The notes under the pieces were generated by a model, which searched no databases, was not told where the DNA came from, and saw only the letters and a list, made by a program, of their open reading frames with translations. This document shows, piece by piece, positions 1 to 61,036 of a DNA stretch of 61,036 nucleotides; position 1 is the stretch's first letter; the number at the start of each line of letters is the position of its first letter. The position numbers were made by a program, and so were the translations under genes. This stretch comes from Gemmatimonadota bacterium (GTDB lineage Bacteria; Gemmatimonadota; Gemmatimonadetes; Gemmatimonadales; GWC2-71-9): NCBI GenBank assembly GCA_039587215.1, contig JBDHIW010000005.1, forward strand, positions 1 through 61,036, in the 5' to 3' direction.

Positions 1-2212
1 CCTCGATCAGCATGTCGACCGCCGCCCGCTGCTCCGCGGCCGCGACCGGACGATACGGCATCTCCTCGTTGGGGTCGCCCTTGTGGCTCCGCGACGTGTA
101 GATGCCCCCGACGTAGGTCGTGAGGGGCAACAGGGCGCGGATGCGAATGCTGATCATCGACGCGAACGCGCCGCGCAGCCGCTGATACCCATCGCCGTCG
201 CCGATCAGGAACTCGTCGAGGCGCGGCATCGTGCGCTCCACGAGCGCGATGCGATCGCGGGCGGACCGGAGATGGTCGGCGCCGATGTCGCGCAGCGCCG
301 CGCGCGGATCCAGCGTCCACGATCCCAGCTGCGCATCCTCGTCCGTCGCATAGGAGTGCAGCGGCTCGGTGGACTGCGCGGCGATCTTCCTGATGCCCGG
401 CAGTTCCGCTTCCGCCGTCGCCGCGGGCGTGCCCGTCATGGCGAAGGCGCCCGACGCGGCCTGCTGATAGCCGGTGGAGTACCCGTACCGGACCGCCCAC
501 ACGTCGTAGGCGCCGACTTCCTTGTTGTAGTAGTGCCCCTGGCGACTCCGGTTCGCCGACACGTTCACGGTCCCGTAGTCCATGACGGACAGGGTGACGC
601 CGTTCTCACGCGTGAACGTCGTGTCGTGCAGTCGCTCGTTCGGGATCGCCGCCGACCCCTTGAAGTTGTGCCGCAGCCCGAGGGTGTGTCCCACCTCGTG
701 CATCACCAGATCCCGGATCGCGTCGCCCAGGAACTCCTGCGGCATCGGCGCGCCCTTCGCCAGCTCACCGCCCGCGAGGAGCACCGAGTACTGGAACCCG
801 AGGTTCTCCGCCACCGTCGCCTCCGCCATGCAGAGCCGCTGCGCCCACTCGGACGGCAAGTCGCGGATGACGTTCGCCTCGCGCTCGAAGCGCTCGCGCA
901 TGGCCTGCGGGCCGGCGAGATGCGAGTAGTCGAACGCATGGAAGCGGGTCCAGTTGGACGAGATGAGCACGTCGGCATTCAGGATCTCGCCCGTGCGCGG
1001 ATCGGTCTGGCTCGGACCGATGGCCCACGCGCCGCCGAGCGCATGCGACGTGGACCAGCGCACCGTCGAGTACCGCATGTCCTCCGCACTCCACGTCGAG
1101 TCGTCCGGCGCGTCACGCGCCACGATCGCATTGGAGATGCCCGCCGCCTCGAACGCCTTGTTCCACGCTTCGATGCCCTCCTTCACGAACCCCCGGTACT
1201 CCATGGGCACCGAGTGATCCACGTAGTACACGATGGGCTCGACGGCATCGGCCACGGGGACCGAGTGGTCGCTCTTCTCGAGCCGCCACCGCGTGACATA
1301 CCGGACCATGAAATCTTCGTCCAGGTCGCGGCTGTAGTCGCGCATCGCCTCGACGAAGTAGCCGACGCGATCGTCCGCGATCCGCGGCTGCATCGGGTCG
1401 TCGGGCAGCGCAAACAGCGAGTAGCGCACGCCCAGCGTCACGATCCGACCGTCCGCCAGGGCCAGCCCGCCGAACCGCGGGTTCGCGTTGGCCTGCATCG
1501 TCAGATCCACGTCGATCTCCACGTTGCGCGCAAAGCCCTGCACGCGGTCGACGTGGCTCCGCTCGCGGTCCATCCGGATCGGCTGCGCGCCGTACGACCC
1601 GCGCAGCCCGCCGGCGATGTTCGCGTAGTCCGACACGACGAACGGCGTCACCTCGATCAGGAGCGTGCCGTTTTCCTTGTGCTGACTCTCGATCTTGAAC
1701 GAGGCGACCACCGAGTTGCCAACGTTCTCTTCGAGGGTCGCCGCCATCGGCGAGCCGGGGTCCGCCGTGAAGCGCGGATTGAGATGCTCGAGGTAGAGCT
1801 GATCGCCGACCCGTCGGAACCGCATCATCTGCGTGTTGCCGAGCAGCGGGAGCCCGTCGTTGAGGAAGAACTCACCCAGCCCGCGGCTGACGTGCATCAT
1901 GAGCCCAAACTCGGCGTCGAGCTGATCAGCCCGAATCTCCATGTACAGCTTGTTGTCACGCTTGAGATGGGTCGTGAAGTACCCCTGGATGGCCCGCGTG
2001 TCCTTGAGGACGTCCTCCCACTTCTTGAACGGGTCCTTCGATTCGTCCTTGCTGGAGTCCTGCCCCGCTGCGGCCGCAGGACGCGGCGACGCGGCGGCAG
2101 CCGCCGTGGCTGCCGGCTGTGGAGACGCGGCGGGCGGAGCGTTGACCTGAATACACGACACAGTGCTGGCGAGCAACGCCAGCACGGCTGAGCGAGATGC
2201 AAATCGGAACAT
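1..2212 (-). CDS. Zinc-dependent metalloprotease (zincin, DUF5117/DUF4953-like), probable lipoprotein; C-terminus runs off the window start
   Basis: Absent from the ORF track because it has no in-window stop. Hand translation of the minus frame from ATG 2212-2210 stays open to nt 2. N-terminus MFRFASRSAVLALLASTVSCIQ is a signal peptide with a Cys lipobox-like end. HExxHxxGxxH motif ...DLVMHEVGHTLGLRHNF... lies around nt 660-710. The 702-aa plus ORF 83..2191 is its antisense shadow. Confidence 0.85.
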   Translation of the reverse strand, partial: MFRFASRSAVLALLASTVSCIQVNAPPAASPQPAATAAAAASPRPAAAAGQDSSKDESKDPFKKWEDVLKDTRAIQGYFTTHLKRDNKLYMEIRADQLDAEFGLMMHVSRGLGEFFLNDGLPLLGNTQMMRFRRVGDQLYLEHLNPRFTADPGSPMAATLEENVGNSVVASFKIESQHKENGTLLIEVTPFVVSDYANIAGGLRGSYGAQPIRMDRERSHVDRVQGFARNVEIDVDLTMQANANPRFGGLALADGRIVTLGVRYSLFALPDDPMQPRIADDRVGYFVEAMRDYSRDLDEDFMVRYVTRWRLEKSDHSVPVADAVEPIVYYVDHSVPMEYRGFVKEGIEAWNKAFEAAGISNAIVARDAPDDSTWSAEDMRYSTVRWSTSHALGGAWAIGPSQTDPRTGEILNADVLISSNWTRFHAFDYSHLAGPQAMRERFEREANVIRDLPSEWAQRLCMAEATVAENLGFQYSVLLAGGELAKGAPMPQEFLGDAIRDLVMHEVGHTLGLRHNFKGSAAIPNERLHDTTFTRENGVTLSVMDYGTVNVSANRSRQGHYYNKEVGAYDVWAVRYGYSTGYQQAASGAFAMTGTPAATAEAELPGIRKIAAQSTEPLHSYATDEDAQLGSWTLDPRAALRDIGADHLRSARDRIALVERTMPRLDEFLIGDGDGYQRLRGAFASMISIRIRALLPLTTYVGGIYTSRSHKGDPNEEMPYRPVAAAEQRAAVDMLIE

Positions 2213-2382
2213 GGAGACGACCTCTGACTGATTGTGATCCGGAAGCGGTCCCTAGAGAACGCAAGAGAGTATCGGTCCGCCACCGAGGGGTCAATGGCGT
2301 GCCGGCCACCTGCGCCCTACGTTTCTTCCCTCGCGCGCGTTTCGTGCGCCGGTGCCTTGAAGGAACCCCCGGAGGTGGAGCA

Positions 2383-3666
2383 ATGTTCCGAGCTCTCGCG
2401 ATCGTCGCAGCCGGCGCCGTACCGGCACTCCCCCTCGCCGCCCAGCACGCCGCCATCGACGCTGCCGTGGAGCGGATCACGCCGGCGGTCACCGAGATGC
2501 GGCACCACCTGCACCAGAACCCCGAACTCGGCAATCGGGAATTCGAGACCGCCGCGCTCATGGCGCAGCACCTCCGCGACCTCGGTTTCGACGACGTGCA
2601 GACCGACGTGGCTCACACCGGGGTCGTGGGACTGCTCCGAGGCGGCCGGCCGGGGCCGGTCGTCGCCGTGCGGGCGGACATGGACGCCCTGCCCGTCACC
2701 GAGGAGACCGACCTGCCATTCCTGTCGACGGTGCGCTCCACCTATCTCGGACAGGAGGTCGGGGTCTCCCATGCGTGCGGACACGACATCCACATGGCGG
2801 TGCAGCTCGGCGTCGCGTCCGTGCTCGCGTCTCTGCGGGATGAGCTGCCGGGGACGGTCAAGTTCATCTTCCAGCCGGCCGAGGAAGGTCCCCCGCCCGG
2901 CGAGGAGGGCGGGGCACCGCTCATGCTGGCCGAGGGCGTGCTCGAGAACCCCCGACCGGAAGTGATCTTCGGGCTCCACACGTACGCGCACCTCGACGTC
3001 GGACGGGTCGGCTACACGCCCGGCGGCGCGCTCGCGGCCATGGACCACTTCTACATCACCATCAAGGGACGGCAGGCACACGGTGCGGCCCCGCACCTGA
3101 GCGTGGACCCCATCGTGATGGCGGCGCAGGCGATTACCGCGCTGCAGACGATCCGATCCCGCAACCTGTCGCCGCTGGCGCCCAGCGTGGTCACCGTGGG
3201 ATTCGTCCAGGGCGGCACGCGCTTCAACATCATCCCCGGCGAGGTGCGGATGCAGGGGACGGTGCGGACGTACGACGCGGGCGTCCAGGATCAGGTGGAG
3301 CGACGCATGGGCGAGATTCTGGCGGGCGTCACCGCTGCCGGCGGCGGCTCGTATGAGCTCGTGTACGACCGCATCACACCAGCGACGATCAACGATGTCG
3401 CGCTCACCGAGCAAAGCGTTCCGAGTCTGGCCGCCGCGGTCGGGAAGGACAACGTCGGTCTCATCGATCCGTGGATGGCCGCGGAAGACTTCGCCTACTT
3501 CGCCAACACCGTCCCGGGATTCTACTTCCGGCTCGGGACACTCGCACCGGGCACCACGTCGGGCGACCATCACTCACCGACCTTCCGCGCGGACGACGCG
3601 GCGATTCCGGTAGGCATCCGTGCCATGGCCTACACGATCTGGGACTACCTGGCCGCCGGCCGGTAG
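2383..3666 (+). CDS. M20-family amidohydrolase/peptidase (N-acyl-amino-acid amidohydrolase-like), secreted
   Basis: Track ORF 2197..3666. ATG 2383 is preferred because it is preceded by ggaggtggag. N-terminus MFRALAIVAAGAVPALPLAAQ is signal-like. M20 motifs: HHLHQNPELGNRE, VRADMDALP, SHACGHDIHMA, FQPAEEG. Confidence 0.85.
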   Translation: MFRALAIVAAGAVPALPLAAQHAAIDAAVERITPAVTEMRHHLHQNPELGNREFETAALMAQHLRDLGFDDVQTDVAHTGVVGLLRGGRPGPVVAVRADMDALPVTEETDLPFLSTVRSTYLGQEVGVSHACGHDIHMAVQLGVASVLASLRDELPGTVKFIFQPAEEGPPPGEEGGAPLMLAEGVLENPRPEVIFGLHTYAHLDVGRVGYTPGGALAAMDHFYITIKGRQAHGAAPHLSVDPIVMAAQAITALQTIRSRNLSPLAPSVVTVGFVQGGTRFNIIPGEVRMQGTVRTYDAGVQDQVERRMGEILAGVTAAGGGSYELVYDRITPATINDVALTEQSVPSLAAAVGKDNVGLIDPWMAAEDFAYFANTVPGFYFRLGTLAPGTTSGDHHSPTFRADDAAIPVGIRAMAYTIWDYLAAGR

Positions 3667-3694
3667 CCCCGAGCCGCATGAACGAGTCGATCAC

Positions 3695-4480
3695 GTGAGC
3701 GACGCGAGCAGGCCTGTCGAGGTCCGACGCATGGGCGACGGCAATGCCGGACCGACCGTCGACCGCGTCGCCACCGAGGAGCCGCTCGAGATCCTCATCG
3801 GCGAGACGGCCCTCGCGGTGGTGATGCGCACCCCCGGCGATGACGTCGAACTGGTGCGGGGCTTTCTGCTCACGGAAGGCATGGTTCTGGGTCCGCACGA
3901 GATCGCGGCCATCGACGTGGACGACGGGCGCGCCGTGGTGCGCTTCATCGACGGGGTGGACGTCGACCCGACCCGCTTCCAGCGCAACCTGTTCGTGTCC
4001 AGCTCCTGCGGGGTGTGCGGCAAGGCGTCGGTCGAGGCGGTCGAGCTGTTCGCGCCGCCCGCCAAGGACTTCGCCGTCGAGCCGGACATCGTGGCGCGGC
4101 TCACGACGGCGCTGGCCGAGCACCAGCCGACGTTCGAGGCGACCGGCGGACTGCACGCCGCGGGCGTCTTCACGCTCGAGGGCGCCCCCCTCGCGGTCCG
4201 GGAGGACGTGGGACGGCACAACGCCGTGGACAAGGCGATCGGGGCCGCGAGCGTCGACCGGTGGCCGCTCCATCCCGTCCTGCTCGTGGTGTCGGGCCGC
4301 CAGAGCTTCGAAATCGTGCAGAAGGCGGCCGTGGCGGGAATCGCCGGGGTCGTCGGCGTGTCCGCCCCCTCCTCGCTCGCCGTGGAGCTTGCCGCGTCCC
4401 ACGCGATGCTGCTGGTCGGGTTCGCCCGGGACGGCAGCTTCAACGTCTATGCCGGGCGTGAACGGCTCGGCGCGTCCTAG
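3695..4480 (+). CDS. fdhD: Formate dehydrogenase accessory sulfurtransferase FdhD
   Basis: Track ORF 3620..4480. Motifs SSCGVCGKASVE and GRHNAVDKAIG are typical of FdhD. The start is uncertain: GTG 3695 or ATG 3731. The track start 3620 overlaps the upstream gene. Confidence 0.85.
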   Translation: MSDASRPVEVRRMGDGNAGPTVDRVATEEPLEILIGETALAVVMRTPGDDVELVRGFLLTEGMVLGPHEIAAIDVDDGRAVVRFIDGVDVDPTRFQRNLFVSSSCGVCGKASVEAVELFAPPAKDFAVEPDIVARLTTALAEHQPTFEATGGLHAAGVFTLEGAPLAVREDVGRHNAVDKAIGAASVDRWPLHPVLLVVSGRQSFEIVQKAAVAGIAGVVGVSAPSSLAVELAASHAMLLVGFARDGSFNVYAGRERLGAS

Positions 4481-4539
4481 TCCCGCCGGCGGACCGGAGC
4501 CCTCGCTCCCGCGGCCGATCCACCTTAGCTTCTCTCCCT

Positions 4540-6225
4540 ATGGCGATCCCCTCGAACGACGAGCTCGTCGCCCGCTGGAAAGACGAGCCCGCGCCACTCC
4601 TCCCCCTCCTGCACGCGTTCCACGAACGCGACGGGTTTCTTGGGGACGACGCGCTGCGCGCCGTCGCGACGGGTCTCCGCATCCCGCTCGCCGACCTCTT
4701 CGGCACCGTGACCTTTTACCACCACTTCGCGCGCGAGCCGCTCGGACAGCGCGCGCCTCGCGTGTGTACGGGCCCCGTGTGCTGGATGCGGAACGGCCCG
4801 GCCATCCTGGAGGCGCTCCAGAGCCAGGGCGCGACGCCGATGCCCTGCGCGGGCCGATGCGACGATCCCGTGCCGGTGCTCGAGGGGAATACAGTGAAAG
4901 TCGGGACGGCGGCCGACGCCCTGGCGGAGACCGCATCCCCGCTGCCCGCCGCGCGACCGGAGACCCACGGCGAGGAGTGCGTGTTCGCGCACATCCGCAA
5001 GCCGGGCAGGGCCACGCTCGACGGGTACCGCGCGACGGGCGGCTACGATGGGCTCACCGCGGCGGCGGCGAAGACGCCCCAGGAGGTCGTCGCGCTCATC
5101 ACCGAGAGCGGGCTCGCCGGACGGGGCGGCGCAGGCTTCCCTACGGGCCGGAAGTGGCAGGCCGTGCTGGAGGCGCCGGGCGAGCCCAAGACCATCGTCT
5201 GCAACGCGGACGAGGGTGAGCCGGGCTGCTTCAAGGACCGGGCGATCCTGGACCACGACCCCCACGCGGTCGTCGAGGGCATGGCGATCGCCGCCATGGC
5301 GACGGGCGCGACACGGGGGTTCATCTATCTACGCTACGAGTATCCCTCGACGATGGACTTCCTCGAGGCGGCCATTGCCGACGCCTCTGCGGCGGGCATG
5401 CTCGGCGACGACGTCGCGGGATCCGGACGCCGCTTCGACCTGTACGTGCGGCGCGGTGCCGGGGCGTACATCTGCGGCGAGGAGGGCTCGCTCCTCAACA
5501 GCCTCGAGGGCAAGCACCCCTTCCCACGGAACCGGCCGCCGTTTCCCGTCACGCACGGCTACGACGATCTTCCGACGGTCGTCAACAACGTGGAGACGCT
5601 CGCTTCGGTCCCGCCGATCCTGCGCCACGGGGCCGCGTGGTACCAGGGCCTCGGCGTGGGCGACCATGCGGGTACGAAGCTGATCAGCCTCTCTGGCGAC
5701 GTGCAGCGGCCCGGGAACTACGAGGTGCCGATCGGCCTTCCGCTCCGCACCCTGCTGAACGAGTGGGCGGGCGGCCCGCTCGATGGGCGCACCATCCAGG
5801 CGGTCACGATGGCGGGGCTCTCCGGCGGGTTCCTCGCGGGCGACGACCTCGACGTGACGCTCGACGAGCCGAGCATCCGGTCCAAGGGGTCGTTCCTCGG
5901 AGCGGGCGGCATCATGGTCTTCGACGACAGCCGCGACATGATCGCCGTCGCTCACGAGGCGATGTCGTTCTTCGCCCACGAGTCCTGCGGGAAGTGCTTC
6001 CCGTGCCGGATCGGCACGCAGCGCCTTACCGAGCGCCTGGCGGGGACCGCCGGGCCCGCCGATGTCGATGCGTGGACCGCCGAGGTCCACGACATCGGGA
6101 CGGCCATGAAATCGATCAGCGCGTGCGGGCTCGGCATCGCCGCCCCGCTCGTCACCGACAGCCTGCTGCGCTACTTCCCCGACCGGGTAGCCGCGCACGT
6201 GGGCAACGGCAAGGAGTCAGCATGA
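4540..6225 (+). CDS. NAD-dependent formate dehydrogenase beta subunit (NuoE-like 2Fe-2S domain fused to NuoF-like FMN/NAD/4Fe-4S domain)
   Basis: N-terminal thioredoxin-like 2Fe-2S pattern (CTGPVC...CAGRC). NuoF motifs GRGGAGFPTGRKW and ESCGKCFPCRIG. Its stop overlaps the next start as ATGA at 6222-6225. Confidence 0.85.
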   Translation: MAIPSNDELVARWKDEPAPLLPLLHAFHERDGFLGDDALRAVATGLRIPLADLFGTVTFYHHFAREPLGQRAPRVCTGPVCWMRNGPAILEALQSQGATPMPCAGRCDDPVPVLEGNTVKVGTAADALAETASPLPAARPETHGEECVFAHIRKPGRATLDGYRATGGYDGLTAAAAKTPQEVVALITESGLAGRGGAGFPTGRKWQAVLEAPGEPKTIVCNADEGEPGCFKDRAILDHDPHAVVEGMAIAAMATGATRGFIYLRYEYPSTMDFLEAAIADASAAGMLGDDVAGSGRRFDLYVRRGAGAYICGEEGSLLNSLEGKHPFPRNRPPFPVTHGYDDLPTVVNNVETLASVPPILRHGAAWYQGLGVGDHAGTKLISLSGDVQRPGNYEVPIGLPLRTLLNEWAGGPLDGRTIQAVTMAGLSGGFLAGDDLDVTLDEPSIRSKGSFLGAGGIMVFDDSRDMIAVAHEAMSFFAHESCGKCFPCRIGTQRLTERLAGTAGPADVDAWTAEVHDIGTAMKSISACGLGIAAPLVTDSLLRYFPDRVAAHVGNGKESA

Positions 6226-8969
6226 TCGCACGGGATACCGACGTCGCGACCGCTACGATGACGCTCGACGGCGCGGAGGTGTCGTTCACCGTCGGCGAGA
6301 CGATCTACGAGGTGGCGCAGCGCCACGCCGTCGCGATTCCGACGCTCTGCTACGACCCACGGCTCGACCCGTTCGGCGGCTGCCGGCTCTGCGTCGTGTC
6401 CGTCGAGGGTATGCGCGGCCCCGTTGCGTCCTGCACGATGAAGGCGGAGCCCGACATGGTGGTGCGCACCACCACCGACGAGATCGACGGACTGCGAAAG
6501 ACGCTCCTCGAGATGGTCGTGTCCGAAAACCGCGAGGTCGACGTCGACCCTCTCCGGGGGTACGCGTCGCAGGAGCTCGCCACGCTCGCGGACCGCTACG
6601 GCGCCCGCACCGGGCGGTTCGCCGGGAAGCAGTCGGGCGCGACGCGCTCGGACGACGACAATCCGTTCATCCTCCGCGACTACGACCTCTGCATCTCGTG
6701 CTACCGCTGCGTACGGGTCTGTGCGGAGCGCGAGGGCGACTACGCCATCTCGGTCATGAACCGCGGGTTCGACACGAAGATCACGGTCGAGTTCGAGGGC
6801 CTGCTCAAGGACTCGGCATGCACGTTCTGCGGCCAGTGCGTACAGACGTGCCCGACGGGAGCGCTCGCCGACCGGAAGGCACTCCGCTTCGACCACGTCG
6901 AAGCCCCGATCGAGAAGACGCGCACGATCTGCCCCTACTGCGGGGTGGGCTGCTCGGTCGACATCATGACGAAGGGCGACACGATGGTGGGCGTCCAGCC
7001 CGCCATGGACGGTCCTGCCAACCTCGGAGCGCTCTGCATCAAGGGCCAGTTCGCCTACGACTTCGTGCAGCACCCCGACCGTCTCGGCAGCCCGCTCGTG
7101 CGGGGCGAGGACGGCGAGTTGCACGAGACCGACTGGGACACGGCGCTCGACCGCGCCGCCGATGGATTCCGCCGCTCACTCGACCAATACGGACGGCACA
7201 GTGTCTATGGCGTCGCGTCGGGTCGCGCGCCGCATGAAGCTGCGTACACCATGCAGAAGTTCATGCGCGCGGGATTCGGCACGAACTACATAGACAACTG
7301 TAGCCGTGCCTGACACGCTCCCACGGTTGCCGGTCTGGCAGCCACGATTGGACGAGGCGCCATGTCGAACCCGCTGGCCGACATGGAGGAGCCGAAGGTC
7401 ATCTTCTGCATCGGTACGAACATGACCGAGTGCCACCCGGTCGCCGCGACTCGCCTCAAGCGGGCCCTGGCGAAGGGGGCCAAGCTCATCGTCGCCGACC
7501 CGCGAAGGATCGGACTCGCCGACCTCGCGGATCTCTACCTTCCGCTGCGCGTGGGCTCGGACGCGGCCCTGCTGCTCGGCATGGCGCACGTGATCCAACG
7601 CGACGGGCTGGTGAACGACGCGTTCATGGCGGAGCGGACGACGGAAGGCGAGAAGTTCCTCGAGCACGTCCAGCAGTTCACGCCCGAATGGACGGAGGAG
7701 ATCACCGGCGTACCCGCTGCCGACATCGAGCAGGCGGCCCGCTGGTACGCGGATACGGACCGCGGAGCGATCTACTACACGCTGGGCATCACCGAGCATA
7801 TCTGCGGTGTGGACAACGTGCAGAGCCTCTGCAACCTGGCCCTCATGACCGGCAACATCGGCCGCGAGGGAACGGGCATCAATCCAATGCGGGGCCAGAA
7901 CAACATCCAGGGCGCGGGCGACTGCGGCGCGCTGCCCAACAACTACGTCGGTTTCCAGGCGGTGACCGATCCGGCGTACCAGGCCAAGTTCGAAGCCGCC
8001 TACGGCCGCCAGGTCGATCTCGAGAAAGGCATCACCAAGGTCACCGCCCTCGAGCTGTGCGGCGACCAAATCCGCGCGATGCTGATCGATGGCGAGAATA
8101 CGGTCGTCTCGGACCCGGACCGGGAGCACTGCCAGCACGCGCTCGAGAGTCTCGACCACCTCGTCGTGATCGACATCTTCCTCACGGAGACCGCGGAACT
8201 CGCCGACGTCGTGCTCCCCGCCACCGCGTGGGGTGAAACCGACGGTGTCTGCACGAACACCGAGCGGCGCGTCCAGCGGCTTCGCGGGGCGGTCGCGCCG
8301 CCGGGCCAGGCCAAGCCCGACTGGTGGATCGTGTCGCAGATTGCCAAGCGGCTCGGGATCCCGGGCTTCGACTACACCGAGCCCAAAGAGGTCTTCAACG
8401 AGATCTGCGAGCTCTCGCCGATCTACCACGGGCTCGACTGGGATCGAATCGAGCACAGCGAGTATCAGTGGCCGGTGCCGGAGAAAGACCACCCGGGCAC
8501 GCCGCGACTCCACGAAGAGGGGTTCGTGAACGGCCGGGGCATCTTCTCGCTCATCACCTATCGCGATCCCGCGGAGACCGTGAGCGACGCGTACCCCGTC
8601 TGGCTCACGACGGGGCGCCGGCTCCAGTCCTATCACACCCGGACGCAGACCGGTCGCGCGCAGGGCATCGATTATCTGCTGTCGGAGGAAATGCTGGAGG
8701 TGCATCCCGACGACGTGACGGCATGGGGTCTCACGGACGGCGGCTGGGCCACGATGCACAGCGCGCGCGGCAGCGTACAAGTGAAGGTGCAGGCGAACCG
8801 ACGCAGTCCGCGCGGGACCGTGTTCGCCAGCTTCAGTTTCAACGACGTGCCGATCAACGTCCTGACCGGCGGCGGCTATGATCCGGTGACCCACACGGCC
8901 GAGCTCAAGGTCTGCCCCGTGCGCGTGGAGCCCGCGACGGCGCCTGCCGACGTCGGAACGCCGACATGA
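6222..8969 (+). CDS. fdhA: Formate dehydrogenase alpha subunit (molybdopterin, FdsA/FdhA type), selenocysteine-containing; TGA 7311-7313 read as Sec
   Basis: Joins the tail of track ORF 5637..7313 (true start ATG 6222, MIARDTDV...) to ORF 7362..8969; both are in the same frame. N-terminal 2Fe-2S (CYDPRLDPFGGCRLC), 4Fe-4S (CISCYRCVRVC, CTFCGQCVQTCP) and Mo-bisPGD 4Fe-4S (CPYCGVGCSVD) motifs. Active-site context IDNCSRA-[TGA]-HAPTVAGL. Confidence 0.85.
7311..7343 (+). promoter_or_regulatory. Selenocysteine recoding site: UGA plus SECIS-like hairpin
   Basis: TGA is at 7311-7313. After an 11-nt spacer cacgctcccac comes GGUUGCC-GGUCU-GGCAGCC (7325..7343), a 7-bp stem (one G-U pair) with a GGUCU loop. 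It closely resembles the E. coli fdhF SECIS apical hairpin GGUUGCAGGUCUGCACC, which also sits 11 nt after its UGA. Confidence 0.8.
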
Positions 8970-9241
8970 TCCCCTGCGACCATTCGACCGACACGCCGCC
9001 GCCCCCGCCGAGTGCGGACGGCTGTGAAGAGTGTCTCAGCTCCGGCGGGCGGTGGGTGCATCTCCGCATCTGCCGCACGTGCGGTCACGTCGGCTGTTGC
9101 GACAACTCACCGGGCAAGCATGCCACCGGCCACTACCACACGACGGAGCATCCCGTCATGCAGTCGTTCGAGCGCGGCGAAATGTGGGGGTGGTGCTTCA
9201 ACCACCAGGAGGAGCTGGGGCCGTACGACGCCGCCCGCTGA
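8966..9241 (+). CDS. UBP-type zinc-finger domain protein
   Basis: Cys/His-rich pattern CEEC...HLRICRTCGHVGCCD...H..H.H... typical of zf-UBP. Its ATG overlaps the fdhA stop (ATGA at 8966-8969). Confidence 0.7.
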   Translation: MIPCDHSTDTPPPPPSADGCEECLSSGGRWVHLRICRTCGHVGCCDNSPGKHATGHYHTTEHPVMQSFERGEMWGWCFNHQEELGPYDAAR

Positions 9242-9256
9242 CGCGGCGGACCGTCG

Positions 9257-9484
9257 TCAGGGCACGCGGGCGGTGTCTCGAGCCAGGAGGGAGTCGCCGG
9301 GCAGGGTGTCGGCCGGTACCCCCGAGTCCGGCGGCGGCACGACGATGGCGGGAACGGTAAACTCCATCGTCCCCGTTTCCGACGCGTCCTGGACGGTCTC
9401 CTCGACGCCGCAGGCGGTCGCGCCCGCCGCCAACGCAAGCACGGCGACGAGCACTCCAGCACGTCCGATCGATCCAGCCCTCAT
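9257..9484 (-). CDS. Small hypothetical lipoprotein
   Basis: 75-aa ORF. MRAGSIGRAGVLVAVLALAAGATAC is a signal peptide ending in a Cys lipobox-like motif. Third codon positions are G/C-rich. I recognise no family. Confidence 0.45.
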   Translation of the reverse strand: MRAGSIGRAGVLVAVLALAAGATACGVEETVQDASETGTMEFTVPAIVVPPPDSGVPADTLPGDSLLARDTARVP

Positions 9485-9631
9485 GGCGCACCTTCCTGGT
9501 CAACGGCCGCTGACGCCCCCCCAGACCTCCCGCCAGTATGGACCCCGGACCCGCGGGACGGAACCAGCGGCCGGCGTGGACCGTTCAGTCCGTAAACCGT
9601 CCCCCGCCCGACACCACCCGTGAGACGACCC

Positions 9632-10180
9632 ATGCCGACCATCCGACTCGCCCTCGTGGCCACGCTCGTCTGTCTGTTCTCGCGCCCCGTTGCCGCGCAG
9701 GAGGAAGAGCGGATGCCGATCCCGCTCAGTCAGTTCGGCAGCGTCACGCAGCGTGTGGGCTACACCGACATCGAGGTGCGATACCGCCGACCCGTCGCGC
9801 GTGGCCGCGAGCTCTTCGGCGGCATCGTCGACTGGGGTCGCACCTGGACGCCAGGCGCCGACTCGGCCACGACGCTCGCGTTCTCGACCGACGTCCGCGT
9901 GAACGACCGGGCGCTGCCCGCGGGGAAGTACAGCCTCTGGCTCGTCCCGGCCGCGGACGGTCCGTGGACCGCGATCCTGAGCCACGCCGCCGAGGTCTAC
10001 CACGCGCCCTACCCGGGAGAGGAGCATGACGCCCTGCGCGTCGCGGTCGTGCCGGAGCGCGGGAGTCACATGGAAGTGCTGGGCGTGTACTTCCCGGAGG
10101 TCGGGCAGACGACCGCGGTCCTCCGCGTGCACTGGGGCGGGACGATCGTGCCGCTCAGGATCGACACCGGCGGCGGGTAG
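9632..10180 (+). CDS. DUF2911-family secreted protein
   Basis: Track ORF 9620..10180 starts at GTG; ATG 9632 is preferred. Signal peptide PTIRLALVATLVCLFSRPVAAQ. DUF2911-like core: YRRPVARGRELFGGIVDWGRTWTPGADSATTLAFS...GKYSLWLVP. Confidence 0.75.
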   Translation: MPTIRLALVATLVCLFSRPVAAQEEERMPIPLSQFGSVTQRVGYTDIEVRYRRPVARGRELFGGIVDWGRTWTPGADSATTLAFSTDVRVNDRALPAGKYSLWLVPAADGPWTAILSHAAEVYHAPYPGEEHDALRVAVVPERGSHMEVLGVYFPEVGQTTAVLRVHWGGTIVPLRIDTGGG

Positions 10181-10183
10181 CGG

Positions 10184-10888
10184 TCACGCCTCCCGGGTTG
10201 CGACGTACAGTCCACGCCCGGTCGGCCCTTCCGGGTCGTATGTCACCGCGAGTCCGGCGTCCGCGAAGGCCGTCTCCATCTCCGTCCGGGTGAAGAGCGA
10301 GAGCGTGTGGTGTTCGGTGTCGTGCCGGACCCCCGCTTCGGTCGCCGTGAGATAGTGGAACGTGAGCCGTGAGTGCCGCTCGTCGACCGCCGTATGCGAC
10401 ATGCGGCAGACCTTGCGGTCTTCCGTCTCGACGGTGAGACACGTGGTGAAGCCGTCCCGCATGGCCCCCGGCTCAAACCACGGTTCCACGACCAGCACGC
10501 CGGGATCGGCGAGGTGCGCGGCCATCGCCCGCATCGCGCGTCCGAGTGCCGCCGTATTGCGCAGGTAGCCGATCGAGCTGAAGAGACACACCACGGCGTC
10601 GTACCGGCGCCCCAGGTCGAACCCGCGCATGTCCGCCTCCGTGAAGCGCCCGGCTGGGTGCTTGGCGCGGGCAAGCGTCACGAACGCCGGCTCCAGGTCG
10701 ATGCCGTCCACCGCGAGCCCCTCGTCCGCGAAGAACCGCGCGTGCTCGGCCGTGCCGCACGCCACGTCGAGCAGCGTGGCGGCCGCCGGCACCCGCTCCC
10801 GCACGACCGCCGTCACGGCCCGGGCCTCGCCGCGGTAGTCCTTCTCGGCATAGAGCAGATCGTAGACGTCGGCGCTCATGGAGAACAC
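10184..10888 (-). CDS. Class I SAM-dependent methyltransferase (TylM1/DesVI-like fold)
   Basis: Motif I LLDVACGTAEH, then DGIDLEPAFV and VVCLFSSIGYL. The GTG 10888 start lies 6 nt after GGGAGG. An alternative ATG is at 10879. Confidence 0.8.
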   Translation of the reverse strand: MFSMSADVYDLLYAEKDYRGEARAVTAVVRERVPAAATLLDVACGTAEHARFFADEGLAVDGIDLEPAFVTLARAKHPAGRFTEADMRGFDLGRRYDAVVCLFSSIGYLRNTAALGRAMRAMAAHLADPGVLVVEPWFEPGAMRDGFTTCLTVETEDRKVCRMSHTAVDERHSRLTFHYLTATEAGVRHDTEHHTLSLFTRTEMETAFADAGLAVTYDPEGPTGRGLYVATREA

Positions 10889-11038
10889 GTCTCACCTCCC
10901 TCGCGACACGCCCCCTCGTCAGTCTAAGGTGCCCTTCCGACCCGGGTCGCGGGAGCCCTTGGGTCTCCCTCGCGGTTCCTCTGGCGGCGACATACGTTCC
11001 GGGGCCGCGCACACGTCAGCTCCCACACCACGGACGTC

Positions 11039-13306
11039 ATGCCCACGGATCACCCCTCTCGCCGCGACTTCGTCGCCGCCTCCGCCGCCTCCGCCGCCGC
11101 GGCGGCGTGGTCCGTCGGGGCCCCGGCGGCGCCGCGCGTCACGGCGGTGGCCACCCCGTTCCAGAGCCATCCGGACGGCGCGACGGTGCTGGTCCGCTTC
11201 GCCGCGACCGGCGTCGACGCGCCGGCCGGTCGGTTGCGGGTCTACGACGGGGGGCGGCGGCTCCTGGGTACCGCGGGCATGCTCAACACCGGCACGGAGT
11301 TGCTGGGCGAGTTGTGGATGCCGCTGCCCCGCACGACCACGGTCCGGAGCGAATTGGAGGCGCCCGGCGTGCGCGGCGTGCATCGGACGACGCACCGGCT
11401 GGTGCCGCCTCCCAGATGGACCGCGTACTGGCTGGCAGTCGTCGACGGGGCCGCGCTCGATGCGCACCTCGACGCACTCGATCCGCTCGCGCGCACGGTG
11501 CGGGCCGGGCTCCTGCGCGAAGCCGGACTCGCCGTGAACCCCCTCGCCGCCACCGCCGACCGCGCGCGGGACCACGTCGCCTTTCTTCAGCAGGCGCGCA
11601 TCGCCGCCCACGTGCAGCGCACCCTCGGCATCCCCGTGAGCCCGCTGGCGTGGTCGGCGGACGGCGTGCCGCCCGTCCGGGTGCTGGGGGCACTCGTCGG
11701 GTCGGGTGTCACCGCCGTAGCCTATCCGGCGGCCGCACCCGCCGCGCAGATCGTCCCCCTCGGGATGGCGGGGCAGATCCTCGCCGTGGGCGTGCCCGCG
11801 GCGGCCACCGCCGACGGGACGCGGATCGAGACGCAGATCGGCGCGATGGAGATGGGCCTCGGCGGATGGCTGCTCGCTCGCTCGGCGGAGCCCGGCAGCT
11901 CGGAGCGCGTCGTGATGCTCGTGAGCGACGACGTCGAGGCGGTGGTGCAGGCGCGCGCCAACGTCGAAGAGTGGAACCGCCGCTACGCGTATCCCCGCAT
12001 CGTGGTGGGCGCCCCCGCACCGCAGCACTTCCCGAGCGCGCCCGTGATCGCTGCACCCGCGCCGTCTCCCAGTGCCATCCCCGGAGCGGACGCGCGCGCC
12101 GCCGCACGCTCGGCGGACGAAACCCGGGCGGCCGAGCACAGCGACCGCCTCTTCGCGGCACTGGCACGGCTGGTCGGTGATGCGGATGCACCCGCGGCAG
12201 CCGTCGCCGGCGCCATCGGCTCGGCGGTGCCCGGCACGGTCGTCTTCAATCCGACGCCGTACCTCCGCACCGAAGCGCTCGTCGACGCGGACGGCCGCCT
12301 GCGCATGGCCACCGACGTTCCGCCGCTCGGGTACGCGTACCTGCCCGATCTCCGCGATGCTCCGTCGGTGCCCGCGCCGGAGGCAATCGCGGCACCCTTC
12401 ACCGCTCGCGCGGGCGACACGACGGTTCGGCTGGACGATGAAACCGGAGCGGTCGCGTCGGTCATCGATCCCGACGGCACCGAGTGGGTACACGACGGCC
12501 TCAACGCAGTGGCCGGAGCGGTGCTCACGCGCGTCGCGCGACAGGACCTGCCGGGTGTCGGGGTCCGCTTGCACATCGACCGTCGCCTGCCGAACGGCAG
12601 CCCCTTCCGCTCGGTCGTGACGGTCCATGCCGGCCGGCGCTGGATCGACGTCGAGAACACCTTTGCCGACGACGCACCCGCGCCCGACATCACGTTCCGA
12701 TTCGCCGCCGTGCCCACCCGCGCCGCCTGGGAGGTGCCGGGGGGCGTCGAAGAGCGCGACGTGCCCGTCGCCGGGGCGGACCACCTGCGGTGGGTGTTTC
12801 TCCGCGGAGCACAGAACGTGTTCCTCCGCGCCGAGGGCGCGCCGTGGTTCTCGATCGGTGCGGACGGCACGTTTACGAGTCACGCCCCACCCGGGCGGGC
12901 GCGCTACCGGGTCGCCGCGGACACCCTGCCGGCCACGGCGACCGACGCGGCCCGTGTGGGATGGAGCACCGAACCGCTTCGTGTCGTGCACGCGTCCGGC
13001 GGCGACGGACCGCTGCCGCGCTGGGGATCACTGATGGAGCTGGACCAGGCCGGCGCGGCGATCGTCGGCGTGGCCGACGGCGATGCGGACGGCGTGACGA
13101 TCTTCGTACAGGAGCTCTCGGGCACCGGGCGCACGCTGACGCTCGCAGGCGGCCTGCTCCGCTTCCGGACCGCCGAGGTCGTCGACTTCACCGGACGGGT
13201 CGTTCCGTCCGCCGCCGCGCCCGTGCCCGGGGGCGTGAGCTTCCCCATCCGGGGGCGCGGCTTCACCGCCGTGCGCCTCGGCGGTCTCCACCTGCCCGAG
13301 GGTTGA
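11039..13306 (+). CDS. Tat-signal secreted protein of unknown function, with a C-terminal region reminiscent of the glycoside hydrolase 38 C-terminal domain
   Basis: Twin-arginine motif SRRDFVAASAASAAAAAW at the N-terminus. 755 aa with consistent G/C third positions. The opposite-strand ORF 10919..12991 is Arg-rich shadow. The GH38-C resemblance (VVFNPTPYLRTE..., TVRLDDETGAVASVIDPDGTEWV) is recollection only. Confidence 0.6.
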   Translation: MPTDHPSRRDFVAASAASAAAAAWSVGAPAAPRVTAVATPFQSHPDGATVLVRFAATGVDAPAGRLRVYDGGRRLLGTAGMLNTGTELLGELWMPLPRTTTVRSELEAPGVRGVHRTTHRLVPPPRWTAYWLAVVDGAALDAHLDALDPLARTVRAGLLREAGLAVNPLAATADRARDHVAFLQQARIAAHVQRTLGIPVSPLAWSADGVPPVRVLGALVGSGVTAVAYPAAAPAAQIVPLGMAGQILAVGVPAAATADGTRIETQIGAMEMGLGGWLLARSAEPGSSERVVMLVSDDVEAVVQARANVEEWNRRYAYPRIVVGAPAPQHFPSAPVIAAPAPSPSAIPGADARAAARSADETRAAEHSDRLFAALARLVGDADAPAAAVAGAIGSAVPGTVVFNPTPYLRTEALVDADGRLRMATDVPPLGYAYLPDLRDAPSVPAPEAIAAPFTARAGDTTVRLDDETGAVASVIDPDGTEWVHDGLNAVAGAVLTRVARQDLPGVGVRLHIDRRLPNGSPFRSVVTVHAGRRWIDVENTFADDAPAPDITFRFAAVPTRAAWEVPGGVEERDVPVAGADHLRWVFLRGAQNVFLRAEGAPWFSIGADGTFTSHAPPGRARYRVAADTLPATATDAARVGWSTEPLRVVHASGGDGPLPRWGSLMELDQAGAAIVGVADGDADGVTIFVQELSGTGRTLTLAGGLLRFRTAEVVDFTGRVVPSAAAPVPGGVSFPIRGRGFTAVRLGGLHLPEG

Positions 13307-13340
13307 ACGAGCCCACGCGCGAAGGGTATATCTCTCTCCA

Positions 13341-14807
13341 ATGACGAAACCACGTACGCTAGGCGAGCTGAAGCAGACCCGGTGGGCAGAGCCCGCCATG
13401 CACGACCGATCCGTCAAGGACGAGATGCGCAGCAACCTCGTCACCCGACTGGAGGCGGGCCAGGACATCTTCGAGGGCATCGTCGGGTTCGAGCACTCGG
13501 TGGTGCCGCAGATCGTGAACGCCCTGCTCTCGCGCCACAATTTCATCCTGCTCGGACTCCGCGGGCAGGCGAAGAGCCGCATCCTGCGCGCGCTCGTGTC
13601 GCTCCTCGACGACGAGCTCCCCGTCATCGCGGGGAGCGAAGTGAACGACAATCCGTTCATGCCGATCTCCAAGTTCGGCCGCCACCAGCTGGAGGAGTGC
13701 GGCGACGCCACCTCCATCGAGTGGGTGGGGCGCGACCACCGGTACGTCGAGAAGCTCGCGACGCCGGACGTGACGATCGCGGACATCATCGGCGACGTAG
13801 ACCCGATCAAGGCAGCGCGCGGCGGGCACCTGCTCTCCGACGAGCTGACAATCCACTACGGGCTGCTGCCCCGCAGCAACCGCGGGATCTTCGCGCTCAA
13901 CGAGCTGCCGGACCTCGCAGGCAAGATCCAGGTCGGCCTCTTCAACATCATGCAGGAAGGCGACATCCAGATCCGGGGCTATCCCATCCGGCTGGCGCTC
14001 GACGTGATGCTCGTATTCTCGGCCAACCCCGAGGACTACACGGCGCGCGGCAAGATCATCACGCCGCTCAAGGACCGGATCGGCAGCGAGGTGATGACGC
14101 ACTATCCCGAGTCGCTGGACCTCGGCATGGCCATCACGGGACAGGAAGCCTGGACCGAGCGCGACGGCCGTCCGCTCGACGTCCCGACCTTCATCCACGA
14201 AGTGGTCGAGCGTGTGGCGTTCTGCGCCCGCGAGGACAAACGCGTCGATCACCGGTCCGGCGTGAGCCAGCGGCTACCCATCACCATGCTCGAGAACGCG
14301 CTGTCCAGCGCGGAGCAGCGGACGATCCTCACCAAGGAGAAGCGCATCGTTCCGCGAATCGCGGACGTGTACGCCGCCCTGCCCGCCATGACCGGCAAGA
14401 TCGAACTCGAATACGAAGGCGAGCTCTACGGCGCGGGCCGGGTTGCCCTCGACCTGGTACGGCGGGCCATCGGCGAGACGTTCGCCGAGCACGCGGGCGG
14501 CATCGACACCGACGAGATCGTGCTGTGGTTCGACGAGGGCGGTGCGCTCAAGATTTCCGACGGTGAGCGTTCCGAAGCGTGCCTGAAGGGCTTCTCCGCG
14601 GTTCCGGGGCTGCTCGACACGGTCGAAAAGGCCGGTCTCGCACCCGGCAAGGACCCGGCCACGCTGGTCGCGGCCTGCGAACTGATCCTCGAGGGGCTGG
14701 TCGCGCATCGCCGCATCTCACGAAGCGACGAACTGGGCTACGTGCGCTCGCGCCCCGAGCGGCCGCAGCACGGCGGCCACGGCAACATCGACCCGCAGTT
14801 GCTCTAA
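13341..14807 (+). CDS. ChlI/BchI-like AAA+ ATPase (magnesium-chelatase-like family) with deviant Walker motifs
   Basis: LLGLRGQAKSR is Walker A-like and GIFALNELPDL is Walker B-like. It also has the ...ANPEDYTARGKIITPLKDRIG... region typical of ChlI-like ATPases that pair with VWA proteins. Confidence 0.75.
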   Translation: MTKPRTLGELKQTRWAEPAMHDRSVKDEMRSNLVTRLEAGQDIFEGIVGFEHSVVPQIVNALLSRHNFILLGLRGQAKSRILRALVSLLDDELPVIAGSEVNDNPFMPISKFGRHQLEECGDATSIEWVGRDHRYVEKLATPDVTIADIIGDVDPIKAARGGHLLSDELTIHYGLLPRSNRGIFALNELPDLAGKIQVGLFNIMQEGDIQIRGYPIRLALDVMLVFSANPEDYTARGKIITPLKDRIGSEVMTHYPESLDLGMAITGQEAWTERDGRPLDVPTFIHEVVERVAFCAREDKRVDHRSGVSQRLPITMLENALSSAEQRTILTKEKRIVPRIADVYAALPAMTGKIELEYEGELYGAGRVALDLVRRAIGETFAEHAGGIDTDEIVLWFDEGGALKISDGERSEACLKGFSAVPGLLDTVEKAGLAPGKDPATLVAACELILEGLVAHRRISRSDELGYVRSRPERPQHGGHGNIDPQLL

Positions 14808-14823
14808 GGACGAAGGAGACCGC

Positions 14824-15459
14824 GTGGCCGTCATCACCATTTCGCGTCAATACGCCGCCGGTGGATCGCTGGTCGCGGCACAGGTGGCCGAGCAGCTCGG
14901 CTGGCCGGTCATTGACAACGACTTAGTCGACCGCGTCGCCGAACAGGCCGGCCTGCCCAAGTCCGAAGTCGAGGAGCAGGAAGAGCGGGTACCCTCGCTG
15001 CTCGAACGCCTCGCGGCCGCCCTCGCCATCTCGTCGCCCGAGGTGTTCGTGTCCACGGGCGAAGGGCCCGACACGCGGCTCGGCAACGAGGAGCGCATGG
15101 TGCGCGCGACCGAAGCGGTGATGACGCAGGCCGCGCAGGACGGCGACCTCGTCGTCGTCGGCCGAGGAGCACAAGCCCACCTCGCGGAGCGCGAGGACGC
15201 CCTGCACGTGTTCATCGTGGCCCCACGGGACAAGCGGATCACCGCCGCGATGGAGCGCCTCGGTATGAGTCGCGACGAGGCCACCGACGCCGTGGACGGC
15301 ACGGACGACGGCCGACGGCGGTACGTGAAGACCTACTACGACCGCCACTGGGAAGACGCCGAGAACTACCATCTGGTGCTGAACAGCGGCGTCTTCACCT
15401 ACGAACAGTGCACCGAGATGGTCGTGGCCGCGGCGCGGATGCGCGGGTGGGCGAGGTAG
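14824..15459 (+). CDS. Cytidylate kinase-like family protein (P-loop NTPase)
   Basis: GTG start. N-terminus VITISRQYAAGGSLVAAQVAEQLGWPVIDNDL matches the cytidylate-kinase-2-like signature ITISRxxGSGG. Confidence 0.7.
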   Translation: MAVITISRQYAAGGSLVAAQVAEQLGWPVIDNDLVDRVAEQAGLPKSEVEEQEERVPSLLERLAAALAISSPEVFVSTGEGPDTRLGNEERMVRATEAVMTQAAQDGDLVVVGRGAQAHLAEREDALHVFIVAPRDKRITAAMERLGMSRDEATDAVDGTDDGRRRYVKTYYDRHWEDAENYHLVLNSGVFTYEQCTEMVVAAARMRGWAR

Positions 15460-15572
15460 CCCGCACCGCTCCACACGGCGCCGTGCACCGATCCGGTTCG
15501 ACGGTTAGACTCCACACGGAGGGCGCCTCGGCCCGAACCGCCACCACACTCACACCTTAGCGACGTACGCCC

Positions 15573-16076
15573 ATGGCTTCACAAGCATCGTTCGACGTAT
15601 CCACCGGCGCCGATCTCCAGGAAGTGGACAACGCGCTCAACCAGGCGCGGAAAGAGATCCAGCAGCGCTACGACTTCAAGGGCAGCCACTGCACCATCGA
15701 CTTCGATCGCGCGCAGGCGCTGATCAAGCTCGAAGCGGACGACGACTTCCGCATGAATGCCCTGTGGGACGTGGTCCAATCCAAGCTCGTGAAGCGCAAG
15801 GTGCCGACCAAGAACGTGGTGCCGGGCGCGATCGAACCCGCCGCGGGCGGCCACGTACGCCGCGACGTGACGCTCACCCAGGGCATCCCGACCGATACGG
15901 CCAAGGCGATCGTCAAGGACGTCAAGGCGCAGGGCTGGAAGAAGGTGCAGACTGCCATCCAGGGCGAGGAGCTGCGGGTGTCGAGCCCGTCCAAGGACGC
16001 GCTGCAGGAAGTGATGCAGTTCCTGCGCGGGCAGGACTACGGCATCGAACTCACCTTCGGGAACTACCGCAGCTAG
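15573..16076 (+). CDS. yajQ: YajQ-family nucleotide (cyclic-di-GMP)-binding protein
   Basis: 167 aa. SFDVSTGADLQEVDNALNQARKEIQQRYDFKG... and ...LRVSSPSKDALQEVMQFLR... are characteristic of UPF0234/YajQ. Confidence 0.85.
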   Translation: MASQASFDVSTGADLQEVDNALNQARKEIQQRYDFKGSHCTIDFDRAQALIKLEADDDFRMNALWDVVQSKLVKRKVPTKNVVPGAIEPAAGGHVRRDVTLTQGIPTDTAKAIVKDVKAQGWKKVQTAIQGEELRVSSPSKDALQEVMQFLRGQDYGIELTFGNYRS

Positions 16077-16091
16077 TTCGGGCCGCCGAGC

Positions 16092-16619
16092 ATGAGCGCG
16101 CATCGCGACGCCCAGTGGCTGGCTGGCCGCCTCCACCACCAGGCCGGTATCGTCGAGCGTCTCGTCGGCGATGTCTCGCAGACACAGGCCGTGTGGAAGC
16201 CCGTGCCCGACCAGTGGTCGATCCTCGAAGTCGTGTGCCACCTCGCCGACGAGGAGGTGCTCGATTTCCGGACGCGGCTCGCCCTGGTACTGCGCGACCC
16301 CGAGGCCGACTGGCCGCCCATCGACCCACCGGGCTGGGCCGTCGAGCGTCGCTACAACGAGCGCGAGCTCGAGGACGCGGTCGCGGGATTCCTCGGCGAG
16401 CGCGCGGCCTCGGTCGCGTGGCTCCGCGGTCTCGCCGATCCCGATTGGACCGCGACCCACACGCACCCGCAGCTCGGCCCGCTGCGGGCCCGCGACCTCG
16501 CCGCCTCGTGGGCGGCGCACGATCTCCTGCACGTCCGCCAGATCACGCGACTCAGATTTCAGTATCTCGCCGTGGACTTCCCCGACGGGGATTCCGGCTA
16601 CGCCGGCCGCTGGACGTAA
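16092..16619 (+). CDS. DinB-family (DinB_2) metal-dependent protein
   Basis: WSILEVVCHLADEE ... AAHDLLHVRQI gives the His triad spacing typical of the DinB superfamily. Confidence 0.7.
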   Translation: MSAHRDAQWLAGRLHHQAGIVERLVGDVSQTQAVWKPVPDQWSILEVVCHLADEEVLDFRTRLALVLRDPEADWPPIDPPGWAVERRYNERELEDAVAGFLGERAASVAWLRGLADPDWTATHTHPQLGPLRARDLAASWAAHDLLHVRQITRLRFQYLAVDFPDGDSGYAGRWT

Positions 16620-16664
16620 CACCGCGCGGTTCGACCGACCTGTTCCTCCCATGGGAGTGATGGC

Positions 16665-17411
16665 ATGACCCTGAACCAGCAGCAGCTCGACCAGTGCTCG
16701 CAGAGCACCTGGGACTTCAGCGACCTCACCGCGCTTTTTCTCAACTGCACGCTCAAGAAGTCGCCCGAGCAGTCGCACACGGAGGGGCTGGTCACGATCG
16801 CCACGGCCATCATGGAGAAGAACGGTGTCGCCGTGGAGGTGCTCCGCCCGGTCGACTACGACCTCGCCTTCGGCGTGTACCCCGACATGACGGAGCGCGG
16901 CTGGGAGCGCGACGACTGGCCGGCGCTCTACGAGAAGGTGAAGGCGGCGGAGATCCTCGTGATCGGCTCGCCCATCTGGCTCGGCGAGAAGTCGTCGGTC
17001 TGCACGCAGGTGATCGAGCGGCTCTACTCCACGTCCGGCGACCTGAACGCGCACGGCCAGTACGCGTACTACGGCCGGGTCGGCGGGTGCCTGATCACGG
17101 GCAACGAGGACGGCGCCAAGCACTGCGCGATGAACATCCTCTACTCGCTCCAGCACCTGGGCTACGTCATCCCGCCGCAGGCGGACGCCGCCTGGCTCGG
17201 CGAGGCGGGGCCGGGGCCGAGCTATCTCGACCAGGGCTCGGGCGGCCCGGAGAACGACTTCACGAACCGGAACACCACGTTCATGACGTGGAACCTCCTG
17301 CACATGGCCCGCATGATCAAAGACGCGGGCGGCATTCCGGCACACGGCAACCAGCGCTCCGAGTGGGACGCCGGCTGCCGCTTCGATCACCCCAACCCGG
17401 AGTACCGCTGA
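16665..17411 (+). CDS. Flavodoxin-like / NADPH-dependent FMN reductase family protein
   Basis: LFLNCTLKKSPEQSHT, ILVIGSPIWLGEKSS and GGCLITGNEDGAKH are typical of the flavodoxin_2 / FMN_red fold. Confidence 0.75.
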   Translation: MTLNQQQLDQCSQSTWDFSDLTALFLNCTLKKSPEQSHTEGLVTIATAIMEKNGVAVEVLRPVDYDLAFGVYPDMTERGWERDDWPALYEKVKAAEILVIGSPIWLGEKSSVCTQVIERLYSTSGDLNAHGQYAYYGRVGGCLITGNEDGAKHCAMNILYSLQHLGYVIPPQADAAWLGEAGPGPSYLDQGSGGPENDFTNRNTTFMTWNLLHMARMIKDAGGIPAHGNQRSEWDAGCRFDHPNPEYR

Positions 17412-17893
17412 TGTCCGCGCTCGCCGCGACGGGACGGTTCGTCGTCTGCATCCTCCTGCCGCAGGCCATCGGGATCGGCTCCGCATTCGCCACGATGGAC
17501 GGCGTCCGCACGTGGTACGTGACGCTCAACCGCCCGTTCTTCACGCCGCCCTCCTGGGTGTTCGGGCCCGTGTGGACCCTGCTCTACCTCATGATGGGCG
17601 TGGCCGCGTTCCTCGTGTGGCAGCGCGGCTGGGACACGCCGGGCGTGAAGCTGGCGCTCGGGCTCTGGGTGGCCCAGCTCCTCTTGAACGGGCTCTGGTC
17701 GATCCTGTTCTTCGGGATGCAGGCGCCGGGGATCGCGCTCGTGGAGATCGTGGTGCTCCTGGCCCTCATCGTGTGGTGCACCAAAGTGTTCTTCCAGCTC
17801 AGTCCGCCGGCCGGTTGGCTCATGGTGCCCTACATCGCCTGGGTCGGCTTCGCCACGCTCTTGAACGGGGGGTTCTGGCTCCTCAACCGGTAG
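17411..17893 (+). CDS. tspO: TspO/MBR tryptophan-rich sensory protein
   Basis: Tail of track ORF 16694..17893. ATG 17411 overlaps the upstream stop (TGATG). Motifs WYVTLNRPFFTPPSWVFGPVWTLLYLMMGVAAFLVW and NGLWSILFF. About five TM segments. Confidence 0.85.
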   Translation: MSALAATGRFVVCILLPQAIGIGSAFATMDGVRTWYVTLNRPFFTPPSWVFGPVWTLLYLMMGVAAFLVWQRGWDTPGVKLALGLWVAQLLLNGLWSILFFGMQAPGIALVEIVVLLALIVWCTKVFFQLSPPAGWLMVPYIAWVGFATLLNGGFWLLNR

Positions 17894-17897
17894 CGCG

Positions 17898-19163
17898 TCA
17901 CCGGGTGGCGCGGAGGTCGCGCCGCAGCATCGTGCGGATGCCCAAGAGGATGGTGACCGCACCGCCCACGAGGAACGCCGTCATGACGCCGAATCGCTCG
18001 GCCACGAACCCTGCCTGCAGCGCGCCGAAGGGGGTCATGCCGCCGAACGCCACCGTGAACACCGACACCACCCGGCCGCGCAGTTCGTCGGGCGCGATCG
18101 TCTGCAGGAGGGAGTTGGTCGTGGCGGTCGTCACGATCATGGCGAGCCCGGCGAGTACGAGCAGCACCAGCATCACGCCGAGGCTTCGGGAGAAACCCAG
18201 CGCCACGATAGCGACGCCGAATCCCGTCGTCGCGAGCCCCACCAGGCGGCCCTTGGACACGCGCCACGCGTAGATCGCGAGCACCAGCGCGCCCACCACG
18301 GCACCGCCGCCCACCGCCGAGACCATCCACCCATAGGCCTGCGCCCCGCCGCCCAGCACCTCGCGGGCAACCACCGGGAGGAGCACGAGGCTCGGGAACC
18401 CAAAGATGCTGATGCCGGCGAGGTTCATGACGATCGCGCGGATGCGCGATTCGCCCGCCACGTACTGGAGCCCCTCACGGATCCGGCGCCCCGCTCCCCC
18501 GCTCGAATCCGCCACCACGCGCGCCGGAACCGTCATCGCGAACAGTGCGGCCAGAACCGCGAGGTAGGAGAGACCGTTGGCGAGGAAGCAGACGCCCACG
18601 CCCAGCGTCACGATCACGACACCGCCGATCGCCGGCCCGACGACGCGACTCGCGTTGAACGCGGACGAGTTCAAGGCAATTGCGTTCAGGAGGTCGTCCT
18701 TGCCCACGAGCTCGACGAAGAAGCTCTGCCGGGCCGGAATGTCGAAGGCGAGGGCGGTGCCCATGAGTCCCGTGAGGGTGACGACGTGCCAGAGCTGCAC
18801 GACGCCGCCCAGCACCAGCGCCGCGAGCACCAGCGCCAGCACCATGGCGGTCACCTGGGTCACGATCACCATCCGGTAGCGCGACACGCGGTCGGCGAGC
18901 GCCCCCGCGTAGAGCGAGAACACGAGGATCGGCAGCGAGCCAAGCGCATCCACGGCCCCCACCCAGAAGGCCGAGTCGGTGAGGTCCAGGACGAGCCATT
19001 GTCGGGCGACCCGGTGCATCCAGATCCCGATCAGCGAGACGACGTAGCCCGAGAAGAAGATCCGGAAGTTCCGGTGCTGGAACGCGGGGAACGCCCGGTG
19101 CCGGCGCGGCCGGCGGGCGAACGGCACGTCGGTCTCGGCGGGGTGGCTGCTGACGGCATCCAT
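17898..19163 (-). CDS. MFS transporter (EntS/MFS_3-like)
   Basis: NFRIFFSGYVVSLIGIWMHRVARQWLVLDLT and GALADRVSRYRMV with multiple TM segments. ATG 19163 is preferred over the track GTG 19187. Confidence 0.8.
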   Translation of the reverse strand: MDAVSSHPAETDVPFARRPRRHRAFPAFQHRNFRIFFSGYVVSLIGIWMHRVARQWLVLDLTDSAFWVGAVDALGSLPILVFSLYAGALADRVSRYRMVIVTQVTAMVLALVLAALVLGGVVQLWHVVTLTGLMGTALAFDIPARQSFFVELVGKDDLLNAIALNSSAFNASRVVGPAIGGVVIVTLGVGVCFLANGLSYLAVLAALFAMTVPARVVADSSGGAGRRIREGLQYVAGESRIRAIVMNLAGISIFGFPSLVLLPVVAREVLGGGAQAYGWMVSAVGGGAVVGALVLAIYAWRVSKGRLVGLATTGFGVAIVALGFSRSLGVMLVLLVLAGLAMIVTTATTNSLLQTIAPDELRGRVVSVFTVAFGGMTPFGALQAGFVAERFGVMTAFLVGGAVTILLGIRTMLRRDLRATR

Positions 19164-19242
19164 GGAATGGACGCTAACAGGCGCCACAATCCCTGACTAC
19201 GATTGCGGGAACCTCGAAGCCGCTCCAGGTTTGAAGGAGACC

Positions 19243-20583
19243 ATGCGCTACGCCACCTACTCCAAGTACATCCCGCAGCTCCTCGACGCGGTGAACCTCG
19301 AGGACCTCCTCGACCAGCTGAGCGACTTCCTGCTGCAGTCGGGCTTCGCGGGCGGCCAGTTCCATCACCCGTACTGGGGGGAGTTCGGGGACGACGAGGG
19401 GGACCGCTCCCTCGACGCGCTCAAGCAGGCGATCATCCAGGCGCTCGCGGATTCGGGCAAGCTCACGCCCGAGATGCTCAAGGCCCTGCGCGGGGAGTCG
19501 AGCGGCGACGAGGCGCAGGACGCCGACATCCAGCAACAGCTCGCGAATCTCATCGACGAGGTCATCAAGCGCCTCATCGAGGAGGGCTACCTCAACACGC
19601 AGGAAGCTCCGCAGATGCCCGAGGGACACCAGCAGGTGTTCGGGCCCGGCGGGCAGGCGGAGAACGCGGCGCAGCAGGTCAACTTCAACCTCACGGAGAA
19701 GGGGCTCGACTTCCTGGGCTACCGCGCGCTCCGCGGTCTCCTGGGCAGTACCGGCAAGTCGAGCTTCGGCGCGCACGAGACCGAGCACCTGGCGACGGGC
19801 GTCGAGGTGGAGGCAGGGTCCAAGCCCTACGAGTTCGGTGACACGCTGAACCTCGACGTGCCGGAGACCCTGAAGAACGCGCTCAAGCGCGCGAGCGACC
19901 GCGCCGACCAAGCGCCGCCCGCCCCGATCGACTACACGCCCGAGCCGGGGTTCGACCTGGACTACCCGGACCTCATGGTGCACCAGAGCGAGTACCGCTC
20001 GAGTGCGGCGACCGTGCTCATGCTCGACTGCTCGCACTCGATGATCCTCTACGGCGAGGACCGCTTCACGCCGGCCAAGAAGGTGGCCCTCGCCCTCTCG
20101 CACCTGATCCGCACGCAGTTCCCGGGCGACTCGATCCGCTGCGTGCTGTTCCACGACTCGGCGGAGGAGCTGCCGCTCGCCAAGCTCGCCGAGGCGCAGG
20201 TAGGTCCGTACCACACGAACACGGCCGAGGGGCTCAAGATGGCGCGCCGCATCCTGCTCTCGCAGCGGAAGGACATGCGGCAGATCATCATGATCACCGA
20301 CGGGAAGCCGTCGGCGCTCACCCTCCCCGACGGGCAGATCTACGTCAACTCGATGGGACTCGACCCGCACATCCTGCAGGAGACCTATCGGGAGGTGGCC
20401 ATCTGCCGCCGCGCCGGCATCGCGATCAACACCTTCATGCTGGCCCGCGAGCGCATGCTCGTGGAGTTCGTGAAGCACGTGTGCGAGATCGCGCGCGGGA
20501 AGGCCTACTTCACGAACACGATGACCCTCGGGCAGTACATCCTGATGGATTTCATGCGTCGGAAGACGCAGCGGGTGGGGTAA
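19243..20583 (+). CDS. VWA domain protein (CoxE-like), presumed partner of the ChlI-like ATPase
   Basis: ATG 19243 is preceded by gaaggaga. MIDAS DxSxS motif in [10 protein letters not shown], then [10 protein letters not shown]. Acidic helical N-terminal region. Confidence 0.8.
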
Positions 20584-20586
20584 GGG

Positions 20587-21069
20587 TCAGTCGGGGCGGC
20601 CGGGGCGGGCTCGGTCATACACCATCTCTGACGACACTCCACGGCGCTCCCACTGACGCGGGCAGCCGCTCCTCCAAGCGTGGGAACGGTGAGCCACGGA
20701 TCGGCGGCGGACCCCACCACGCGGGGCTTCCATCCCGTAGAACTCGACCCTCTCGTGAAGCGCTTCGTCGCTCCAGTGCTCCTGCACGGCGGCGAGGAGC
20801 GCGTTGGCGGAGGCCGCGTGCAGCAGGCGCACCTCTTCGAGCGTGACGGGCATGGGATCGTCCTTGGTCGGCCCGTCGAAGTCGAGCCCAACCTTGGACA
20901 GGATCGTCTTCGGCGAGACCACGACGTGCCACGCCAGCTCGCCCAGCGTGCGGTGGCCCTCTGCGACCTGCTGCGCCAGGGACGGCTCCGTGAGCGCTGC
21001 CAGGACGGCGCCCGTGCTGCCGGTCTCGTGCGTCCATGTCGTCGTGAAGTGTCGTACGGCCGTGAACAT
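20587..21069 (-). CDS. DinB-family protein (divergent)
   Basis: ATG 21069 (MFTAVRHF...) is preceded by aaggat. GHRTLGELAWHVV gives the first His; VAHRSH near the C-terminus gives HxxH. The Arg-rich C-terminus is atypical but in frame. Confidence 0.6.
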   Translation of the reverse strand: MFTAVRHFTTTWTHETGSTGAVLAALTEPSLAQQVAEGHRTLGELAWHVVVSPKTILSKVGLDFDGPTKDDPMPVTLEEVRLLHAASANALLAAVQEHWSDEALHERVEFYGMEAPRGGVRRRSVAHRSHAWRSGCPRQWERRGVSSEMVYDRARPGRPD

Positions 21070-21218
21070 GGCGGTGATCCTTTCGCGCGGTCGTTTGAGG
21101 CACCGCAACAAGGTGATAGCTTTCGACCACTCCACGGGGCGGCTTTCGGTACGGAAGTCGTCCCGTCACTTCCAAGATACCTGGCGCTCCGGGCGCCGGT
21201 CGGGGGTCGATCCGCAGG

Positions 21219-24200
21219 GTGTTCGAGAACGTATTCGAGACGGTGAATTCCGGATTTGCACAGGCGCTCTATGAGGATTTCCTGCGCGATCCTTCGTCCG
21301 TGCCACCCGAGTGGCGGGCCCTGTTCGAGCGGGGCACGGTCGGGGAGACACCCCCGCCTGCGCCTGACGCGGCGGACGCTCCGGCACCCGACGAGACGGG
21401 CGCCGCGCCGGCCGAGCCCGACGCGACCGAGATCAAAGGCCCGGCACTCCGGCTGCTCCAGAACATGCAGGACTCGCTCGAGATCCCGACGGCGACGTCG
21501 TTTCGCGACGTGGACGTCTCCCGGCTCTGGGCGGCGCGTGCGGAGTGCAACCGCCAGCTGAAGGCCGCGGGGACCAAGCTCAGTTTCACGCACGTCATCG
21601 GGTGGGCGCTCGTCAAAGCCGCGGAGCAGTTCCCCGTCATGACGCATGCGGTGCACACCGACGGCGACGCGTACCGGCGCTTCGATCCGCAGGGCGTGCA
21701 TCTGGGTCTTGCGGTCGACACCGAGGGCAAGGACGGGACGCGGCGACTGCTGGTGCCGGTCATCAAGAGCGCCGACGCAATGGCGTTCGGACAGTTCTAC
21801 GACGAGTACGAGCGGCTCGTGGCGGGGGCGCGCGACAGCAAGCTCATGCCCGACGCGTACATGGGCGGCACGATCACGCTCACCAACCCGGGGACGATCG
21901 GCACCGTCGCGTCGGTGCCGCGCCTCATGAAGGGCCAGGGCTCGATCATCGCGACCGGTGCGATCCGCGACGTGGCGGGGCGGCGCGTGATGACGCTGAC
22001 CAGCACGTACGATCACCGGATCATCCAGGGCGCCGAGTCGGGGATGTACCTCCGGCTCGTGGATCAGCTGCTGCAAGGCGAGGACGACTTCTTCCGCGCG
22101 ATCGCGGCGGCGCTGGAGCTGCGCTGGCCCGCCATCGAGGCTGCCATGGCGGCGGCGACCGTGGCGCATGCGCCGACGCCCGCCGCGACGACCGCGCCCA
22201 AGGCCGCCCCCTCCGACGTGGACGCCGAACTGCTGTACCACGTCGCCGCCGCGATGTCGGTCGTGAAGAACCACCGCACGCACGGCTATCTCGCTGCCCA
22301 TCTCGATCCGCTCGGCACCGCGCAGCGCGGCGACCCGGCGCTCGAGCCCACGCAGGTCGGCCTCACGCCGGAGATCATGCGGCACATCCCCGCCGGCGTC
22401 CTCCGGACGTACGTCGGCGGCGAGACCATGGAGGACGTGCTGCCGCGGCTTCGCGAGACCTACTGCGGCACCATCGCGTACGAAATCGAGCACATCGCGC
22501 CGCACGAAGAGCGCGTGTGGCTTCGCCGCGTGATCGAATCGGGCGAGCACCGCTATCCGCTCACCGACGACGAGAAGCGGCACCTGCTGCGCGACCTGTC
22601 GCGCGTCGAGGCGCTGGAACAGTTCCTCCACCGGAACTATCTCGGCCACAAGCGGTTCGGGATCGAGGGACTCGACATGCTCGTCCCGATGCTGCACCTG
22701 GCACTCGACCTCGCCGCCGACCAGGGCGCCGGCGAGTCGGTGATGGGGATGGCGCACCGCGGTCGCCTGAACGTGCTCACGCACATTCTCGGCGTGCCGT
22801 ACGACACGCTGCTCGCGGAGTTCGAGGGCGGCCGCGAGGTCGAGGAGACGCTGACCCCCAAAGGCGGGACCGGCGACGTGAAGTACCACCACGGCGCGGC
22901 CGGCGTCTTCACGTCGTGGACGGGGCGGAAGATCCAGGTCACCCTCATGCCCAACCCGAGCCACCTGGAAGCGGTGGACCCCGTTGTGGTCGGCAGCGCG
23001 CGCGCGCGCCAGACGGACCGGTCGACGCCCGACCTGCGGTACGATCCCCAGGCGGTCGTCCCCATCCTGATTCACGGCGATGCCGCGTTCGCGGGCCAGG
23101 GCGTGGTCGCCGAAACGCTCAACCTCGCGCGACTGGACGGCTACGCCACGGGCGGGACGCTCCACATCATCGCCAACAATCAGGTGGGCTTCACCACCGA
23201 TCCGCGCGACGCGCGATCGACCGACTTCGCGAGCGATCTCGCGAAGGGGTTCGACGTCCCCATCGTGCACGTGAACGCTGACGATCCCGAAGCCTGTCTC
23301 GCCGCCGTACGGCTCGCGCTGATGTACCGAGAGAAGTTCCGGGGCGACGTCGTGATCAACCTCGTGGGCTACCGCCGGCACGGCCACAACGAGGGCGATG
23401 AGCCGCGGTACACGCAGCCCACCATGTACGAGCGCATCGACGCCCACCCGACTGTGCGCACGCTGTACGTGCAGCACCTCATCGACCAGGGTGTCGTCGC
23501 GACCGAAGATGCCGATGCCGAAGCGGCGACAGTGTACGACGAGCTCACGGCGGTGCAAGAGCGGCTCCGCGCGGATGTCGCCTCGCACGAAGACGAAGGC
23601 GAAGAGCCGGTCCGCATTTCTGGGATGTGGAGTCCGACCGACGAGCCGACGACCGCGGTCCCGACGGGGCAGCTCGACGCGCTCAACACCGATTTGCTCG
23701 CCACGCCCGACGGCTTCCACGTGAACCGCAAGTTGCGGAAGGTGCTCGACCGCCGCCGTGACGTGTTCGGCAACGGCAACGCCCTCGACTGGGCGCATGC
23801 CGAAGCGCTGGCATTGGCGTCGCTGGTGACCCAGGGCGTCCCCGTGCGGCTCGTCGGCCAGGACACGGCGCGCGGCACGTTCAGCCAGCGGCACCTCACG
23901 CTGTTCGACGCGGAAACGGGTGCCGCACACACGCCGATGCAACAGCTCCCGAACCGGCGTGTGCCGTTCGAGCTGCACAACAGCCCGCTCTCGGAGTACG
24001 CCGCGCTCGGGTTCGAGTACGGCTACAGTACCGCCGTGAACGACGCGCTGGTGCTGTGGGAAGCCCAGTTCGGCGACTTCGCGAACGGTGCCGAGATCAT
24101 CATCGACCAGTTCATCATCGCGGGACTCGCCAAGTGGGGACAGCTGGCGCGACTCACGATGCTCCTGCCGCACGGCTACGAGGGTCAGGGCCCCGAGCAT

Positions 24201-24812
24201 TCGAGCGCGCGCATCGAGCGCTTTCTCGCGCTGGGCGCCGAGGGCAACATCCGCGTCGCGAACTGCTCGACCCCCGCGCAGTACTTCCATCTGCTGCGGC
24301 GCCAGGCCCTCCACCCCGAAGTCCGGCCGCTCGTGATCATGACGCCGAAGAGCCTGCTTCGCCATCCGCAGGCCGTGTCGACGCCCGAGGAGCTGGCAAG
24401 CGGGGAGTTCAGGCACGTGATCGACGACCCCAGTCTGCCCGGCCTGCCCGAGGGCGTGAAGCGTCTCGTGCTGTGTTCCGGCAAGGTGTACTACGACCTC
24501 GTCGGCGATGAGCGGCGCACGGCCGCGGCGGATGTGGCAGTCGGCCGCGTCGAGCTACTCTATCCGTTCCCCGACCCGTCCATTCGCCGGCTGATCGCGA
24601 GCTATCCCGAGCTCCGCGAGATCCTGTGGGTCCAGGAAGAGCCCAGCAACATGGGGGCGCGTAAGTGGATGGTGCCGCAGCTGCAGACGCTCGCGCCCAA
24701 GGGCGTGCGCGTGCGGTTCGTTTCGCGACCCGAGCGCTCGAGCCCCGCCGAAGGCTATCCGGCAGCGCACAAAGTCGAGCAGCTCCGCATCGTCGGCGAG
24801 GCGTTCGCATGA
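21219..24812 (+). CDS. sucA: Multifunctional 2-oxoglutarate dehydrogenase E1 with N-terminal E2-type acyltransferase domain (Kgd/OdhA type)
   Basis: GTG start. E2 catalytic-domain motif STYDHRIIQGAESG lies in the first third. E1o/TPP motifs: MGMAHRGRLNVL, ILIHGDAAFAGQGVV, LLPHGYEGQGPEHSSAR. 1197 aa. I see no lipoyl domain. Confidence 0.9.
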   Translation: MFENVFETVNSGFAQALYEDFLRDPSSVPPEWRALFERGTVGETPPPAPDAADAPAPDETGAAPAEPDATEIKGPALRLLQNMQDSLEIPTATSFRDVDVSRLWAARAECNRQLKAAGTKLSFTHVIGWALVKAAEQFPVMTHAVHTDGDAYRRFDPQGVHLGLAVDTEGKDGTRRLLVPVIKSADAMAFGQFYDEYERLVAGARDSKLMPDAYMGGTITLTNPGTIGTVASVPRLMKGQGSIIATGAIRDVAGRRVMTLTSTYDHRIIQGAESGMYLRLVDQLLQGEDDFFRAIAAALELRWPAIEAAMAAATVAHAPTPAATTAPKAAPSDVDAELLYHVAAAMSVVKNHRTHGYLAAHLDPLGTAQRGDPALEPTQVGLTPEIMRHIPAGVLRTYVGGETMEDVLPRLRETYCGTIAYEIEHIAPHEERVWLRRVIESGEHRYPLTDDEKRHLLRDLSRVEALEQFLHRNYLGHKRFGIEGLDMLVPMLHLALDLAADQGAGESVMGMAHRGRLNVLTHILGVPYDTLLAEFEGGREVEETLTPKGGTGDVKYHHGAAGVFTSWTGRKIQVTLMPNPSHLEAVDPVVVGSARARQTDRSTPDLRYDPQAVVPILIHGDAAFAGQGVVAETLNLARLDGYATGGTLHIIANNQVGFTTDPRDARSTDFASDLAKGFDVPIVHVNADDPEACLAAVRLALMYREKFRGDVVINLVGYRRHGHNEGDEPRYTQPTMYERIDAHPTVRTLYVQHLIDQGVVATEDADAEAATVYDELTAVQERLRADVASHEDEGEEPVRISGMWSPTDEPTTAVPTGQLDALNTDLLATPDGFHVNRKLRKVLDRRRDVFGNGNALDWAHAEALALASLVTQGVPVRLVGQDTARGTFSQRHLTLFDAETGAAHTPMQQLPNRRVPFELHNSPLSEYAALGFEYGYSTAVNDALVLWEAQFGDFANGAEIIIDQFIIAGLAKWGQLARLTMLLPHGYEGQGPEHSSARIERFLALGAEGNIRVANCSTPAQYFHLLRRQALHPEVRPLVIMTPKSLLRHPQAVSTPEELASGEFRHVIDDPSLPGLPEGVKRLVLCSGKVYYDLVGDERRTAAADVAVGRVELLYPFPDPSIRRLIASYPELREILWVQEEPSNMGARKWMVPQLQTLAPKGVRVRFVSRPERSSPAEGYPAAHKVEQLRIVGEAFA

Positions 24813-24816
24813 ACCG

Positions 24817-24836
24817 CGGGGCCGTTCGCGGCCCCG
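24817..24836 (+). terminator. Stable GC hairpin with UUCG tetraloop immediately after the kgd-like stop (no U-tract)
   Basis: cggggccg-ttcg-cggccccg is a perfect 8-bp stem, 5 nt after the stop at 24812. The missing T-run makes a classical intrinsic terminator uncertain; it may be a stabiliser or processing hairpin. Confidence 0.35.
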
Positions 24837-24853
24837 AACGATGAGGTGACCGC

Positions 24854-26344
24854 ATGGATACGACGACCTATCTCGCGCACGACGGCCTGGGACTCGCCGC
24901 ACTCATCCGCGACGGACAGGTCACCGCCGAAGAGGTCGTCGAAGCCGCCATCGCCCAGATCGAGCGCGTGAACCCGCAGATCAATGCGGTCATCACGCCG
25001 TTGTACGAGGAGGGGCGGCGTGTCGCGGCTGCGCCGGGCACCGGCCCCTTCGCCGGGGTGCCGTTCGTGATCAAAGACCTGCTGACGACCTACGCGGGCG
25101 TGCCGATGGCCGCGGGCAGCCGGCTGCTCACAGACTACGTCCCCGATCACGACAGTGAGGTCGTCCGGCGCTTCAAGGCGGCGGGGCTCGTGATCCTCGG
25201 GAAGACGAACACGCCCGAGTTCGGACTCGTCCCGTTCACGGAGCCCGAAGCGTTCGGGGCGACGCGCAACCCGTGGGACACGACGCGTATCCCCGGCGGA
25301 TCGAGCGGCGGCTCCGCCGCGGCGGTGGCCAGCGGCATGGTGCCCCTCGCGGGCGGCAATGACGGGGGCGGGTCGATCCGCATCCCCGCCGCGTGCTGCG
25401 GACTCTTCGGGATGAAGCCCACGCGCGCGCGCACGCCGCTGGCGCCAGACCACGGCGAGATCTGGCGTGGCTGCGTGATCGAGGGCACGCTCACCCGATC
25501 CGTGCGGGACAGTGCGGCCTCGCTCGACGCAATCGCGGGTCCCACGGTGGGCGACCCCTACGTGGCGCCGCCGCAGGCACGCCCCTTTCTCGACGAGGTC
25601 GAAGCGGAGCCGCGCGCGCTCCGCGTGGCACTCACCAGCGAGCCGCTACTCGGCGATCACGTCGACCCCGAGGTCCGCGCGGCGCTCGACGACGCGGGTG
25701 CCCTGCTCGAGAGCCTTGGCCACCACGTGGAAGAAGCCGCTCCGCCCGTGGAGCGCGAGGCGTTTGCCACGGCGTTCATCACGATGCTGGTGGGCGAGCT
25801 TCGCGCCGATCTCAACGACGCCGCCAGCGTCCTGGGGCGTCGGCCGCGCCCCGGCGACCTCGAGGTCGAGACGTGGATGCTGGGTCTCATGGGCAACCGC
25901 GTGAGCGCCGGCGCGTATGTCTCGGCCGTGCGCTACCTGCATCGCGCCTCGCGCACGATCGGCGAGTTCGTCGAGGACTACGACGTGCTGCTCACCCCCA
26001 CCTTGGCCGACCCGCCGCTCGAGATCGGCGCGCTCCGCCCGCCGCCGCACGAGCGGATCGTGCTGGGCGTGCTGGGACGGCTGCGCGCTGCCTGGGCGCT
26101 CGAGAAGATGGGCACGATCGATCGCGTCGCCGAAGAGGCGTTCTCGTTCACGCCATGGACGCCCGTGTTCAACATGTCGGGGCATCCCGCCATGTCGGTC
26201 CCGCTCGCGTGGACCGACGGCGGCTTGCCGATCGGCATCCACGTCGTCGGTCGGTTCGGCGACGAGGCGACCCTGTTCCGGCTCGCGGGCCAACTCGAGC
26301 GGGCACGTCCGTGGTTCGACCGGCTGCCGGAACTCGCACGGTAG
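24854..26344 (+). CDS. Amidase (amidase-signature family)
   Basis: AS signature [14 protein letters not shown] and [19 protein letters not shown]. Confidence 0.9.
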
Positions 26345-26370
26345 GCGCGGACGTTACGGTATCATTCGAC

Positions 26371-26940
26371 ATGGAAATCACGCTCGTGGCTCTGCGATAC
26401 GCGGTCTTCGGGGTCTTCGTCGGCGCCGCCGGCATCGCCCTCGGATCCTGGGCGCTGCGCGAGGGCCGGATCAGCCGGTTCGGCCGGCTCGCCCGGCTGA
26501 TTCGCGGGGCGAGCGAGCCCGTCCTGCAGCCGATCGAGCTGTGGCAGCTGCGGCGCGGCGGCAATCCTCAAAACGCCCCCTGGTGGCTGGTGGGCGTCGC
26601 GGTGGCGGGTGGCATCCTGCTCCTCACTGGCGCGGAGTGGATTCTGCGGGCGTTTGCCAGCGTGAGCGCCGCGGCGTCCGCCGGACCGCGCGGCATCCTC
26701 CGGCTCCTCGTGTTCGCCGCCGGGCAGGTCGTGATCTGGGCGCTGATCATCCGGGTCGTCGGCTCCTGGTTCGGCGCCGGCCGGTTCAACAAATGGATCG
26801 GCTGGACCTACAAGGTCACCGACTGGATCGTCGAACCGCTGCGGCGCATCATTCCGCCCATCGGCATCATCGACATCACGCCCCTCGTCGCCTGGTTCCT
26901 GATGCAGTTCCTGCTCGGCGTGATCCTGCAGTTCATCTAG
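26371..26940 (+). CDS. yggT: YggT-family membrane protein
   Basis: Tail of track ORF 25393..26940; ATG 26371. About four TM segments. C-terminal DWIVEPLRRIIPPIGIIDITPLVAWFLMQFL is the YggT signature. It is followed by a yggU-like gene, as in many genomes. Confidence 0.8.
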   Translation: MEITLVALRYAVFGVFVGAAGIALGSWALREGRISRFGRLARLIRGASEPVLQPIELWQLRRGGNPQNAPWWLVGVAVAGGILLLTGAEWILRAFASVSAAASAGPRGILRLLVFAAGQVVIWALIIRVVGSWFGAGRFNKWIGWTYKVTDWIVEPLRRIIPPIGIIDITPLVAWFLMQFLLGVILQFI

Positions 26941-26947
26941 CGCCACG

Positions 26948-27226
26948 GTGACGGCGGACCTCGCCATCGTCGTACAACCGCGGGCCAGCCGGACCGGCAT
27001 CGTTGGGTGGCACGGTGACGCCATCAAGATCCGGGTTGCCGCACCACCGGTCGACGGCGCCGCGAACATCGAGCTCCATCGGTTCCTCGCCAAGCGTCTC
27101 GGCGTCCCGCGGTCTGCCGTGACGCTCGCCGCCGGCGCCTCGGGACGATGGAAGCGCATCACGGTCGAGGGGGTGGACCGAGCCACTGCCCTCGAGCGGC
27201 TGGGCCTCGGACCTCCGCACGGCTGA
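26948..27226 (+). CDS. yggU: DUF167 (YggU) family protein
   Basis: GTG start. IKIRVAAPPVDGAANIELHRFLAKRLGVPRSAVTL...G matches the DUF167 core (PxxGxAN). Confidence 0.8.
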   Translation: MTADLAIVVQPRASRTGIVGWHGDAIKIRVAAPPVDGAANIELHRFLAKRLGVPRSAVTLAAGASGRWKRITVEGVDRATALERLGLGPPHG

Positions 27227-27293
27227 CCGACGCACGACCGGCTCCCTCGCCAAACGGCCGGGAGGCATCTACATTGGAAGGACAACTGAATTC

Positions 27294-27342
27294 GTGGCGA
27301 TTTGCGGCGTATTGCGGCCACGTTAAACAACTCGCTAAAAAG
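27294..27342 (+). promoter_or_regulatory. Candidate H-type pseudoknot riboswitch (SAM-II / SAM-V-like) in the metH leader
   Basis: P1 pairs GUGGC (27294-27298) with GCCAC (27317-27321). Loop UUUGCG (27301-27306) pairs with the 3' CGC(U)AAA (27333-27339). The local sequence GCGAUUU...UUGCGGCCACGUUAAACAACUCGCUAAAAAG resembles my recollection of the SAM-II consensus. It sits in an unusually AT-rich 180-nt gap and is followed by a terminator. Confidence 0.45.
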
Positions 27343-27347
27343 CCCGT

Positions 27348-27379
27348 CCCGGCGTGTCTTTTTGGCAGCCGGGTTTTTT
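27348..27379 (+). terminator. Intrinsic terminator/attenuator hairpin in the metH leader
   Basis: cccggc (27348-27353) pairs with gccggg (27368-27373), followed by tttttt (27374-27379). It lies 28 nt upstream of the metH ATG and upstream of the gggaaggtga RBS. Confidence 0.6.
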
Positions 27380-27407
27380 GTTCTACGGGAAGGTGACACG
27401 ACCGTTC

Positions 27408-31123
<3,716 letters not shown>

Positions 31124-31127
<4 letters not shown>

Positions 31128-32956
31128 GTCGTTTCACCCCGCTCATCGAGGATGGCCGCGTGCACGTGCTGGACGGTGCGATGGGCACGTTCCTCTACAG
31201 TCGCGGCGTGTTCGTCAACGTGTGCTACGACGAGCTCAACCTGAGCCAACCCGATCTCGTCCGGGACGTGCACGAGCGGTACATCCGCGTGGGCGCCGAG
31301 GCCGTCGAGACCAACACCTTCGGCGCCAATCCGGTCAAACTGTCGAGCTGGAGCCTCGACGACCGCACGGAAGACGTGAACCGCACCGGTGCCGAGATCG
31401 CCCGCGCGGCCGCTCAGGACCGCGCCGCCGTACTGGGGGCAGTGGGGCCGCTGGGCATTCGCATCGAGCCGTGGGGCCCGACGTCGCGCGACGAGGCCGT
31501 GAGCTACTTCGCCCGTCAGATCACGGGGCTCGTGGACGGCGGCGTCGATGCCGTGATCCTCGAGACCTTCGGCGACCTGGACGAACTGCACACCGCGCTC
31601 ATCGCCGCGCGCCGCGTGACCGACCTGCCGGTGATTGCGCAGGTCACGATCAGCGAAGAAGGCGAAACCGCCTACGGATCGGACCCGGAGAAAGTGGCCC
31701 GATCGCTGACCGAGTGGGGCGCCGACGTCATCGGCGTGAACTGCTCCGTCGGACCCGCGATCATGCTCGAGGCGGTGGAGCGCATGACGGCCGTGACCGA
31801 TCGGCCGCTGGTCGCCCAGCCCAACGCCGGCATGCCGCGCGTCGTGGGCGACCGCAAGATCTACCTGTCGAGTCCCGAATACATGGCGACGTACGCCATG
31901 CGGATGATGGAAGCGGGTGCGCGCTTCGTGGGCGGCTGCTGCGGGACGACGCCCGACCATATCCACGCGATGCGGCTGGCGATGCGGCAGCGGCGCCCCC
32001 GACCCTCCGGCGAAGTCGTGCGCCCCCGCGAAGCCGACGAGGGCAAAGGCGTGGACCCGGTTGCGCTCGATCGGCGGTCCCGGTGGGGCGCCAAGCTCGC
32101 ACGACGCGAGTGGGTGACGTCGGTCGAGCTGCTGCCGCCGAAGGGCGCGTCCGCCGGCCGTCTGATCGAACAGGCACAGCGTATCAAGGTGGCCGGCGCG
32201 GACGTGGTGAGCATCCTGGACGGCGCGCGCGCGCAGAGCCACATGGGCGTGATTCCGTCGGCCCTCGTCGTGGAACGCCAGGTCGGCATCGAGACGGTGG
32301 CGCACTACACGTGCCGCGACCGCAACATGCTCGGTATGATCAGCGACCTCGTGGGCGCCGCGGCGGCGGGACTGCGGAACGTGCTCATCGTTACGGGCGA
32401 CCCGCCGCGAACGGGCCCGTACGGCGATGCCACCGCCGTGTTCGACATCGACTCGATCGGTCTCACGAACGTCGTCGACCGCCTGAACCACGGATTGGAT
32501 CCGGGCGGCAACCCGATCGGCGACCCGACGCAGTGGGTGATCGGGGTCGCGGCCAATCATGCCGCCGCCAACATGGACGCCGAATTGCACCGGCTCCATT
32601 GGAAGGTCGATGCCGGGGCGGATTTCGTCGTGACCCAACCGGTGTTCGATCCGGCACGCCTCGCGGAGTTCCTGGAGGCGGCCCACCTCACGATTCCGGT
32701 CGTGGCCGGCATCTGGCCGCTGGCCTCCCTGCGGAACGCCGAGTTTCTCGCGAACGAGATGCCCGGCGTCACGATTCCGCCGGCTGTGCTGGAGCGCATG
32801 GCCGCGGCCCAAAAGAACGGGGACGATGCCGCGGCCGCCGAAGGTGTCGCGATCGCCCGAGAGATGCGGGACACCGTGCGCACGCTCGTCCAGGGCATTC
32901 ACGTGAGCGTGCCGTTCGGGAACGTGGAGTTGGCGGTGGAGGTGCTGCAGGGCTGA
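31124..32956 (+). CDS. Bifunctional homocysteine S-methyltransferase / 5,10-methylenetetrahydrofolate reductase (YitJ-like fusion)
   Basis: ATG 31124 overlaps the metH stop (ATGA) and is preceded by aggagg. N-terminal domain: [27 protein letters not shown]-terminal MTHFR domain: [31 protein letters not shown]. Confidence 0.9.
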
Positions 32957-32963
32957 CCCGTCG

Positions 32964-33824
32964 CTAGGCGGCGTCGACGATCTCCATCACGCGACGGTAC
33001 CGCTCGTCGGGCCGGTCGAAGCCCAGGTTGCTCACGTAGACCTTGTCGACCCCGACCTCACGCAACGCCAGGATCGACTGCGCGCACACCTCGTCGGCCG
33101 ACCGACCCGCAGCAAAATCCTTGGCGATCCCGTCGGCCGGGACGGGGAAGAACTCGCCGAGACGCTCGAGCGTCCGCGGATTGGCCGATCGATAGTAGAA
33201 CACGCCGAACACGCCCGGGACCTCGATGTCCGCTCGCCGCAATCCCGTGACGAGGCGCTCGACCGCCCCGATGCTGTGATGCGAGACGACCTGGGTGAGG
33301 AAGAAGTCGGCCGTGAAGGTATTCGCGCCGAGATAGCCCACCTGCTCCGCCGCGTCGCGGTGTGGATTGGCCCAGCCGCCGAGGACGAGGCCCGGCTGCC
33401 GCTCGCGGATACGCTGCCGCAACTGATACGCGTGCTCGACGCATCGCGGCGGACCGACGGTACGATCTCCACCCAGCACGGTCACCGCCTCGAAGCCGTG
33501 CGCCGCCGCGCGCGCCGCGTACATGAGGCAGTAGTCCTCCGAGTGCTTCGTCGTCAGGAACGGGACGACCTTGGCCGGCGGTACGTCCCCCGCGAGGTTG
33601 GCGGCGAGGTGATTCAGGTTCTCCTCTTCCGCCTGCCCCACGGCATTGTCCGTGAGAAAGAGCAGCGCGTCGCCACGGGCGAGGCGACGCAATCCGTGGT
33701 ACATGTCGATCCACGTATCCATGCTCTGCGCCGCACCCAGCCCGCTGCGGGGCGGGCGAAGCTCGACCGTGACAAGAGGCGTCGGCGCTCGAAGGCGCGC
33801 GAGGACGGATCCGGGCTCATTCAT
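32964..33824 (-). CDS. Short methylenetetrahydrofolate reductase-like protein (second MetF paralog)
   Basis: VTVELRPPRSG, AVTVLGGDRTVG and FFLTQVV parallel the MTHFR motifs (fEffPP, LrGD, iTQ). 286 aa. Convergent with the metH operon, with a 7-nt gap. Confidence 0.7.
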   Translation of the reverse strand: MNEPGSVLARLRAPTPLVTVELRPPRSGLGAAQSMDTWIDMYHGLRRLARGDALLFLTDNAVGQAEEENLNHLAANLAGDVPPAKVVPFLTTKHSEDYCLMYAARAAAHGFEAVTVLGGDRTVGPPRCVEHAYQLRQRIRERQPGLVLGGWANPHRDAAEQVGYLGANTFTADFFLTQVVSHHSIGAVERLVTGLRRADIEVPGVFGVFYYRSANPRTLERLGEFFPVPADGIAKDFAAGRSADEVCAQSILALREVGVDKVYVSNLGFDRPDERYRRVMEIVDAA

Positions 33825-33912
33825 GATGTCTCGAAGCTAACCGCAGGCGGCCAGGCCGGGCAGAGTGTAGAATGGTGGGCAACGACACTCGCTCCCCTTC
33901 GCGGATCCGCGC

Positions 33913-34746
33913 ATGCACATCGTGTTCGTGACCGGCGCCTCGACGGGCATCGGCCAGGCCACCACCCGCTATCTCGCCGAACGCGGTATTCGGGTCTGTG
34001 CGGGCTACCGCACCGATGCGGACGGCGACGCGCTGGCGGCGCTGTCGCCGAACGTCATCCCAGTCCAAATCGACGTGACGAAAGCGGACGAGGTCGAGGC
34101 CGCGGCCGCAGCCGTGCGCGAGGCGGGGGACGGGCGGCTCGACGGCCTGGTGAACAATGCCGGCATCACGATGCCGGGACCGCTCGAGGGCCTGCCGCTC
34201 GAGAAGATCCGCTACCAGTTCGAGGTCAACCTGTTCGGGATGCTCGCGGTGACGCAGGCGTGCCTGCCGATGTTGCGACGCGCACGCGGACGGATCGTGA
34301 ACGTCAGCTCGATCAACGGCCGCATCGCCATGGCGTTCAATGCGCCCTATGCCGCGACCAAATTCGGCATGGAAGCGATGAGCGACGGACTCCGCCTGGA
34401 GTTGCGTCGGTGGGGCATCGAGGTGGCTGTCGTGCAGCCCGGCGCGATCGAGAGCGAGATCTGGGACACGTCCTGGCGCCGTGCGATCGACAACTTTCGG
34501 AATCTGCGTCCGGAGGCGAAGGAGTTCTACCGCAGTATCGCTGAGAAGCTGGAGGCGCGCGGTCCGCGCATGCCGAAACGCGCGATCCCAGGGGAGCGCG
34601 TGGCCCAAGTGATCCACCATGCGCTCACGGCGCGGCGCCCGAAGACCCGGTATCTCGTCGGTCGCGATGCCAAGATCGGGGCGTTCTTCAAATGGCTGAC
34701 GCCGGACCGCATCGCGGACCTCGTCCTCCTGCGCCGGCGGCGATGA
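33913..34746 (+). CDS. Short-chain dehydrogenase/reductase (SDR)
   Basis: TGASTGIG cofactor motif, NNAGI, and catalytic YAATKFG (YxxxK). Confidence 0.9.
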   Translation: MHIVFVTGASTGIGQATTRYLAERGIRVCAGYRTDADGDALAALSPNVIPVQIDVTKADEVEAAAAAVREAGDGRLDGLVNNAGITMPGPLEGLPLEKIRYQFEVNLFGMLAVTQACLPMLRRARGRIVNVSSINGRIAMAFNAPYAATKFGMEAMSDGLRLELRRWGIEVAVVQPGAIESEIWDTSWRRAIDNFRNLRPEAKEFYRSIAEKLEARGPRMPKRAIPGERVAQVIHHALTARRPKTRYLVGRDAKIGAFFKWLTPDRIADLVLLRRRR

Positions 34747-34882
34747 CGGCGCAGACGACACGCTGTTTCAGGGTCCGGTGCGCGCTTTCGAGTAAACTTC
34801 ACCGGAACTTCAGGGCACCAAGGAGAGCATAGGCAGGTGCCGCATGCCGGTGACGTTCGACCACCACGGCCAAGGAACGACC

Positions 34883-35038
34883 ATGTCATATCTCCGGAAC
34901 CTGCGCATCCGCTTTGAGTTCTTCGCGCCATTCCTGGGCGTACTCCTCATCGTGTTCGCGTTGTTCATCCAGAATGACCGGCGTATGACCGATCTCGAGG
35001 GGCGCATCGAAGCGCTCGAGACGCGACTGACACCGTGA
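34883..35038 (+). CDS. Small single-TM hypothetical protein
   Basis: ATG 34883 is preceded by aaggaa. One TM segment (FFAPFLGVLLIVFALFI) followed by a short coiled-coil-like tail. Its stop overlaps the next GTG start (GTGA). Confidence 0.4.
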   Translation: MSYLRNLRIRFEFFAPFLGVLLIVFALFIQNDRRMTDLEGRIEALETRLTP

Positions 35039-35697
35039 CCGATCGACGGTACTCCGACGACGAGGTCGCCCTCATCCTGCGCAAGGCGGCCGACCTGCAG
35101 GTCCAAGGGGCCGTGCCGGCGCAGGGGCTCGACCTCGCAGCCATCCAAGACATCGCCAAAGAAGTGGGTATCCGACCGGAGACGGTCGCCGAAGCGGCGG
35201 ACATCATCGCACGCAGCCCCCTGACGCCCAGCGCCGGGTCCTCGAACAGCAAGTTCCACATGGAGCTCTTCGCGCCCGCCAAGCTGAGCGAATCCGAACT
35301 CGCCGAACTGCCCAGCGTCATCAGGCAGGTCCTCCAGCACCAGGGGCGCGTCCACGAAGTGCTCGGGACGGTCGAGTGGACGAGTGTCGGGGAGCCCAGT
35401 CAGATCGCGGTCGTGATTCGCCCAACCGAGAACGGGACGAAGATCGAGATGAGCGCCAACCGCGAGGGGTCGGCCGTGTTGAGCTTCGTGCCGACCACGC
35501 TGGGCGGCACACTGCTCGGGGCGATCATCGGTGCGACGACCGAGCCGAACGTGGGTGTCGGTATCGCACTCATGGCTGCGACGGCGACCGCCGGCGCGTC
35601 ACTGGGATGGGCCATCTGGCAGCGCAACACGGCGCACTTCAAGCGGAAGATGCTGCGCCTCGCCGATGCCCTCCGGGAGACGCTGAAGCGGGACTAG
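35035..35697 (+). CDS. Hypothetical membrane-anchored protein
   Basis: 220 aa with good G/C third positions. Soluble N-terminal part (YSDDEVALILRKAADLQ...IQDIAKEVGIRPETVAEAADII), then two C-terminal TM segments. I recognise no family. Confidence 0.55.
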   Translation: MTDRRYSDDEVALILRKAADLQVQGAVPAQGLDLAAIQDIAKEVGIRPETVAEAADIIARSPLTPSAGSSNSKFHMELFAPAKLSESELAELPSVIRQVLQHQGRVHEVLGTVEWTSVGEPSQIAVVIRPTENGTKIEMSANREGSAVLSFVPTTLGGTLLGAIIGATTEPNVGVGIALMAATATAGASLGWAIWQRNTAHFKRKMLRLADALRETLKRD

Positions 35698-35705
35698 CGC
35701 TCGGA

Positions 35706-38390
35706 TCAGTTCGGGGGAACGCGCTCGCGCAGTTCCTCGAACCAGTTGTCGACCACCACGATCTGGCCCGACTCGCCCGCGCCGCGGAAGCGGATCATCG
35801 CGAACTGTTCGCCGTCCGGCGTCACATCGTACTGCGGATGGAACGCGTAGTTGTAGTATCCCACGGTCTCGAACAGCACGGTCGATTGGACCACGACGAA
35901 CGAGTCGCCACCCTCGACCTCGGCCGCGATGAACTGGCCGTTGGCATTCTTGTAGAACAGTTCGCGTCCGCTACGTGCCCAGACGGGCTCTGCCCCACCC
36001 GCCGTGGAGACCTGCCATCGGCCGGCGTTCACGTCCGGGAACGGGCGAACGTAGAGCTCCCATCGGCCCGATTCATCGGAAATGTAGGCTAACCACCTTC
36101 CATCCGGCGACAGCGTCGGTGAATGCTCGTTGATGCTGGAGTCGGCGATCAGCGGGACCGCAGTCGTGTCACCATTCGTTCGACGCATTGCGATGTCGAG
36201 AACATTGTTGCGGCCCGTTCGGTATACCAGCCACTCGCCGTCGGGCGAGAGCTCGACCTGGTTCACCGGCTCCGGCAAGTCGAGTACCAGTTCCGCCTGG
36301 CCGACCCCGTCCGCGCGTTTGCGGTACGCATCCCGGGTCTCCCCCCGATCCGAGATGAAGAGCAGCGCCCTCCCGTCCGGCGTCCACCACGGACGGTGGT
36401 CCTGCCCCTGCGGAAAGGTGATGCGAGAGAGCGGGCCCCGATCGAGTTGCTTGACCCACAGGTCGCGGCCTGCGTCGCCGATGATGCCCAGCGCGAGCTG
36501 GGATCCGTCGGGAGAGATCGCCGGAGTGTAAAACTCGCCGGTCCAGTCCGGGTCGATCGGCCGGGCGGCACCGTCGCGATCCACCCACACCATCTCATTG
36601 GGTTCCTCCGTCACGCCGCCCGAGACGTACATCAAGGAGCCCGACGCGGCGAGCGAGAAATCCATGGACCCGAACGCACGCACGCTGACGCCCTCGAGCA
36701 GGGCAACCCCCGGGCCGGTGAGTTCGAGACTGCGCTCGTCGAATGGGGCCGCCAGCACTGAACCGTCCGCGGTCACATAGACCAGATGCCCCGACACCGC
36801 GTACCGCCCCTGCACGCCGCGGACGAGCCGCCGGTGCTCGCCCGTTTCGACGTCGAGCACGGCGACACTGAATTCGTCGACGTCGTTGGCGGTCGCCACC
36901 GTCATCAGAATGCCGCGCCCCGACGGAAGTGCGTGTGGCCAGTTGTGGGCCTGGTCGCCCGCGGCGCTGTCCAGCGTCGAGACGGGTTCGACCTCCCCCC
37001 CAATCGCGGGCACGCGAACGATGACATCCTCCGCTCCCACAACGTAAAAGAATCCATCGCTCGACCAGGTGCCCCCGTCGATCCCGAGTCCACGAGCAGC
37101 GAGCGCGAGCGGCGGGCCACCCGCCAGGGTAATCGTGTGAAGCGTCGCAGGCCCCGGCGTGAAAAACGCAACCGCGTCACCCGTGGGCGAGAAAAACGGA
37201 TGCACGGCGGCATCCGTGCCGGGCAGCGGCCGAGCCGACAGTTGATCGCGCTCACGCACCCACAACTGCACACCCGCCTCACCACGCCCCACGAACACGA
37301 AACGCGATCCGTCGGGCGAGATCGCAAGGCGGCTGGCATACCGCGGGACGATGCCTTCTCCCTCGGGCATCGACAGCCCGTACCGCCGCAGCGGCGCGGC
37401 GTCCGGCCGTGCGGGTCGGAGCCAGCCTGCGACGGCGGCGAGTCCGAGTACCGCAGCGATGGCCGGCCAGCGATACCGCGCGAGCCCCGACGCCGCCGGA
37501 CCCACCGTGGCGGATGGACTCGCCATCGTCGCCACCGTGAAGCCGGGGTTCTTGAGCGCGTCGGCGAACTCGGCCGCCGAGTGAAACCGGTCGGCCGGCA
37601 GTTTGCTCAGCGACTTGGCGATCGCCGCCACGACGTTGCCCGGCACCGTGTCGCGCACCGTGTCGATCACGGGCGCCTTCTCGGTGATCACCTTGGCCAC
37701 GATGGCCTGCGCCGTGCTCCCGGTGTACGGCGGGTCGCCCGCCAGCATCTCGTAGAGCATGGCGCCCAGCGAGTACACGTCGCTCCGCGCATCCAACTCG
37801 CGGTCGCCCATGGCCTGTTCCGGGCTCATGTAGTGCGGCGTTCCGATCGACAGCCCCGTCTCCGTGAGCCGACTGCTGCCCGCGTGACTCACGGCCAGCG
37901 CGATCCCGAAGTCCGCGACGAGTGCCTGCCCGTCGTGCATCAGGATGTTCTCGGGCTTGATATCCCGGTGGATCACGCCCTGTCGATGGGCGTAGTCCAG
38001 GGCCGACGCGACGGCCCGCGCGATCTCCACGCCCTCCTCGATGCCGAGCTGTTTCTCGCGGGCCAACAGGTCGCGCAGCGACTCGCCCTCGACGTACGGC
38101 ATCACATAGAAGAGGAGTTCCGGCCCGCCGTCGCCGCTCACCGTCCCGCTGTCGTGGAGCGGCAGGATGTGCGGGTGCTGCAGGTTGGCCGTGACCTTGA
38201 TCTCATTCAGGAACCGCTCGGCGCCGATTACCGCGGCCAGTTCGGGACGCAGCACCTTGAGCGCGACTTTGCGGTCGTGCTTCACGTCGTGCGCGAGGAA
38301 GACGGTCGCCATCCCACCCTCGCCCAAATGGCGCTCGATGCGATAGCGGTCCGCGAGCGCGGCTCCGATCTGTTCCGTGATGTTGCTCAT
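35706..38390 (-). CDS. Ser/Thr protein kinase with TM segment and C-terminal TolB-like (PD40/WD40-like) beta-propeller
   Basis: ATG 38390 (MSNITEQ...). Kinase motifs GEGGMATVF, VALKVL, HRDIKPENIL, DFGIA, GTPHYMSPEQ. TM segment WPAIAAVLGLAAVAGWL. Six or more blade motifs: ISPDGSRFVF, FSPTGDAVAF, ISPDGSQLAL, WTPDGRALLF, LSPDGEWLVY, LSPDGRWLAY. Confidence 0.9.
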   Translation of the reverse strand: MSNITEQIGAALADRYRIERHLGEGGMATVFLAHDVKHDRKVALKVLRPELAAVIGAERFLNEIKVTANLQHPHILPLHDSGTVSGDGGPELLFYVMPYVEGESLRDLLAREKQLGIEEGVEIARAVASALDYAHRQGVIHRDIKPENILMHDGQALVADFGIALAVSHAGSSRLTETGLSIGTPHYMSPEQAMGDRELDARSDVYSLGAMLYEMLAGDPPYTGSTAQAIVAKVITEKAPVIDTVRDTVPGNVVAAIAKSLSKLPADRFHSAAEFADALKNPGFTVATMASPSATVGPAASGLARYRWPAIAAVLGLAAVAGWLRPARPDAAPLRRYGLSMPEGEGIVPRYASRLAISPDGSRFVFVGRGEAGVQLWVRERDQLSARPLPGTDAAVHPFFSPTGDAVAFFTPGPATLHTITLAGGPPLALAARGLGIDGGTWSSDGFFYVVGAEDVIVRVPAIGGEVEPVSTLDSAAGDQAHNWPHALPSGRGILMTVATANDVDEFSVAVLDVETGEHRRLVRGVQGRYAVSGHLVYVTADGSVLAAPFDERSLELTGPGVALLEGVSVRAFGSMDFSLAASGSLMYVSGGVTEEPNEMVWVDRDGAARPIDPDWTGEFYTPAISPDGSQLALGIIGDAGRDLWVKQLDRGPLSRITFPQGQDHRPWWTPDGRALLFISDRGETRDAYRKRADGVGQAELVLDLPEPVNQVELSPDGEWLVYRTGRNNVLDIAMRRTNGDTTAVPLIADSSINEHSPTLSPDGRWLAYISDESGRWELYVRPFPDVNAGRWQVSTAGGAEPVWARSGRELFYKNANGQFIAAEVEGGDSFVVVQSTVLFETVGYYNYAFHPQYDVTPDGEQFAMIRFRGAGESGQIVVVDNWFEELRERVPPN

Positions 38391-38445
38391 GGCCGCGAAG
38401 TATGCCGCGGCAACGGCGTGTGCGCGAGGGGGAGTACCGCTCCCA

Positions 38446-39755
38446 CTACAGCCGACCCTTCCGCTTGAGTTCCAGGTAGCGATCCACCACCGCCCGGCTC
38501 GCGTCGCGCGGGTGCGCATCGAGCACGACGGCCCCGCTCCGACGCATCTGGGCGAGCGCGGCCTCGCGTTCGTGCAAGAGTTCTTCGGCGGCGGCCTTGC
38601 GGTAGCCGTCCGTCGGCGCCCCGGGCCGCGCCGTAGCCGTCGCGTCCAGCTCGGGATTGCGGAGCGTCACGACGAGCGGCAGATGCCGCGGCCGAAGCGA
38701 GGCGACGTTGGCAACGAGAGCCTCGGACGCCATGCGGTCGATCACGTCGGTGAAGAGCACGGTGAGCGCGCGCTTCCGGTTCCGGACCGCGAGATACCGG
38801 AACGCCGCCGGATAGTCGGACTCCACGAGCGTCGGCTGGGCATCGGCCAGCACGTCCAGCACCTGCCGGAGCCCGCGACGGCCGCGCTGCGGCGCGACGT
38901 AGTGATGCACTTCGTTCGAGAACAGCATGATGCCGACGTTGTCGTCGTGGTGGTTTGCGGCAAATGCAAGCCACAGGGCGGCCCGCACCACGTGCTCCAT
39001 GCGGGACTCGCCTTCGATGTCCGCCGTGAGCAAGCGACCGGCGTCGAGGACGAGGAGGACCTGCTGACGGCGTTCTTCCTCGAACTGCCGCACGATGAGC
39101 TTCCGGCGCCGCGCCGAGGCCTTCCAGTCGAGATGCCGCGGGTCGTCGCCGGGGACGTACGCGCGGAGGCTCTCGAACTGCCGCCCCTCACCGAGCTGCC
39201 GGACCGCTCGGAGGCCCGCCTCCCTGCGGCGCACGGCCTCGGCGATCGATGCCTTGAGGCGCGACGCCGGCATCGCCGGATACACCGTGACCCGCCAGGG
39301 CGCATCGACTCGCCACTGACGTACGCCGAGCCCGAGCGGCCCGCGCGAGCGCACCGCGAGCCACCCTCCCTCCTCGCGACCGCGCGCGTGCGGGGAGACG
39401 GTGACGCGTTCGCGGCAGGACTCCTCGGCGGCGAGCGTGACGTCGCGCGTCGCCTGCACGCCACCCAGCACACCTGGCCGAATCTCCCGCACGGTCAACC
39501 GCGCGCGGCGACCGGTCCGGTTGTGCCAGCGGTAGTGGACCGTGGTCTCGCGACCGACCGCGAAGGCGTTCGGGGCGTCCCGTTCGGTCGCGATCGTCGA
39601 GGCCCCGGGCGCCAACCGCAGATCGAGGGCTACCGCCAGCACCCAGAGCACATCGAGCCCGATGAGGAGATCCAGCGCGCCGCCCCACCACACGCCCAGC
39701 AGGGCCACCGGGGTCACGGCAGCCAGGACGGCGAGCGCCCGTCGCGTGGGCAGTA

Positions 39756-39759
<4 letters not shown>
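38446..39759 (-). CDS. DUF58 domain protein (MoxR-associated, VWA-like fold)
   Basis: GTG start overlaps the MoxR stop (GTGA). Two N-terminal TM segments. DUF58 signature FESLRAYVPGDDPRHLDWKASARRRKLIVRQFEEE. Confidence 0.85.
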
Positions 39760-40709
<950 letters not shown>

Positions 40710-41864
40710 ACGTCCTCCACGGCATGCGCGGCGAGCGCGACACTCTCGGCGTCGCCGCGGTGATCGATCGCGTGACGCAGACGCCGGAACGCGGCATCCG
40801 CATCGGAGGTTCGGCTCGAACGCCCGAGGGCGTCGAGCCACTGCGGATCGGCGTCGGCGCTGGGGCGCGCGGCACCGGCACGCCCCAGTCGGCGCCGGAG
40901 CCCGCCGGCGATGAGCTGCACGGCGGTGGCCGACGCCCCGGACCGTTCGAGTCCGACCGCGAGCGCTTCGAGGTGCTCGAGCGGCGAGCGCCGCCGACGC
41001 TCGACCACGTGAAGCGCCGGACCGAACCGCACTCCGAGGACGAGGAGCGCGAGCAGCCCGACGGCGGCGAGATGCAGCATGGCCCACCCCGGTGGGCGCG
41101 TGAGCATCCACGTCCACGTGGCGCCGACCAGCGACGGTCGCTCCCCGAACCCGTGGTGATACTCGTCGACGCGCAACGTCGTGATGCCCTCGCCGAGGAT
41201 GAGCGGCACCAGTACGCTGCCCGCTTCCGAATCCCGGAGCACGCGATTCGACAGATACGCCGGGTCGGCGATGAGTACCACGCGGCCGCCGCCCTTCACT
41301 TCATCGACGCGCACGACCGGTGCGCTCCGCTCGTTGCGGATCACGGCCGCCGTCTTTCCCCAGGGGATCGCGCTGCACCGCGACCAGACGGACGGCGGCG
41401 CGTCGGCATCCGGCGCGGCGGGCGGTGCGTCCAGCCGCCACCGCGAGTCGGGCAGCCGTTCGTCGGCGATGGCGATGCGCCGGACCCCTTCTTCGACCGG
41501 GGCCCCGAGGCACGCGGTCACCCGCGACGGTCCGGCCACGAGCACCCCGCCGCCCCGCTGGACCCATTCGAGCACTGCCTCGACGCCGCGATCGTCGAGG
41601 TCGTCCGTCAGACCGAGCCCCAGCACCCCGAGCCACGCCCCGGGCTCCGGTTGACCGAGCGTGCGGGGCGTGACCGGGCGCGTCCACCGATCGACGGTCA
41701 CGCCGAAACGCTCCAACGCGTCGGCGAAGCCGGAGGCGCCGTTCGGGCCGAACAGCTCCACCGACAGCCGCGGGTCGCGCAGCTCCGCGGGCGACGCGCG
41801 ACGCCCGGCGATGCTCACGACGGCCAGCACGACCGCGAAGCCTCCGAGCAGGAGCCAGGTCGCG

Positions 41865-42485
41865 CTACGCCGGTCCATGCCCCAGCACCGCGTCGGTGCG
41901 TCGGTCGAACTCGGCGAGGGCGGCGGGGTCGAGCGGTGCGCCACCGAACAGGTGGGCGTACAGCCAGTCGATCGTGTCCCGCAGCGCGCCCTGCCCCGCC
42001 GGACCCAGCTGCGCCTCGTTCGCGTACTCCGCCGGCGTCTTCGACGGATGCGCGCGCAGCACCCGTTTGCCGTCCAGCAGGAAGACCAGTGCCGCGAAGC
42101 GATGGGCGAGCGAGTCCGCGTAGCGTCCCTCGGCCTCGAGCCGCTCCGCCTCGCGGCGGTACCACGCGGCGTCCTTGCGTTCGCGCGCGCGGAGCGCCGG
42201 GGCCATGACGGTCTCGCTCCGCCGCCGGAAGGCGAGGACGGTCAGGTAGCCCACGTGCACCAGAATGCCGACGAGGAGGACGATCAGCCCCGCGACCAGC
42301 GCGTAGTACGCGCCTGGATGGGTCGCTTCGAGCACCGCTAGCCACTCGGCGACGCGCCACCACTGATCCAGAAACCACCGCCAGGGGCTTGGCGGGATGT
42401 CCCACTCGTACCGCGGCGCCGCGAAGACCTCGTCCAGGACCGCGCGGACCGAATCGGCCGCGACCGGCGCCTGCGGAGGGATCAC
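41865..42485 (-). CDS. DUF4129-like membrane protein
   Basis: GTG start overlaps the upstream stop (GTGA). One TM segment (GAYYALVAGLIVLLVGILVHVGYL). C-terminal ...HPSKTPAEYANEA...LYAHLFGG resembles the DUF4129 core. Confidence 0.6.
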   Translation of the reverse strand: MIPPQAPVAADSVRAVLDEVFAAPRYEWDIPPSPWRWFLDQWWRVAEWLAVLEATHPGAYYALVAGLIVLLVGILVHVGYLTVLAFRRRSETVMAPALRARERKDAAWYRREAERLEAEGRYADSLAHRFAALVFLLDGKRVLRAHPSKTPAEYANEAQLGPAGQGALRDTIDWLYAHLFGGAPLDPAALAEFDRRTDAVLGHGPA

Positions 42486-43234
42486 CCCTGGACCTCGAAC
42501 TCGCCGGTCAGTTCACGGTGCAGGTGCTCGAGGTCGAACGCCTCCTTCCGCACCCGCAGATCGTAGTAGTAGAGCGTGAACGCACAGACGATGATCGGAT
42601 AGATGAGCAGGCCAACGACCTGTCCTCCGACGCTGAAGAACGTCTCCAACGACGGGAGCACCGCGGCCAGCACACCGAACGCGATGATCGGCAGGTAAAA
42701 GAGGAAGAACACGATGAACCCGAGGACGAATGCCTTGCCGCGGTAGCCCTTGGTCAGCTCCCACGAACGCCCGATCGACCGCACGCCGCCTTCCTGCTCG
42801 AGGACCACCACCTGGGACACGACCGCCAGCCCGCACAGTACGACGATCCCCGGCACGATGAAGAAGACCAGCCCGACGAGCATGAGGAAGTACTTGAGGA
42901 ACCCGGCCACGAGCAGGGACCACGCCCGGCTGAGCGCGTAGCGCAGTGAATCCCCGAGGTCGGCCTCATGGCCGAGATAGGCCTCCGAGATCACCCACAC
43001 CGTGGCACCCGCGGCGAGGAGACCCCCGATCCCGCCCAGGATGCTTGCCAGGATCACGAGCCCGGGCTCGGCCACGAGCCCGCCCGACAGTCCCGCGTAA
43101 GCGTTGATCACCGTCGGAACGCCCTGCGTCACCACCGCGATCGACACCAGCACCGGAAAGCTCTCGCGGTAGATCGCGATCGCGCCGTCCAGCGTCTCGC
43201 CGATCGACATCGGACGCAGTTCGTATCCCGCCAT
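42482..43234 (-). CDS. Polytopic membrane protein (GPDPase-membrane-domain / DUF975-like)
   Basis: ATG 43234 is preceded by gggaggg. MAGYELRPMSIGETLDGAIAIYRESF... N-terminus, five or six TM segments, and ...YYYDLRVRKEAFDLE... tail, as in the glycerophosphodiester-phosphodiesterase membrane-domain family. Confidence 0.65.
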   Translation of the reverse strand: MAGYELRPMSIGETLDGAIAIYRESFPVLVSIAVVTQGVPTVINAYAGLSGGLVAEPGLVILASILGGIGGLLAAGATVWVISEAYLGHEADLGDSLRYALSRAWSLLVAGFLKYFLMLVGLVFFIVPGIVVLCGLAVVSQVVVLEQEGGVRSIGRSWELTKGYRGKAFVLGFIVFFLFYLPIIAFGVLAAVLPSLETFFSVGGQVVGLLIYPIIVCAFTLYYYDLRVRKEAFDLEHLHRELTGEFEVQG

Positions 43235-43292
43235 GATCCCTCCCTCGTGAGTGATGGCCCGCCGCTGGCTTCGGCGATAAGATGGGACGCAA

Positions 43293-45161
43293 ATGCCCGC
43301 CACGCGAGAGCGCCCACCACAAGCCTTCACGCGACGCATCGCCGTCGAGACGCCCGAGCACGTCGTTCTGCAGTTGGAGCTCGCCGGTCTGGGGTCACGT
43401 GTCGCGGCGGCCCTGCTCGATCTCGTCGTGCAGGTGGGGATTCTGCTGCTGCTCGTCGTGGCAGTGGCCCTGGCCGGGGCGAGCGGGTTTGCCGCGGCCC
43501 TCGGGGACGTGGCGGGGGGGTGGATCAGCGCGCTGCTGGTCGTGGTCTGGTTCGCGATCCTCTGGGGCTACTTCGCCCTGTTCGAGGCCCTCTGGGGTGG
43601 ACGCACGCCGGGCAAACACCGGCTCGGCATCCGCGTGGTCATGGACACGGGACACCCGGTGACCTTCGGCGCGGCGGCGATCCGGAACCTGCTGCGCATC
43701 GCGGACGCACAGCCCTTCAACATGTACCTGGTAGGGCTGCCCTTCCTGTTCTTTCAGCGGCATCACCGCCGCCTTGGCGACCTCGTGGCCGGCACCATCG
43801 TGGTCTACGACCGCCCCGCGGAAGGGGGGCTCGCCGCGGCGGCCGAGGCCGCGCAGGACATCGCTCCGCCCCTCGATCTCGGGCCGCCCCAGCTCTCCGA
43901 CGACGAGTTCCACCTGCTGGACCGCGTGGTGTCGCGGCTCGACGATCTCGACGCGGCGTCGCGGCAACGCCTGCTGCCCCCGGTCCTCGAGCGGCTTTCC
44001 GCCCGAGTCCCGTGGGACGGCCGGCGTCCCGAGGGATTCTTGACCACACTACACACGGACGAACTCGCCCGGCGTCAGGCCCGCAGCGCGACGCGCACGG
44101 GCAGCGACGCCGCGAAAGCATCGAGCTCGGCGCACCGGTTCGTGGCGCTCCGACAAGCCGAGTGGAGCCAGTTCCACCGGGACGCCATGCAGATACAGCG
44201 CGGGCTGGCCGGACTCGGCGGGGACGAGATCATCCAGTTCACCCGACGGTACCGAGCAATCACCGCCGATCTGGCACGCGCCCGCACGTACGGGGTCGAC
44301 CAGCGGACGCTCGAGTACCTCGAGCGAATCGCGAGCGCCGGCCACAACGCAGTCTACGGCCTGCGCGGCGTGCGCCGCGTCCCGCTGGGCCAGCTACTGC
44401 TGCGCGAGCTTCCCCGCGCGGTGTACCGTCAGCGGCGGCTGGTGGCGGCCGCCGCCGCGATCTTCTTCCTGCCCGGTTTCGCCGGCTACACGCTCGTCCG
44501 CGAGCAGCCGGAGCTTGCCACCCAGATCCTGCCCGCCGTCATGATCGAGCGTGCCGAGTCGGGTGCCTACGCCATCGAGACGGGCCGTGGATACGCCGAA
44601 ACCCCGTCACCGTACCTGCCGACGGTGGCGTCGCAGATCGTGGCCAACAACGTCCAGGTCGCGTTCGGAGCGTTCGCGCTCGGGATCGCCGGCGGCGTCG
44701 GCACGGTGGCGGTGCTGGGATTCAACGGCGTGTTTTTCGGTGCGGTCCTCGGTCTGTTCGCCAACTACGGGATCGTCGGGTGGCTGCTCACGTTCGTGGC
44801 CGGACACGGCGTCCTCGAGCTCACCGCGATCTTCGTTGCCGGAGCCGCGGGCCTGCTCGTCGGCTCCGCCATCCTGCTGCCCGGCGACCTCGCGCGGCGC
44901 GACGCGCTCGTAGTGCGCGGCCGGGAGGCCATTCGACTCGTCGGTGCGGCCGCCTCGCTGCTCGTACTGGCCGGCCTCATCGAGGGGTTCCTGTCGGCAA
45001 GCGGCGCACCGACGGCCCTCAAGCTGGGGGTGAGCGCTGCTAGCGCCGTGCTGGTCGCGCTCTACTTCCTCGCGGGGCGTGGCGCACCGGCGGGCGCCGG
45101 TGCGCCGCCGCCGCCGGTCACTCCCGAGGAACGCCGACGCGAACCAGCAGCTTCTCCATGA
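43293..45161 (+). CDS. RDD-domain / SpoIIM-like (DUF95) fusion membrane protein
   Basis: N-terminal RDD domain (AAALLDLVVQ..., WGGRTPGKHRLGIRVV, RRLGDLVAGTIVV). Central helical linker. C-terminal SpoIIM/DUF95-like region (IVANNVQVAFGAFALGIAGGVGTV...GHGVLELTAIFVAGAAGL). Confidence 0.75.
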   Translation: MPATRERPPQAFTRRIAVETPEHVVLQLELAGLGSRVAAALLDLVVQVGILLLLVVAVALAGASGFAAALGDVAGGWISALLVVVWFAILWGYFALFEALWGGRTPGKHRLGIRVVMDTGHPVTFGAAAIRNLLRIADAQPFNMYLVGLPFLFFQRHHRRLGDLVAGTIVVYDRPAEGGLAAAAEAAQDIAPPLDLGPPQLSDDEFHLLDRVVSRLDDLDAASRQRLLPPVLERLSARVPWDGRRPEGFLTTLHTDELARRQARSATRTGSDAAKASSSAHRFVALRQAEWSQFHRDAMQIQRGLAGLGGDEIIQFTRRYRAITADLARARTYGVDQRTLEYLERIASAGHNAVYGLRGVRRVPLGQLLLRELPRAVYRQRRLVAAAAAIFFLPGFAGYTLVREQPELATQILPAVMIERAESGAYAIETGRGYAETPSPYLPTVASQIVANNVQVAFGAFALGIAGGVGTVAVLGFNGVFFGAVLGLFANYGIVGWLLTFVAGHGVLELTAIFVAGAAGLLVGSAILLPGDLARRDALVVRGREAIRLVGAAASLLVLAGLIEGFLSASGAPTALKLGVSAASAVLVALYFLAGRGAPAGAGAPPPPVTPEERRREPAASP

Positions 45162-45309
45162 GGCACCACCGCGTCAGGCTCGACTGGACGAGATTCAGCC
45201 CAACGAAGGCTGTGAAGAGCAGCCACAGCGGGTTCACCCAGTAGCCCAGTACGAGTGACAGCAGCACGAACGATCCAGCGATCGCCCGAATGACGTAGTG
45301 CATGGTCAT
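45118..45309 (-). CDS. DUF2892 (YgaP-like) small membrane protein
   Basis: 63 aa, two TM segments, conserved ...NLVQSSLTRWCLMEKLL... single-Cys motif. ATG is preceded by gaggagg and overlaps the upstream stop (ATGA). Confidence 0.75.
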   Translation of the reverse strand: MTMHYVIRAIAGSFVLLSLVLGYWVNPLWLLFTAFVGLNLVQSSLTRWCLMEKLLVRVGVPRE

Positions 45310-45602
45310 ACGACCTCCTCGGCCGCGGACGCGTAGACGCGCAGTCCCGCGTGTCGGTGTTCAGTGGATTTGAGAGTGGCTAGCCGCTCGATGAGCGGCG
45401 CGCGACAGTCGTCGTCGACCATCACGAGATACAGCGTGTTGGATCCTGGAAACGCCCGGGTGCCGAACTTCTTCCCCGAGCGCCCCTTCCCATGCACCCG
45501 CGGGAACTCCGTATACCCCGGTAGGTCGCACTCGTCGAGGAGCTTCTCGACGTCCGACGCGTGATCCGCGTCGACGAACACCATCATCATCGTTCGCGTC
45601 AT
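45306..45602 (-). CDS. PII-like (GlnB-fold / DUF3240-like) small protein
   Basis: Tail of track ORF 45306..46103. ATG 45602 overlaps the RND stop (ATGA). MMMVFVDADHASDVEKLLDECDLPGYTEFPRVHGKG... has a beta-alpha-beta pattern typical of PII-like proteins found beside RND pumps. Confidence 0.6.
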   Translation of the reverse strand: MTRTMMMVFVDADHASDVEKLLDECDLPGYTEFPRVHGKGRSGKKFGTRAFPGSNTLYLVMVDDDCRAPLIERLATLKSTEHRHAGLRVYASAAEEVV

Positions 45603-48600
45603 CGTTCCATCTCGTAGTAGAGGAGAGGGATGGCCACGAGCGTGAGCGCCGTCGCGACGACCGCGCCGCTGATGAGAGCCATGCCCAGTCCCTGGAAAAT
45701 GGGATCGCGCACCATGACCAACCCGCCGATCACGACCGCCAGGGCGGTCAGGATGATGGGACGCGACCGAATCAGTCCGGACGCCACGACGGCCCGCCGT
45801 AGCGGCTCTCCGCGATCGAGTCCGAGCTGGATGAAGTCGACCAACAGGATCGAATTCCGGACGATGATGCCGGCCAGGGCGATCATCCCGATCATTGACG
45901 TCGCGGTGAAGAACGCGCCCGTCGCGGCATGCGCGGGCAGGATGCCGATGAGCGTCAGCGGGATCGGCGCCATGATCACGAGCGGGATCGTGAAGGACTG
46001 GAACCACGCCACGACGAGCACGTAGATCAGCACGAGCACGGCCGCGAACGCGATACCGAGATCGCGGAAGACGTCGCGGGTGACGTCCCACTCGCCGTCC
46101 CACACGACGAACGGCTCTTCGGTGAGCGTCGGCCCTTTGCCCCAGTGGACCGCGTTGTCACCCACCGCCTCCCGGAGCCCGTCTTCCATCTCGAGCATCG
46201 CGTACACCGGGCTCTCGAGTCGTCCGGCGACGTCCCCCGTGACATACACCACGGGCATCAGGTTCTTGTGGAAGATCGGCGTCGACGACTCCACCGTCTC
46301 GAACGCCGCGAGCGTGCCCAGCCGCCGGGCGCCGAGTGCCGTCGCAATCGGCATGGCCGCCAGCTCCGCCACCGACCCCATCAGCGAGTCCGGAAGCTGC
46401 ACGCGGATCGCCACCGCCTCCGCCGCCTGCTCGTCATGCAGGAGGCCCACGGCCGCGCCGTTCATGGACGCGGCGATCGTACGGGCCACGTCGTGCGGAT
46501 TGGTAGTGGCATACGCCGCCTCGGTCGGCGCCACCGACGCGCGGAGCTGGGCGTGCGACGCTTCGACGGACCAATCGACGTCGACCACGCCGTCCGTCGC
46601 AACAAAGACCTCGCGCACGCGCTCGGCCGCGGCGATCTGCGTCTCGTAGTCGGGCCCGTAGACCTCGGCCACCAGCGTCGCGTACACGGGCGGCCCCGGC
46701 GGAATCTCCGCCAGCTTCACCGCGGCTCCGAAGGCCGATGCGATCGAATCCACGACCGGGCGCATCCGCAGCGCAACATCGTGGCTCTGGTCGTCGCGGT
46801 GATGCTTGGCCACGAGGTTGACTTGCACGTCGGCCACAGTGGGACCGCGCCGAAGGAAGTAGTGGCGCACCAGCCCGTTGAAGTTGAAAGGTGCTGCGAC
46901 GCCCGCATACGTCTGGATATCCCGGACATCGGGATCGCGCGCCACGGCGAGCGCCAGCGCCTGCGCGACCTCCGCGGTGCGCTCCAACGTCGTCCCCTCC
47001 GGCATGTCGACGATCAACTGGAACTCACTCTTGTTGTCGAACGGCAGCATCTTCACCGTCACGAGCTTGGCGGGAAGCAGCACCACGGCGCCGAGCAGCA
47101 GCACGACCATCGCGCCGTACGCCATCACCCGTCGGCGCGTGCCGTCAAGCAGCCACTCGAGCATGCGCCGATACCAGGTCGCGAGCGCGCCGGTGGGAAG
47201 CGGTTCCGATGTCGACACCTCGACCTCGGTTGCGGGCGCGTGCCCCTTGACCAAGCGAATCGCCAGGTACGGCGTCACGATGAACGCCACCGCGAGGGAG
47301 AACAGCATCGCCACGGACGCTCCGACGGGGATCGGCTGCATGTACGGGCCCATCAGTCCGGACACGAACGCCATGGGCAGAATCGCGGCAATGACGGTGA
47401 AGGTCGCGAGGATCGTCGGATTCCCCACCTCGTCGACCGCGACCACCGCGGCTTCGTCCGGACTCCGCTGCCGCAATCCCAGATGGCGGGCGATGTTCTC
47501 GACGACGACGATCGCGTCGTCGACGAGGATACCGATCGCGAACACGAGCGCGAACAGGGTGATGCGGTTGAGCGTATATCCGTACAGGCGGTACACCAGC
47601 AGCGTCAGCGCGAGGGTGACGGGGACCGCCACCAGCACCACGACCGCCTCGCGCCATCCGAGCGCCCACCACACCAGCAGCACGACGCCGACCGTCGCGA
47701 CCAGAATGTGGAACAGGAGCTCCTGCGACTTCTCCGTGGCGGTTTCGCCATAGTCGCGCGTCACCGTCACCTGCACGTCCTCCGCGATCACTGCGCCGGT
47801 GAGATCGTCGACCCGAGCCATCACCTGGTGGGCGATGGTGGCGGCGTTGGTGCCCTCGCGCTTGGCAATCGCGACCGTCACGGCCGGCGTGAACGCGCTC
47901 CCCGCCGCACCGCCTGGCAGGAAGCTGACGTAGCTCTGGGGCTCGGCGGGACCGTCGGCCACGGTCGCGACGTCGCGCAACAGCACCGGGCGACCGGCCA
48001 CGACGCCCACAACGACGGTCTCCACCTGCTCCACCCGGCGCAGCAACCCACCCACCCGCACGGGCACGGTACGCTGCTGCATGAGGAGTTCGCCTGCCGG
48101 CAGCTCCGTGTTGGCCACACCCAACGCCTGCATCACGACGGCCGCCGACAGGCCGCGTGCCGAGAGCGCCTGGGGATCGAGTGTCACCGCGACTTCGCGG
48201 GGCGCGCCGCCGATGACCCACGTCTCCGCCACGTCCGGGATCCGCTTGAGTTCCGTGGCCAGTTCGGCCGCCTGCTGGCGCAGCAGGTAGCCGTCACCGA
48301 GATCGGCCCCGCCCGACAGCGTGATCGTGAGGATGGGGACCTCGTTGATCCCGTGCAGCGTGATCAGCGGCGGGGTCGCCCCGGGCGGGGTCTTGTCGGC
48401 GTTCGCCAGCAGTTTGCCGTAGAGGCGCGCCAACGCCATCTCGGGTTCCGTGCCCACATCGTAGCGCGCCGTGATCAATGCGCCGTCACTCTGGGCCACG
48501 CTGTAGACATAGTCGACCGACGGAATCTCCCAGATCATCCGCTCGAGCGGCTCGACGATGCGGCGCTCCACTTCGCTCGGCGTAGCGCCCGGCAACCCGA

Positions 48601-48760
48601 CCGCAACGTCGATCATCGGTACGCGGATCTGGGGCTCCTCTTCGCGCGGGGTGGTGAGCAGGCCGCCGATGCCCGCCACCATCGAAGCCCCCACGAGCAA
48701 TGGGGTCAGCTTCGAGTTCAGGAAGCGCTGCGCGATCGCGCCGGAGAACCCCGTCTTCAC
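45599..48760 (-). CDS. Efflux RND transporter permease (AcrB/CzcA superfamily)
   Basis: 1053 aa with 12-TM/two-large-loop architecture. N-terminal FLNSKLTPLLVGASMVAGIGG and FALVFAIGILVDDAIVVVENI motifs. GTG start overlaps the adaptor stop (GTGA). Confidence 0.9.
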   Translation of the reverse strand: MKTGFSGAIAQRFLNSKLTPLLVGASMVAGIGGLLTTPREEEPQIRVPMIDVAVGLPGATPSEVERRIVEPLERMIWEIPSVDYVYSVAQSDGALITARYDVGTEPEMALARLYGKLLANADKTPPGATPPLITLHGINEVPILTITLSGGADLGDGYLLRQQAAELATELKRIPDVAETWVIGGAPREVAVTLDPQALSARGLSAAVVMQALGVANTELPAGELLMQQRTVPVRVGGLLRRVEQVETVVVGVVAGRPVLLRDVATVADGPAEPQSYVSFLPGGAAGSAFTPAVTVAIAKREGTNAATIAHQVMARVDDLTGAVIAEDVQVTVTRDYGETATEKSQELLFHILVATVGVVLLVWWALGWREAVVVLVAVPVTLALTLLVYRLYGYTLNRITLFALVFAIGILVDDAIVVVENIARHLGLRQRSPDEAAVVAVDEVGNPTILATFTVIAAILPMAFVSGLMGPYMQPIPVGASVAMLFSLAVAFIVTPYLAIRLVKGHAPATEVEVSTSEPLPTGALATWYRRMLEWLLDGTRRRVMAYGAMVVLLLGAVVLLPAKLVTVKMLPFDNKSEFQLIVDMPEGTTLERTAEVAQALALAVARDPDVRDIQTYAGVAAPFNFNGLVRHYFLRRGPTVADVQVNLVAKHHRDDQSHDVALRMRPVVDSIASAFGAAVKLAEIPPGPPVYATLVAEVYGPDYETQIAAAERVREVFVATDGVVDVDWSVEASHAQLRASVAPTEAAYATTNPHDVARTIAASMNGAAVGLLHDEQAAEAVAIRVQLPDSLMGSVAELAAMPIATALGARRLGTLAAFETVESSTPIFHKNLMPVVYVTGDVAGRLESPVYAMLEMEDGLREAVGDNAVHWGKGPTLTEEPFVVWDGEWDVTRDVFRDLGIAFAAVLVLIYVLVVAWFQSFTIPLVIMAPIPLTLIGILPAHAATGAFFTATSMIGMIALAGIIVRNSILLVDFIQLGLDRGEPLRRAVVASGLIRSRPIILTALAVVIGGLVMVRDPIFQGLGMALISGAVVATALTLVAIPLLYYEMER

Positions 48761-49782
48761 AGGACGATCCTGTCGCCGACGGCCAGGCCGCTCAGTACCT
48801 CGACGCGCTCCTGGTCAACACCCTCGCGCCGCTGCTCCGGTGAGACTGCGCGACCGAGTCGGATCCAGCGGAGCACCGCACCGTCGTCGGTCAGCACGCG
48901 AACCCCGGTCAACTGACCCCGGCGCACGACCGCGTGCGCCGGGATCGCGATCGTGGACACTTCCCGACCGGGCACCAGCGCGGTGACGGCGATGCCCGTT
49001 GGCCAGTCCGCCGGAAGTGTGACACGCACCTCCACCGTCCGGGTCCGCGGGTCCGCTCCGGCCGCCACCGCGCGCACCGGCGCCACGACCTCACGCCCGC
49101 CGGGCTCCACGACGCGCACGGGCGCAGCGGTCTCCAGCTCCGCCGCCATGTCCACCGGGACGGCGAGGATGGCCTCACGCGCTCCGTCGCCCTCGATACC
49201 AATGAGCGACATACCGGGCGCGGCGAGATCACCGACGCTCACCGACCGCTGCACGACGAACCCCGCGAACGGTGCGCGGATCGCCGCATAGCGGTCCGCC
49301 GCCTCGACCTCGGCGACCGCCGCCTCCGCCATCGCCAGCTGCGCCGCAGCGTGGGTGCGCTGCAGGACCGCCTGATCACGCTGCACGCGGGCGACGGCGT
49401 CCTGCGCAAGCAACGTGTCCATGCGGGCCGCGTGACGCTCAGCCTCCGCCAGCCCGGCTCGAGCCACCGAGAGAGCCGCGTCCGCCTTCGCGCGGTTGGC
49501 CTCGATGTCATCCACTCCCAGGCGGACGAGCACCTGACCCGTCTCCACTCGCGCACCCACTTCGACGGTGACCGCCGTGACGCGCGCCATCATTCGGGTG
49601 GAGAGTGACGCCCGATTCACGCCCTGCACCGTGCCGTGCACCGGAAGCACGGTCGCGAGCGGTTCGGCCGTCACCGTCAGGGTCGGCGACACGTTCTGCA
49701 CCACCGGACGGGGCTCCGGCTCCGGATGGCCACACGCCGCGACCGCGGCCGTGGCGATGGTCCCTACCAGCAATCGCTTCAT
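48757..49782 (-). CDS. Efflux RND periplasmic adaptor (MFP/HlyD family) lipoprotein
   Basis: Lipoprotein signal MKRLLVGTIATAAVAACG. Coiled-coil hairpin region (ANRAKADAALSVARAGLAEAERHAARMDTL...). Barrel-sandwich motifs. Overlaps the neighbouring genes by 4 nt at both ends. Confidence 0.85.
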   Translation of the reverse strand: MKRLLVGTIATAAVAACGHPEPEPRPVVQNVSPTLTVTAEPLATVLPVHGTVQGVNRASLSTRMMARVTAVTVEVGARVETGQVLVRLGVDDIEANRAKADAALSVARAGLAEAERHAARMDTLLAQDAVARVQRDQAVLQRTHAAAQLAMAEAAVAEVEAADRYAAIRAPFAGFVVQRSVSVGDLAAPGMSLIGIEGDGAREAILAVPVDMAAELETAAPVRVVEPGGREVVAPVRAVAAGADPRTRTVEVRVTLPADWPTGIAVTALVPGREVSTIAIPAHAVVRRGQLTGVRVLTDDGAVLRWIRLGRAVSPEQRREGVDQERVEVLSGLAVGDRIVL

Positions 49783-51101
49783 CGGTCAAACACTCCGTAG
49801 GCAAAGTCCAGCGACGCCTGCGCCACGAAGAGGTCGTGACGGGCGCCGAGCAGATTCAGATCGGCAGCGGTCGTCGCTGCCTGCACATCCAACAGTTCCG
49901 TGATCGGGGACTGGCCCTGCTGGTACCGCAGTTCGGCCTGCGCGAGGGCCGCCCGGGCCTCCGCAACGCCCGCGGTCGCCACACCGACACGGGCGGCGGC
50001 CGCCCGGACGAACCGCGTCGCCGATTCCACTTCGAGCGCGGCCTGCCGCCGAGCCATCTCGGCCTGTGCTTCGGCCGCGTCTCGCTGGGCCGCCGCCGCC
50101 CTAACCGCGCCCACCCCCCCGAGCCCCTGGAGCACGTTCCACTTCACGACGAACCCCATCGTCCAATCGCCGCTGCCTCCCGACCACGGGGCCCCGCGGG
50201 CGTGCCGGGCGACCGTGCCGAACAGCGCGACGGAGGGGAGATTCCTTCCCCACGCACTGCGGACACCCGCCACCGCCGCTGCCGCCGCCAGCGACACCGC
50301 CTCGAGATCGGCCCGATCGTCGAGTGCGCAGCCCGCGCCGGGATCCGTGCATATCGTCGCGAATGCGCCGTCCAACGAGTCGGACAGGTCAAGCGTCACG
50401 GTGGGGTCGAGACCGATCAGCATCGCGAGGGCGTCGACGGCGTTGGCCGCCTGGGCACGGGCGGCGAGCTGCCGTGTCTCGACTTCAGCGGCACGCACCC
50501 GGGCGAGCCGCGCGTCCAGGCCCGTGACCATCCCCTGCGCACGCAGTGCTTCGGCCCGATCCACGTGGGCACGTGCAGTCGTCATCGCCGTCGCGAGTGT
50601 CTCCGCCCGCCGTGCGGCGAGTTGCGCACCCCAGTACGCCTGCACCACCTGGAAGACCGTTGCCCCCTCCATCCGGCGCGCCTCCGCGCGCTTGGCGTTG
50701 CCCATCCGCGTCGCCGCCGCGTGGCCGAAGAGCCCCTCCGGCGCGAACAGCGGCAGCGTGAGGGTGGCCGACGACGTGAAGCCACCGTAGGGCTCAGGCG
50801 CATTCAGCGCGTCCAGCGCGAGGTCCGCGGACGCGAAGTTCTCCTGTCGCAGCTTCAGCCCGAACGCACCGACGGGGTCCGTCGTCCGCACGCCGCTCAG
50901 ACCCAGCTCTACCGACGGCAGGAAGGCCCGCGTCGCATCGAGCGAGCGGTGGCGCTCCGCCTCCGCGCTCGAGCGCACCGCTACGAGCATGGCGTTGTCG
51001 CGGCGCGCCCGGTCGATCGCGTCGTCGAGCGACAGCGAGAGCGAGTCGCCCGCCAGCGGCGCGCCCTGAAGAGCGGCAAGTAATAGAGGTATAGCTATCA
51101 T
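49779..51101 (-). CDS. TolC-family outer membrane efflux protein
   Basis: 440 aa with two internally repeated helical/beta halves. LSLDDAIDRARRDNAMLVA is a typical OEP N-terminal motif. Its AT-rich first codons overlap repeat B. Confidence 0.8.
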   Translation of the reverse strand: MIAIPLLLAALQGAPLAGDSLSLSLDDAIDRARRDNAMLVAVRSSAEAERHRSLDATRAFLPSVELGLSGVRTTDPVGAFGLKLRQENFASADLALDALNAPEPYGGFTSSATLTLPLFAPEGLFGHAAATRMGNAKRAEARRMEGATVFQVVQAYWGAQLAARRAETLATAMTTARAHVDRAEALRAQGMVTGLDARLARVRAAEVETRQLAARAQAANAVDALAMLIGLDPTVTLDLSDSLDGAFATICTDPGAGCALDDRADLEAVSLAAAAAVAGVRSAWGRNLPSVALFGTVARHARGAPWSGGSGDWTMGFVVKWNVLQGLGGVGAVRAAAAQRDAAEAQAEMARRQAALEVESATRFVRAAAARVGVATAGVAEARAALAQAELRYQQGQSPITELLDVQAATTAADLNLLGARHDLFVAQASLDFAYGVFDR

Positions 51102-51108
51102 TATATGT
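51081..51108. repeat. AT-rich 28-bp element, copy B (candidate second ArsR operator)
   Basis: taatagaggtatagctatcattatatgt matches copy A (51462..51489) at 20 of 28 positions in my hand alignment, in the same orientation. It shares the ATAGAG and ATAGCTAT cores and spans the tolC-like start codon. Confidence 0.5.
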
Positions 51109-51144
51109 CTCTAGTCAAAAAAAACGGCCTTGGACGTACCGCGG

Positions 51145-51456
51145 TCAGAGGTCACAACTCCTGATGCACTCGAGAATGTGGCGCACCTTCGGCTCCACGA
51201 CCTCGTAGTACACGTGCACACCGTCACGCTCCGCATGGACGATGCCGTACTGGCGCAACCGTGCGAGATGCTGCGACACGATGGCCTGCTCCAATCCCAG
51301 TTCCTCCTGCACGTCCGTCACCGTCCGCGGCGCGTGTTCCAGCACCTCGAGGATTCTCAGGCGGTCCCCATGTCCGAGAATGCGGATCGCGTCGGCCGCC
51401 CGTTGGAGATCAGCCGGCGCCAGGTCGCGTACCATCTTGTGCTTCGTTCGTGCCAT
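51145..51456 (-). CDS. ArsR/SmtB-family transcriptional regulator
   Basis: Tail of track ORF 51145..53073. Winged-HTH LRILEVLEHAPRTVTDVQEELGLEQAIVSQHLARLRQYGIV. C-terminal Cys pair ECIRSC. The start is ATG 51456 (possibly leaderless) or ATG 51465. Confidence 0.85.
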   Translation of the reverse strand: MARTKHKMVRDLAPADLQRAADAIRILGHGDRLRILEVLEHAPRTVTDVQEELGLEQAIVSQHLARLRQYGIVHAERDGVHVYYEVVEPKVRHILECIRSCDL

Positions 51457-51461
51457 GATGG

Positions 51462-51494
51462 ACATAGAGTAATAGCTATTTATGTATGTGTCAA
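51462..51494 (-). promoter_or_regulatory. Candidate sigma70-type promoter of arsR with embedded palindromic operator (repeat copy A)
   Basis: The minus strand reads TTGACA (51494-51489), a 17-nt spacer, then TACTCT (51471-51466). The perfect palindrome AATAGCTATT (51471-51480) lies in the spacer. The -10 hexamer abuts the first ATG, so the transcript probably starts just before ATG 51456. Confidence 0.5.
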
Positions 51495-51580
51495 CCCCGC
51501 CGGCGGTGCTGCGGTTCCGCGCCCGGTTGCAGCGCATCGGTCGAGAGACCGTCAGAGCGGCCGCGCGTGTATGTTGCACC

Positions 51581-51943
51581 ATGCACGACATCGGAAACCT
51601 CGACGCGTCCGGACGTCGGATGCGACTCACCGCAGGGGTCGTGGCGATCGCCGTGGGCGTCGTGCTCGCGGCGGCCCTGGTGGCGCTCGACGCGGGGACC
51701 GGGTGGCGGCTCCTCACCTTCATTCCCTTCTGGGCCGGATCGCTCGGAATCCTCCAGGCCGGCACCAAGACCTGAATGGGACTCGCGGCGCGCGGTGCGC
51801 GCCAGGTCGACGGGTCGGGCGTCATCCCCATCGATGACGAACCCCTGAAGGCGGAATTGCGGCGTAAGGGTCGGCGCATCCTCCTCGAGAGCGCAGCCGT
51901 CGCCGCGGTACTCGCGACCGCCGCGGCGTTCGTCACCGCCTGA
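51581..51943 (+). CDS. DUF2892-like small membrane protein; candidate selenoprotein if TGA 51773-51775 is read through (otherwise two ORFs, 51581..51775 and 51776..51943)
   Basis: ATG 51581 (MHDIGNLDASGRRMRLTAGVV...). Two TM segments, then ...SLGILQAGTKT-[TGA]-MGLAARGARQ... continues in the same frame with unchanged G/C third-position bias to TGA 51941-51943. The TGA falls where the in-window DUF2892 paralog has its conserved Cys (LVQSSLTRWC). Confidence 0.45.
51787..51803 (+). promoter_or_regulatory. SECIS-like hairpin 11 nt downstream of TGA 51773
   Basis: GGCGCGC-GGU-GCGCGCC is a perfect 7-bp stem with a GGU loop. The spacer atgggactcgc is 11 nt, the same spacing as the fdhA SECIS in this window. 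GC-rich palindromes are common here, so chance cannot be excluded. Confidence 0.35.
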
Positions 51944-52017
51944 CGATTCCATAGCGGGAGCTTCAGAGCGCCCGTATCTTCCGACATTCGCTCTTGTTCG
52001 CACGCGGACGTCCCGAC

Positions 52018-53034
52018 ATGACCAACACCACCGAAACCCGCCGGCTCGGCCGGACCGGACCCCTCACGACCGGCGAACGCCCGGGCGCCGAGCGGAATCC
52101 CGGCGTGCCGCTGGACATGGACTGGATCCGCTCGCTGCAGGTCAATCGCAGCGCCGTGGAGCGGCGGGCGGCGACGATTCCGAAGCGCCGCACGGTCAAG
52201 AAGGAGTGGCAGGTCGCGTGGCTGCTGCGCGCGATCACGTGCCTCGACCTCACGACGCTCGCCGGCGACGACACCGACGGTACGGTTCGCCGTCTGTGCG
52301 GCAAGGCGCGGCAGCCGGTACGCGGCGACCTGCTCGACGTCCTCGGTGTCTCGCCGGACGCGATCCGCGTCGGCGCGGTCTGTGTCTACCATCAGTTCGT
52401 GGAGACCGCGCGCGACGCCCTCGCGGGCGCGGGCATTCCGATCGCCGCCGTCTCCACCGGCTTCCCGGCGGGCCTCAGTCCGTTCGCGCAGCGCCTCGAA
52501 GAGATTCACGCCTCGGTCGCCGCCGGGGCGCGGGAAATCGACATCGTCATCACGCGGGCGCACGTACTCACGGGCAACTGGCGCGCGCTGTACGACGAGG
52601 TGCGGGCCTTCCGCGAGGCCTGCGGCCCCGCCCACCTCAAGACGATCCTGGCGACGGGAGAGCTCGGACCGCTCCGCAACGTGGCGCGGGCAAGCTGGGT
52701 GTGCATGATGGCGGGCGCCGACTTCATCAAGACGTCGACCGGCAAGGAGTCGGTCAACGCCACGCTGCCGGTCGGGCTCGTCATGGCCCGCGCGATCCGC
52801 GGGTACCGGGAGCAGACGACCCACGCGGTCGGGCTCAAACCGGCGGGGGGCATCCGTCAGGCCAAGCAGGCGCTGGACTGGCTCCTGCTCGTCAAGGACG
52901 AACTCGGCAACGCCTGGCTCGACCCGTCGCGGTTCCGGTTCGGGGCCAGCTCGCTCCTCTCCGACATCGAGCGCCAAGTCGAACACTTCGTCACCGGTCG
53001 GTACTCGGCCTTCCACCGTCACCCGATGGCGTGA
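52018..53034 (+). CDS. deoC: Deoxyribose-phosphate aldolase (long DeoC type)
   Basis: ATG 52018 (the track start is TTG 51994). LDLTTLAGDDT, EIDIVI, GADFIKTSTGK (Schiff-base Lys region), LKPAGGIR. Confidence 0.85.
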   Translation: MTNTTETRRLGRTGPLTTGERPGAERNPGVPLDMDWIRSLQVNRSAVERRAATIPKRRTVKKEWQVAWLLRAITCLDLTTLAGDDTDGTVRRLCGKARQPVRGDLLDVLGVSPDAIRVGAVCVYHQFVETARDALAGAGIPIAAVSTGFPAGLSPFAQRLEEIHASVAAGAREIDIVITRAHVLTGNWRALYDEVRAFREACGPAHLKTILATGELGPLRNVARASWVCMMAGADFIKTSTGKESVNATLPVGLVMARAIRGYREQTTHAVGLKPAGGIRQAKQALDWLLLVKDELGNAWLDPSRFRFGASSLLSDIERQVEHFVTGRYSAFHRHPMA

Positions 53035-53041
53035 GCACCTC

Positions 53042-55411
53042 ATGACCAACGTCGCCGACATTCTGGAGAGCATGGCCTACGGGCCGGCGCCCGAAGGGGC
53101 CGAACCCGCCACGGAGTGGCTGGAGCGGCACGGCGGACGCTTCGGCCACTTCATCGGCGGCGCGTGGCGCGGCGCGGACGCGACCGATCGTTTCGAGACG
53201 ATCAACCCCGCCACCGCGGCCCCCCTGGCCAGCGTCGCGCAGGGCACGGCGGACGACGTCGACGCCGCGGTCCGGGCCGCACGCGAGGCCTACGCCGGAT
53301 GGAGCGCACTGGATGGGCACGCGCGGGCGCGCTACCTGTACGCCCTCGCGCGGCACATCCAGAAGCACGCGCGGCTCTTTGCCGTCTTGGAGACGCTCGA
53401 CAACGGCAAGCCCATTCGCGAGTCGCGGGACATCGACATTCCGCTCGTCGCCAGGCACTTCTACCACCACGCCGGATGGGCGGAGCTGATGGAGTCGCGA
53501 CTCGGCGATTACGGCCCCGTCGGCGTGATCGGTCAGATCGTTCCGTGGAACTTCCCGCTCCTGATGCTGGCGTGGAAGGTGGCGCCCGCTCTCGCGATGG
53601 GGAACACGGTGGTCCTCAAGCCCGCGGAGTTCACGCCGCTCACGAGTTTGCTGTTCGGCGAGATCTGCGAGGCGGTCGGCCTTCCGCCCGGCGTCGTGAA
53701 CGTCGTGACGGGAGACGGTCGCACGGGGGCGCTGCTCGTCGACCACGACGACGTGGACAAGATCGCATTCACCGGCTCCACCGAGGTGGGACGTCTCATC
53801 CGCGAAGCCACCGCCGGCACCGGCAAGCGGCTCTCACTCGAGCTCGGCGGCAAGTCGCCCTTCGTGGTCTACGAAGACGCCGACCTCGACAGCGTCGTCG
53901 AGGGCGTGGTAGACGCCATCTGGTTCAACCAGGGGCAGGTCTGCTGCGCCGGCTCGCGCATTCTCGTCCAGGAAGGCGTCTCCCAGCAGCTCATCGACAA
54001 GCTCAAGGCCCGCATGGAGACTCTGCGGATCGGCGACCCCCTGGACAAGGCCGTGGACATGGGCGCCATCGTCGCCCCCGTGCAGCTCGAGAAGATTCAG
54101 CAGCTCGTGCGGCAGGGAGCGGACGAGGGCGCGGCCATCTGGCAGCCGTCCTGGAGCACGCCGCGCGAGGGGTACTTCTATCCGCCCACCCTCTGCACCG
54201 ACGTCACGCCGTCGTCGACGATCTCCCAGGTGGAGATCTTCGGTCCCGTCGTGGTGCTGATGACGTTCCGTACGCCGGCCGAGGCGATCGCGCTCGCGAA
54301 CAACACCCGCTACGGGCTCGCGGCGAGCGTCTGGTCGGAGAACATCAACACGGCCCTCGACACCGCGCGCCGGGTGAAGGCGGGAACGGTGTGGATCAAC
54401 TGCACGAACGTGTTCGACGCGGCGTCGGGGTTCGGCGGCTACCGCGAGAGCGGGTTCGGGCGCGAAGGCGGCCTCGAGGGACTCTGGGAATACGTGCGGC
54501 TTCGTGACGAGCCCCCGGCCGGCGACGCGCCCGGCGGCACAGCCCCCGTCGCGGTCGACGCCGACGCCATCGACCGCACCCCCAAGCTCTACATCGGCGG
54601 CGCCCAGGCCCGTCCCGACGGCGGCTACAGCCTCGCGGTCGCGGCGCCGGACGGCACGCGGGTCGGCGAGGTCGGACGCGGCAACCGCAAGGACCTCCGG
54701 AACGCCGTCGAGGCCGCACGGAAGGCCGAAGGCTGGTCCGGCACCACGTCACACCTGCGCGCGCAGATTCTCTACTACATCGCCGAGAACCTCCAGGCGC
54801 GTCACGCGGAGTTCGCCGAGCGGCTGCAGGTGCAGGTCGGCGCGCCTGCCGACGCCGCCGATGCCGAAGTGCACCGCGCAGTCCGGCGGCTGTTCACCTA
54901 CGCCGCATGGGCGGATAAGTGGGACGGCCACGTGCACCACACGCCGTTCCGCAACGTCACGCTCGCCATGCCGGAGCCCATCGGGGTGATGGGCCTCGTC
55001 TGCCCGGACGTCCCCCCGCTCCTCGGCGCGGTGTCCCTGCTGGCACCCGCCGTCGCCGCGGGCAACACCGTCGTGCTCGTGCCCTCGGAGCGTCACCCGC
55101 TCTCGGTGACCGATCTCTACCAGGTACTCGACACGTCCGACGTTCCCGCGGGCGTCATCAACATCGTGACCGGCCTGCGCGCGGAACTCACGGAGACGCT
55201 CGCGGCCCACGACGGGGTCGACGCGCTGTGGTACTTCGGCGGCGACGAGGGCGGCGGCTCGGTCGAGCGCCTCTCCACCGGCAATATGAAACGCACCTGG
55301 GTCGACGGCGGCCGCACGCGCGCGTGGGACCACGGACCGCACGCCGAGGGCGAAGAGTTCCTGCGCGAGGCGACGCAGATCAAGAACATCTGGGTGCCGT
55401 ACGGAGACTGA
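53042..55411 (+). CDS. Didomain aldehyde dehydrogenase: complete catalytic ALDH plus a C-terminal truncated ALDH-like domain
   Basis: Domain 1 has IVPWNFPLLM, VVLKPAEFTP, LELGGKSP (catalytic Glu), FNQGQVCCAGSR (catalytic Cys) and ESGFGREGG. Domain 2 (from about residue 500) repeats the N-terminal/cofactor half (PEPIGVMGLVCPDVPPLL, GNTVVLVPSE) but ends before any catalytic Cys motif. Confidence 0.85.
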   Translation: MTNVADILESMAYGPAPEGAEPATEWLERHGGRFGHFIGGAWRGADATDRFETINPATAAPLASVAQGTADDVDAAVRAAREAYAGWSALDGHARARYLYALARHIQKHARLFAVLETLDNGKPIRESRDIDIPLVARHFYHHAGWAELMESRLGDYGPVGVIGQIVPWNFPLLMLAWKVAPALAMGNTVVLKPAEFTPLTSLLFGEICEAVGLPPGVVNVVTGDGRTGALLVDHDDVDKIAFTGSTEVGRLIREATAGTGKRLSLELGGKSPFVVYEDADLDSVVEGVVDAIWFNQGQVCCAGSRILVQEGVSQQLIDKLKARMETLRIGDPLDKAVDMGAIVAPVQLEKIQQLVRQGADEGAAIWQPSWSTPREGYFYPPTLCTDVTPSSTISQVEIFGPVVVLMTFRTPAEAIALANNTRYGLAASVWSENINTALDTARRVKAGTVWINCTNVFDAASGFGGYRESGFGREGGLEGLWEYVRLRDEPPAGDAPGGTAPVAVDADAIDRTPKLYIGGAQARPDGGYSLAVAAPDGTRVGEVGRGNRKDLRNAVEAARKAEGWSGTTSHLRAQILYYIAENLQARHAEFAERLQVQVGAPADAADAEVHRAVRRLFTYAAWADKWDGHVHHTPFRNVTLAMPEPIGVMGLVCPDVPPLLGAVSLLAPAVAAGNTVVLVPSERHPLSVTDLYQVLDTSDVPAGVINIVTGLRAELTETLAAHDGVDALWYFGGDEGGGSVERLSTGNMKRTWVDGGRTRAWDHGPHAEGEEFLREATQIKNIWVPYGD

Positions 55412-55869
55412 TGCGCGCCGCTCGGACGACTTCGGGGTTCACCCTCCTCGAGACACTCGTCGTCCTCATCGTCATGGGCATCCTGGTGGCGATGACCGTA
55501 TGGCGGATGGGCCCGGCGCTCGAACGCGGTCGCGTTCGGCAGGCGGCTGGGGCAATCGCCGGCGACCTGATGTTCGCGCAGGCCGAAGCGGCGCGCGGAC
55601 GCTCGGCCGTCGTCGTCGTGCTGGTGCCCGGACTCGGGACGCTCTTCGTGCGTGACCGGGCCGACCCCACACGCATCTACCGCCAGCGTGACCTGAGCGG
55701 CGACAGCGAGTACGCACTCGACTCGCTGACCGCGACGCCGACCAACATGATCGAGATCCTCCCCAACGGACTCGCCCGGCAGACCGTCACCTTCACCGCG
55801 GCAAGCGGGCCGTTCGTGCGCACGGTCCTCCTCACGCGGGCGGGACAGATTCGTGTCGAGTCACCGTAG
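55411..55869 (+). CDS. Prepilin-type minor pilin/pseudopilin (FimT/GspH-like)
   Basis: Tail of track ORF 54919..55869. ATG overlaps the ALDH stop (TGATG). Prepilin cleavage/methylation motif TSG-FTLLETLVVLIVMGIL. Confidence 0.75.
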   Translation: MRAARTTSGFTLLETLVVLIVMGILVAMTVWRMGPALERGRVRQAAGAIAGDLMFAQAEAARGRSAVVVVLVPGLGTLFVRDRADPTRIYRQRDLSGDSEYALDSLTATPTNMIEILPNGLARQTVTFTAASGPFVRTVLLTRAGQIRVESP

Positions 55870-56266
55870 TCGCGTCGGCGGCCGCGCGGGCATGTCCCTC
55901 GTGGAAGTCGTCATCGCCCTCACGATCCTCACCACCGTATTGATGTCGCTCGGAGCGCTGATGGCATCGGTCGCCCGGCACGCTCGTCGGGCCACGGCCG
56001 CCACGTACGTCACTGCGGCGGCGACCACCGCCTCCGCCTGGGCGCAGGCGCTCCCGTGGGACAGCCTCGACGGATCGCTACCCTGCATCACGGACACGAT
56101 CGGCGTCTTCACGTACGACCGATGCACCACGCTGCAGGACAGCACGACCAGGCTCACCCGCGTCATCATGGTGATCGTGCCGACCGGTCCGGTCACCGCG
56201 CCCGCGGAGACGGTCGTCGTGGATCGGTATCGGCTCCGCGACCCCTCACCCTTCAACGCCAACTGA
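55853..56266 (+). CDS. Prepilin-type minor pilin (PilV-like)
   Basis: GTG start. Leader then G-MSLVEVVIALTILTTVL prepilin motif. 137 aa. Confidence 0.7.
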   Translation: MSSHRSRVGGRAGMSLVEVVIALTILTTVLMSLGALMASVARHARRATAATYVTAAATTASAWAQALPWDSLDGSLPCITDTIGVFTYDRCTTLQDSTTRLTRVIMVIVPTGPVTAPAETVVVDRYRLRDPSPFNAN

Positions 56267-57108
56267 TGTCGCGCGGCTTCACGCTGGTCGAGTTGCTCGT
56301 GGCGATCACGGTTGCCGCGGTGCTGGGCGTGGGCCTCACGCGGCTCATGATCAGCGACTCCCGGTTCGTCGGACGGCAGGACGCGATGATGGACGCGCGT
56401 CAAGCGGCCCGCGCAGCCGTGACCGTGCTCGCTACCGACCTGAGGATGGTGACGGGCCGCGGCGGCATCCTCGCGGCCGTCCCCGAGAGCGTGACGGTCC
56501 GCGTCCCTGCCGCGTTCGGACTCACGTGCCAGCGGTCGGCGGACACGGTGTACGCCGTCCTCGCCCCGGCCGATCCGGGACGGGACACGACGCAGAACGG
56601 GTTTGGCATCGCCAAGCTGGAGTCGGGGGGGTACGATTTCGGGCTGGACCCGGTCGACACCGTCATGGTGGCGGACACGACCATGTGCGCCGCCGTCGGC
56701 GTGCGGCTGCCGCCCGACGGCCAGCTCACGCAACTCCTCGGCGCCCGGATCGGCGCGACCCGCGCCAACTCCCCGACTCTGAGCGTCGGCCAGATCTTCT
56801 TCCTCTACAGGGAGATGACGTACCGGTTCGCCCCGTCCGTCATGGTGCCCGGCCGCGTGGGTCTCTGGTATCGCGCGGGCGACGCCCCGGCCGTCGAACT
56901 GGCGGCGCCGTTCGACACGACGTCGCGGTTCGCGTTTCTCACGGGGCCCGGCCTCTCCGTTTCGGAGACGCCGCCCGGAAACCTCGGCGATCTCCGCGGC
57001 CTGGAGTTGCGGGTCACCGGCATGGCCACGCAGGAAGTCCCGGGCGACGACGGTCCGCGCCGGTTCTCGCTGACCACGCGCGTCGGGTTTGCGAATCGGA
57101 GCGACTGA
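56266..57108 (+). CDS. Prepilin-type minor pilin (PilW-like)
   Basis: Tail of track ORF 56056..57108. ATG overlaps the upstream stop (TGATG). MSRG-FTLVELLVAITVAAVL prepilin motif. 280 aa. Confidence 0.75.
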   Translation: MSRGFTLVELLVAITVAAVLGVGLTRLMISDSRFVGRQDAMMDARQAARAAVTVLATDLRMVTGRGGILAAVPESVTVRVPAAFGLTCQRSADTVYAVLAPADPGRDTTQNGFGIAKLESGGYDFGLDPVDTVMVADTTMCAAVGVRLPPDGQLTQLLGARIGATRANSPTLSVGQIFFLYREMTYRFAPSVMVPGRVGLWYRAGDAPAVELAAPFDTTSRFAFLTGPGLSVSETPPGNLGDLRGLELRVTGMATQEVPGDDGPRRFSLTTRVGFANRSD

Positions 57109-57112
57109 CCGG

Positions 57113-58159
57113 ATGCCCGCCCGCACCGAACGCGGCTTCGCGCTGCCGCTCACGCTCTTCGTGGTCGTGCTCATCACGATGCTCCTCGCAGCCGCGTTCG
57201 TGCGGGCCGGCGCCGACCGCCGTCTCGGCGAGAGCGACGGAGACATGGTCGACGCGCTGACGATCGCCCAGAGTGGGCTCGCGCAGTACCTCGAGTACTA
57301 CAGCCGCCTCAACCAGCGGCCTGCCGACGGCGACTCCGTGTTCTTCGCGAGTATCCCGCCCGGTGGCACCGCCACGGTGACCGCGCACGTCCTCCGCATG
57401 CCGACGGACACGCTGGATCCGATCGTGTATCTGGTGCAGTCGCGCGGCACCCGGATCGATCCGGCCATGGGGGCAGCGGCGCGCGCGCGGCGCGTCGTGA
57501 CCCAGTTCGCCGAGTGGCGGTCGGGCTCGCTGACGCCGCACGCCGCCTTCGTGGCCGTGACCAACGTCGACCTGGTCGACACCACGGCCAACCGTGGGCG
57601 CGCACGCGGACACACGGGCAGCGACGGCGCCGGCGTGCTCATCACCGTGGGTGCCGACCAGTCGGCGTGCGGCCGCCCGGCGATCCCCGACTACGACGAC
57701 AACGGCATGGGCTCCGCGACGCGAATCCGCGATCTGCTCGAGATCGACTGGATCCGGATCACGACCGAAGGCTACGAAGCCGACTACACGACGCTCCAAG
57801 ACCCGCGCACGTGGTCGTCGTATTTCATCGACGGCGACCTGACCCTCGACGTCGACGGCAGCGGACTGCTGGTCGTCACCGGCGTCCTGACTACTACGGG
57901 GGCGTCGATCGTGTGGGACGGCGTCGTCATCGTCGGCGACTCGGCGGTCTTCGGCGCCGGAACCACGACCATCAACGGCATGCTGTACACCGGCCTCGAC
58001 CGGGGCCTGATCGGACAGGGGCCCGGCCCGGCGATCGTCGACGCACTCACGACGACGCAAGTGTACTATCACGGATGCAACGTCGACTCGGCCATGACGT
58101 CCGTCACGGGCTTCGCGGCAATCCCCAACACCTGGCTCGACCGATGGATGGCGCAGTGA
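57113..58159 (+). CDS. PilX-like minor pilin / pilus assembly protein
   Basis: ATG 57113. ERGFALPLTLFVVVLITMLLAAAF is the hydrophobic N-terminus typical of the PilX_N domain. 348 aa. Confidence 0.65.
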   Translation: MPARTERGFALPLTLFVVVLITMLLAAAFVRAGADRRLGESDGDMVDALTIAQSGLAQYLEYYSRLNQRPADGDSVFFASIPPGGTATVTAHVLRMPTDTLDPIVYLVQSRGTRIDPAMGAAARARRVVTQFAEWRSGSLTPHAAFVAVTNVDLVDTTANRGRARGHTGSDGAGVLITVGADQSACGRPAIPDYDDNGMGSATRIRDLLEIDWIRITTEGYEADYTTLQDPRTWSSYFIDGDLTLDVDGSGLLVVTGVLTTTGASIVWDGVVIVGDSAVFGAGTTTINGMLYTGLDRGLIGQGPGPAIVDALTTTQVYYHGCNVDSAMTSVTGFAAIPNTWLDRWMAQ

Positions 58160-58767
58160 GCCGCGCGCGCGCCCTTGCGATCGTGCTCGTCGCGTTGTGG
58201 GCGTGCGGGCCGGGAACGCCGCGGCCCGGAGACCTGCGCGGCGTGGCACTCGCCGCGCCGTGGGCGAAGCCCGACTTCGTACTCACCGACACCGACGGTG
58301 CCGCCTTCGACTTTCGTGCGGCCACCGCCGGCACCGTGACCATGCTGTTCTTCGGATTCACCGAGTGCCCGGACATCTGTCCCGTGCAGCTCGCGAACCT
58401 CGCCGCGGCGCTCGACAAGCAACCTGGCGAGGTCGCCCGCGCGGTGCGCGTCGTCTTCGTGACGACCGATCCCGAGCGCGACACCCCCGAACGGGTACGC
58501 AGCTGGCTCAACGGCTTCAGCCGCGACTTCGTGGGGCTCGTCGGTCCGATTGACTCGGTCAACGCTATTCAGCAGCGGATCGGCCTGGCGCCCGCGGTGC
58601 GCATCCCGCTCGAGGACGACGACTACACGATCGGGCATGCCGCTCAGATCGTGGCCTACACGGCGGACGAGCGGGCGCACGTCGTCTACCCGTCGGGCGT
58701 ACGTCAGGACGACTGGGCGCACGACCTGCCGCTGCTGGTGCGCGGGCAGTGGGGCGCGCGGCCGTGA
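58144..58767 (+). CDS. SCO/SenC-family copper chaperone (thioredoxin fold)
   Basis: Tail of track ORF 57514..58767. Lipoprotein-like LVALWACG. CxxxC copper motif FGFTECPDICP. Downstream His in YTIGHAAQI. The start is ATG 58144 or GTG 58156, both overlapping the PilX-like stop. Confidence 0.85.
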   Translation: MDGAVSRARALAIVLVALWACGPGTPRPGDLRGVALAAPWAKPDFVLTDTDGAAFDFRAATAGTVTMLFFGFTECPDICPVQLANLAAALDKQPGEVARAVRVVFVTTDPERDTPERVRSWLNGFSRDFVGLVGPIDSVNAIQQRIGLAPAVRIPLEDDDYTIGHAAQIVAYTADERAHVVYPSGVRQDDWAHDLPLLVRGQWGARP

Positions 58768-59600
58768 CCTTCACGTGGTGGTGCTCGGCCCTGGACGAAC
58801 CGTGGAGCTGGGCCTGGCAGGCGTATCCGGGCGTGTGGGTCGTCGTCGCGCTGCTCGCGGGCGGCTACGTCTGGGCCGCGCGCCGCGCGCCCGATCGCGA
58901 GCCCCTGACGATGCGCCACCTGGGTCCCTTCGGCCTCGGTATGCTGGCGCTCTGGGCCGTGCTCGACTGGCCGGTCGGACCCCTCGGCGCCGGGTATCTC
59001 GCGAGCGTGCACACCGCACAGTACCTCGTGCTCGCGCTCGTCGTTCCCGGCCTGCTGCTGGCGGGGACTCCCCCGTGGATGCTGCGGCGCGTGCTCGGCT
59101 CCGGACGTCGGCTGCGCGTCGTGCGGGTGTGCACGCGACCGATTCTCGCCTTCGCGTTCTTCAACGTGGTCATGGCCGGTACGCACATCCCGGCAGTGGT
59201 GGACGCGCTCAAGGTCTCGCAGCTCGGCTCGTTCGCGATCGACCTCTGCTGGTTCCTCGCCGGGTTTGCGTTCTGGCTGCCCGTCATGGCGCCCCTGCCG
59301 GAGCTCGACCCCCCGCGCCTGCCGGGCCGCATCGTGTTCGCGCTGGCCAACGTGTTCCTGCCGACCGTCCCGGCGAGCTTCCTGACCTTCGCCGAGTATC
59401 CGATCTACGCCGTCTACGAGCTCGCGCCGCGCGTCACCGCGCTCTCCGCAGTCGAGGACCAGCAGATCGCGGGACTCACCATGAAGATCGGCGGGGGCAT
59501 CATCATCTTCACGACGGCGTCGGCCCTCTTCTTCCGATGGTACCGCGCGCACAGCGCGGAGGAGTCGACGGCGCTTCAGGTCCCGTCGACGTCGTCGTAG
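58764..59600 (+). CDS. ctaG: Cytochrome c oxidase assembly factor CtaG (Caa3_CtaG family membrane protein)
   Basis: GTG 58764 overlaps the SCO stop (GTGA). VTFTWWCSALDEPWSW N-terminus, multiple TM segments, and SAVEDQQIAGLTMKIGGG motif typical of Caa3-type CtaG. Confidence 0.8.
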   Translation: MTFTWWCSALDEPWSWAWQAYPGVWVVVALLAGGYVWAARRAPDREPLTMRHLGPFGLGMLALWAVLDWPVGPLGAGYLASVHTAQYLVLALVVPGLLLAGTPPWMLRRVLGSGRRLRVVRVCTRPILAFAFFNVVMAGTHIPAVVDALKVSQLGSFAIDLCWFLAGFAFWLPVMAPLPELDPPRLPGRIVFALANVFLPTVPASFLTFAEYPIYAVYELAPRVTALSAVEDQQIAGLTMKIGGGIIIFTTASALFFRWYRAHSAEESTALQVPSTSS

Positions 59601-59959
59601 CCAGGGTACCCCAAGAACCCCTCCCGCCGCAGCATCTGAATGAGCGAGCCGAGCCGTTCTTCGGCCGGCTCGACGGTCTCCCCGAACGCCTCCCGCAGCA
59701 GCGCCGCCACCTCGGCGACCGACCGGGAACCGCTCATTGCGAGCCACGCCACCTTGCCCACGTCGTCGAGGCGGATGCGCTGGGTGGCCGCGTGGCTGAG
59801 CAGCCGGTTGACGGCGCCGAGCACCCCACGTCCGCGCGGCCTGGGACGGTGCAGGACCAGCACGCCGTCGTCCCGCTCCTCCCACTCGGCGAGCCGGACC
59901 GGGCGGAGCTCCAGCAGGTTCACGTCCTCCAGCGGGTTGCGCCGCTTGAAGCCGAACAC
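59576..59959 (-). CDS. PqqD-family protein (stand-alone RiPP-recognition-element-like)
   Basis: GTG start. ...LDDVGKVAWLAMSGSRSVAEVAALLREAFGETVEPAEERLGSLIQMLRREGFL matches the PqqD winged-helix pattern. Its 3' end overlaps the ctaG 3' end by 25 nt (convergent). Confidence 0.7.
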   Translation of the reverse strand: MFGFKRRNPLEDVNLLELRPVRLAEWEERDDGVLVLHRPRPRGRGVLGAVNRLLSHAATQRIRLDDVGKVAWLAMSGSRSVAEVAALLREAFGETVEPAEERLGSLIQMLRREGFLGYPGYDDVDGT

Positions 59960-59989
59960 TATCGGCTCCGGTGTTGGTCCCGGAACGCA

Positions 59990-60015
59990 AACCGCCTCCC
60001 CGAGGGGAGGCGGTT
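59990..60015 (-). terminator. Intrinsic terminator after the OPT transporter gene
   Basis: aaccgcctcccc-ga-ggggaggcggtt is a perfect 12-nt inverted repeat. On the minus strand it is followed by TTTGCGTT. It lies 24 nt after the OPT stop at 60039. Confidence 0.65.
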
Positions 60016-60038
60016 GCGACTCCGGAGGGTCGGCCGGG

Positions 60039-61036
60039 TCACTCGCCGACCGACGTGGACGGTATGCCGCCCTCGCGCATCTTCGCGATCGTCTTCCAGA
60101 CCAGCAGGTACACGACGGCCGGATAGATGAGGAGGCTCAGGAGGAACTGGGGCGTCATGCCGCCCGAGAGCCCCTGGAAGCCCAGAAGCCACGGCACGGC
60201 GTCGCCACCGATCACGAGGAGGGCCAGGATCACCGCCATGAGCGACTCGCCCGCGATGAATCCCGACGACACCAGGATGCCCATGTTCTCCGCGCGCTGG
60301 CGCTCGTCGTCCGAGGCGTTCGCCTGCTTGATGCGGGTGTCGAACAGCCACTTGATCAGCCCGCCCGCGAAGATCGCGGACGTGGACTCGAAAGGCAGGT
60401 ACATGCCGACCGCGATGAGCATCGGGGCCGGGGCTTTGATGAGAATGAGACCCGCGGCGAGAAACATGCCGACGATCACCAGCGGCCACGCCATCTCGCC
60501 TGCGACGATGCCATTCGCCATGAGCGCCATGAGGCCCGCCTGCGGTGCCGGGAGCTGCGCCGAGCCGATCTCGTACACGCGGTCCAGCGCCATGAGCGGC
60601 AGTGCCAACACGAACGCGGCGAAGATGACGCCGATGATCTCGCCGATCTGCATGCGCCACGGCGTCCCGCCGAGCAGATGGCCGACCTTGAGGTCCTGCA
60701 TCATGTCACCCGCGACCCCCGCCGCGCAGCAGACCACGCCAGCCACGCCCAGAACACCCGCGACCCCCCGGACGTCCGTGACGCCCAGGAATACCATCAG
60801 GACCGCGGCGATCAGCAGGGCACTGAGCGTGAGGCCCGAGATCGGGTTGTTGGAACTGCCGATCAGCGCCACGAGGTAGCCGGCAACGGCGGCGAACAGG
60901 AAGCCGATGACGACCATCACGACCGTCAGGATACCGGCAGCCCCTGCCGAACCGGCGAAGCGCCAGTACAGGAAGAACGTCAGCACCGAGGCGATCGCGA
61001 TCCCGATGAAGACCCGCTTGAAGTCGAGGTCGATGT
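60039..61036 (-). CDS. OPT-family oligopeptide transporter, C-terminal part (5' end outside the window)
   Basis: Track ORF 60039..60986, and the frame stays open to the window end. IGSSNNPISGLTLS, DMMQDLKVGHLLGGTP and LPAPQAGLMA motifs of the OPT family. Confidence 0.85.
   Translation of the reverse strand, partial: IDLDFKRVFIGIAIASVLTFFLYWRFAGSAGAAGILTVVMVVIGFLFAAVAGYLVALIGSSNNPISGLTLSALLIAAVLMVFLGVTDVRGVAGVLGVAGVVCCAAGVAGDMMQDLKVGHLLGGTPWRMQIGEIIGVIFAAFVLALPLMALDRVYEIGSAQLPAPQAGLMALMANGIVAGEMAWPLVIVGMFLAAGLILIKAPAPMLIAVGMYLPFESTSAIFAGGLIKWLFDTRIKQANASDDERQRAENMGILVSSGFIAGESLMAVILALLVIGGDAVPWLLGFQGLSGGMTPQFLLSLLIYPAVVYLLVWKTIAKMREGGIPSTSVGE

Follow-up and report, generated by a model that had tools for sequence, protein, structure and literature searches.

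A MoxR–DUF58 module with fixed membrane partners in Gemmatimonadota and other bacterial lineages: a candidate membrane machine

Few AAA+ modules are as common in bacteria as MoxR–DUF58 pairs and, to our knowledge, the client is known for only a few of these pairs. The locus described here, part of a 61,036-nucleotide stretch of DNA (the window) that comes from the Gemmatimonadota, order Gemmatimonadales, and not from an actinobacterium, places such a pair among genes for membrane proteins and raises the question of whether these genes encode one system and, if they do, what that system might do. In many phyla, monoderm and diderm, the pair is accompanied by the same five membrane partners, and by annotation this also holds for Mycobacterium tuberculosis; the fixed set provides a defined candidate client complex for MoxR–DUF58. 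An earlier note on this DNA knew of no function assigned to the module, and indeed no experimental characterisation of it was found in the literature. A functional assignment would annotate several families together, namely the DUF58 subgroup, DUF4350, DUF4129, RDD and the YciC-like proteins.

Gene layout and predicted products

The module comprises seven conserved proteins, and all seven families are encoded together in the window, as six polypeptides, RDD and SpoIIM being fused. The operon's first gene (42482..43234) encodes a 250 aa polytopic membrane protein with a weak match to Pfam UPF0259/YciC (1.6e-4), and is followed on the same minus strand by genes for a 206 aa DUF4129 protein (41865..42485; PF13559, 2.5e-8), a 402 aa DUF4350 protein (40670..41878; PF14258, 1.3e-9), a 317 aa cytoplasmic MoxR AAA+ ATPase (39756..40709; AAA_3, 1.3e-60; AAA_lid_2, 2.5e-23) and a 437 aa DUF58 protein (38446..39759; PF01882, 8e-33; VWA_2, 1.4e-4). 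An accessory gene for a Hanks-type Ser/Thr kinase (35706..38390, minus strand; Pkinase, 1.1e-47; PD40, 2.9e-26) lies 55 nt beyond DUF58. The plus strand carries a gene (43293..45161) for a 622 aa fusion of an RDD domain, a cytoplasmic helical linker and a SpoIIM-like domain (SpoIIM, 2.3e-28; RDD, 7.9e-19). The two divergent start codons are separated by 58 nt (43235..43292), in which GAGGGAGGG lies 5' of the membrane-protein ATG and no sigma-70-like site was found; in relatives this gap is 31–47 nt (interquartile range; n = 70).

On inspection, the membrane protein/DUF4129 and MoxR/DUF58 junctions were both seen to be GTGA (42485/42482 and 39759/39756), with overlaps of 14 nt between DUF4129 and DUF4350 (41878/41865) and of 40 nt between DUF4350 and MoxR (40709/40670). 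The corresponding medians in Gemmatimonadales relatives, projected from 14 to 57 usable loci each, are −5, −14, −40 and −4 nt, as in the window, and this agreement argues that the gene arrangement is not due to chance. Rechecking bore out the ORFs, start codons, domains, four overlapping junctions and 55-nt and 58-nt gaps given in the earlier note; its statement that every component except MoxR is membrane-anchored agrees with hydropathy, the kinase segment scoring weakly.

Judged from its domains and motifs, MoxR is predicted to be an MRP-type AAA_3 ATPase. The AAA_3 (203.4 bits) and AAA_lid_2 (82 bits) scores both exceed the Pfam cut-offs, no TM segment was detected by hydropathy, and the Walker A (GVPGTAKT, residue 44), Walker B (LLADEINRA, residue 103) and sensor-1 Asn (ATQNP, residue 145) motifs are intact and are conserved in 102 orthologues. 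Residues 9–315 align with residues 18–329 of the solved MoxR 2r44 (3.9e-73), and because this alignment supports the long start, the 40-nt overlap is taken to encode a genuine N-terminal helix. The DUF58 protein, encoded directly after moxR, scores 113.9 bits against PF01882, above the cut-off, and hydropathy places an N-terminal 2-TM hairpin (residues 7–51) before a cytoplasmic body that includes a VWA-like domain. This domain retains the strand-1 Asp and the FTD motif (residue 336); the canonical MIDAS (DxSxS...T...D) is absent, both serines being replaced in a D-A-G-R-x-(L/M) motif that reads L-D-A-G-R-L-L in the window (LDAGR at residue 238). Among 153 orthologues with 16 taxon labels, conservation of D239, G241 and R242 is 93% or higher, and the MIDAS serines are lost across the whole group. 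The protein thus represents a distinct DUF58 orthologue group with its own D-A-G-R signature.

For the DUF4350 protein, hydropathy predicts a TM anchor, a 233-aa GIFT/GldG-like ectodomain, a second TM segment and a 109-aa cytoplasmic tail (RRRSPLEH...), and this tail, where invariant residues cluster, is the most conserved part. The ectodomain gave a weak profile match to the IFT52 GIFT domain (E 0.29), and DUF4350 has been related by HHpred to GldG of the gliding/T9SS-associated ABC transporter (PMC5898192). The DUF4129 protein is predicted by hydropathy to have a short outside N-terminus, one TM segment and a cytoplasmic DUF4129 domain; in other phyla its orthologues have a long ectodomain at the N-terminus, together with a signal peptide, and no PDB relative of it was found. 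Topology prediction places the body of DUF58, the DUF4129 domain and the tail of the DUF4350 protein on the same, cytoplasmic, side as MoxR. Profile similarity between DUF4129 and the DUF4350 tail is weak (probability 29%, P 5.7e-4).

The fusion protein is divided into RDD (~43380-43793), linker (~43848-44447) and SpoIIM (~44454-44996; PF01944, 99.6 bits) parts on the plus strand, and at least eight TM segments and a 281-aa Lys/Arg-rich loop are predicted by hydropathy. Conservation is 93% or higher (15 taxon labels) at residues N453, H505, E509, R535, E564 and S568, which, in the AF2 model (pLDDT 82.5, pTM 0.70), sit in the TM part of the SpoIIM-domain helices. The membrane protein encoded first in the operon belongs to the YciC/UPF0259–DUF975–GPDPase_memb superfamily, its homologues carrying PF06790, PF25231, PF06161 or PF10110. 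Hydropathy gives it 5–6 TM segments and its AF2 model (pLDDT 91.5) is all-helical; E146, R156 and a C-terminal Y223-D225-E231 motif are conserved (12 taxon labels). Comparison of this model with PDB folds yielded nothing significant (E > 0.5, TM-score ≤ 0.44), the best of these matches being a choline-transporter-like protein and the CysZ sulfate permease. No solved relative was found for five of the seven module proteins.

Conservation of the gene set and the position of the kinase

Of the Gemmatimonadales loci, 55 of the 56 evaluable upstream and all 65 evaluable downstream carry the full set, at DUF4350 identities down to 34%. The same gene set, in varied order, recurs in about 14 lineages as labelled by MAG record titles, some of which are possibly mis-binned; the conserved unit proposed in the earlier note thus extends far past close relatives. 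The same eight domains surround the orthologous DUF58 in Chloroflexota, Cyanobacteriota, Armatimonadota, Planctomycetota, Desulfobacterota/delta, Bacteroidota, Binatota, Acetothermia and Actinomycetota. In Acidobacteriota, Myxococcota, Riflebacteria and Ca. Zipacnadia one or two parts went undetected by the purpose-built profile HMMs, which may miss divergent members, and the Acidobacteriota loci showed no RDD gene next to the module. The claim that such genes recur around moxR in Actinobacteria was likewise corroborated, by three Actinomycetota MAG loci in the neighbourhood survey (L238, L291, L298) and, by annotation, by Rv3689-Rv3695.

Gene order varies between divergent, convergent and seven co-directional genes (L150, L212, L235), and the carriers include monoderms as well as diderms, no outer-membrane component accompanying the module. 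With the same HMMs, the four-gene core was seen in 8 of 14 evaluable loci in Chloroflexota, 6 of 12 in Cyanobacteriota, 4 of 12 in Acidobacteriota and 1 of 6 in Armatimonadota. Operon linkage is not obligatory, since the DUF58 orthologue stands without other module genes nearby in many genomes. The linked-family survey across phyla revealed no eighth family or common cargo gene, and no envelope enzyme was linked to the module.

The RDD-SpoIIM fusion named in the earlier note is present in the window and can now be delimited more sharply: it was found in 30 loci (29 titled Gemmatimonadota, one unclassified), whereas outside the Gemmatimonadota RDD and LINK-SpoIIM are separate genes. With respect to the operon, the fusion gene is found at either of two positions. 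Taken together, the fusion and a gene linkage that persists through rearrangement argue for one physical complex. The fusion is direct genomic evidence that non-sporulation SpoIIM homologues work with RDD proteins, and this natural single-chain form of two subunits is convenient for expression and structural work.

The kinase behaves differently. Its Pkinase domain (~38342-37584, minus strand), with HRD and DFG motifs, is followed by a single putative Ala/Gly-rich TM segment (~37469-37419; residues 308–324), which scores weakly by hydropathy, and by a periplasmic PD40/TolB-like propeller (~37373-35709) whose match to the TolB model TIGR02800 (1.4e-27) lies under the model's cut-off. Among 80 Gemmatimonadales loci, a PD40-propeller kinase lies directly 3' of DUF58 only in the window and in L004, and it is missing in two of the three nearest relatives (L001, L003). 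Many Gemmatimonadales instead have a different gene 3' of the operon, encoding a Zn-ribbon-kinase-PEGA protein, and one subclade has the order DUF58 - Big_2 - kinase, a Big_2 protein following DUF58 only there. Outside the order, the module has no consistent kinase neighbour and the PD40-propeller kinase is not linked to it. The neighbourhood comparison therefore upheld SpoIIM and RDD as linked across lineages and did not uphold kinases; the inclusion of the propeller kinase in the conserved system was not sustained, and the suggested kinase control is reduced to, at most, a lineage-specific regulatory add-on, restricted to Gemmatimonadales, and not a core subunit.

Likeness to known systems

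The closest annotated counterpart is the mycobacterial Rv3689-Rv3695 cluster (the MoxR2 region, with orthologues in M. chelonae and M. abscessus), which has the same content, matched by annotation only: membrane protein Rv3689, DUF4350 Rv3691, MoxR Rv3692, DUF58 Rv3693, SpoIIM Rv3694c and RDD Rv3695 (PMC8191103). There, unlike in the window, RDD and SpoIIM are separate genes, beside glpK/glpF, and Rv3694c and Rv3695 are oppositely oriented, as in most of the non-Gemmatimonadota loci found. Both proteins co-purified with the divisome-associated Rv0954, alongside PbpA and LamA (PMC8093794). In archaea, arCOG01314 (DUF4350) together with MoxR and vWA proteins has independently been predicted to form a secretion or membrane-remodelling complex, and bacterial SpoIIM homologues have been noted to adjoin vWA and COG0714 genes (Makarova et al., 2015; PMC5898192). 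What the archaeal neighbourhood shares with the window is a vWA protein, a COG0714 MoxR and a bitopic DUF4350 protein whose ectodomain resembles GldG. However, the archaeal partners are Ig-like/S-layer-type membrane proteins (arCOG02884 etc.), of which none occurs in the window or among the families linked across phyla, and the archaeal paper, a prediction only, describes no DUF4129, RDD or YciC-like subunit.

The Bat (Bacteroides aerotolerance) and mycobacterial moxR1 (Rv1479-Rv1481) operons have the same MoxR-then-DUF58 order. They go on to membrane VWA proteins (BatA/BatB) and TPR proteins (in Bat, BatC/BatE); Pfam found neither a further VWA protein nor a TPR protein among the seven proteins here, and the DUF58 of the window falls in a separate orthologue group, in which D-A-G-R replaces DxSxS. 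The Bifidobacterium PFNA cluster (Ser/Thr kinase Pkb2 - FN3 - MoxR - DUF58 - transglutaminase), in which MoxR is a reported kinase substrate (PMC12067865), also links MoxR and DUF58 to a Ser/Thr kinase, although the kinases are not orthologous. Its Ig/FN3-like partner recalls the Big_2 loci of Gemmatimonadales; the window lacks the FN3 and transglutaminase genes of PFNA, and PFNA lacks DUF4350, RDD, SpoIIM and YciC-like proteins.

SpoIIM acts as a polytopic scaffold for the recruitment of envelope hydrolases (PMC5898192). The window shares this Pfam domain with the Bacillus subtilis SpoIID/M/P engulfment machinery, but its SpoIIM protein carries in addition a helical domain in the cytoplasm and is fused to RDD, the host is not a spore former, and no SpoIID or SpoIIP gene was found among the module genes or their immediate flanks. 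Transglutaminases offer a further parallel. TgpA-like transglutaminases, likewise encoded beside MoxR and DUF58, have DUF4129 as their C-terminal domain, which suggests that DUF4129 may be a common docking element for the MoxR/DUF58 pair. TgpA-type operons have a transglutaminase core; in the window there is none, and DUF4129 is carried by a small bitopic protein.

A candidate envelope-facing complex and its alternatives

Recurrence of the same gene combination in over a dozen bacterial lineages makes it very probable that the module builds one membrane machine, and its domain content and topology would be consistent with a role in remodelling or insertion. We give roughly even chances to a MoxR/DUF58-driven complex in the cytoplasmic membrane, facing the cell envelope and working in the following way. 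The 2-TM DUF58 adaptor would hold a MoxR hexamer at the membrane, where, to judge from topology, the two proteins may engage the conserved cytoplasmic part of each bitopic protein, the DUF4129 domain in one and, in the DUF4350 protein, the RRRSPLEH tail. ATP hydrolysis would then remodel these bitopic proteins, or assemble them, with the polytopic SpoIIM-like, RDD and YciC-like subunits, and so set the state of an envelope-facing platform with the GIFT/GldG-like ectodomain. The output would lie in the cell envelope and not in the cytoplasm, as the placing or activation of envelope-remodelling factors or the export of an envelope component; as no envelope enzyme is linked, this step draws on analogy with SpoIIM and GldG. 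A broader proposition, that this is an unrecognised AAA+ machine of the cytoplasmic membrane, widespread from Gemmatimonadota to mycobacteria, in which a MIDAS-less DUF58 couples MoxR to a SpoIIM/RDD/YciC-like core and a GIFT ectodomain and whose function differs from that of any known system for secretion, insertion, division or transport, is advanced tentatively and may well not hold.

Among the alternatives, a novel protein-secretion or surface-assembly apparatus in the sense of Makarova et al., with a polytopic conduit, the GIFT protein as periplasmic adaptor and MoxR as motor, would fit the proposal of PMC5898192 and its tie of DUF4350 to GldG, the weak IFT52/GIFT match and the conserved polar intramembrane residues of three polytopic membrane proteins. 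Set against this, the bacterial loci have no linked S-layer or Ig-like partner and no conserved cargo for secretion, the module spans monoderms and diderms with no outer-membrane component, and in the fold search neither polytopic AF2 model resembled a solved translocon or transporter; we consider it unlikely. Similarly unlikely is regulated ion or small-solute transport, or membrane homeostasis, in which transport would fall to the RDD, SpoIIM-like or YciC-like protein, with MoxR/DUF58 confined to its assembly or gating. One Halobacillus RDD protein is reportedly a Na+/H+ antiporter, charged and polar residues are conserved within the SpoIIM and RDD membrane domains, and the best YciC-like folds are of transporter type; those fold matches are not significant, however, and the reading leaves two bitopic proteins with large ectodomains without a role and offers no solute-binding or energy-coupling partner besides MoxR.

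That the locus is not one system, and that a generic MoxR–DUF58 chaperone pair merely adjoins unrelated membrane-protein genes, is improbable and already disfavoured. Such pairs are known in many other contexts (PMC12067865) and the orthologous DUF58 often stands alone, yet the same six partners persist in about 14 lineages despite reordering, start/stop overlaps are conserved, RDD and SpoIIM are fused and the DUF58 group has its own D-A-G-R signature. There is a comparably slim chance of maturation, that is, metal or cofactor insertion into, or activation of, a membrane enzyme as by NorQ/NorD, CoxD/CoxE or RavA/ViaA. This is the best-documented role of MoxR–VWA pairs (summarised in PMC7159879), and redox-type genes (redoxin, MauE/DoxX, TauE) are inserted in a few Acidobacteriota loci; against it, the neighbourhood conserves no enzyme that could be the client, and the MIDAS serines are lost throughout the orthologue group. 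Least credible, and likewise already disfavoured, is a phage-defence or conflict system like the MoxR-vWA ternary systems, which combine a third core component (a VMAP, iSTAND, FtsH-type or beta-propeller protein) with variable effector domains (Kaur et al., 2020). The bpMoxR model PF20030 does match MoxR (3e-8) and a propeller-bearing protein adjoins the module, but AAA_3 scores 203 bits against 33 for bpMoxR, Pfam detected no VMAP, iSTAND, FtsH or effector component among the conserved genes, the content is fixed and vertically conserved instead of variable, and the only propeller is periplasmic, on the non-conserved kinase. At 1e-3, PADLOC gave no match for DUF58, DUF4350, DUF4129 or the membrane protein. 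The kinase matched kinase models of PADLOC, which is to be expected of any Hanks kinase, and the remaining matches were marginal, namely MoxR to mad8 (8.1e-05, 20 bits) and the RDD domain to an RDD-like stretch of one kinase model.

Organisation of the module and its conservation in Gemmatimonadales

The window encodes six minus-strand ORFs and one plus-strand ORF whose coordinates and start codons match those of the earlier note, and every domain call made there was confirmed by Pfam. On the minus strand, a polytopic membrane protein with weak YciC/UPF0259 similarity (43234..42482) is followed by a DUF4129 protein (42485..41865), a DUF4350 protein (41878..40670), a MoxR AAA_3 protein (40709..39756), a DUF58/VWA protein (39759..38446) and a Ser/Thr kinase with PD40 repeats (38390..35706), while the plus-strand ORF (43293..45161) is an RDD–SpoIIM fusion. 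Direct reading of the sequence showed that the proposed junctions (two GTGA overlaps, one 14-nt and one 40-nt overlap) and spacers (55 nt before the kinase, 58 nt between the divergent genes) are exact. The 40-nt DUF4350/MoxR overlap is real, since the MoxR N-terminal helix encoded within it aligns to the solved MoxR structure 2r44. A scan for promoters and terminators between the module genes gave nothing usable. Homologues assign the contig to Gemmatimonadota, order Gemmatimonadales, rather than to Actinobacteria.

A scan of one genome per species with a DUF4350 alignment as query returned 435 relatives, of which the best 80 loci are all from Gemmatimonadota. Among these 80, all module parts were found in the window's order at 55 of the 56 loci with sufficient upstream sequence and at all 65 with sufficient downstream sequence, and the set is complete at DUF4350 identities down to 34%. 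The projected junction medians in the relatives are −5, −14, −40 and −4 nt, which indicates that the overlap architecture itself is conserved. The divergent start codons, 58 nt apart in the window (43235-43292), are separated by 31–47 nt (interquartile range) in 70 related loci, and no sigma-70-like promoter was found in the 58-nt gap. Together, the short gap and the lack of such a promoter suggest, at the level of sequence, that transcripts may be leaderless or that promoters may lie inside coding regions.

Recurrence across phyla and the RDD–SpoIIM fusion

At E < 1e-30 the DUF58 protein matches 1,514 cluster representatives; the 150 listed are mostly full length, at about 436 aa. Three further scans, seeded with diverse DUF58 representatives, yielded 238 loci from many lineages, which were searched with HMMs built from the Gemmatimonadota module proteins; as iterating the RDD and SpoIIM models with fused sequences contaminated the labels, uniterated models were used for counts. 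A four-gene core, DUF4129-DUF4350-MoxR-DUF58, is present in about 14 lineages, and carriers include Chloroflexota, Cyanobacteriota, Acidobacteriota, Armatimonadota, Planctomycetota, Myxococcota, Desulfobacterota/delta, Bacteroidota (locus L155), Binatota (L217), Riflebacteria (L137), Ca. Zipacnadia, Acetothermia (L280) and Actinomycetota (L238, L291, L298). The conserved system proposed from the window is real, and broader than had been assumed. In most core-carrying lineages the core is accompanied by a YciC-like protein, an RDD protein and a SpoIIM-like protein, the last bearing the helical ‘linker’ domain N-terminally; in the Acidobacteriota loci the HMM search detected no RDD gene near the module.

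Gene order varies among lineages. In the usual arrangement SpoIIM and RDD lie downstream of DUF58 as a divergent pair; at three loci (L150, L212, L235) all seven module genes are co-directional, in the Binatota locus all share a strand and DUF58 precedes the RDD and SpoIIM genes, and in Cyanobacteriota the YciC-like gene is placed between SpoIIM and RDD. Linkage is not universal, as orthologous DUF58 occurs without the other module genes at many Armatimonadota, Chloroflexota and Acidobacteriota loci. Arg-rich DUF58 representatives considered as actinobacterial proved to be from Gemmatimonadaceae, and a tblastn search of plasmids with the DUF4350 protein gave no match. Four further loci contain apparent single stop-to-stop ORF fusions (L099 3517-5376; L116 5481-7610; L235 6016-8832; L187 99-2438), of the types YciC-like–DUF4129 (two loci), DUF4129–DUF4350 and DUF4350–MoxR; these could be real, or could be assembly or frameshift artefacts.

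RDD, linker and SpoIIM are joined in one ORF at 30 loci from two DUF58-seeded scans, 29 titled Gemmatimonadota and one unclassified. At 81 loci a gene of its own carries the linker and SpoIIM, and RDD, where found, is separate; all but one of these loci are titled as other lineages or left unlabelled. The fusion gene is upstream and divergent in Gemmatimonadales and downstream and convergent in Gemmatimonadaceae; these two positions imply that it stayed linked to the module through rearrangement. The RDD domain (window 43389-43811, residues 33-173) also matches positions 337-473 of 476 of one PADLOC PD-T4-6 kinase model (3.5e-05), in its C-terminal part, which indicates that kinase–RDD fusion proteins exist elsewhere. 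Apart from this and a marginal MoxR match (mad8, 8.1e-05, 20 bits), PADLOC defence-system models gave no match to the core components at 1e-3.

Component anatomy and a putative inner-membrane complex

Hydropathy supports the proposed membrane anchoring of every protein except MoxR, the kinase segment being weak. The Walker A, Walker B and sensor motifs of MoxR are all intact. By hydropathy, the DUF58 protein comprises an N-terminal two-TM hairpin and a 386-aa cytoplasmic body; its VWA domain retains the aspartate of strand 1 and, at strand 4, the FTD motif, and carries D-A-G-R-x-(L/M) in place of the MIDAS DxSxS, a replacement that characterises the entire orthologue group. In the DUF4350 protein a 233-aa ectodomain lies between a TM anchor and a second TM, which is followed by a 109-aa cytoplasmic tail in which the invariant residues are concentrated. 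The ectodomain shows a weak PDB profile match to the IFT52 GIFT domain, in agreement with a published relationship to GldG (PMC5898192). The DUF4129 protein is oriented N-out, C-in, and orthologues elsewhere have signal peptides and long ectodomains. Profile-profile comparison of the DUF4350 tail (40673-40999, −) with the DUF4129 domain (41868-42230, −) gave a probability of 29% (P 5.7e-4, 90 columns), a weak lead that the two may be distant homologues. Sequence-profile searches of the PDB with DUF58 and DUF4129 found nothing, and low-stringency Pfam scans of the DUF58 N-terminal part, the DUF4350 tail and the linker added nothing.

The YciC-like protein gave a confident all-helical AF2 model (pLDDT 91.5) and the RDD–SpoIIM fusion a model with pLDDT 82.5 and pTM 0.70; Foldseek comparison of both with solved structures returned no significant match. 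In the SpoIIM domain, conserved polar residues (N453, H505, E509, R535, E564, S568) lie on helices in the transmembrane part of the model, and the RDD and YciC-like proteins likewise have conserved charged residues.

The existence of the module as a unit is well supported. It most likely forms one inner-membrane complex that is driven by MoxR/DUF58 and acts towards the envelope, by a mechanism inferred from topology and analogy. As a whole the system is uncharacterised; it represents a variant of the known MoxR–VWA kind. No experimental study of it turned up in full-text literature searches. The closest computational statements are those of Makarova et al. (2015), whose prediction for archaeal DUF4350-MoxR-vWA was a complex for secretion or membrane remodelling, and who remarked that in bacteria vWA and COG0714 genes lie next to SpoIIM homologues (PMC5898192). 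By a published annotation table, Mycobacterium tuberculosis Rv3689-Rv3695 and their M. chelonae orthologues belong to the same families (PMC8191103). The M. chelonae cluster was strongly down-regulated jointly with about 15 neighbouring genes (PMC8191103); this may reflect a deletion or a regional effect and was not counted as evidence of co-regulation. Weak hints come from co-purification of Rv3694c and Rv3695 with the divisome-associated Rv0954 (PMC8093794), the requirement for Rv3691 in slow growth of BCG, and a mutation of Rv3690 in one D-cycloserine-resistant mutant.

The kinase and other neighbouring genes

The earlier note included the trailing kinase in the system and suggested kinase control. 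Among the best 80 of the 435 relatives, only one locus (L004) shares with the window a PD40-propeller kinase directly after DUF58; this kinase is missing from two others (L001, L003). A different arrangement is seen at 27 other loci of Gemmatimonadales, where a Big_2 protein and a Zn-ribbon–kinase–PEGA protein come after DUF58 in tight coupling. A further locus (L048) has, directly after DUF58, a kinase equal in length (509 aa) to this Zn-ribbon–kinase–PEGA protein, matched by length alone. A same-strand kinase lies within 3 kb at 29 of 52 evaluable Gemmatimonadales loci, against 0.027 expected from the flanks; this excess is mostly one inherited arrangement, and no consistent kinase was found near the module outside Gemmatimonadales. 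Kinase control would therefore be at most a lineage-specific accessory, and the kinase lies outside the module core. A precedent is offered by the Bifidobacterium PFNA cluster, in which phosphorylation of the MoxR ATPase by a kinase has been reported (PMC12067865).

In the L017-type extension (L017 13449-18364 and 26 similar loci of one Gemmatimonadales subclade), Big_2, Zn-ribbon–Ser/Thr kinase–PEGA and two ORFs come after DUF58, separated or overlapping by a few nt. Two envelope-related neighbours that the window lacks also occur in one Gemmatimonadales subclade, a few kb past the RDD–SpoIIM gene: a gene for peptidase M50 at 25 loci and a YceG/MltG-like one at 16 (in L017, 4629-5954 and 1951-3156).

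Clustering of all flanking ORFs yielded generic families only and no eighth conserved partner. In some lineages MoxR and DUF58 are separated by inserted genes, which were considered as possible cargo but are heterogeneous (P450, OMP barrel, redoxin, MauE, methyltransferase, tricorn protease, NUDIX). The NUDIX hydrolase gene occupies this position at L244 (9462-10007) and 16 similar loci, from Blastocatellia and one titled Firmicutes; a DivIC-like septum-formation gene is located upstream in 10 loci. Outside the conserved module, an AcrB/RND efflux pump gene in the window (45599-48760, −; ACR_tran 2.6e-146) runs convergently towards the 3′ end of the RDD–SpoIIM gene, and a SAM-II (SAM_alpha, RF00521) riboswitch match at 27284-27359 (+) scores 55 bits against a gathering score of 36.

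Follow-up and report, generated by a model that had tools for sequence, protein, structure and literature searches.

The window, that is, the whole 61,036-nt stretch of DNA analysed here, carries on its plus strand at 51581-51943 what is predicted to be a complete selenoprotein gene, consisting of 64 codons, an in-frame UGA for residue 65 (Sec65), a further 55 codons and a stop codon at 51941-51943. As the initial annotation had described, inspection of the window ORFs showed an ORF of 64 codons running from the ATG at 51581 to the TGA at 51773-51775, after which the same frame stays open for 55 more codons, for a total of 120 codons with the in-frame TGA included. The observation that G+C third-position bias and a third hydrophobic segment continue after the TGA was likewise borne out; across these 55 codons the frame, the bias and the motifs of the protein family described below are all kept. 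TGA is the usual stop codon of the genome, ending 15 of 19 large ORFs. Gene callers annotated two ORFs (P0001 and P0145) for this gene. The codon directly 3′ of the TGA is ATG (TGAATG). A second assembly of the same species, from another sample, retains both the TGA and the hairpin that follows it but is 99.83% identical (8 differences in 4763 nt) and so too near to test selection in the window's own lineage.

The gene caller placed the start at 51482, giving a 97-aa product. A start at 51581 is preferred because it puts the N-L-D motif five residues from the N-terminus, matching the position of NIG in homologs, and because 51482 falls within an AT-rich palindrome; translation would then begin at 51581.

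A divergent ArsR/SmtB-family regulator (Pfam HTH_5, 1.5e-12) is located at 51145-51456 on the minus strand, and its C-terminus (...ECIRSCDL) contains a CxxxC motif, confirming the back-to-back arrangement reported initially. The intergenic region shared by arsR and the selenoprotein gene is 124 bp long and contains the AT-rich palindrome ACATAGAGTAATAGC/GCTATTTATGTATGT (51462-51489), a candidate operator. Based on the divergent arrangement and the shared intergenic region, it is possible that the ArsR-type protein controls the selenoprotein gene. The regulator also heads an RND efflux operon, the last gene of which is a second DUF2892 gene. The pairing with arsR was found in this lineage only; other loci showed no conserved neighbourhood, and among the neighbourhoods of 80 loci no neighbour was shared beyond close relatives, the largest cluster comprising 15 loci. 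Function is therefore not readable from context. In Escherichia coli, ygaV-ygaP places an ArsR/SqrR-type sulfide-responsive regulator next to the YgaP membrane rhodanese (PMC9774250). The window arrangement is similar in that an ArsR-family regulator stands beside a protein with a YgaP-like TM module. It differs in that the window gene encodes no rhodanese domain, that gene and regulator are transcribed divergently instead of together, and that the cysteines of the regulator make up a CxxxC at its C-terminus; nor was the association conserved at other loci.

The putative SECIS and evidence for UGA recoding in the organism

A perfect 7-bp hairpin, GGCGCGC-GGU-GCGCGCC, was confirmed at 51787-51803 on the plus strand, beginning exactly 11 nt past the TGA as had been claimed, with a dG of -12.9 kcal/mol. 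Published constraints on bSECIS elements comprise an apical loop of 3-9 nt, an upper stem of 4-16 bp, G at the first two loop positions, a UGA-to-loop distance of 16-37 nt and an MFE of -7.5 kcal/mol or below (PMC13188914 Fig. 2). With a GGU loop of 3 nt, a 7-bp stem, a spacing of 18 nt between UGA and loop and the above dG, the window hairpin falls within all of these limits. The MFE of the 61-nt stretch was no better than that of shuffled sequences (z = 0.22), as expected at 69% G+C, and the shuffled-energy test was replaced by an exact-hairpin count and comparative tests. Perfect 7-bp hairpins with loops of 3-6 nt begin at 56 of the 61,036 plus-strand positions, only three of them with a loop starting GGT, and such a hairpin is present 9-14 nt downstream of just 3 of the 568 TGA triplets in any frame of the window. 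A scan of 51400-52100 against Rfam returned chance-level matches only and no SECIS family.

The window also contains the Sec codon of fdhA at 7311-7313 (plus strand, context CSRA-UGA-HAPT), which is followed by the SECIS hairpin GGTTGCC-GGTCT-GGCAGCC at 7325-7343; the ORF downstream of this TGA matches the Fdh-alpha model TIGR01591 at 4.7e-164. The initial annotation had noted that the fdhA SECIS likewise starts 11 nt past its UGA, begins with GG and has GGU in its loop, and the sequence agrees on each point. In both genes an in-frame UGA occupies a Cys/Sec position, and the hairpin that starts 11 nt past it combines a 7-bp stem with a loop whose first three nucleotides are GGU. The fdhA element also has the type of pentaloop, GGUCU or GGUCA, that is common to most relatives of the new family, whereas the window element has just three loop nucleotides, GGU, and a stem built entirely of G-C pairs, without any G-U pair. 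FdhA itself is a soluble molybdopterin enzyme, unrelated to the 120-aa membrane protein encoded by the window gene. No selA, selB, selC or selD gene was found among the ten large window ORFs scanned, and no tRNA gene was found anywhere in the 61-kb window; the case for Sec decoding in this organism is thus built on fdhA, with its UGA and SECIS.

The protein family and its Cys/Sec column

With a cut-off of E<=1e-3, a profile search returned 1178 representative clusters; almost without exception these were 115-140 aa and spanned both halves of the gene. The homologs are single proteins of approximately 120 aa with three predicted helices, and 149 of the 152 that were aligned have Cys in the column occupied by the TGA, answering the question of whether relatives would prove to be single proteins with Cys at this position. 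The window residues past the TGA (MGLAARGxRxxD) agree with the consensus C-[VI]-x-LAARG-x-R-x-x-D. Among database matches to the N-terminal profile, approximately 58 of 76 are 63-73 aa long and end exactly one residue before the Cys column; the 68-aa stubs are labelled 'hypothetical protein' in NCBI and JGI records.

At the DNA level, the Cys column read TGA in every one of the 79 informative metagenome loci, as it did in L007/L008, L009 and L010, which are three further lineages; in all of these Sec forms the codon precedes a conserved continuation of approximately 50 codons. Relatives therefore do keep the downstream frame, a check that had been proposed at the outset. In the Sec-form relatives, dN/dS was almost the same on the two sides, at 0.28 before the UGA and 0.27 after the hairpin. 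The codon following the TGA elsewhere was GTC (11 sequences), GTA (3) or ATC, in at least 15 lineages. Comparison within the family shows Sec/Cys interchange at this column and translation of the post-UGA region, as read from the sequences. The window protein is 40-49% identical to the verified Sec clade, so that the Sec status of the window gene is partly by analogy. Cysteine is absent from most Sec forms. One clade, of Binatia type, carries the Sec module as an in-frame fusion with a DedA/VTT-domain membrane protein. A first metagenome scan, which used patterns from the first small alignment, gave 384 pattern matches with none confirmed, and a tblastn search of one Cys form against plasmids gave no match.

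The hairpin is located at a fixed position in the Sec forms, 11-12 nt past the UGA. Of 62 unique Sec-form sequences, 61 had a stem of 5 bp or more whose loop lay at the fixed position, and in 60 of the 62 the loop started with GGU. Between lineages the stems show compensating differences (CGCGCUG/CAGCGCG, GCACGC/GCGUGC, UCGCGC/GCGCGA). Codons within the hairpin were nearly fixed, with Arg+6 as CGC in 64/64, Gly+7 as GGT in 71/72, Arg+9 as CGC in 71/71 and Ser+5 as TCG in 39/39, whereas Arg and Gly columns outside the hairpin in the same genes varied freely in codon. Synonymous difference per site was 0.21 in hairpin codons versus 0.61 elsewhere. The hairpin codons of the window gene, GCG CGC GGT GCG CGC, are those of the other Sec forms, and GGT accounts for 10.9% of the genome's Gly codons. 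The hairpin was also considered as a by-product of coding A-A-R-G-x-R, and this was rejected: in seven Cys-form genes with the motif, Gly is encoded by GGC or GGA and the Arg codons are mixed, and no such hairpin can be drawn. The comparison shows a hairpin kept in position and loop sequence at the relatives' loci, where selection at the RNA level, acting on synonymous sites, maintains it; its conservation there had been named in advance as a check.

The protein had been described as DUF2892-like, with its TGA aligned to within one residue of the Cys of a paralog in the window, a 63-aa gene at 45118-45309 (minus strand) that matches PF11127 (YgaP-like_TM/DUF2892) at 2.4e-10. The likeness was upheld through intermediates: 21 of 80 family members matched PF11127 at E<=1, with P0006 scoring 30.1 bits against a gathering score of 25.3. 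The Pfam matches begin at the NIG motif and extend beyond the Cys, taking in positions 3-59 of the 66 in the profile. The direct comparisons did not support it, as Pfam and NCBIfam scans of the fused window protein and of each half identified no family, with no Pfam match at E<=1, and a profile comparison of the family with the window paralog indicated no relationship, with a probability score of 0.24 on a scale of 100. Since the window protein scores below the PF11127 threshold and the intermediate P0006 scores above it, the family is a distant relative and not a member by the curated cut-off; sequence comparison through the intermediate members places it as a distant branch of YgaP-like_TM (DUF2892). 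Shared with YgaP-like_TM are a basic N-[IV]-G-x-x-[DE]-R-x-x-R motif, two TM helices and a conserved Cys just past helix 2. Most members of the new family nonetheless score below the Pfam threshold, and the family adds an LAARGxRDxD motif, a beta-hairpin, an amphipathic helix and a third TM helix.

No report of Sec in DUF2892 proteins was found in the literature. Selenoprotein models from NCBIfam (release 20, June 2026) and Pfam, which cover all but the few families of the inventory cited next that have only cd or PTHR models, gave no match to the window protein or to five other Sec/Cys members. A 2026 compilation contains 119 prokaryotic selenoprotein (sub)families (PMC13188914), and its Table 1 has no YgaP-like or DUF2892 entry. 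Neither Pfam nor NCBIfam has a model specific to the family, which is also missing from the 119-family inventory. Known or predicted bacterial membrane selenoproteins include YeeE/YedE, the MerT-like mercuric transport protein, the SaoP permease and the SO_0444 Cu/Zn efflux transporter (PMC13188914 Table 1). Like the window protein, these are integral membrane proteins in which Sec replaces a functional Cys, and most are tied to the handling of sulfur, selenium or soft metals. They are unrelated to it in sequence, however, and their Pfam and NCBIfam models match no family member tested; the new family is also much smaller, usually has one Sec without a Cys partner and has no known substrate.

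The predicted layout of the family comprises a basic N-terminus with NIGxxERRxR, two TM helices, a single near-invariant Cys/Sec immediately following helix 2 (motif QAR-x-K-T-[C/U]-V-x-L-A-A-R-G-x-R-D-x-D), and a C-terminal part with a short beta-hairpin, an amphipathic helix and a third TM helix. In the window protein, the basic motif N-L-D-x-x-G-R-R-x-R precedes predicted helix 1 (approximately residues 17-36, 51629-51688). Predicted helix 2 (approximately residues 42-61, 51704-51763), WRLLTFIPFWAGSLGILQAG, ends three residues before the Sec, and predicted helix 3 (approximately residues 100-120, 51878-51940) is encoded downstream of the UGA; its segment is conserved in every Sec-form continuation. 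The first two helices were assigned from the family alignment and a homolog model and the third from the conserved continuations and the homolog model, with approximate boundaries. An AlphaFold model of the Cys homolog P0180 has helices at 15-41 (pLDDT 94.8), 46-68 and 91-119, with its Cys at residue 71. From the charge distribution and the Cys-homolog model, we infer that the Sec lies at the end of helix 2, probably at the membrane interface on the cytoplasmic side. The membrane-embedded Sec originally envisaged is at odds with this position, which would not be buried in the bilayer. A PDB search found nothing meaningful, the best E-values being 0.88 by sequence profile and 2.2 by fold.

Interpretation and alternative explanations

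The Sec/Cys column, the conserved downstream frame and the conserved hairpin support the overall selenoprotein reading. On this evidence from sequence comparison, 51581-51943 is very probably one gene encoding a 120-residue integral membrane selenoprotein whose UGA is read as Sec via a SECIS. When a ribosome reaches the UGA at 51773-51775, the hairpin 11 nt downstream would serve as a bacterial SECIS and recruit SelB with Sec-tRNA(Sec), allowing selenocysteine to be inserted and the 55 further codons to be translated. The same organism appears to use UGA recoding in its formate dehydrogenase gene.

The gene could instead be a pseudogene or recent nonsense allele, in which a Cys codon (TGC or TGT) had changed to TGA, truncating the protein after helix 2 and leaving the hairpin incidental. 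A single base change would suffice, the only other copy is 99.83% identical so that selection in the lineage is not directly measurable, and at a related locus (L041) a codon lying further downstream has clearly become nonsense, from CAG to TAG. Such an allele would, however, have to coincide with a TGA column found in 79/79 loci and several lineages under equal purifying selection on both sides, with the rare hairpin-building codons of other lineages (including GGT for Gly) and with a 7-bp GGT-loop hairpin of a kind present at just three plus-strand positions in the window, while the 55 downstream codons still retain their frame, third-position bias and family motifs. We regard this explanation as improbable.

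The initial annotation had offered as its null explanation two small genes coupled by TGAATG, a two-helix protein of 64 aa and a one-helix protein of 55 aa, with the palindrome there by chance. The ATG after the TGA in the window and the two annotated ORFs fit this arrangement. Elsewhere among the TGA forms it is GTC, GTA or ATC that follows, none of them a start codon able to restart translation; as this holds in at least 15 lineages, the coupled-ORF null is refuted. The homologs are moreover single polypeptides with Cys at the junction, and the hairpin is under synonymous-site selection, leaving this the most implausible of the explanations considered. Readthrough of the UGA might also occur without Sec, by near-cognate insertion of Trp or Cys or by stimulation from the hairpin without SelB. 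Downstream structures may stimulate readthrough in other systems, and the inserted amino acid is not readable from sequence alone. The position is nevertheless the family's single near-invariant Cys, the classic signature of Sec/Cys exchange; the spacing and GGU loop are like those of SelB-dependent SECIS elements and resemble the genome's own fdhA element, and TGA is a normal stop here. Readthrough of this kind is highly improbable.

For the selenoprotein reading, the Sec would be the functional group of the protein. As most Sec forms lack any cysteine, the selenol most likely acts alone, as a redox-active or ligand-binding site, or pairs with a second subunit or a small thiol. Its function may, tentatively, be in handling reactive sulfur or selenium species or soft metal(loid)s, perhaps under the divergent ArsR-type regulator. 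A DUF2892 gene in Azospira is induced approximately 10-fold by H2S (PMC5358917). Together with the DedA/VTT fusion and the ArsR/RND operon with its second DUF2892 gene, this suggests a more speculative role, which we consider unlikely as it stands, as a selenol/thiol relay anchored in the membrane, which would serve the traffic of chalcogens or metalloids on its cytoplasmic side, for example in selenium or sulfur capture or hand-over for uptake or detoxification.

The predicted selenoprotein adds a widespread family, found chiefly in soil metagenomes, that annotation currently splits in two. A small membrane protein with Sec as its sole chalcogen residue would be unusual, as bacterial selenoproteins are for the most part soluble redox proteins of the thioredoxin-fold or CxxU/UxxC kind. 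The putative SECIS is encoded within the codons of the conserved motif A-R-G-x-R, and because these codons can form a G+C hairpin with a Gly-codon loop, this may explain Cys-to-Sec conversion in several branches. No specific prokaryotic selenium transport system is known, which is an open question (PMC13188914); if the relay role were true, the family could bear on this missing system. A family profile would mend hundreds of truncated gene calls and would provide a new marker of selenium use for bacteria from soil, among them the Gemmatimonadota-like and Binatia-like lineages.

Reading frame and family motif across the TGA

The candidate selenoprotein gene occupies positions 51581–51943 of the forward strand. 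From ATG 51581 the frame encodes MHDIGNLDASGRRMRLTAGVVAIAVGVVLAAALVALDAGTGWRLLTFIPFWAGSLGILQAGTKT up to an in-frame TGA (51773–51775) and then MGLAARGARQVDGSGVIPIDDEPLKAELRRKGRRILLESAAVAAVLATAAAFVTA up to a stop at 51941–51943, so that re-reading of the sequence reproduced the interrupted ORF described in the initial annotation. Gene callers place the start at ATG 51482 and predict a 97-aa product. That ATG is overlapped by an AT-rich palindrome (51462–51489), which argues for a translation start at 51581 instead. An assembly error was ruled out as the source of the TGA because the same species, assembled again from a different sample (L006; 8 differences over 4763 nt), retains both the TGA and the hairpin that follows it. 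Genome-wide reassignment was likewise excluded, since TGA is the usual stop codon in the window, closing 15 of the 19 large ORFs.

An initial database search with the joined halves (U as C) returned four metagenomic homologs of 125–149 aa, each covering both halves with Cys opposite the TGA. When a profile of these was searched against 1.84 billion representative proteins, 1178 clusters were found at E<=1e-3 and 268 at E<=1e-10, almost all 115–140 aa in length and spanning the whole profile. When the 150 best homologs were aligned with MAFFT, Cys occupied the TGA column in 149 of 152 sequences, within the consensus LQAR-x-K-T-C-[VI]-x-L-A-A-R-G-x-R-[ND]-[LM]-D, bearing out the proposed reading as a single protein covering both halves. 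The window reads ILQAGTKT-TGA-MGLAARGARQVDG at this motif. On the alignment evidence its post-TGA residues are part of the same conserved motif, which runs on through the TGA column and therefore excludes two unrelated ORFs.

Forms with TGA at this column are widespread in other lineages. A profile of the N-terminal halves only gave 76 matches in a 5.8-billion-protein collection, of which ~58 were proteins of 63–73 aa that stop exactly one residue ahead of the Cys column (...QARKKT, ...FQARDKT, ...FQAKEKT, ...QALDKT, ...QAHQHT). These included NCBI 'hypothetical protein' records in MAGs labelled Deltaproteobacteria, Candidatus Binatia and Alphaproteobacteria. In every TGA case examined on DNA, the TGA stop was followed by the in-frame family motif and a third hydrophobic helix, the continuations being U-VVFAARGARKMNG at loci L007 and L008, U-VRLSALGQRDMD at L009 and U-VRLASRGLRDMD at L010. 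Scanning metagenomes for the peptide LGVFQ[ASY][RLK][DEG]K, located upstream of the key column, yielded 80 loci, 79 of them informative. All 79 had TGA at the key column, then ~52 conserved codons and a stop, so the downstream frame is conserved in relatives. At one metagenome locus (L041), codon +26 after the TGA (about 750–755) is TAG, compared with CAG (Gln) in relatives; this is the sole downstream nonsense codon among the 79 loci and is probably a pseudogene allele or sequencing error. Across 185,579 genomes, each representing a species, a first, narrow pattern matched once, in the Gemmatimonadaceae MAG CAYMLW010000071.1 (L005, 3962–4351); the match is a Cys form belonging to the 'YRTG-x-C-P-x-KAELG' subgroup.

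The hairpin downstream of the TGA

Exactly as initially described, a perfect hairpin, GGCGCGC-GGT-GCGCGCC (51787–51803, forward strand; dG -12.9 kcal/mol), begins 11 nt after the TGA. It fits the published bacterial SECIS model, as quoted in PMC13188914, in every respect: a loop of 3–9 nt, a stem of 4–16 bp, G at the first two loop positions, 16–37 nt from UGA to loop and MFE <= -7.5. The resemblance noted earlier to the fdhA element of the window also held. The fdhA Sec codon (TGA 7311–7313, context CSRA-TGA-HAPT; the downstream ORF hits Fdh-alpha TIGR01591 at 4.7e-164) is followed, likewise after 11 nt, by GGTTGCC-GGTCT-GGCAGCC (7325–7343), with GGT at the loop start. Preceding fdhA, in the stretch 4540–8969 that holds both genes, is one that fuses NuoE-like and NuoF-like domains (4540–6225), which suggests a soluble NAD-linked formate dehydrogenase. 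None of selA, selB or selD was found among ten window ORFs scanned, and no tRNA-Sec gene within the 61,036-nt window.

The hairpin occurs in two forms across the family. The first has a 6–7 bp stem and a GGU or GGC triloop (stems GGCGCGC/GCGCGCC in the window, CGCGCUG/CAGCGCG in the L009 clade, GCGCGC/GCGCGC in L007 and GCACGC/GCGUGC in the Sec form L089), and the second a 5–7 bp stem and a GGUC[A/U/G] pentaloop, e.g. AUCGCGC-GGUCA-GCGCGAU, which is the same pentaloop as in fdhA. Between lineages the stems change on both sides with pairing preserved. Its conservation in relatives was evident from 62 unique TGA+60-nt sequences, 61 of which had a stem of >=5 contiguous pairs closing a loop that opened at one fixed nucleotide, 18 nt past the UGA, and 60 of which had GGU at the loop start.

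The nucleotides of the hairpin also encode the conserved A-[SA]-R-G-x-R-D motif, so that the hairpin could be a mere by-product of the protein sequence. In Sec genes these codons are nearly fixed: Ser+5 is TCG in 39/39, Ala+5 GCG in 31/32, Arg+6 CGC in 64/64, Gly+7 GGT in 71/72 and Arg+9 CGC in 71/71. Elsewhere in these genes, codon entropy at Arg columns reaches 55–87% of the maximum, and GGT appears at Gly columns in just 2–10 of 53–72 sequences. Synonymous difference per site in Sec-form genes was 0.21 in the hairpin codons compared with 0.61 to either side. The seven Cys-form genes (two with LAARG-x-R) used GGC or GGA for Gly and mixed Arg codons, and none formed a comparable hairpin. The by-product explanation was therefore rejected, and codon usage indicates that the hairpin is a selected RNA element. 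The window carries the Sec-form pattern GCG GCG CGC GGT GCG CGC, with GGT accounting for only 10.9% of its Gly codons.

The null explanation had been two small ORFs coupled by TGAATG plus a chance GC palindrome. The folding energy of the 61-nt stretch was no better than that of shuffles (z = 0.22), as expected at 69% G+C. The exact feature is nevertheless rare in the window: perfect 7-bp hairpins with 3–6 nt loops begin at 56 of the 61,036 plus-strand positions, just 3 of the 56 loops begin with GGT, and such a hairpin lies 9–14 nt downstream of just 3 of the 568 TGA triplets. Nei–Gojobori dN/dS among 72 unique Sec-form genes was 0.28 upstream of the UGA (59 codons) and 0.27 downstream (codons +12 to +50), indicating that the region after the UGA is translated. 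A restart at the codon following the TGA was ruled out as the source of the downstream part, because that codon, GTG in 56 sequences, is GTC in 11 and GTA in 3, and is GTC in L007 and ATC in L089. The null explanation thus failed, as the motif spans the TGA, the restart codon is not kept and the hairpin codons are selected.

Relationship to DUF2892 and predicted architecture

The window protein matched no Pfam or NCBIfam model, and five other family members matched none in NCBIfam release 20. However, PF11127 (YgaP-like_TM, DUF2892) was matched at E<=1 by 21 of 80 family members. The top member, P0006, scored 30.1 bits against a cut-off of 25.3, over profile positions 3–59, an interval that starts at the NIG motif and extends beyond the Cys. 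The subgroup to which L005 belongs is the one that still fits PF11127 best, and it ties the family to DUF2892. These matches place the family in the DUF2892 superfamily, as a divergent branch with a C-terminal extension. The initial DUF2892-like assignment was thus upheld at superfamily level, but not by direct profile comparison with the window paralog (45118–45309, reverse strand; PF11127, 2.4e-10), which found nothing. No YgaP-like or DUF2892 entry is among the 119 prokaryotic selenoprotein families and subfamilies listed with model accessions in a 2026 review (PMC13188914). The terms 'selenoprotein' and 'DUF2892' occurred together in no paper of the subscription-free literature searched, and the three papers pairing 'YgaP' and 'selenocysteine' did not, by title and abstract, have selenoproteins as their subject.

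The window protein was represented by its Cys homolog P0180 in an AlphaFold2 model from a 105-sequence alignment (mean pLDDT 94.8, pTM 0.85). The model comprises helices at 15–41 and 46–68, Cys71, a short helix (72–77), a beta-hairpin (79–88) and a long helix (91–119); no similar solved structure was found by sequence profile or by fold. By the positive-inside rule, the strongly basic N-terminus (NIGPxERRKR), the basic region around the Cys/Sec and an R/K-rich amphipathic segment favour a cytoplasmic location. The Sec would then lie at the membrane surface, where helix 2 ends on the cytoplasmic side. The Sec appears to work without an internal partner, since cysteine is entirely lacking from 62 of 72 Sec forms and a second Cys <=6 residues before the NIG motif is nearly confined to Cys forms (89/153 compared with 1/70 Sec forms). 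The partner Cys may become dispensable in proteins that use Sec, or the pattern may reflect phylogeny.

Genomic context and possible function

As initially reported, the gene lies back-to-back with an ArsR-type HTH_5 regulator ending in ECIRSCDL (51145–51456, reverse strand). The two diverge across a 124-bp spacer that contains, at 51462–51489 in this 69% G+C genome, the 28-bp AT-rich palindrome ACATAGAGTAATAGC / GCTATTTATGTATGT, a candidate ArsR operator. The regulator heads a minus-strand operon (45118–51456) encoding an outer-membrane factor (OEP, 49779–51101), a CusB/HlyD-like adaptor (48757–49782), an AcrB-type RND pump (45599–48760) and, at its end, the 63-aa DUF2892 paralog. Two DUF2892-type genes therefore surround one ArsR regulator and efflux system. 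The arrangement is similar to that of ygaV-ygaP in E. coli, in which the gene of an ArsR/SqrR-type sulfide sensor adjoins that of a YgaP protein (PMC9774250), and a DUF2892 gene is induced ~10-fold under H2S in Azospira (PMC5358917). No neighbours were shared at other Sec and Cys loci beyond close relatives, so that linking the window gene to stress response is no more than a lead. The Binatia-type clade has a 401-codon in-frame fusion of the Sec module to a DedA/VTT-domain membrane protein (10001–11206 in both L007 and L008, from MAGs labelled Binatia or Deltaproteobacteria), which is annotated as a 68-aa stub plus a 322-aa VTT protein from the first ATG after the TGA. As a tentative working hypothesis, the protein could be a membrane-surface selenol binding or reducing reactive sulfur/selenium species or soft metal(loid)s.

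Sequence comparison makes it highly probable that the window gene is a genuine SECIS-dependent selenoprotein gene, in a selenoprotein family absent from current inventories. UGA recoding would follow the familiar bacterial mechanism, and the interest lies in the family itself, which would be small, membrane-bound, with one Sec, common in soil and systematically mis-annotated.
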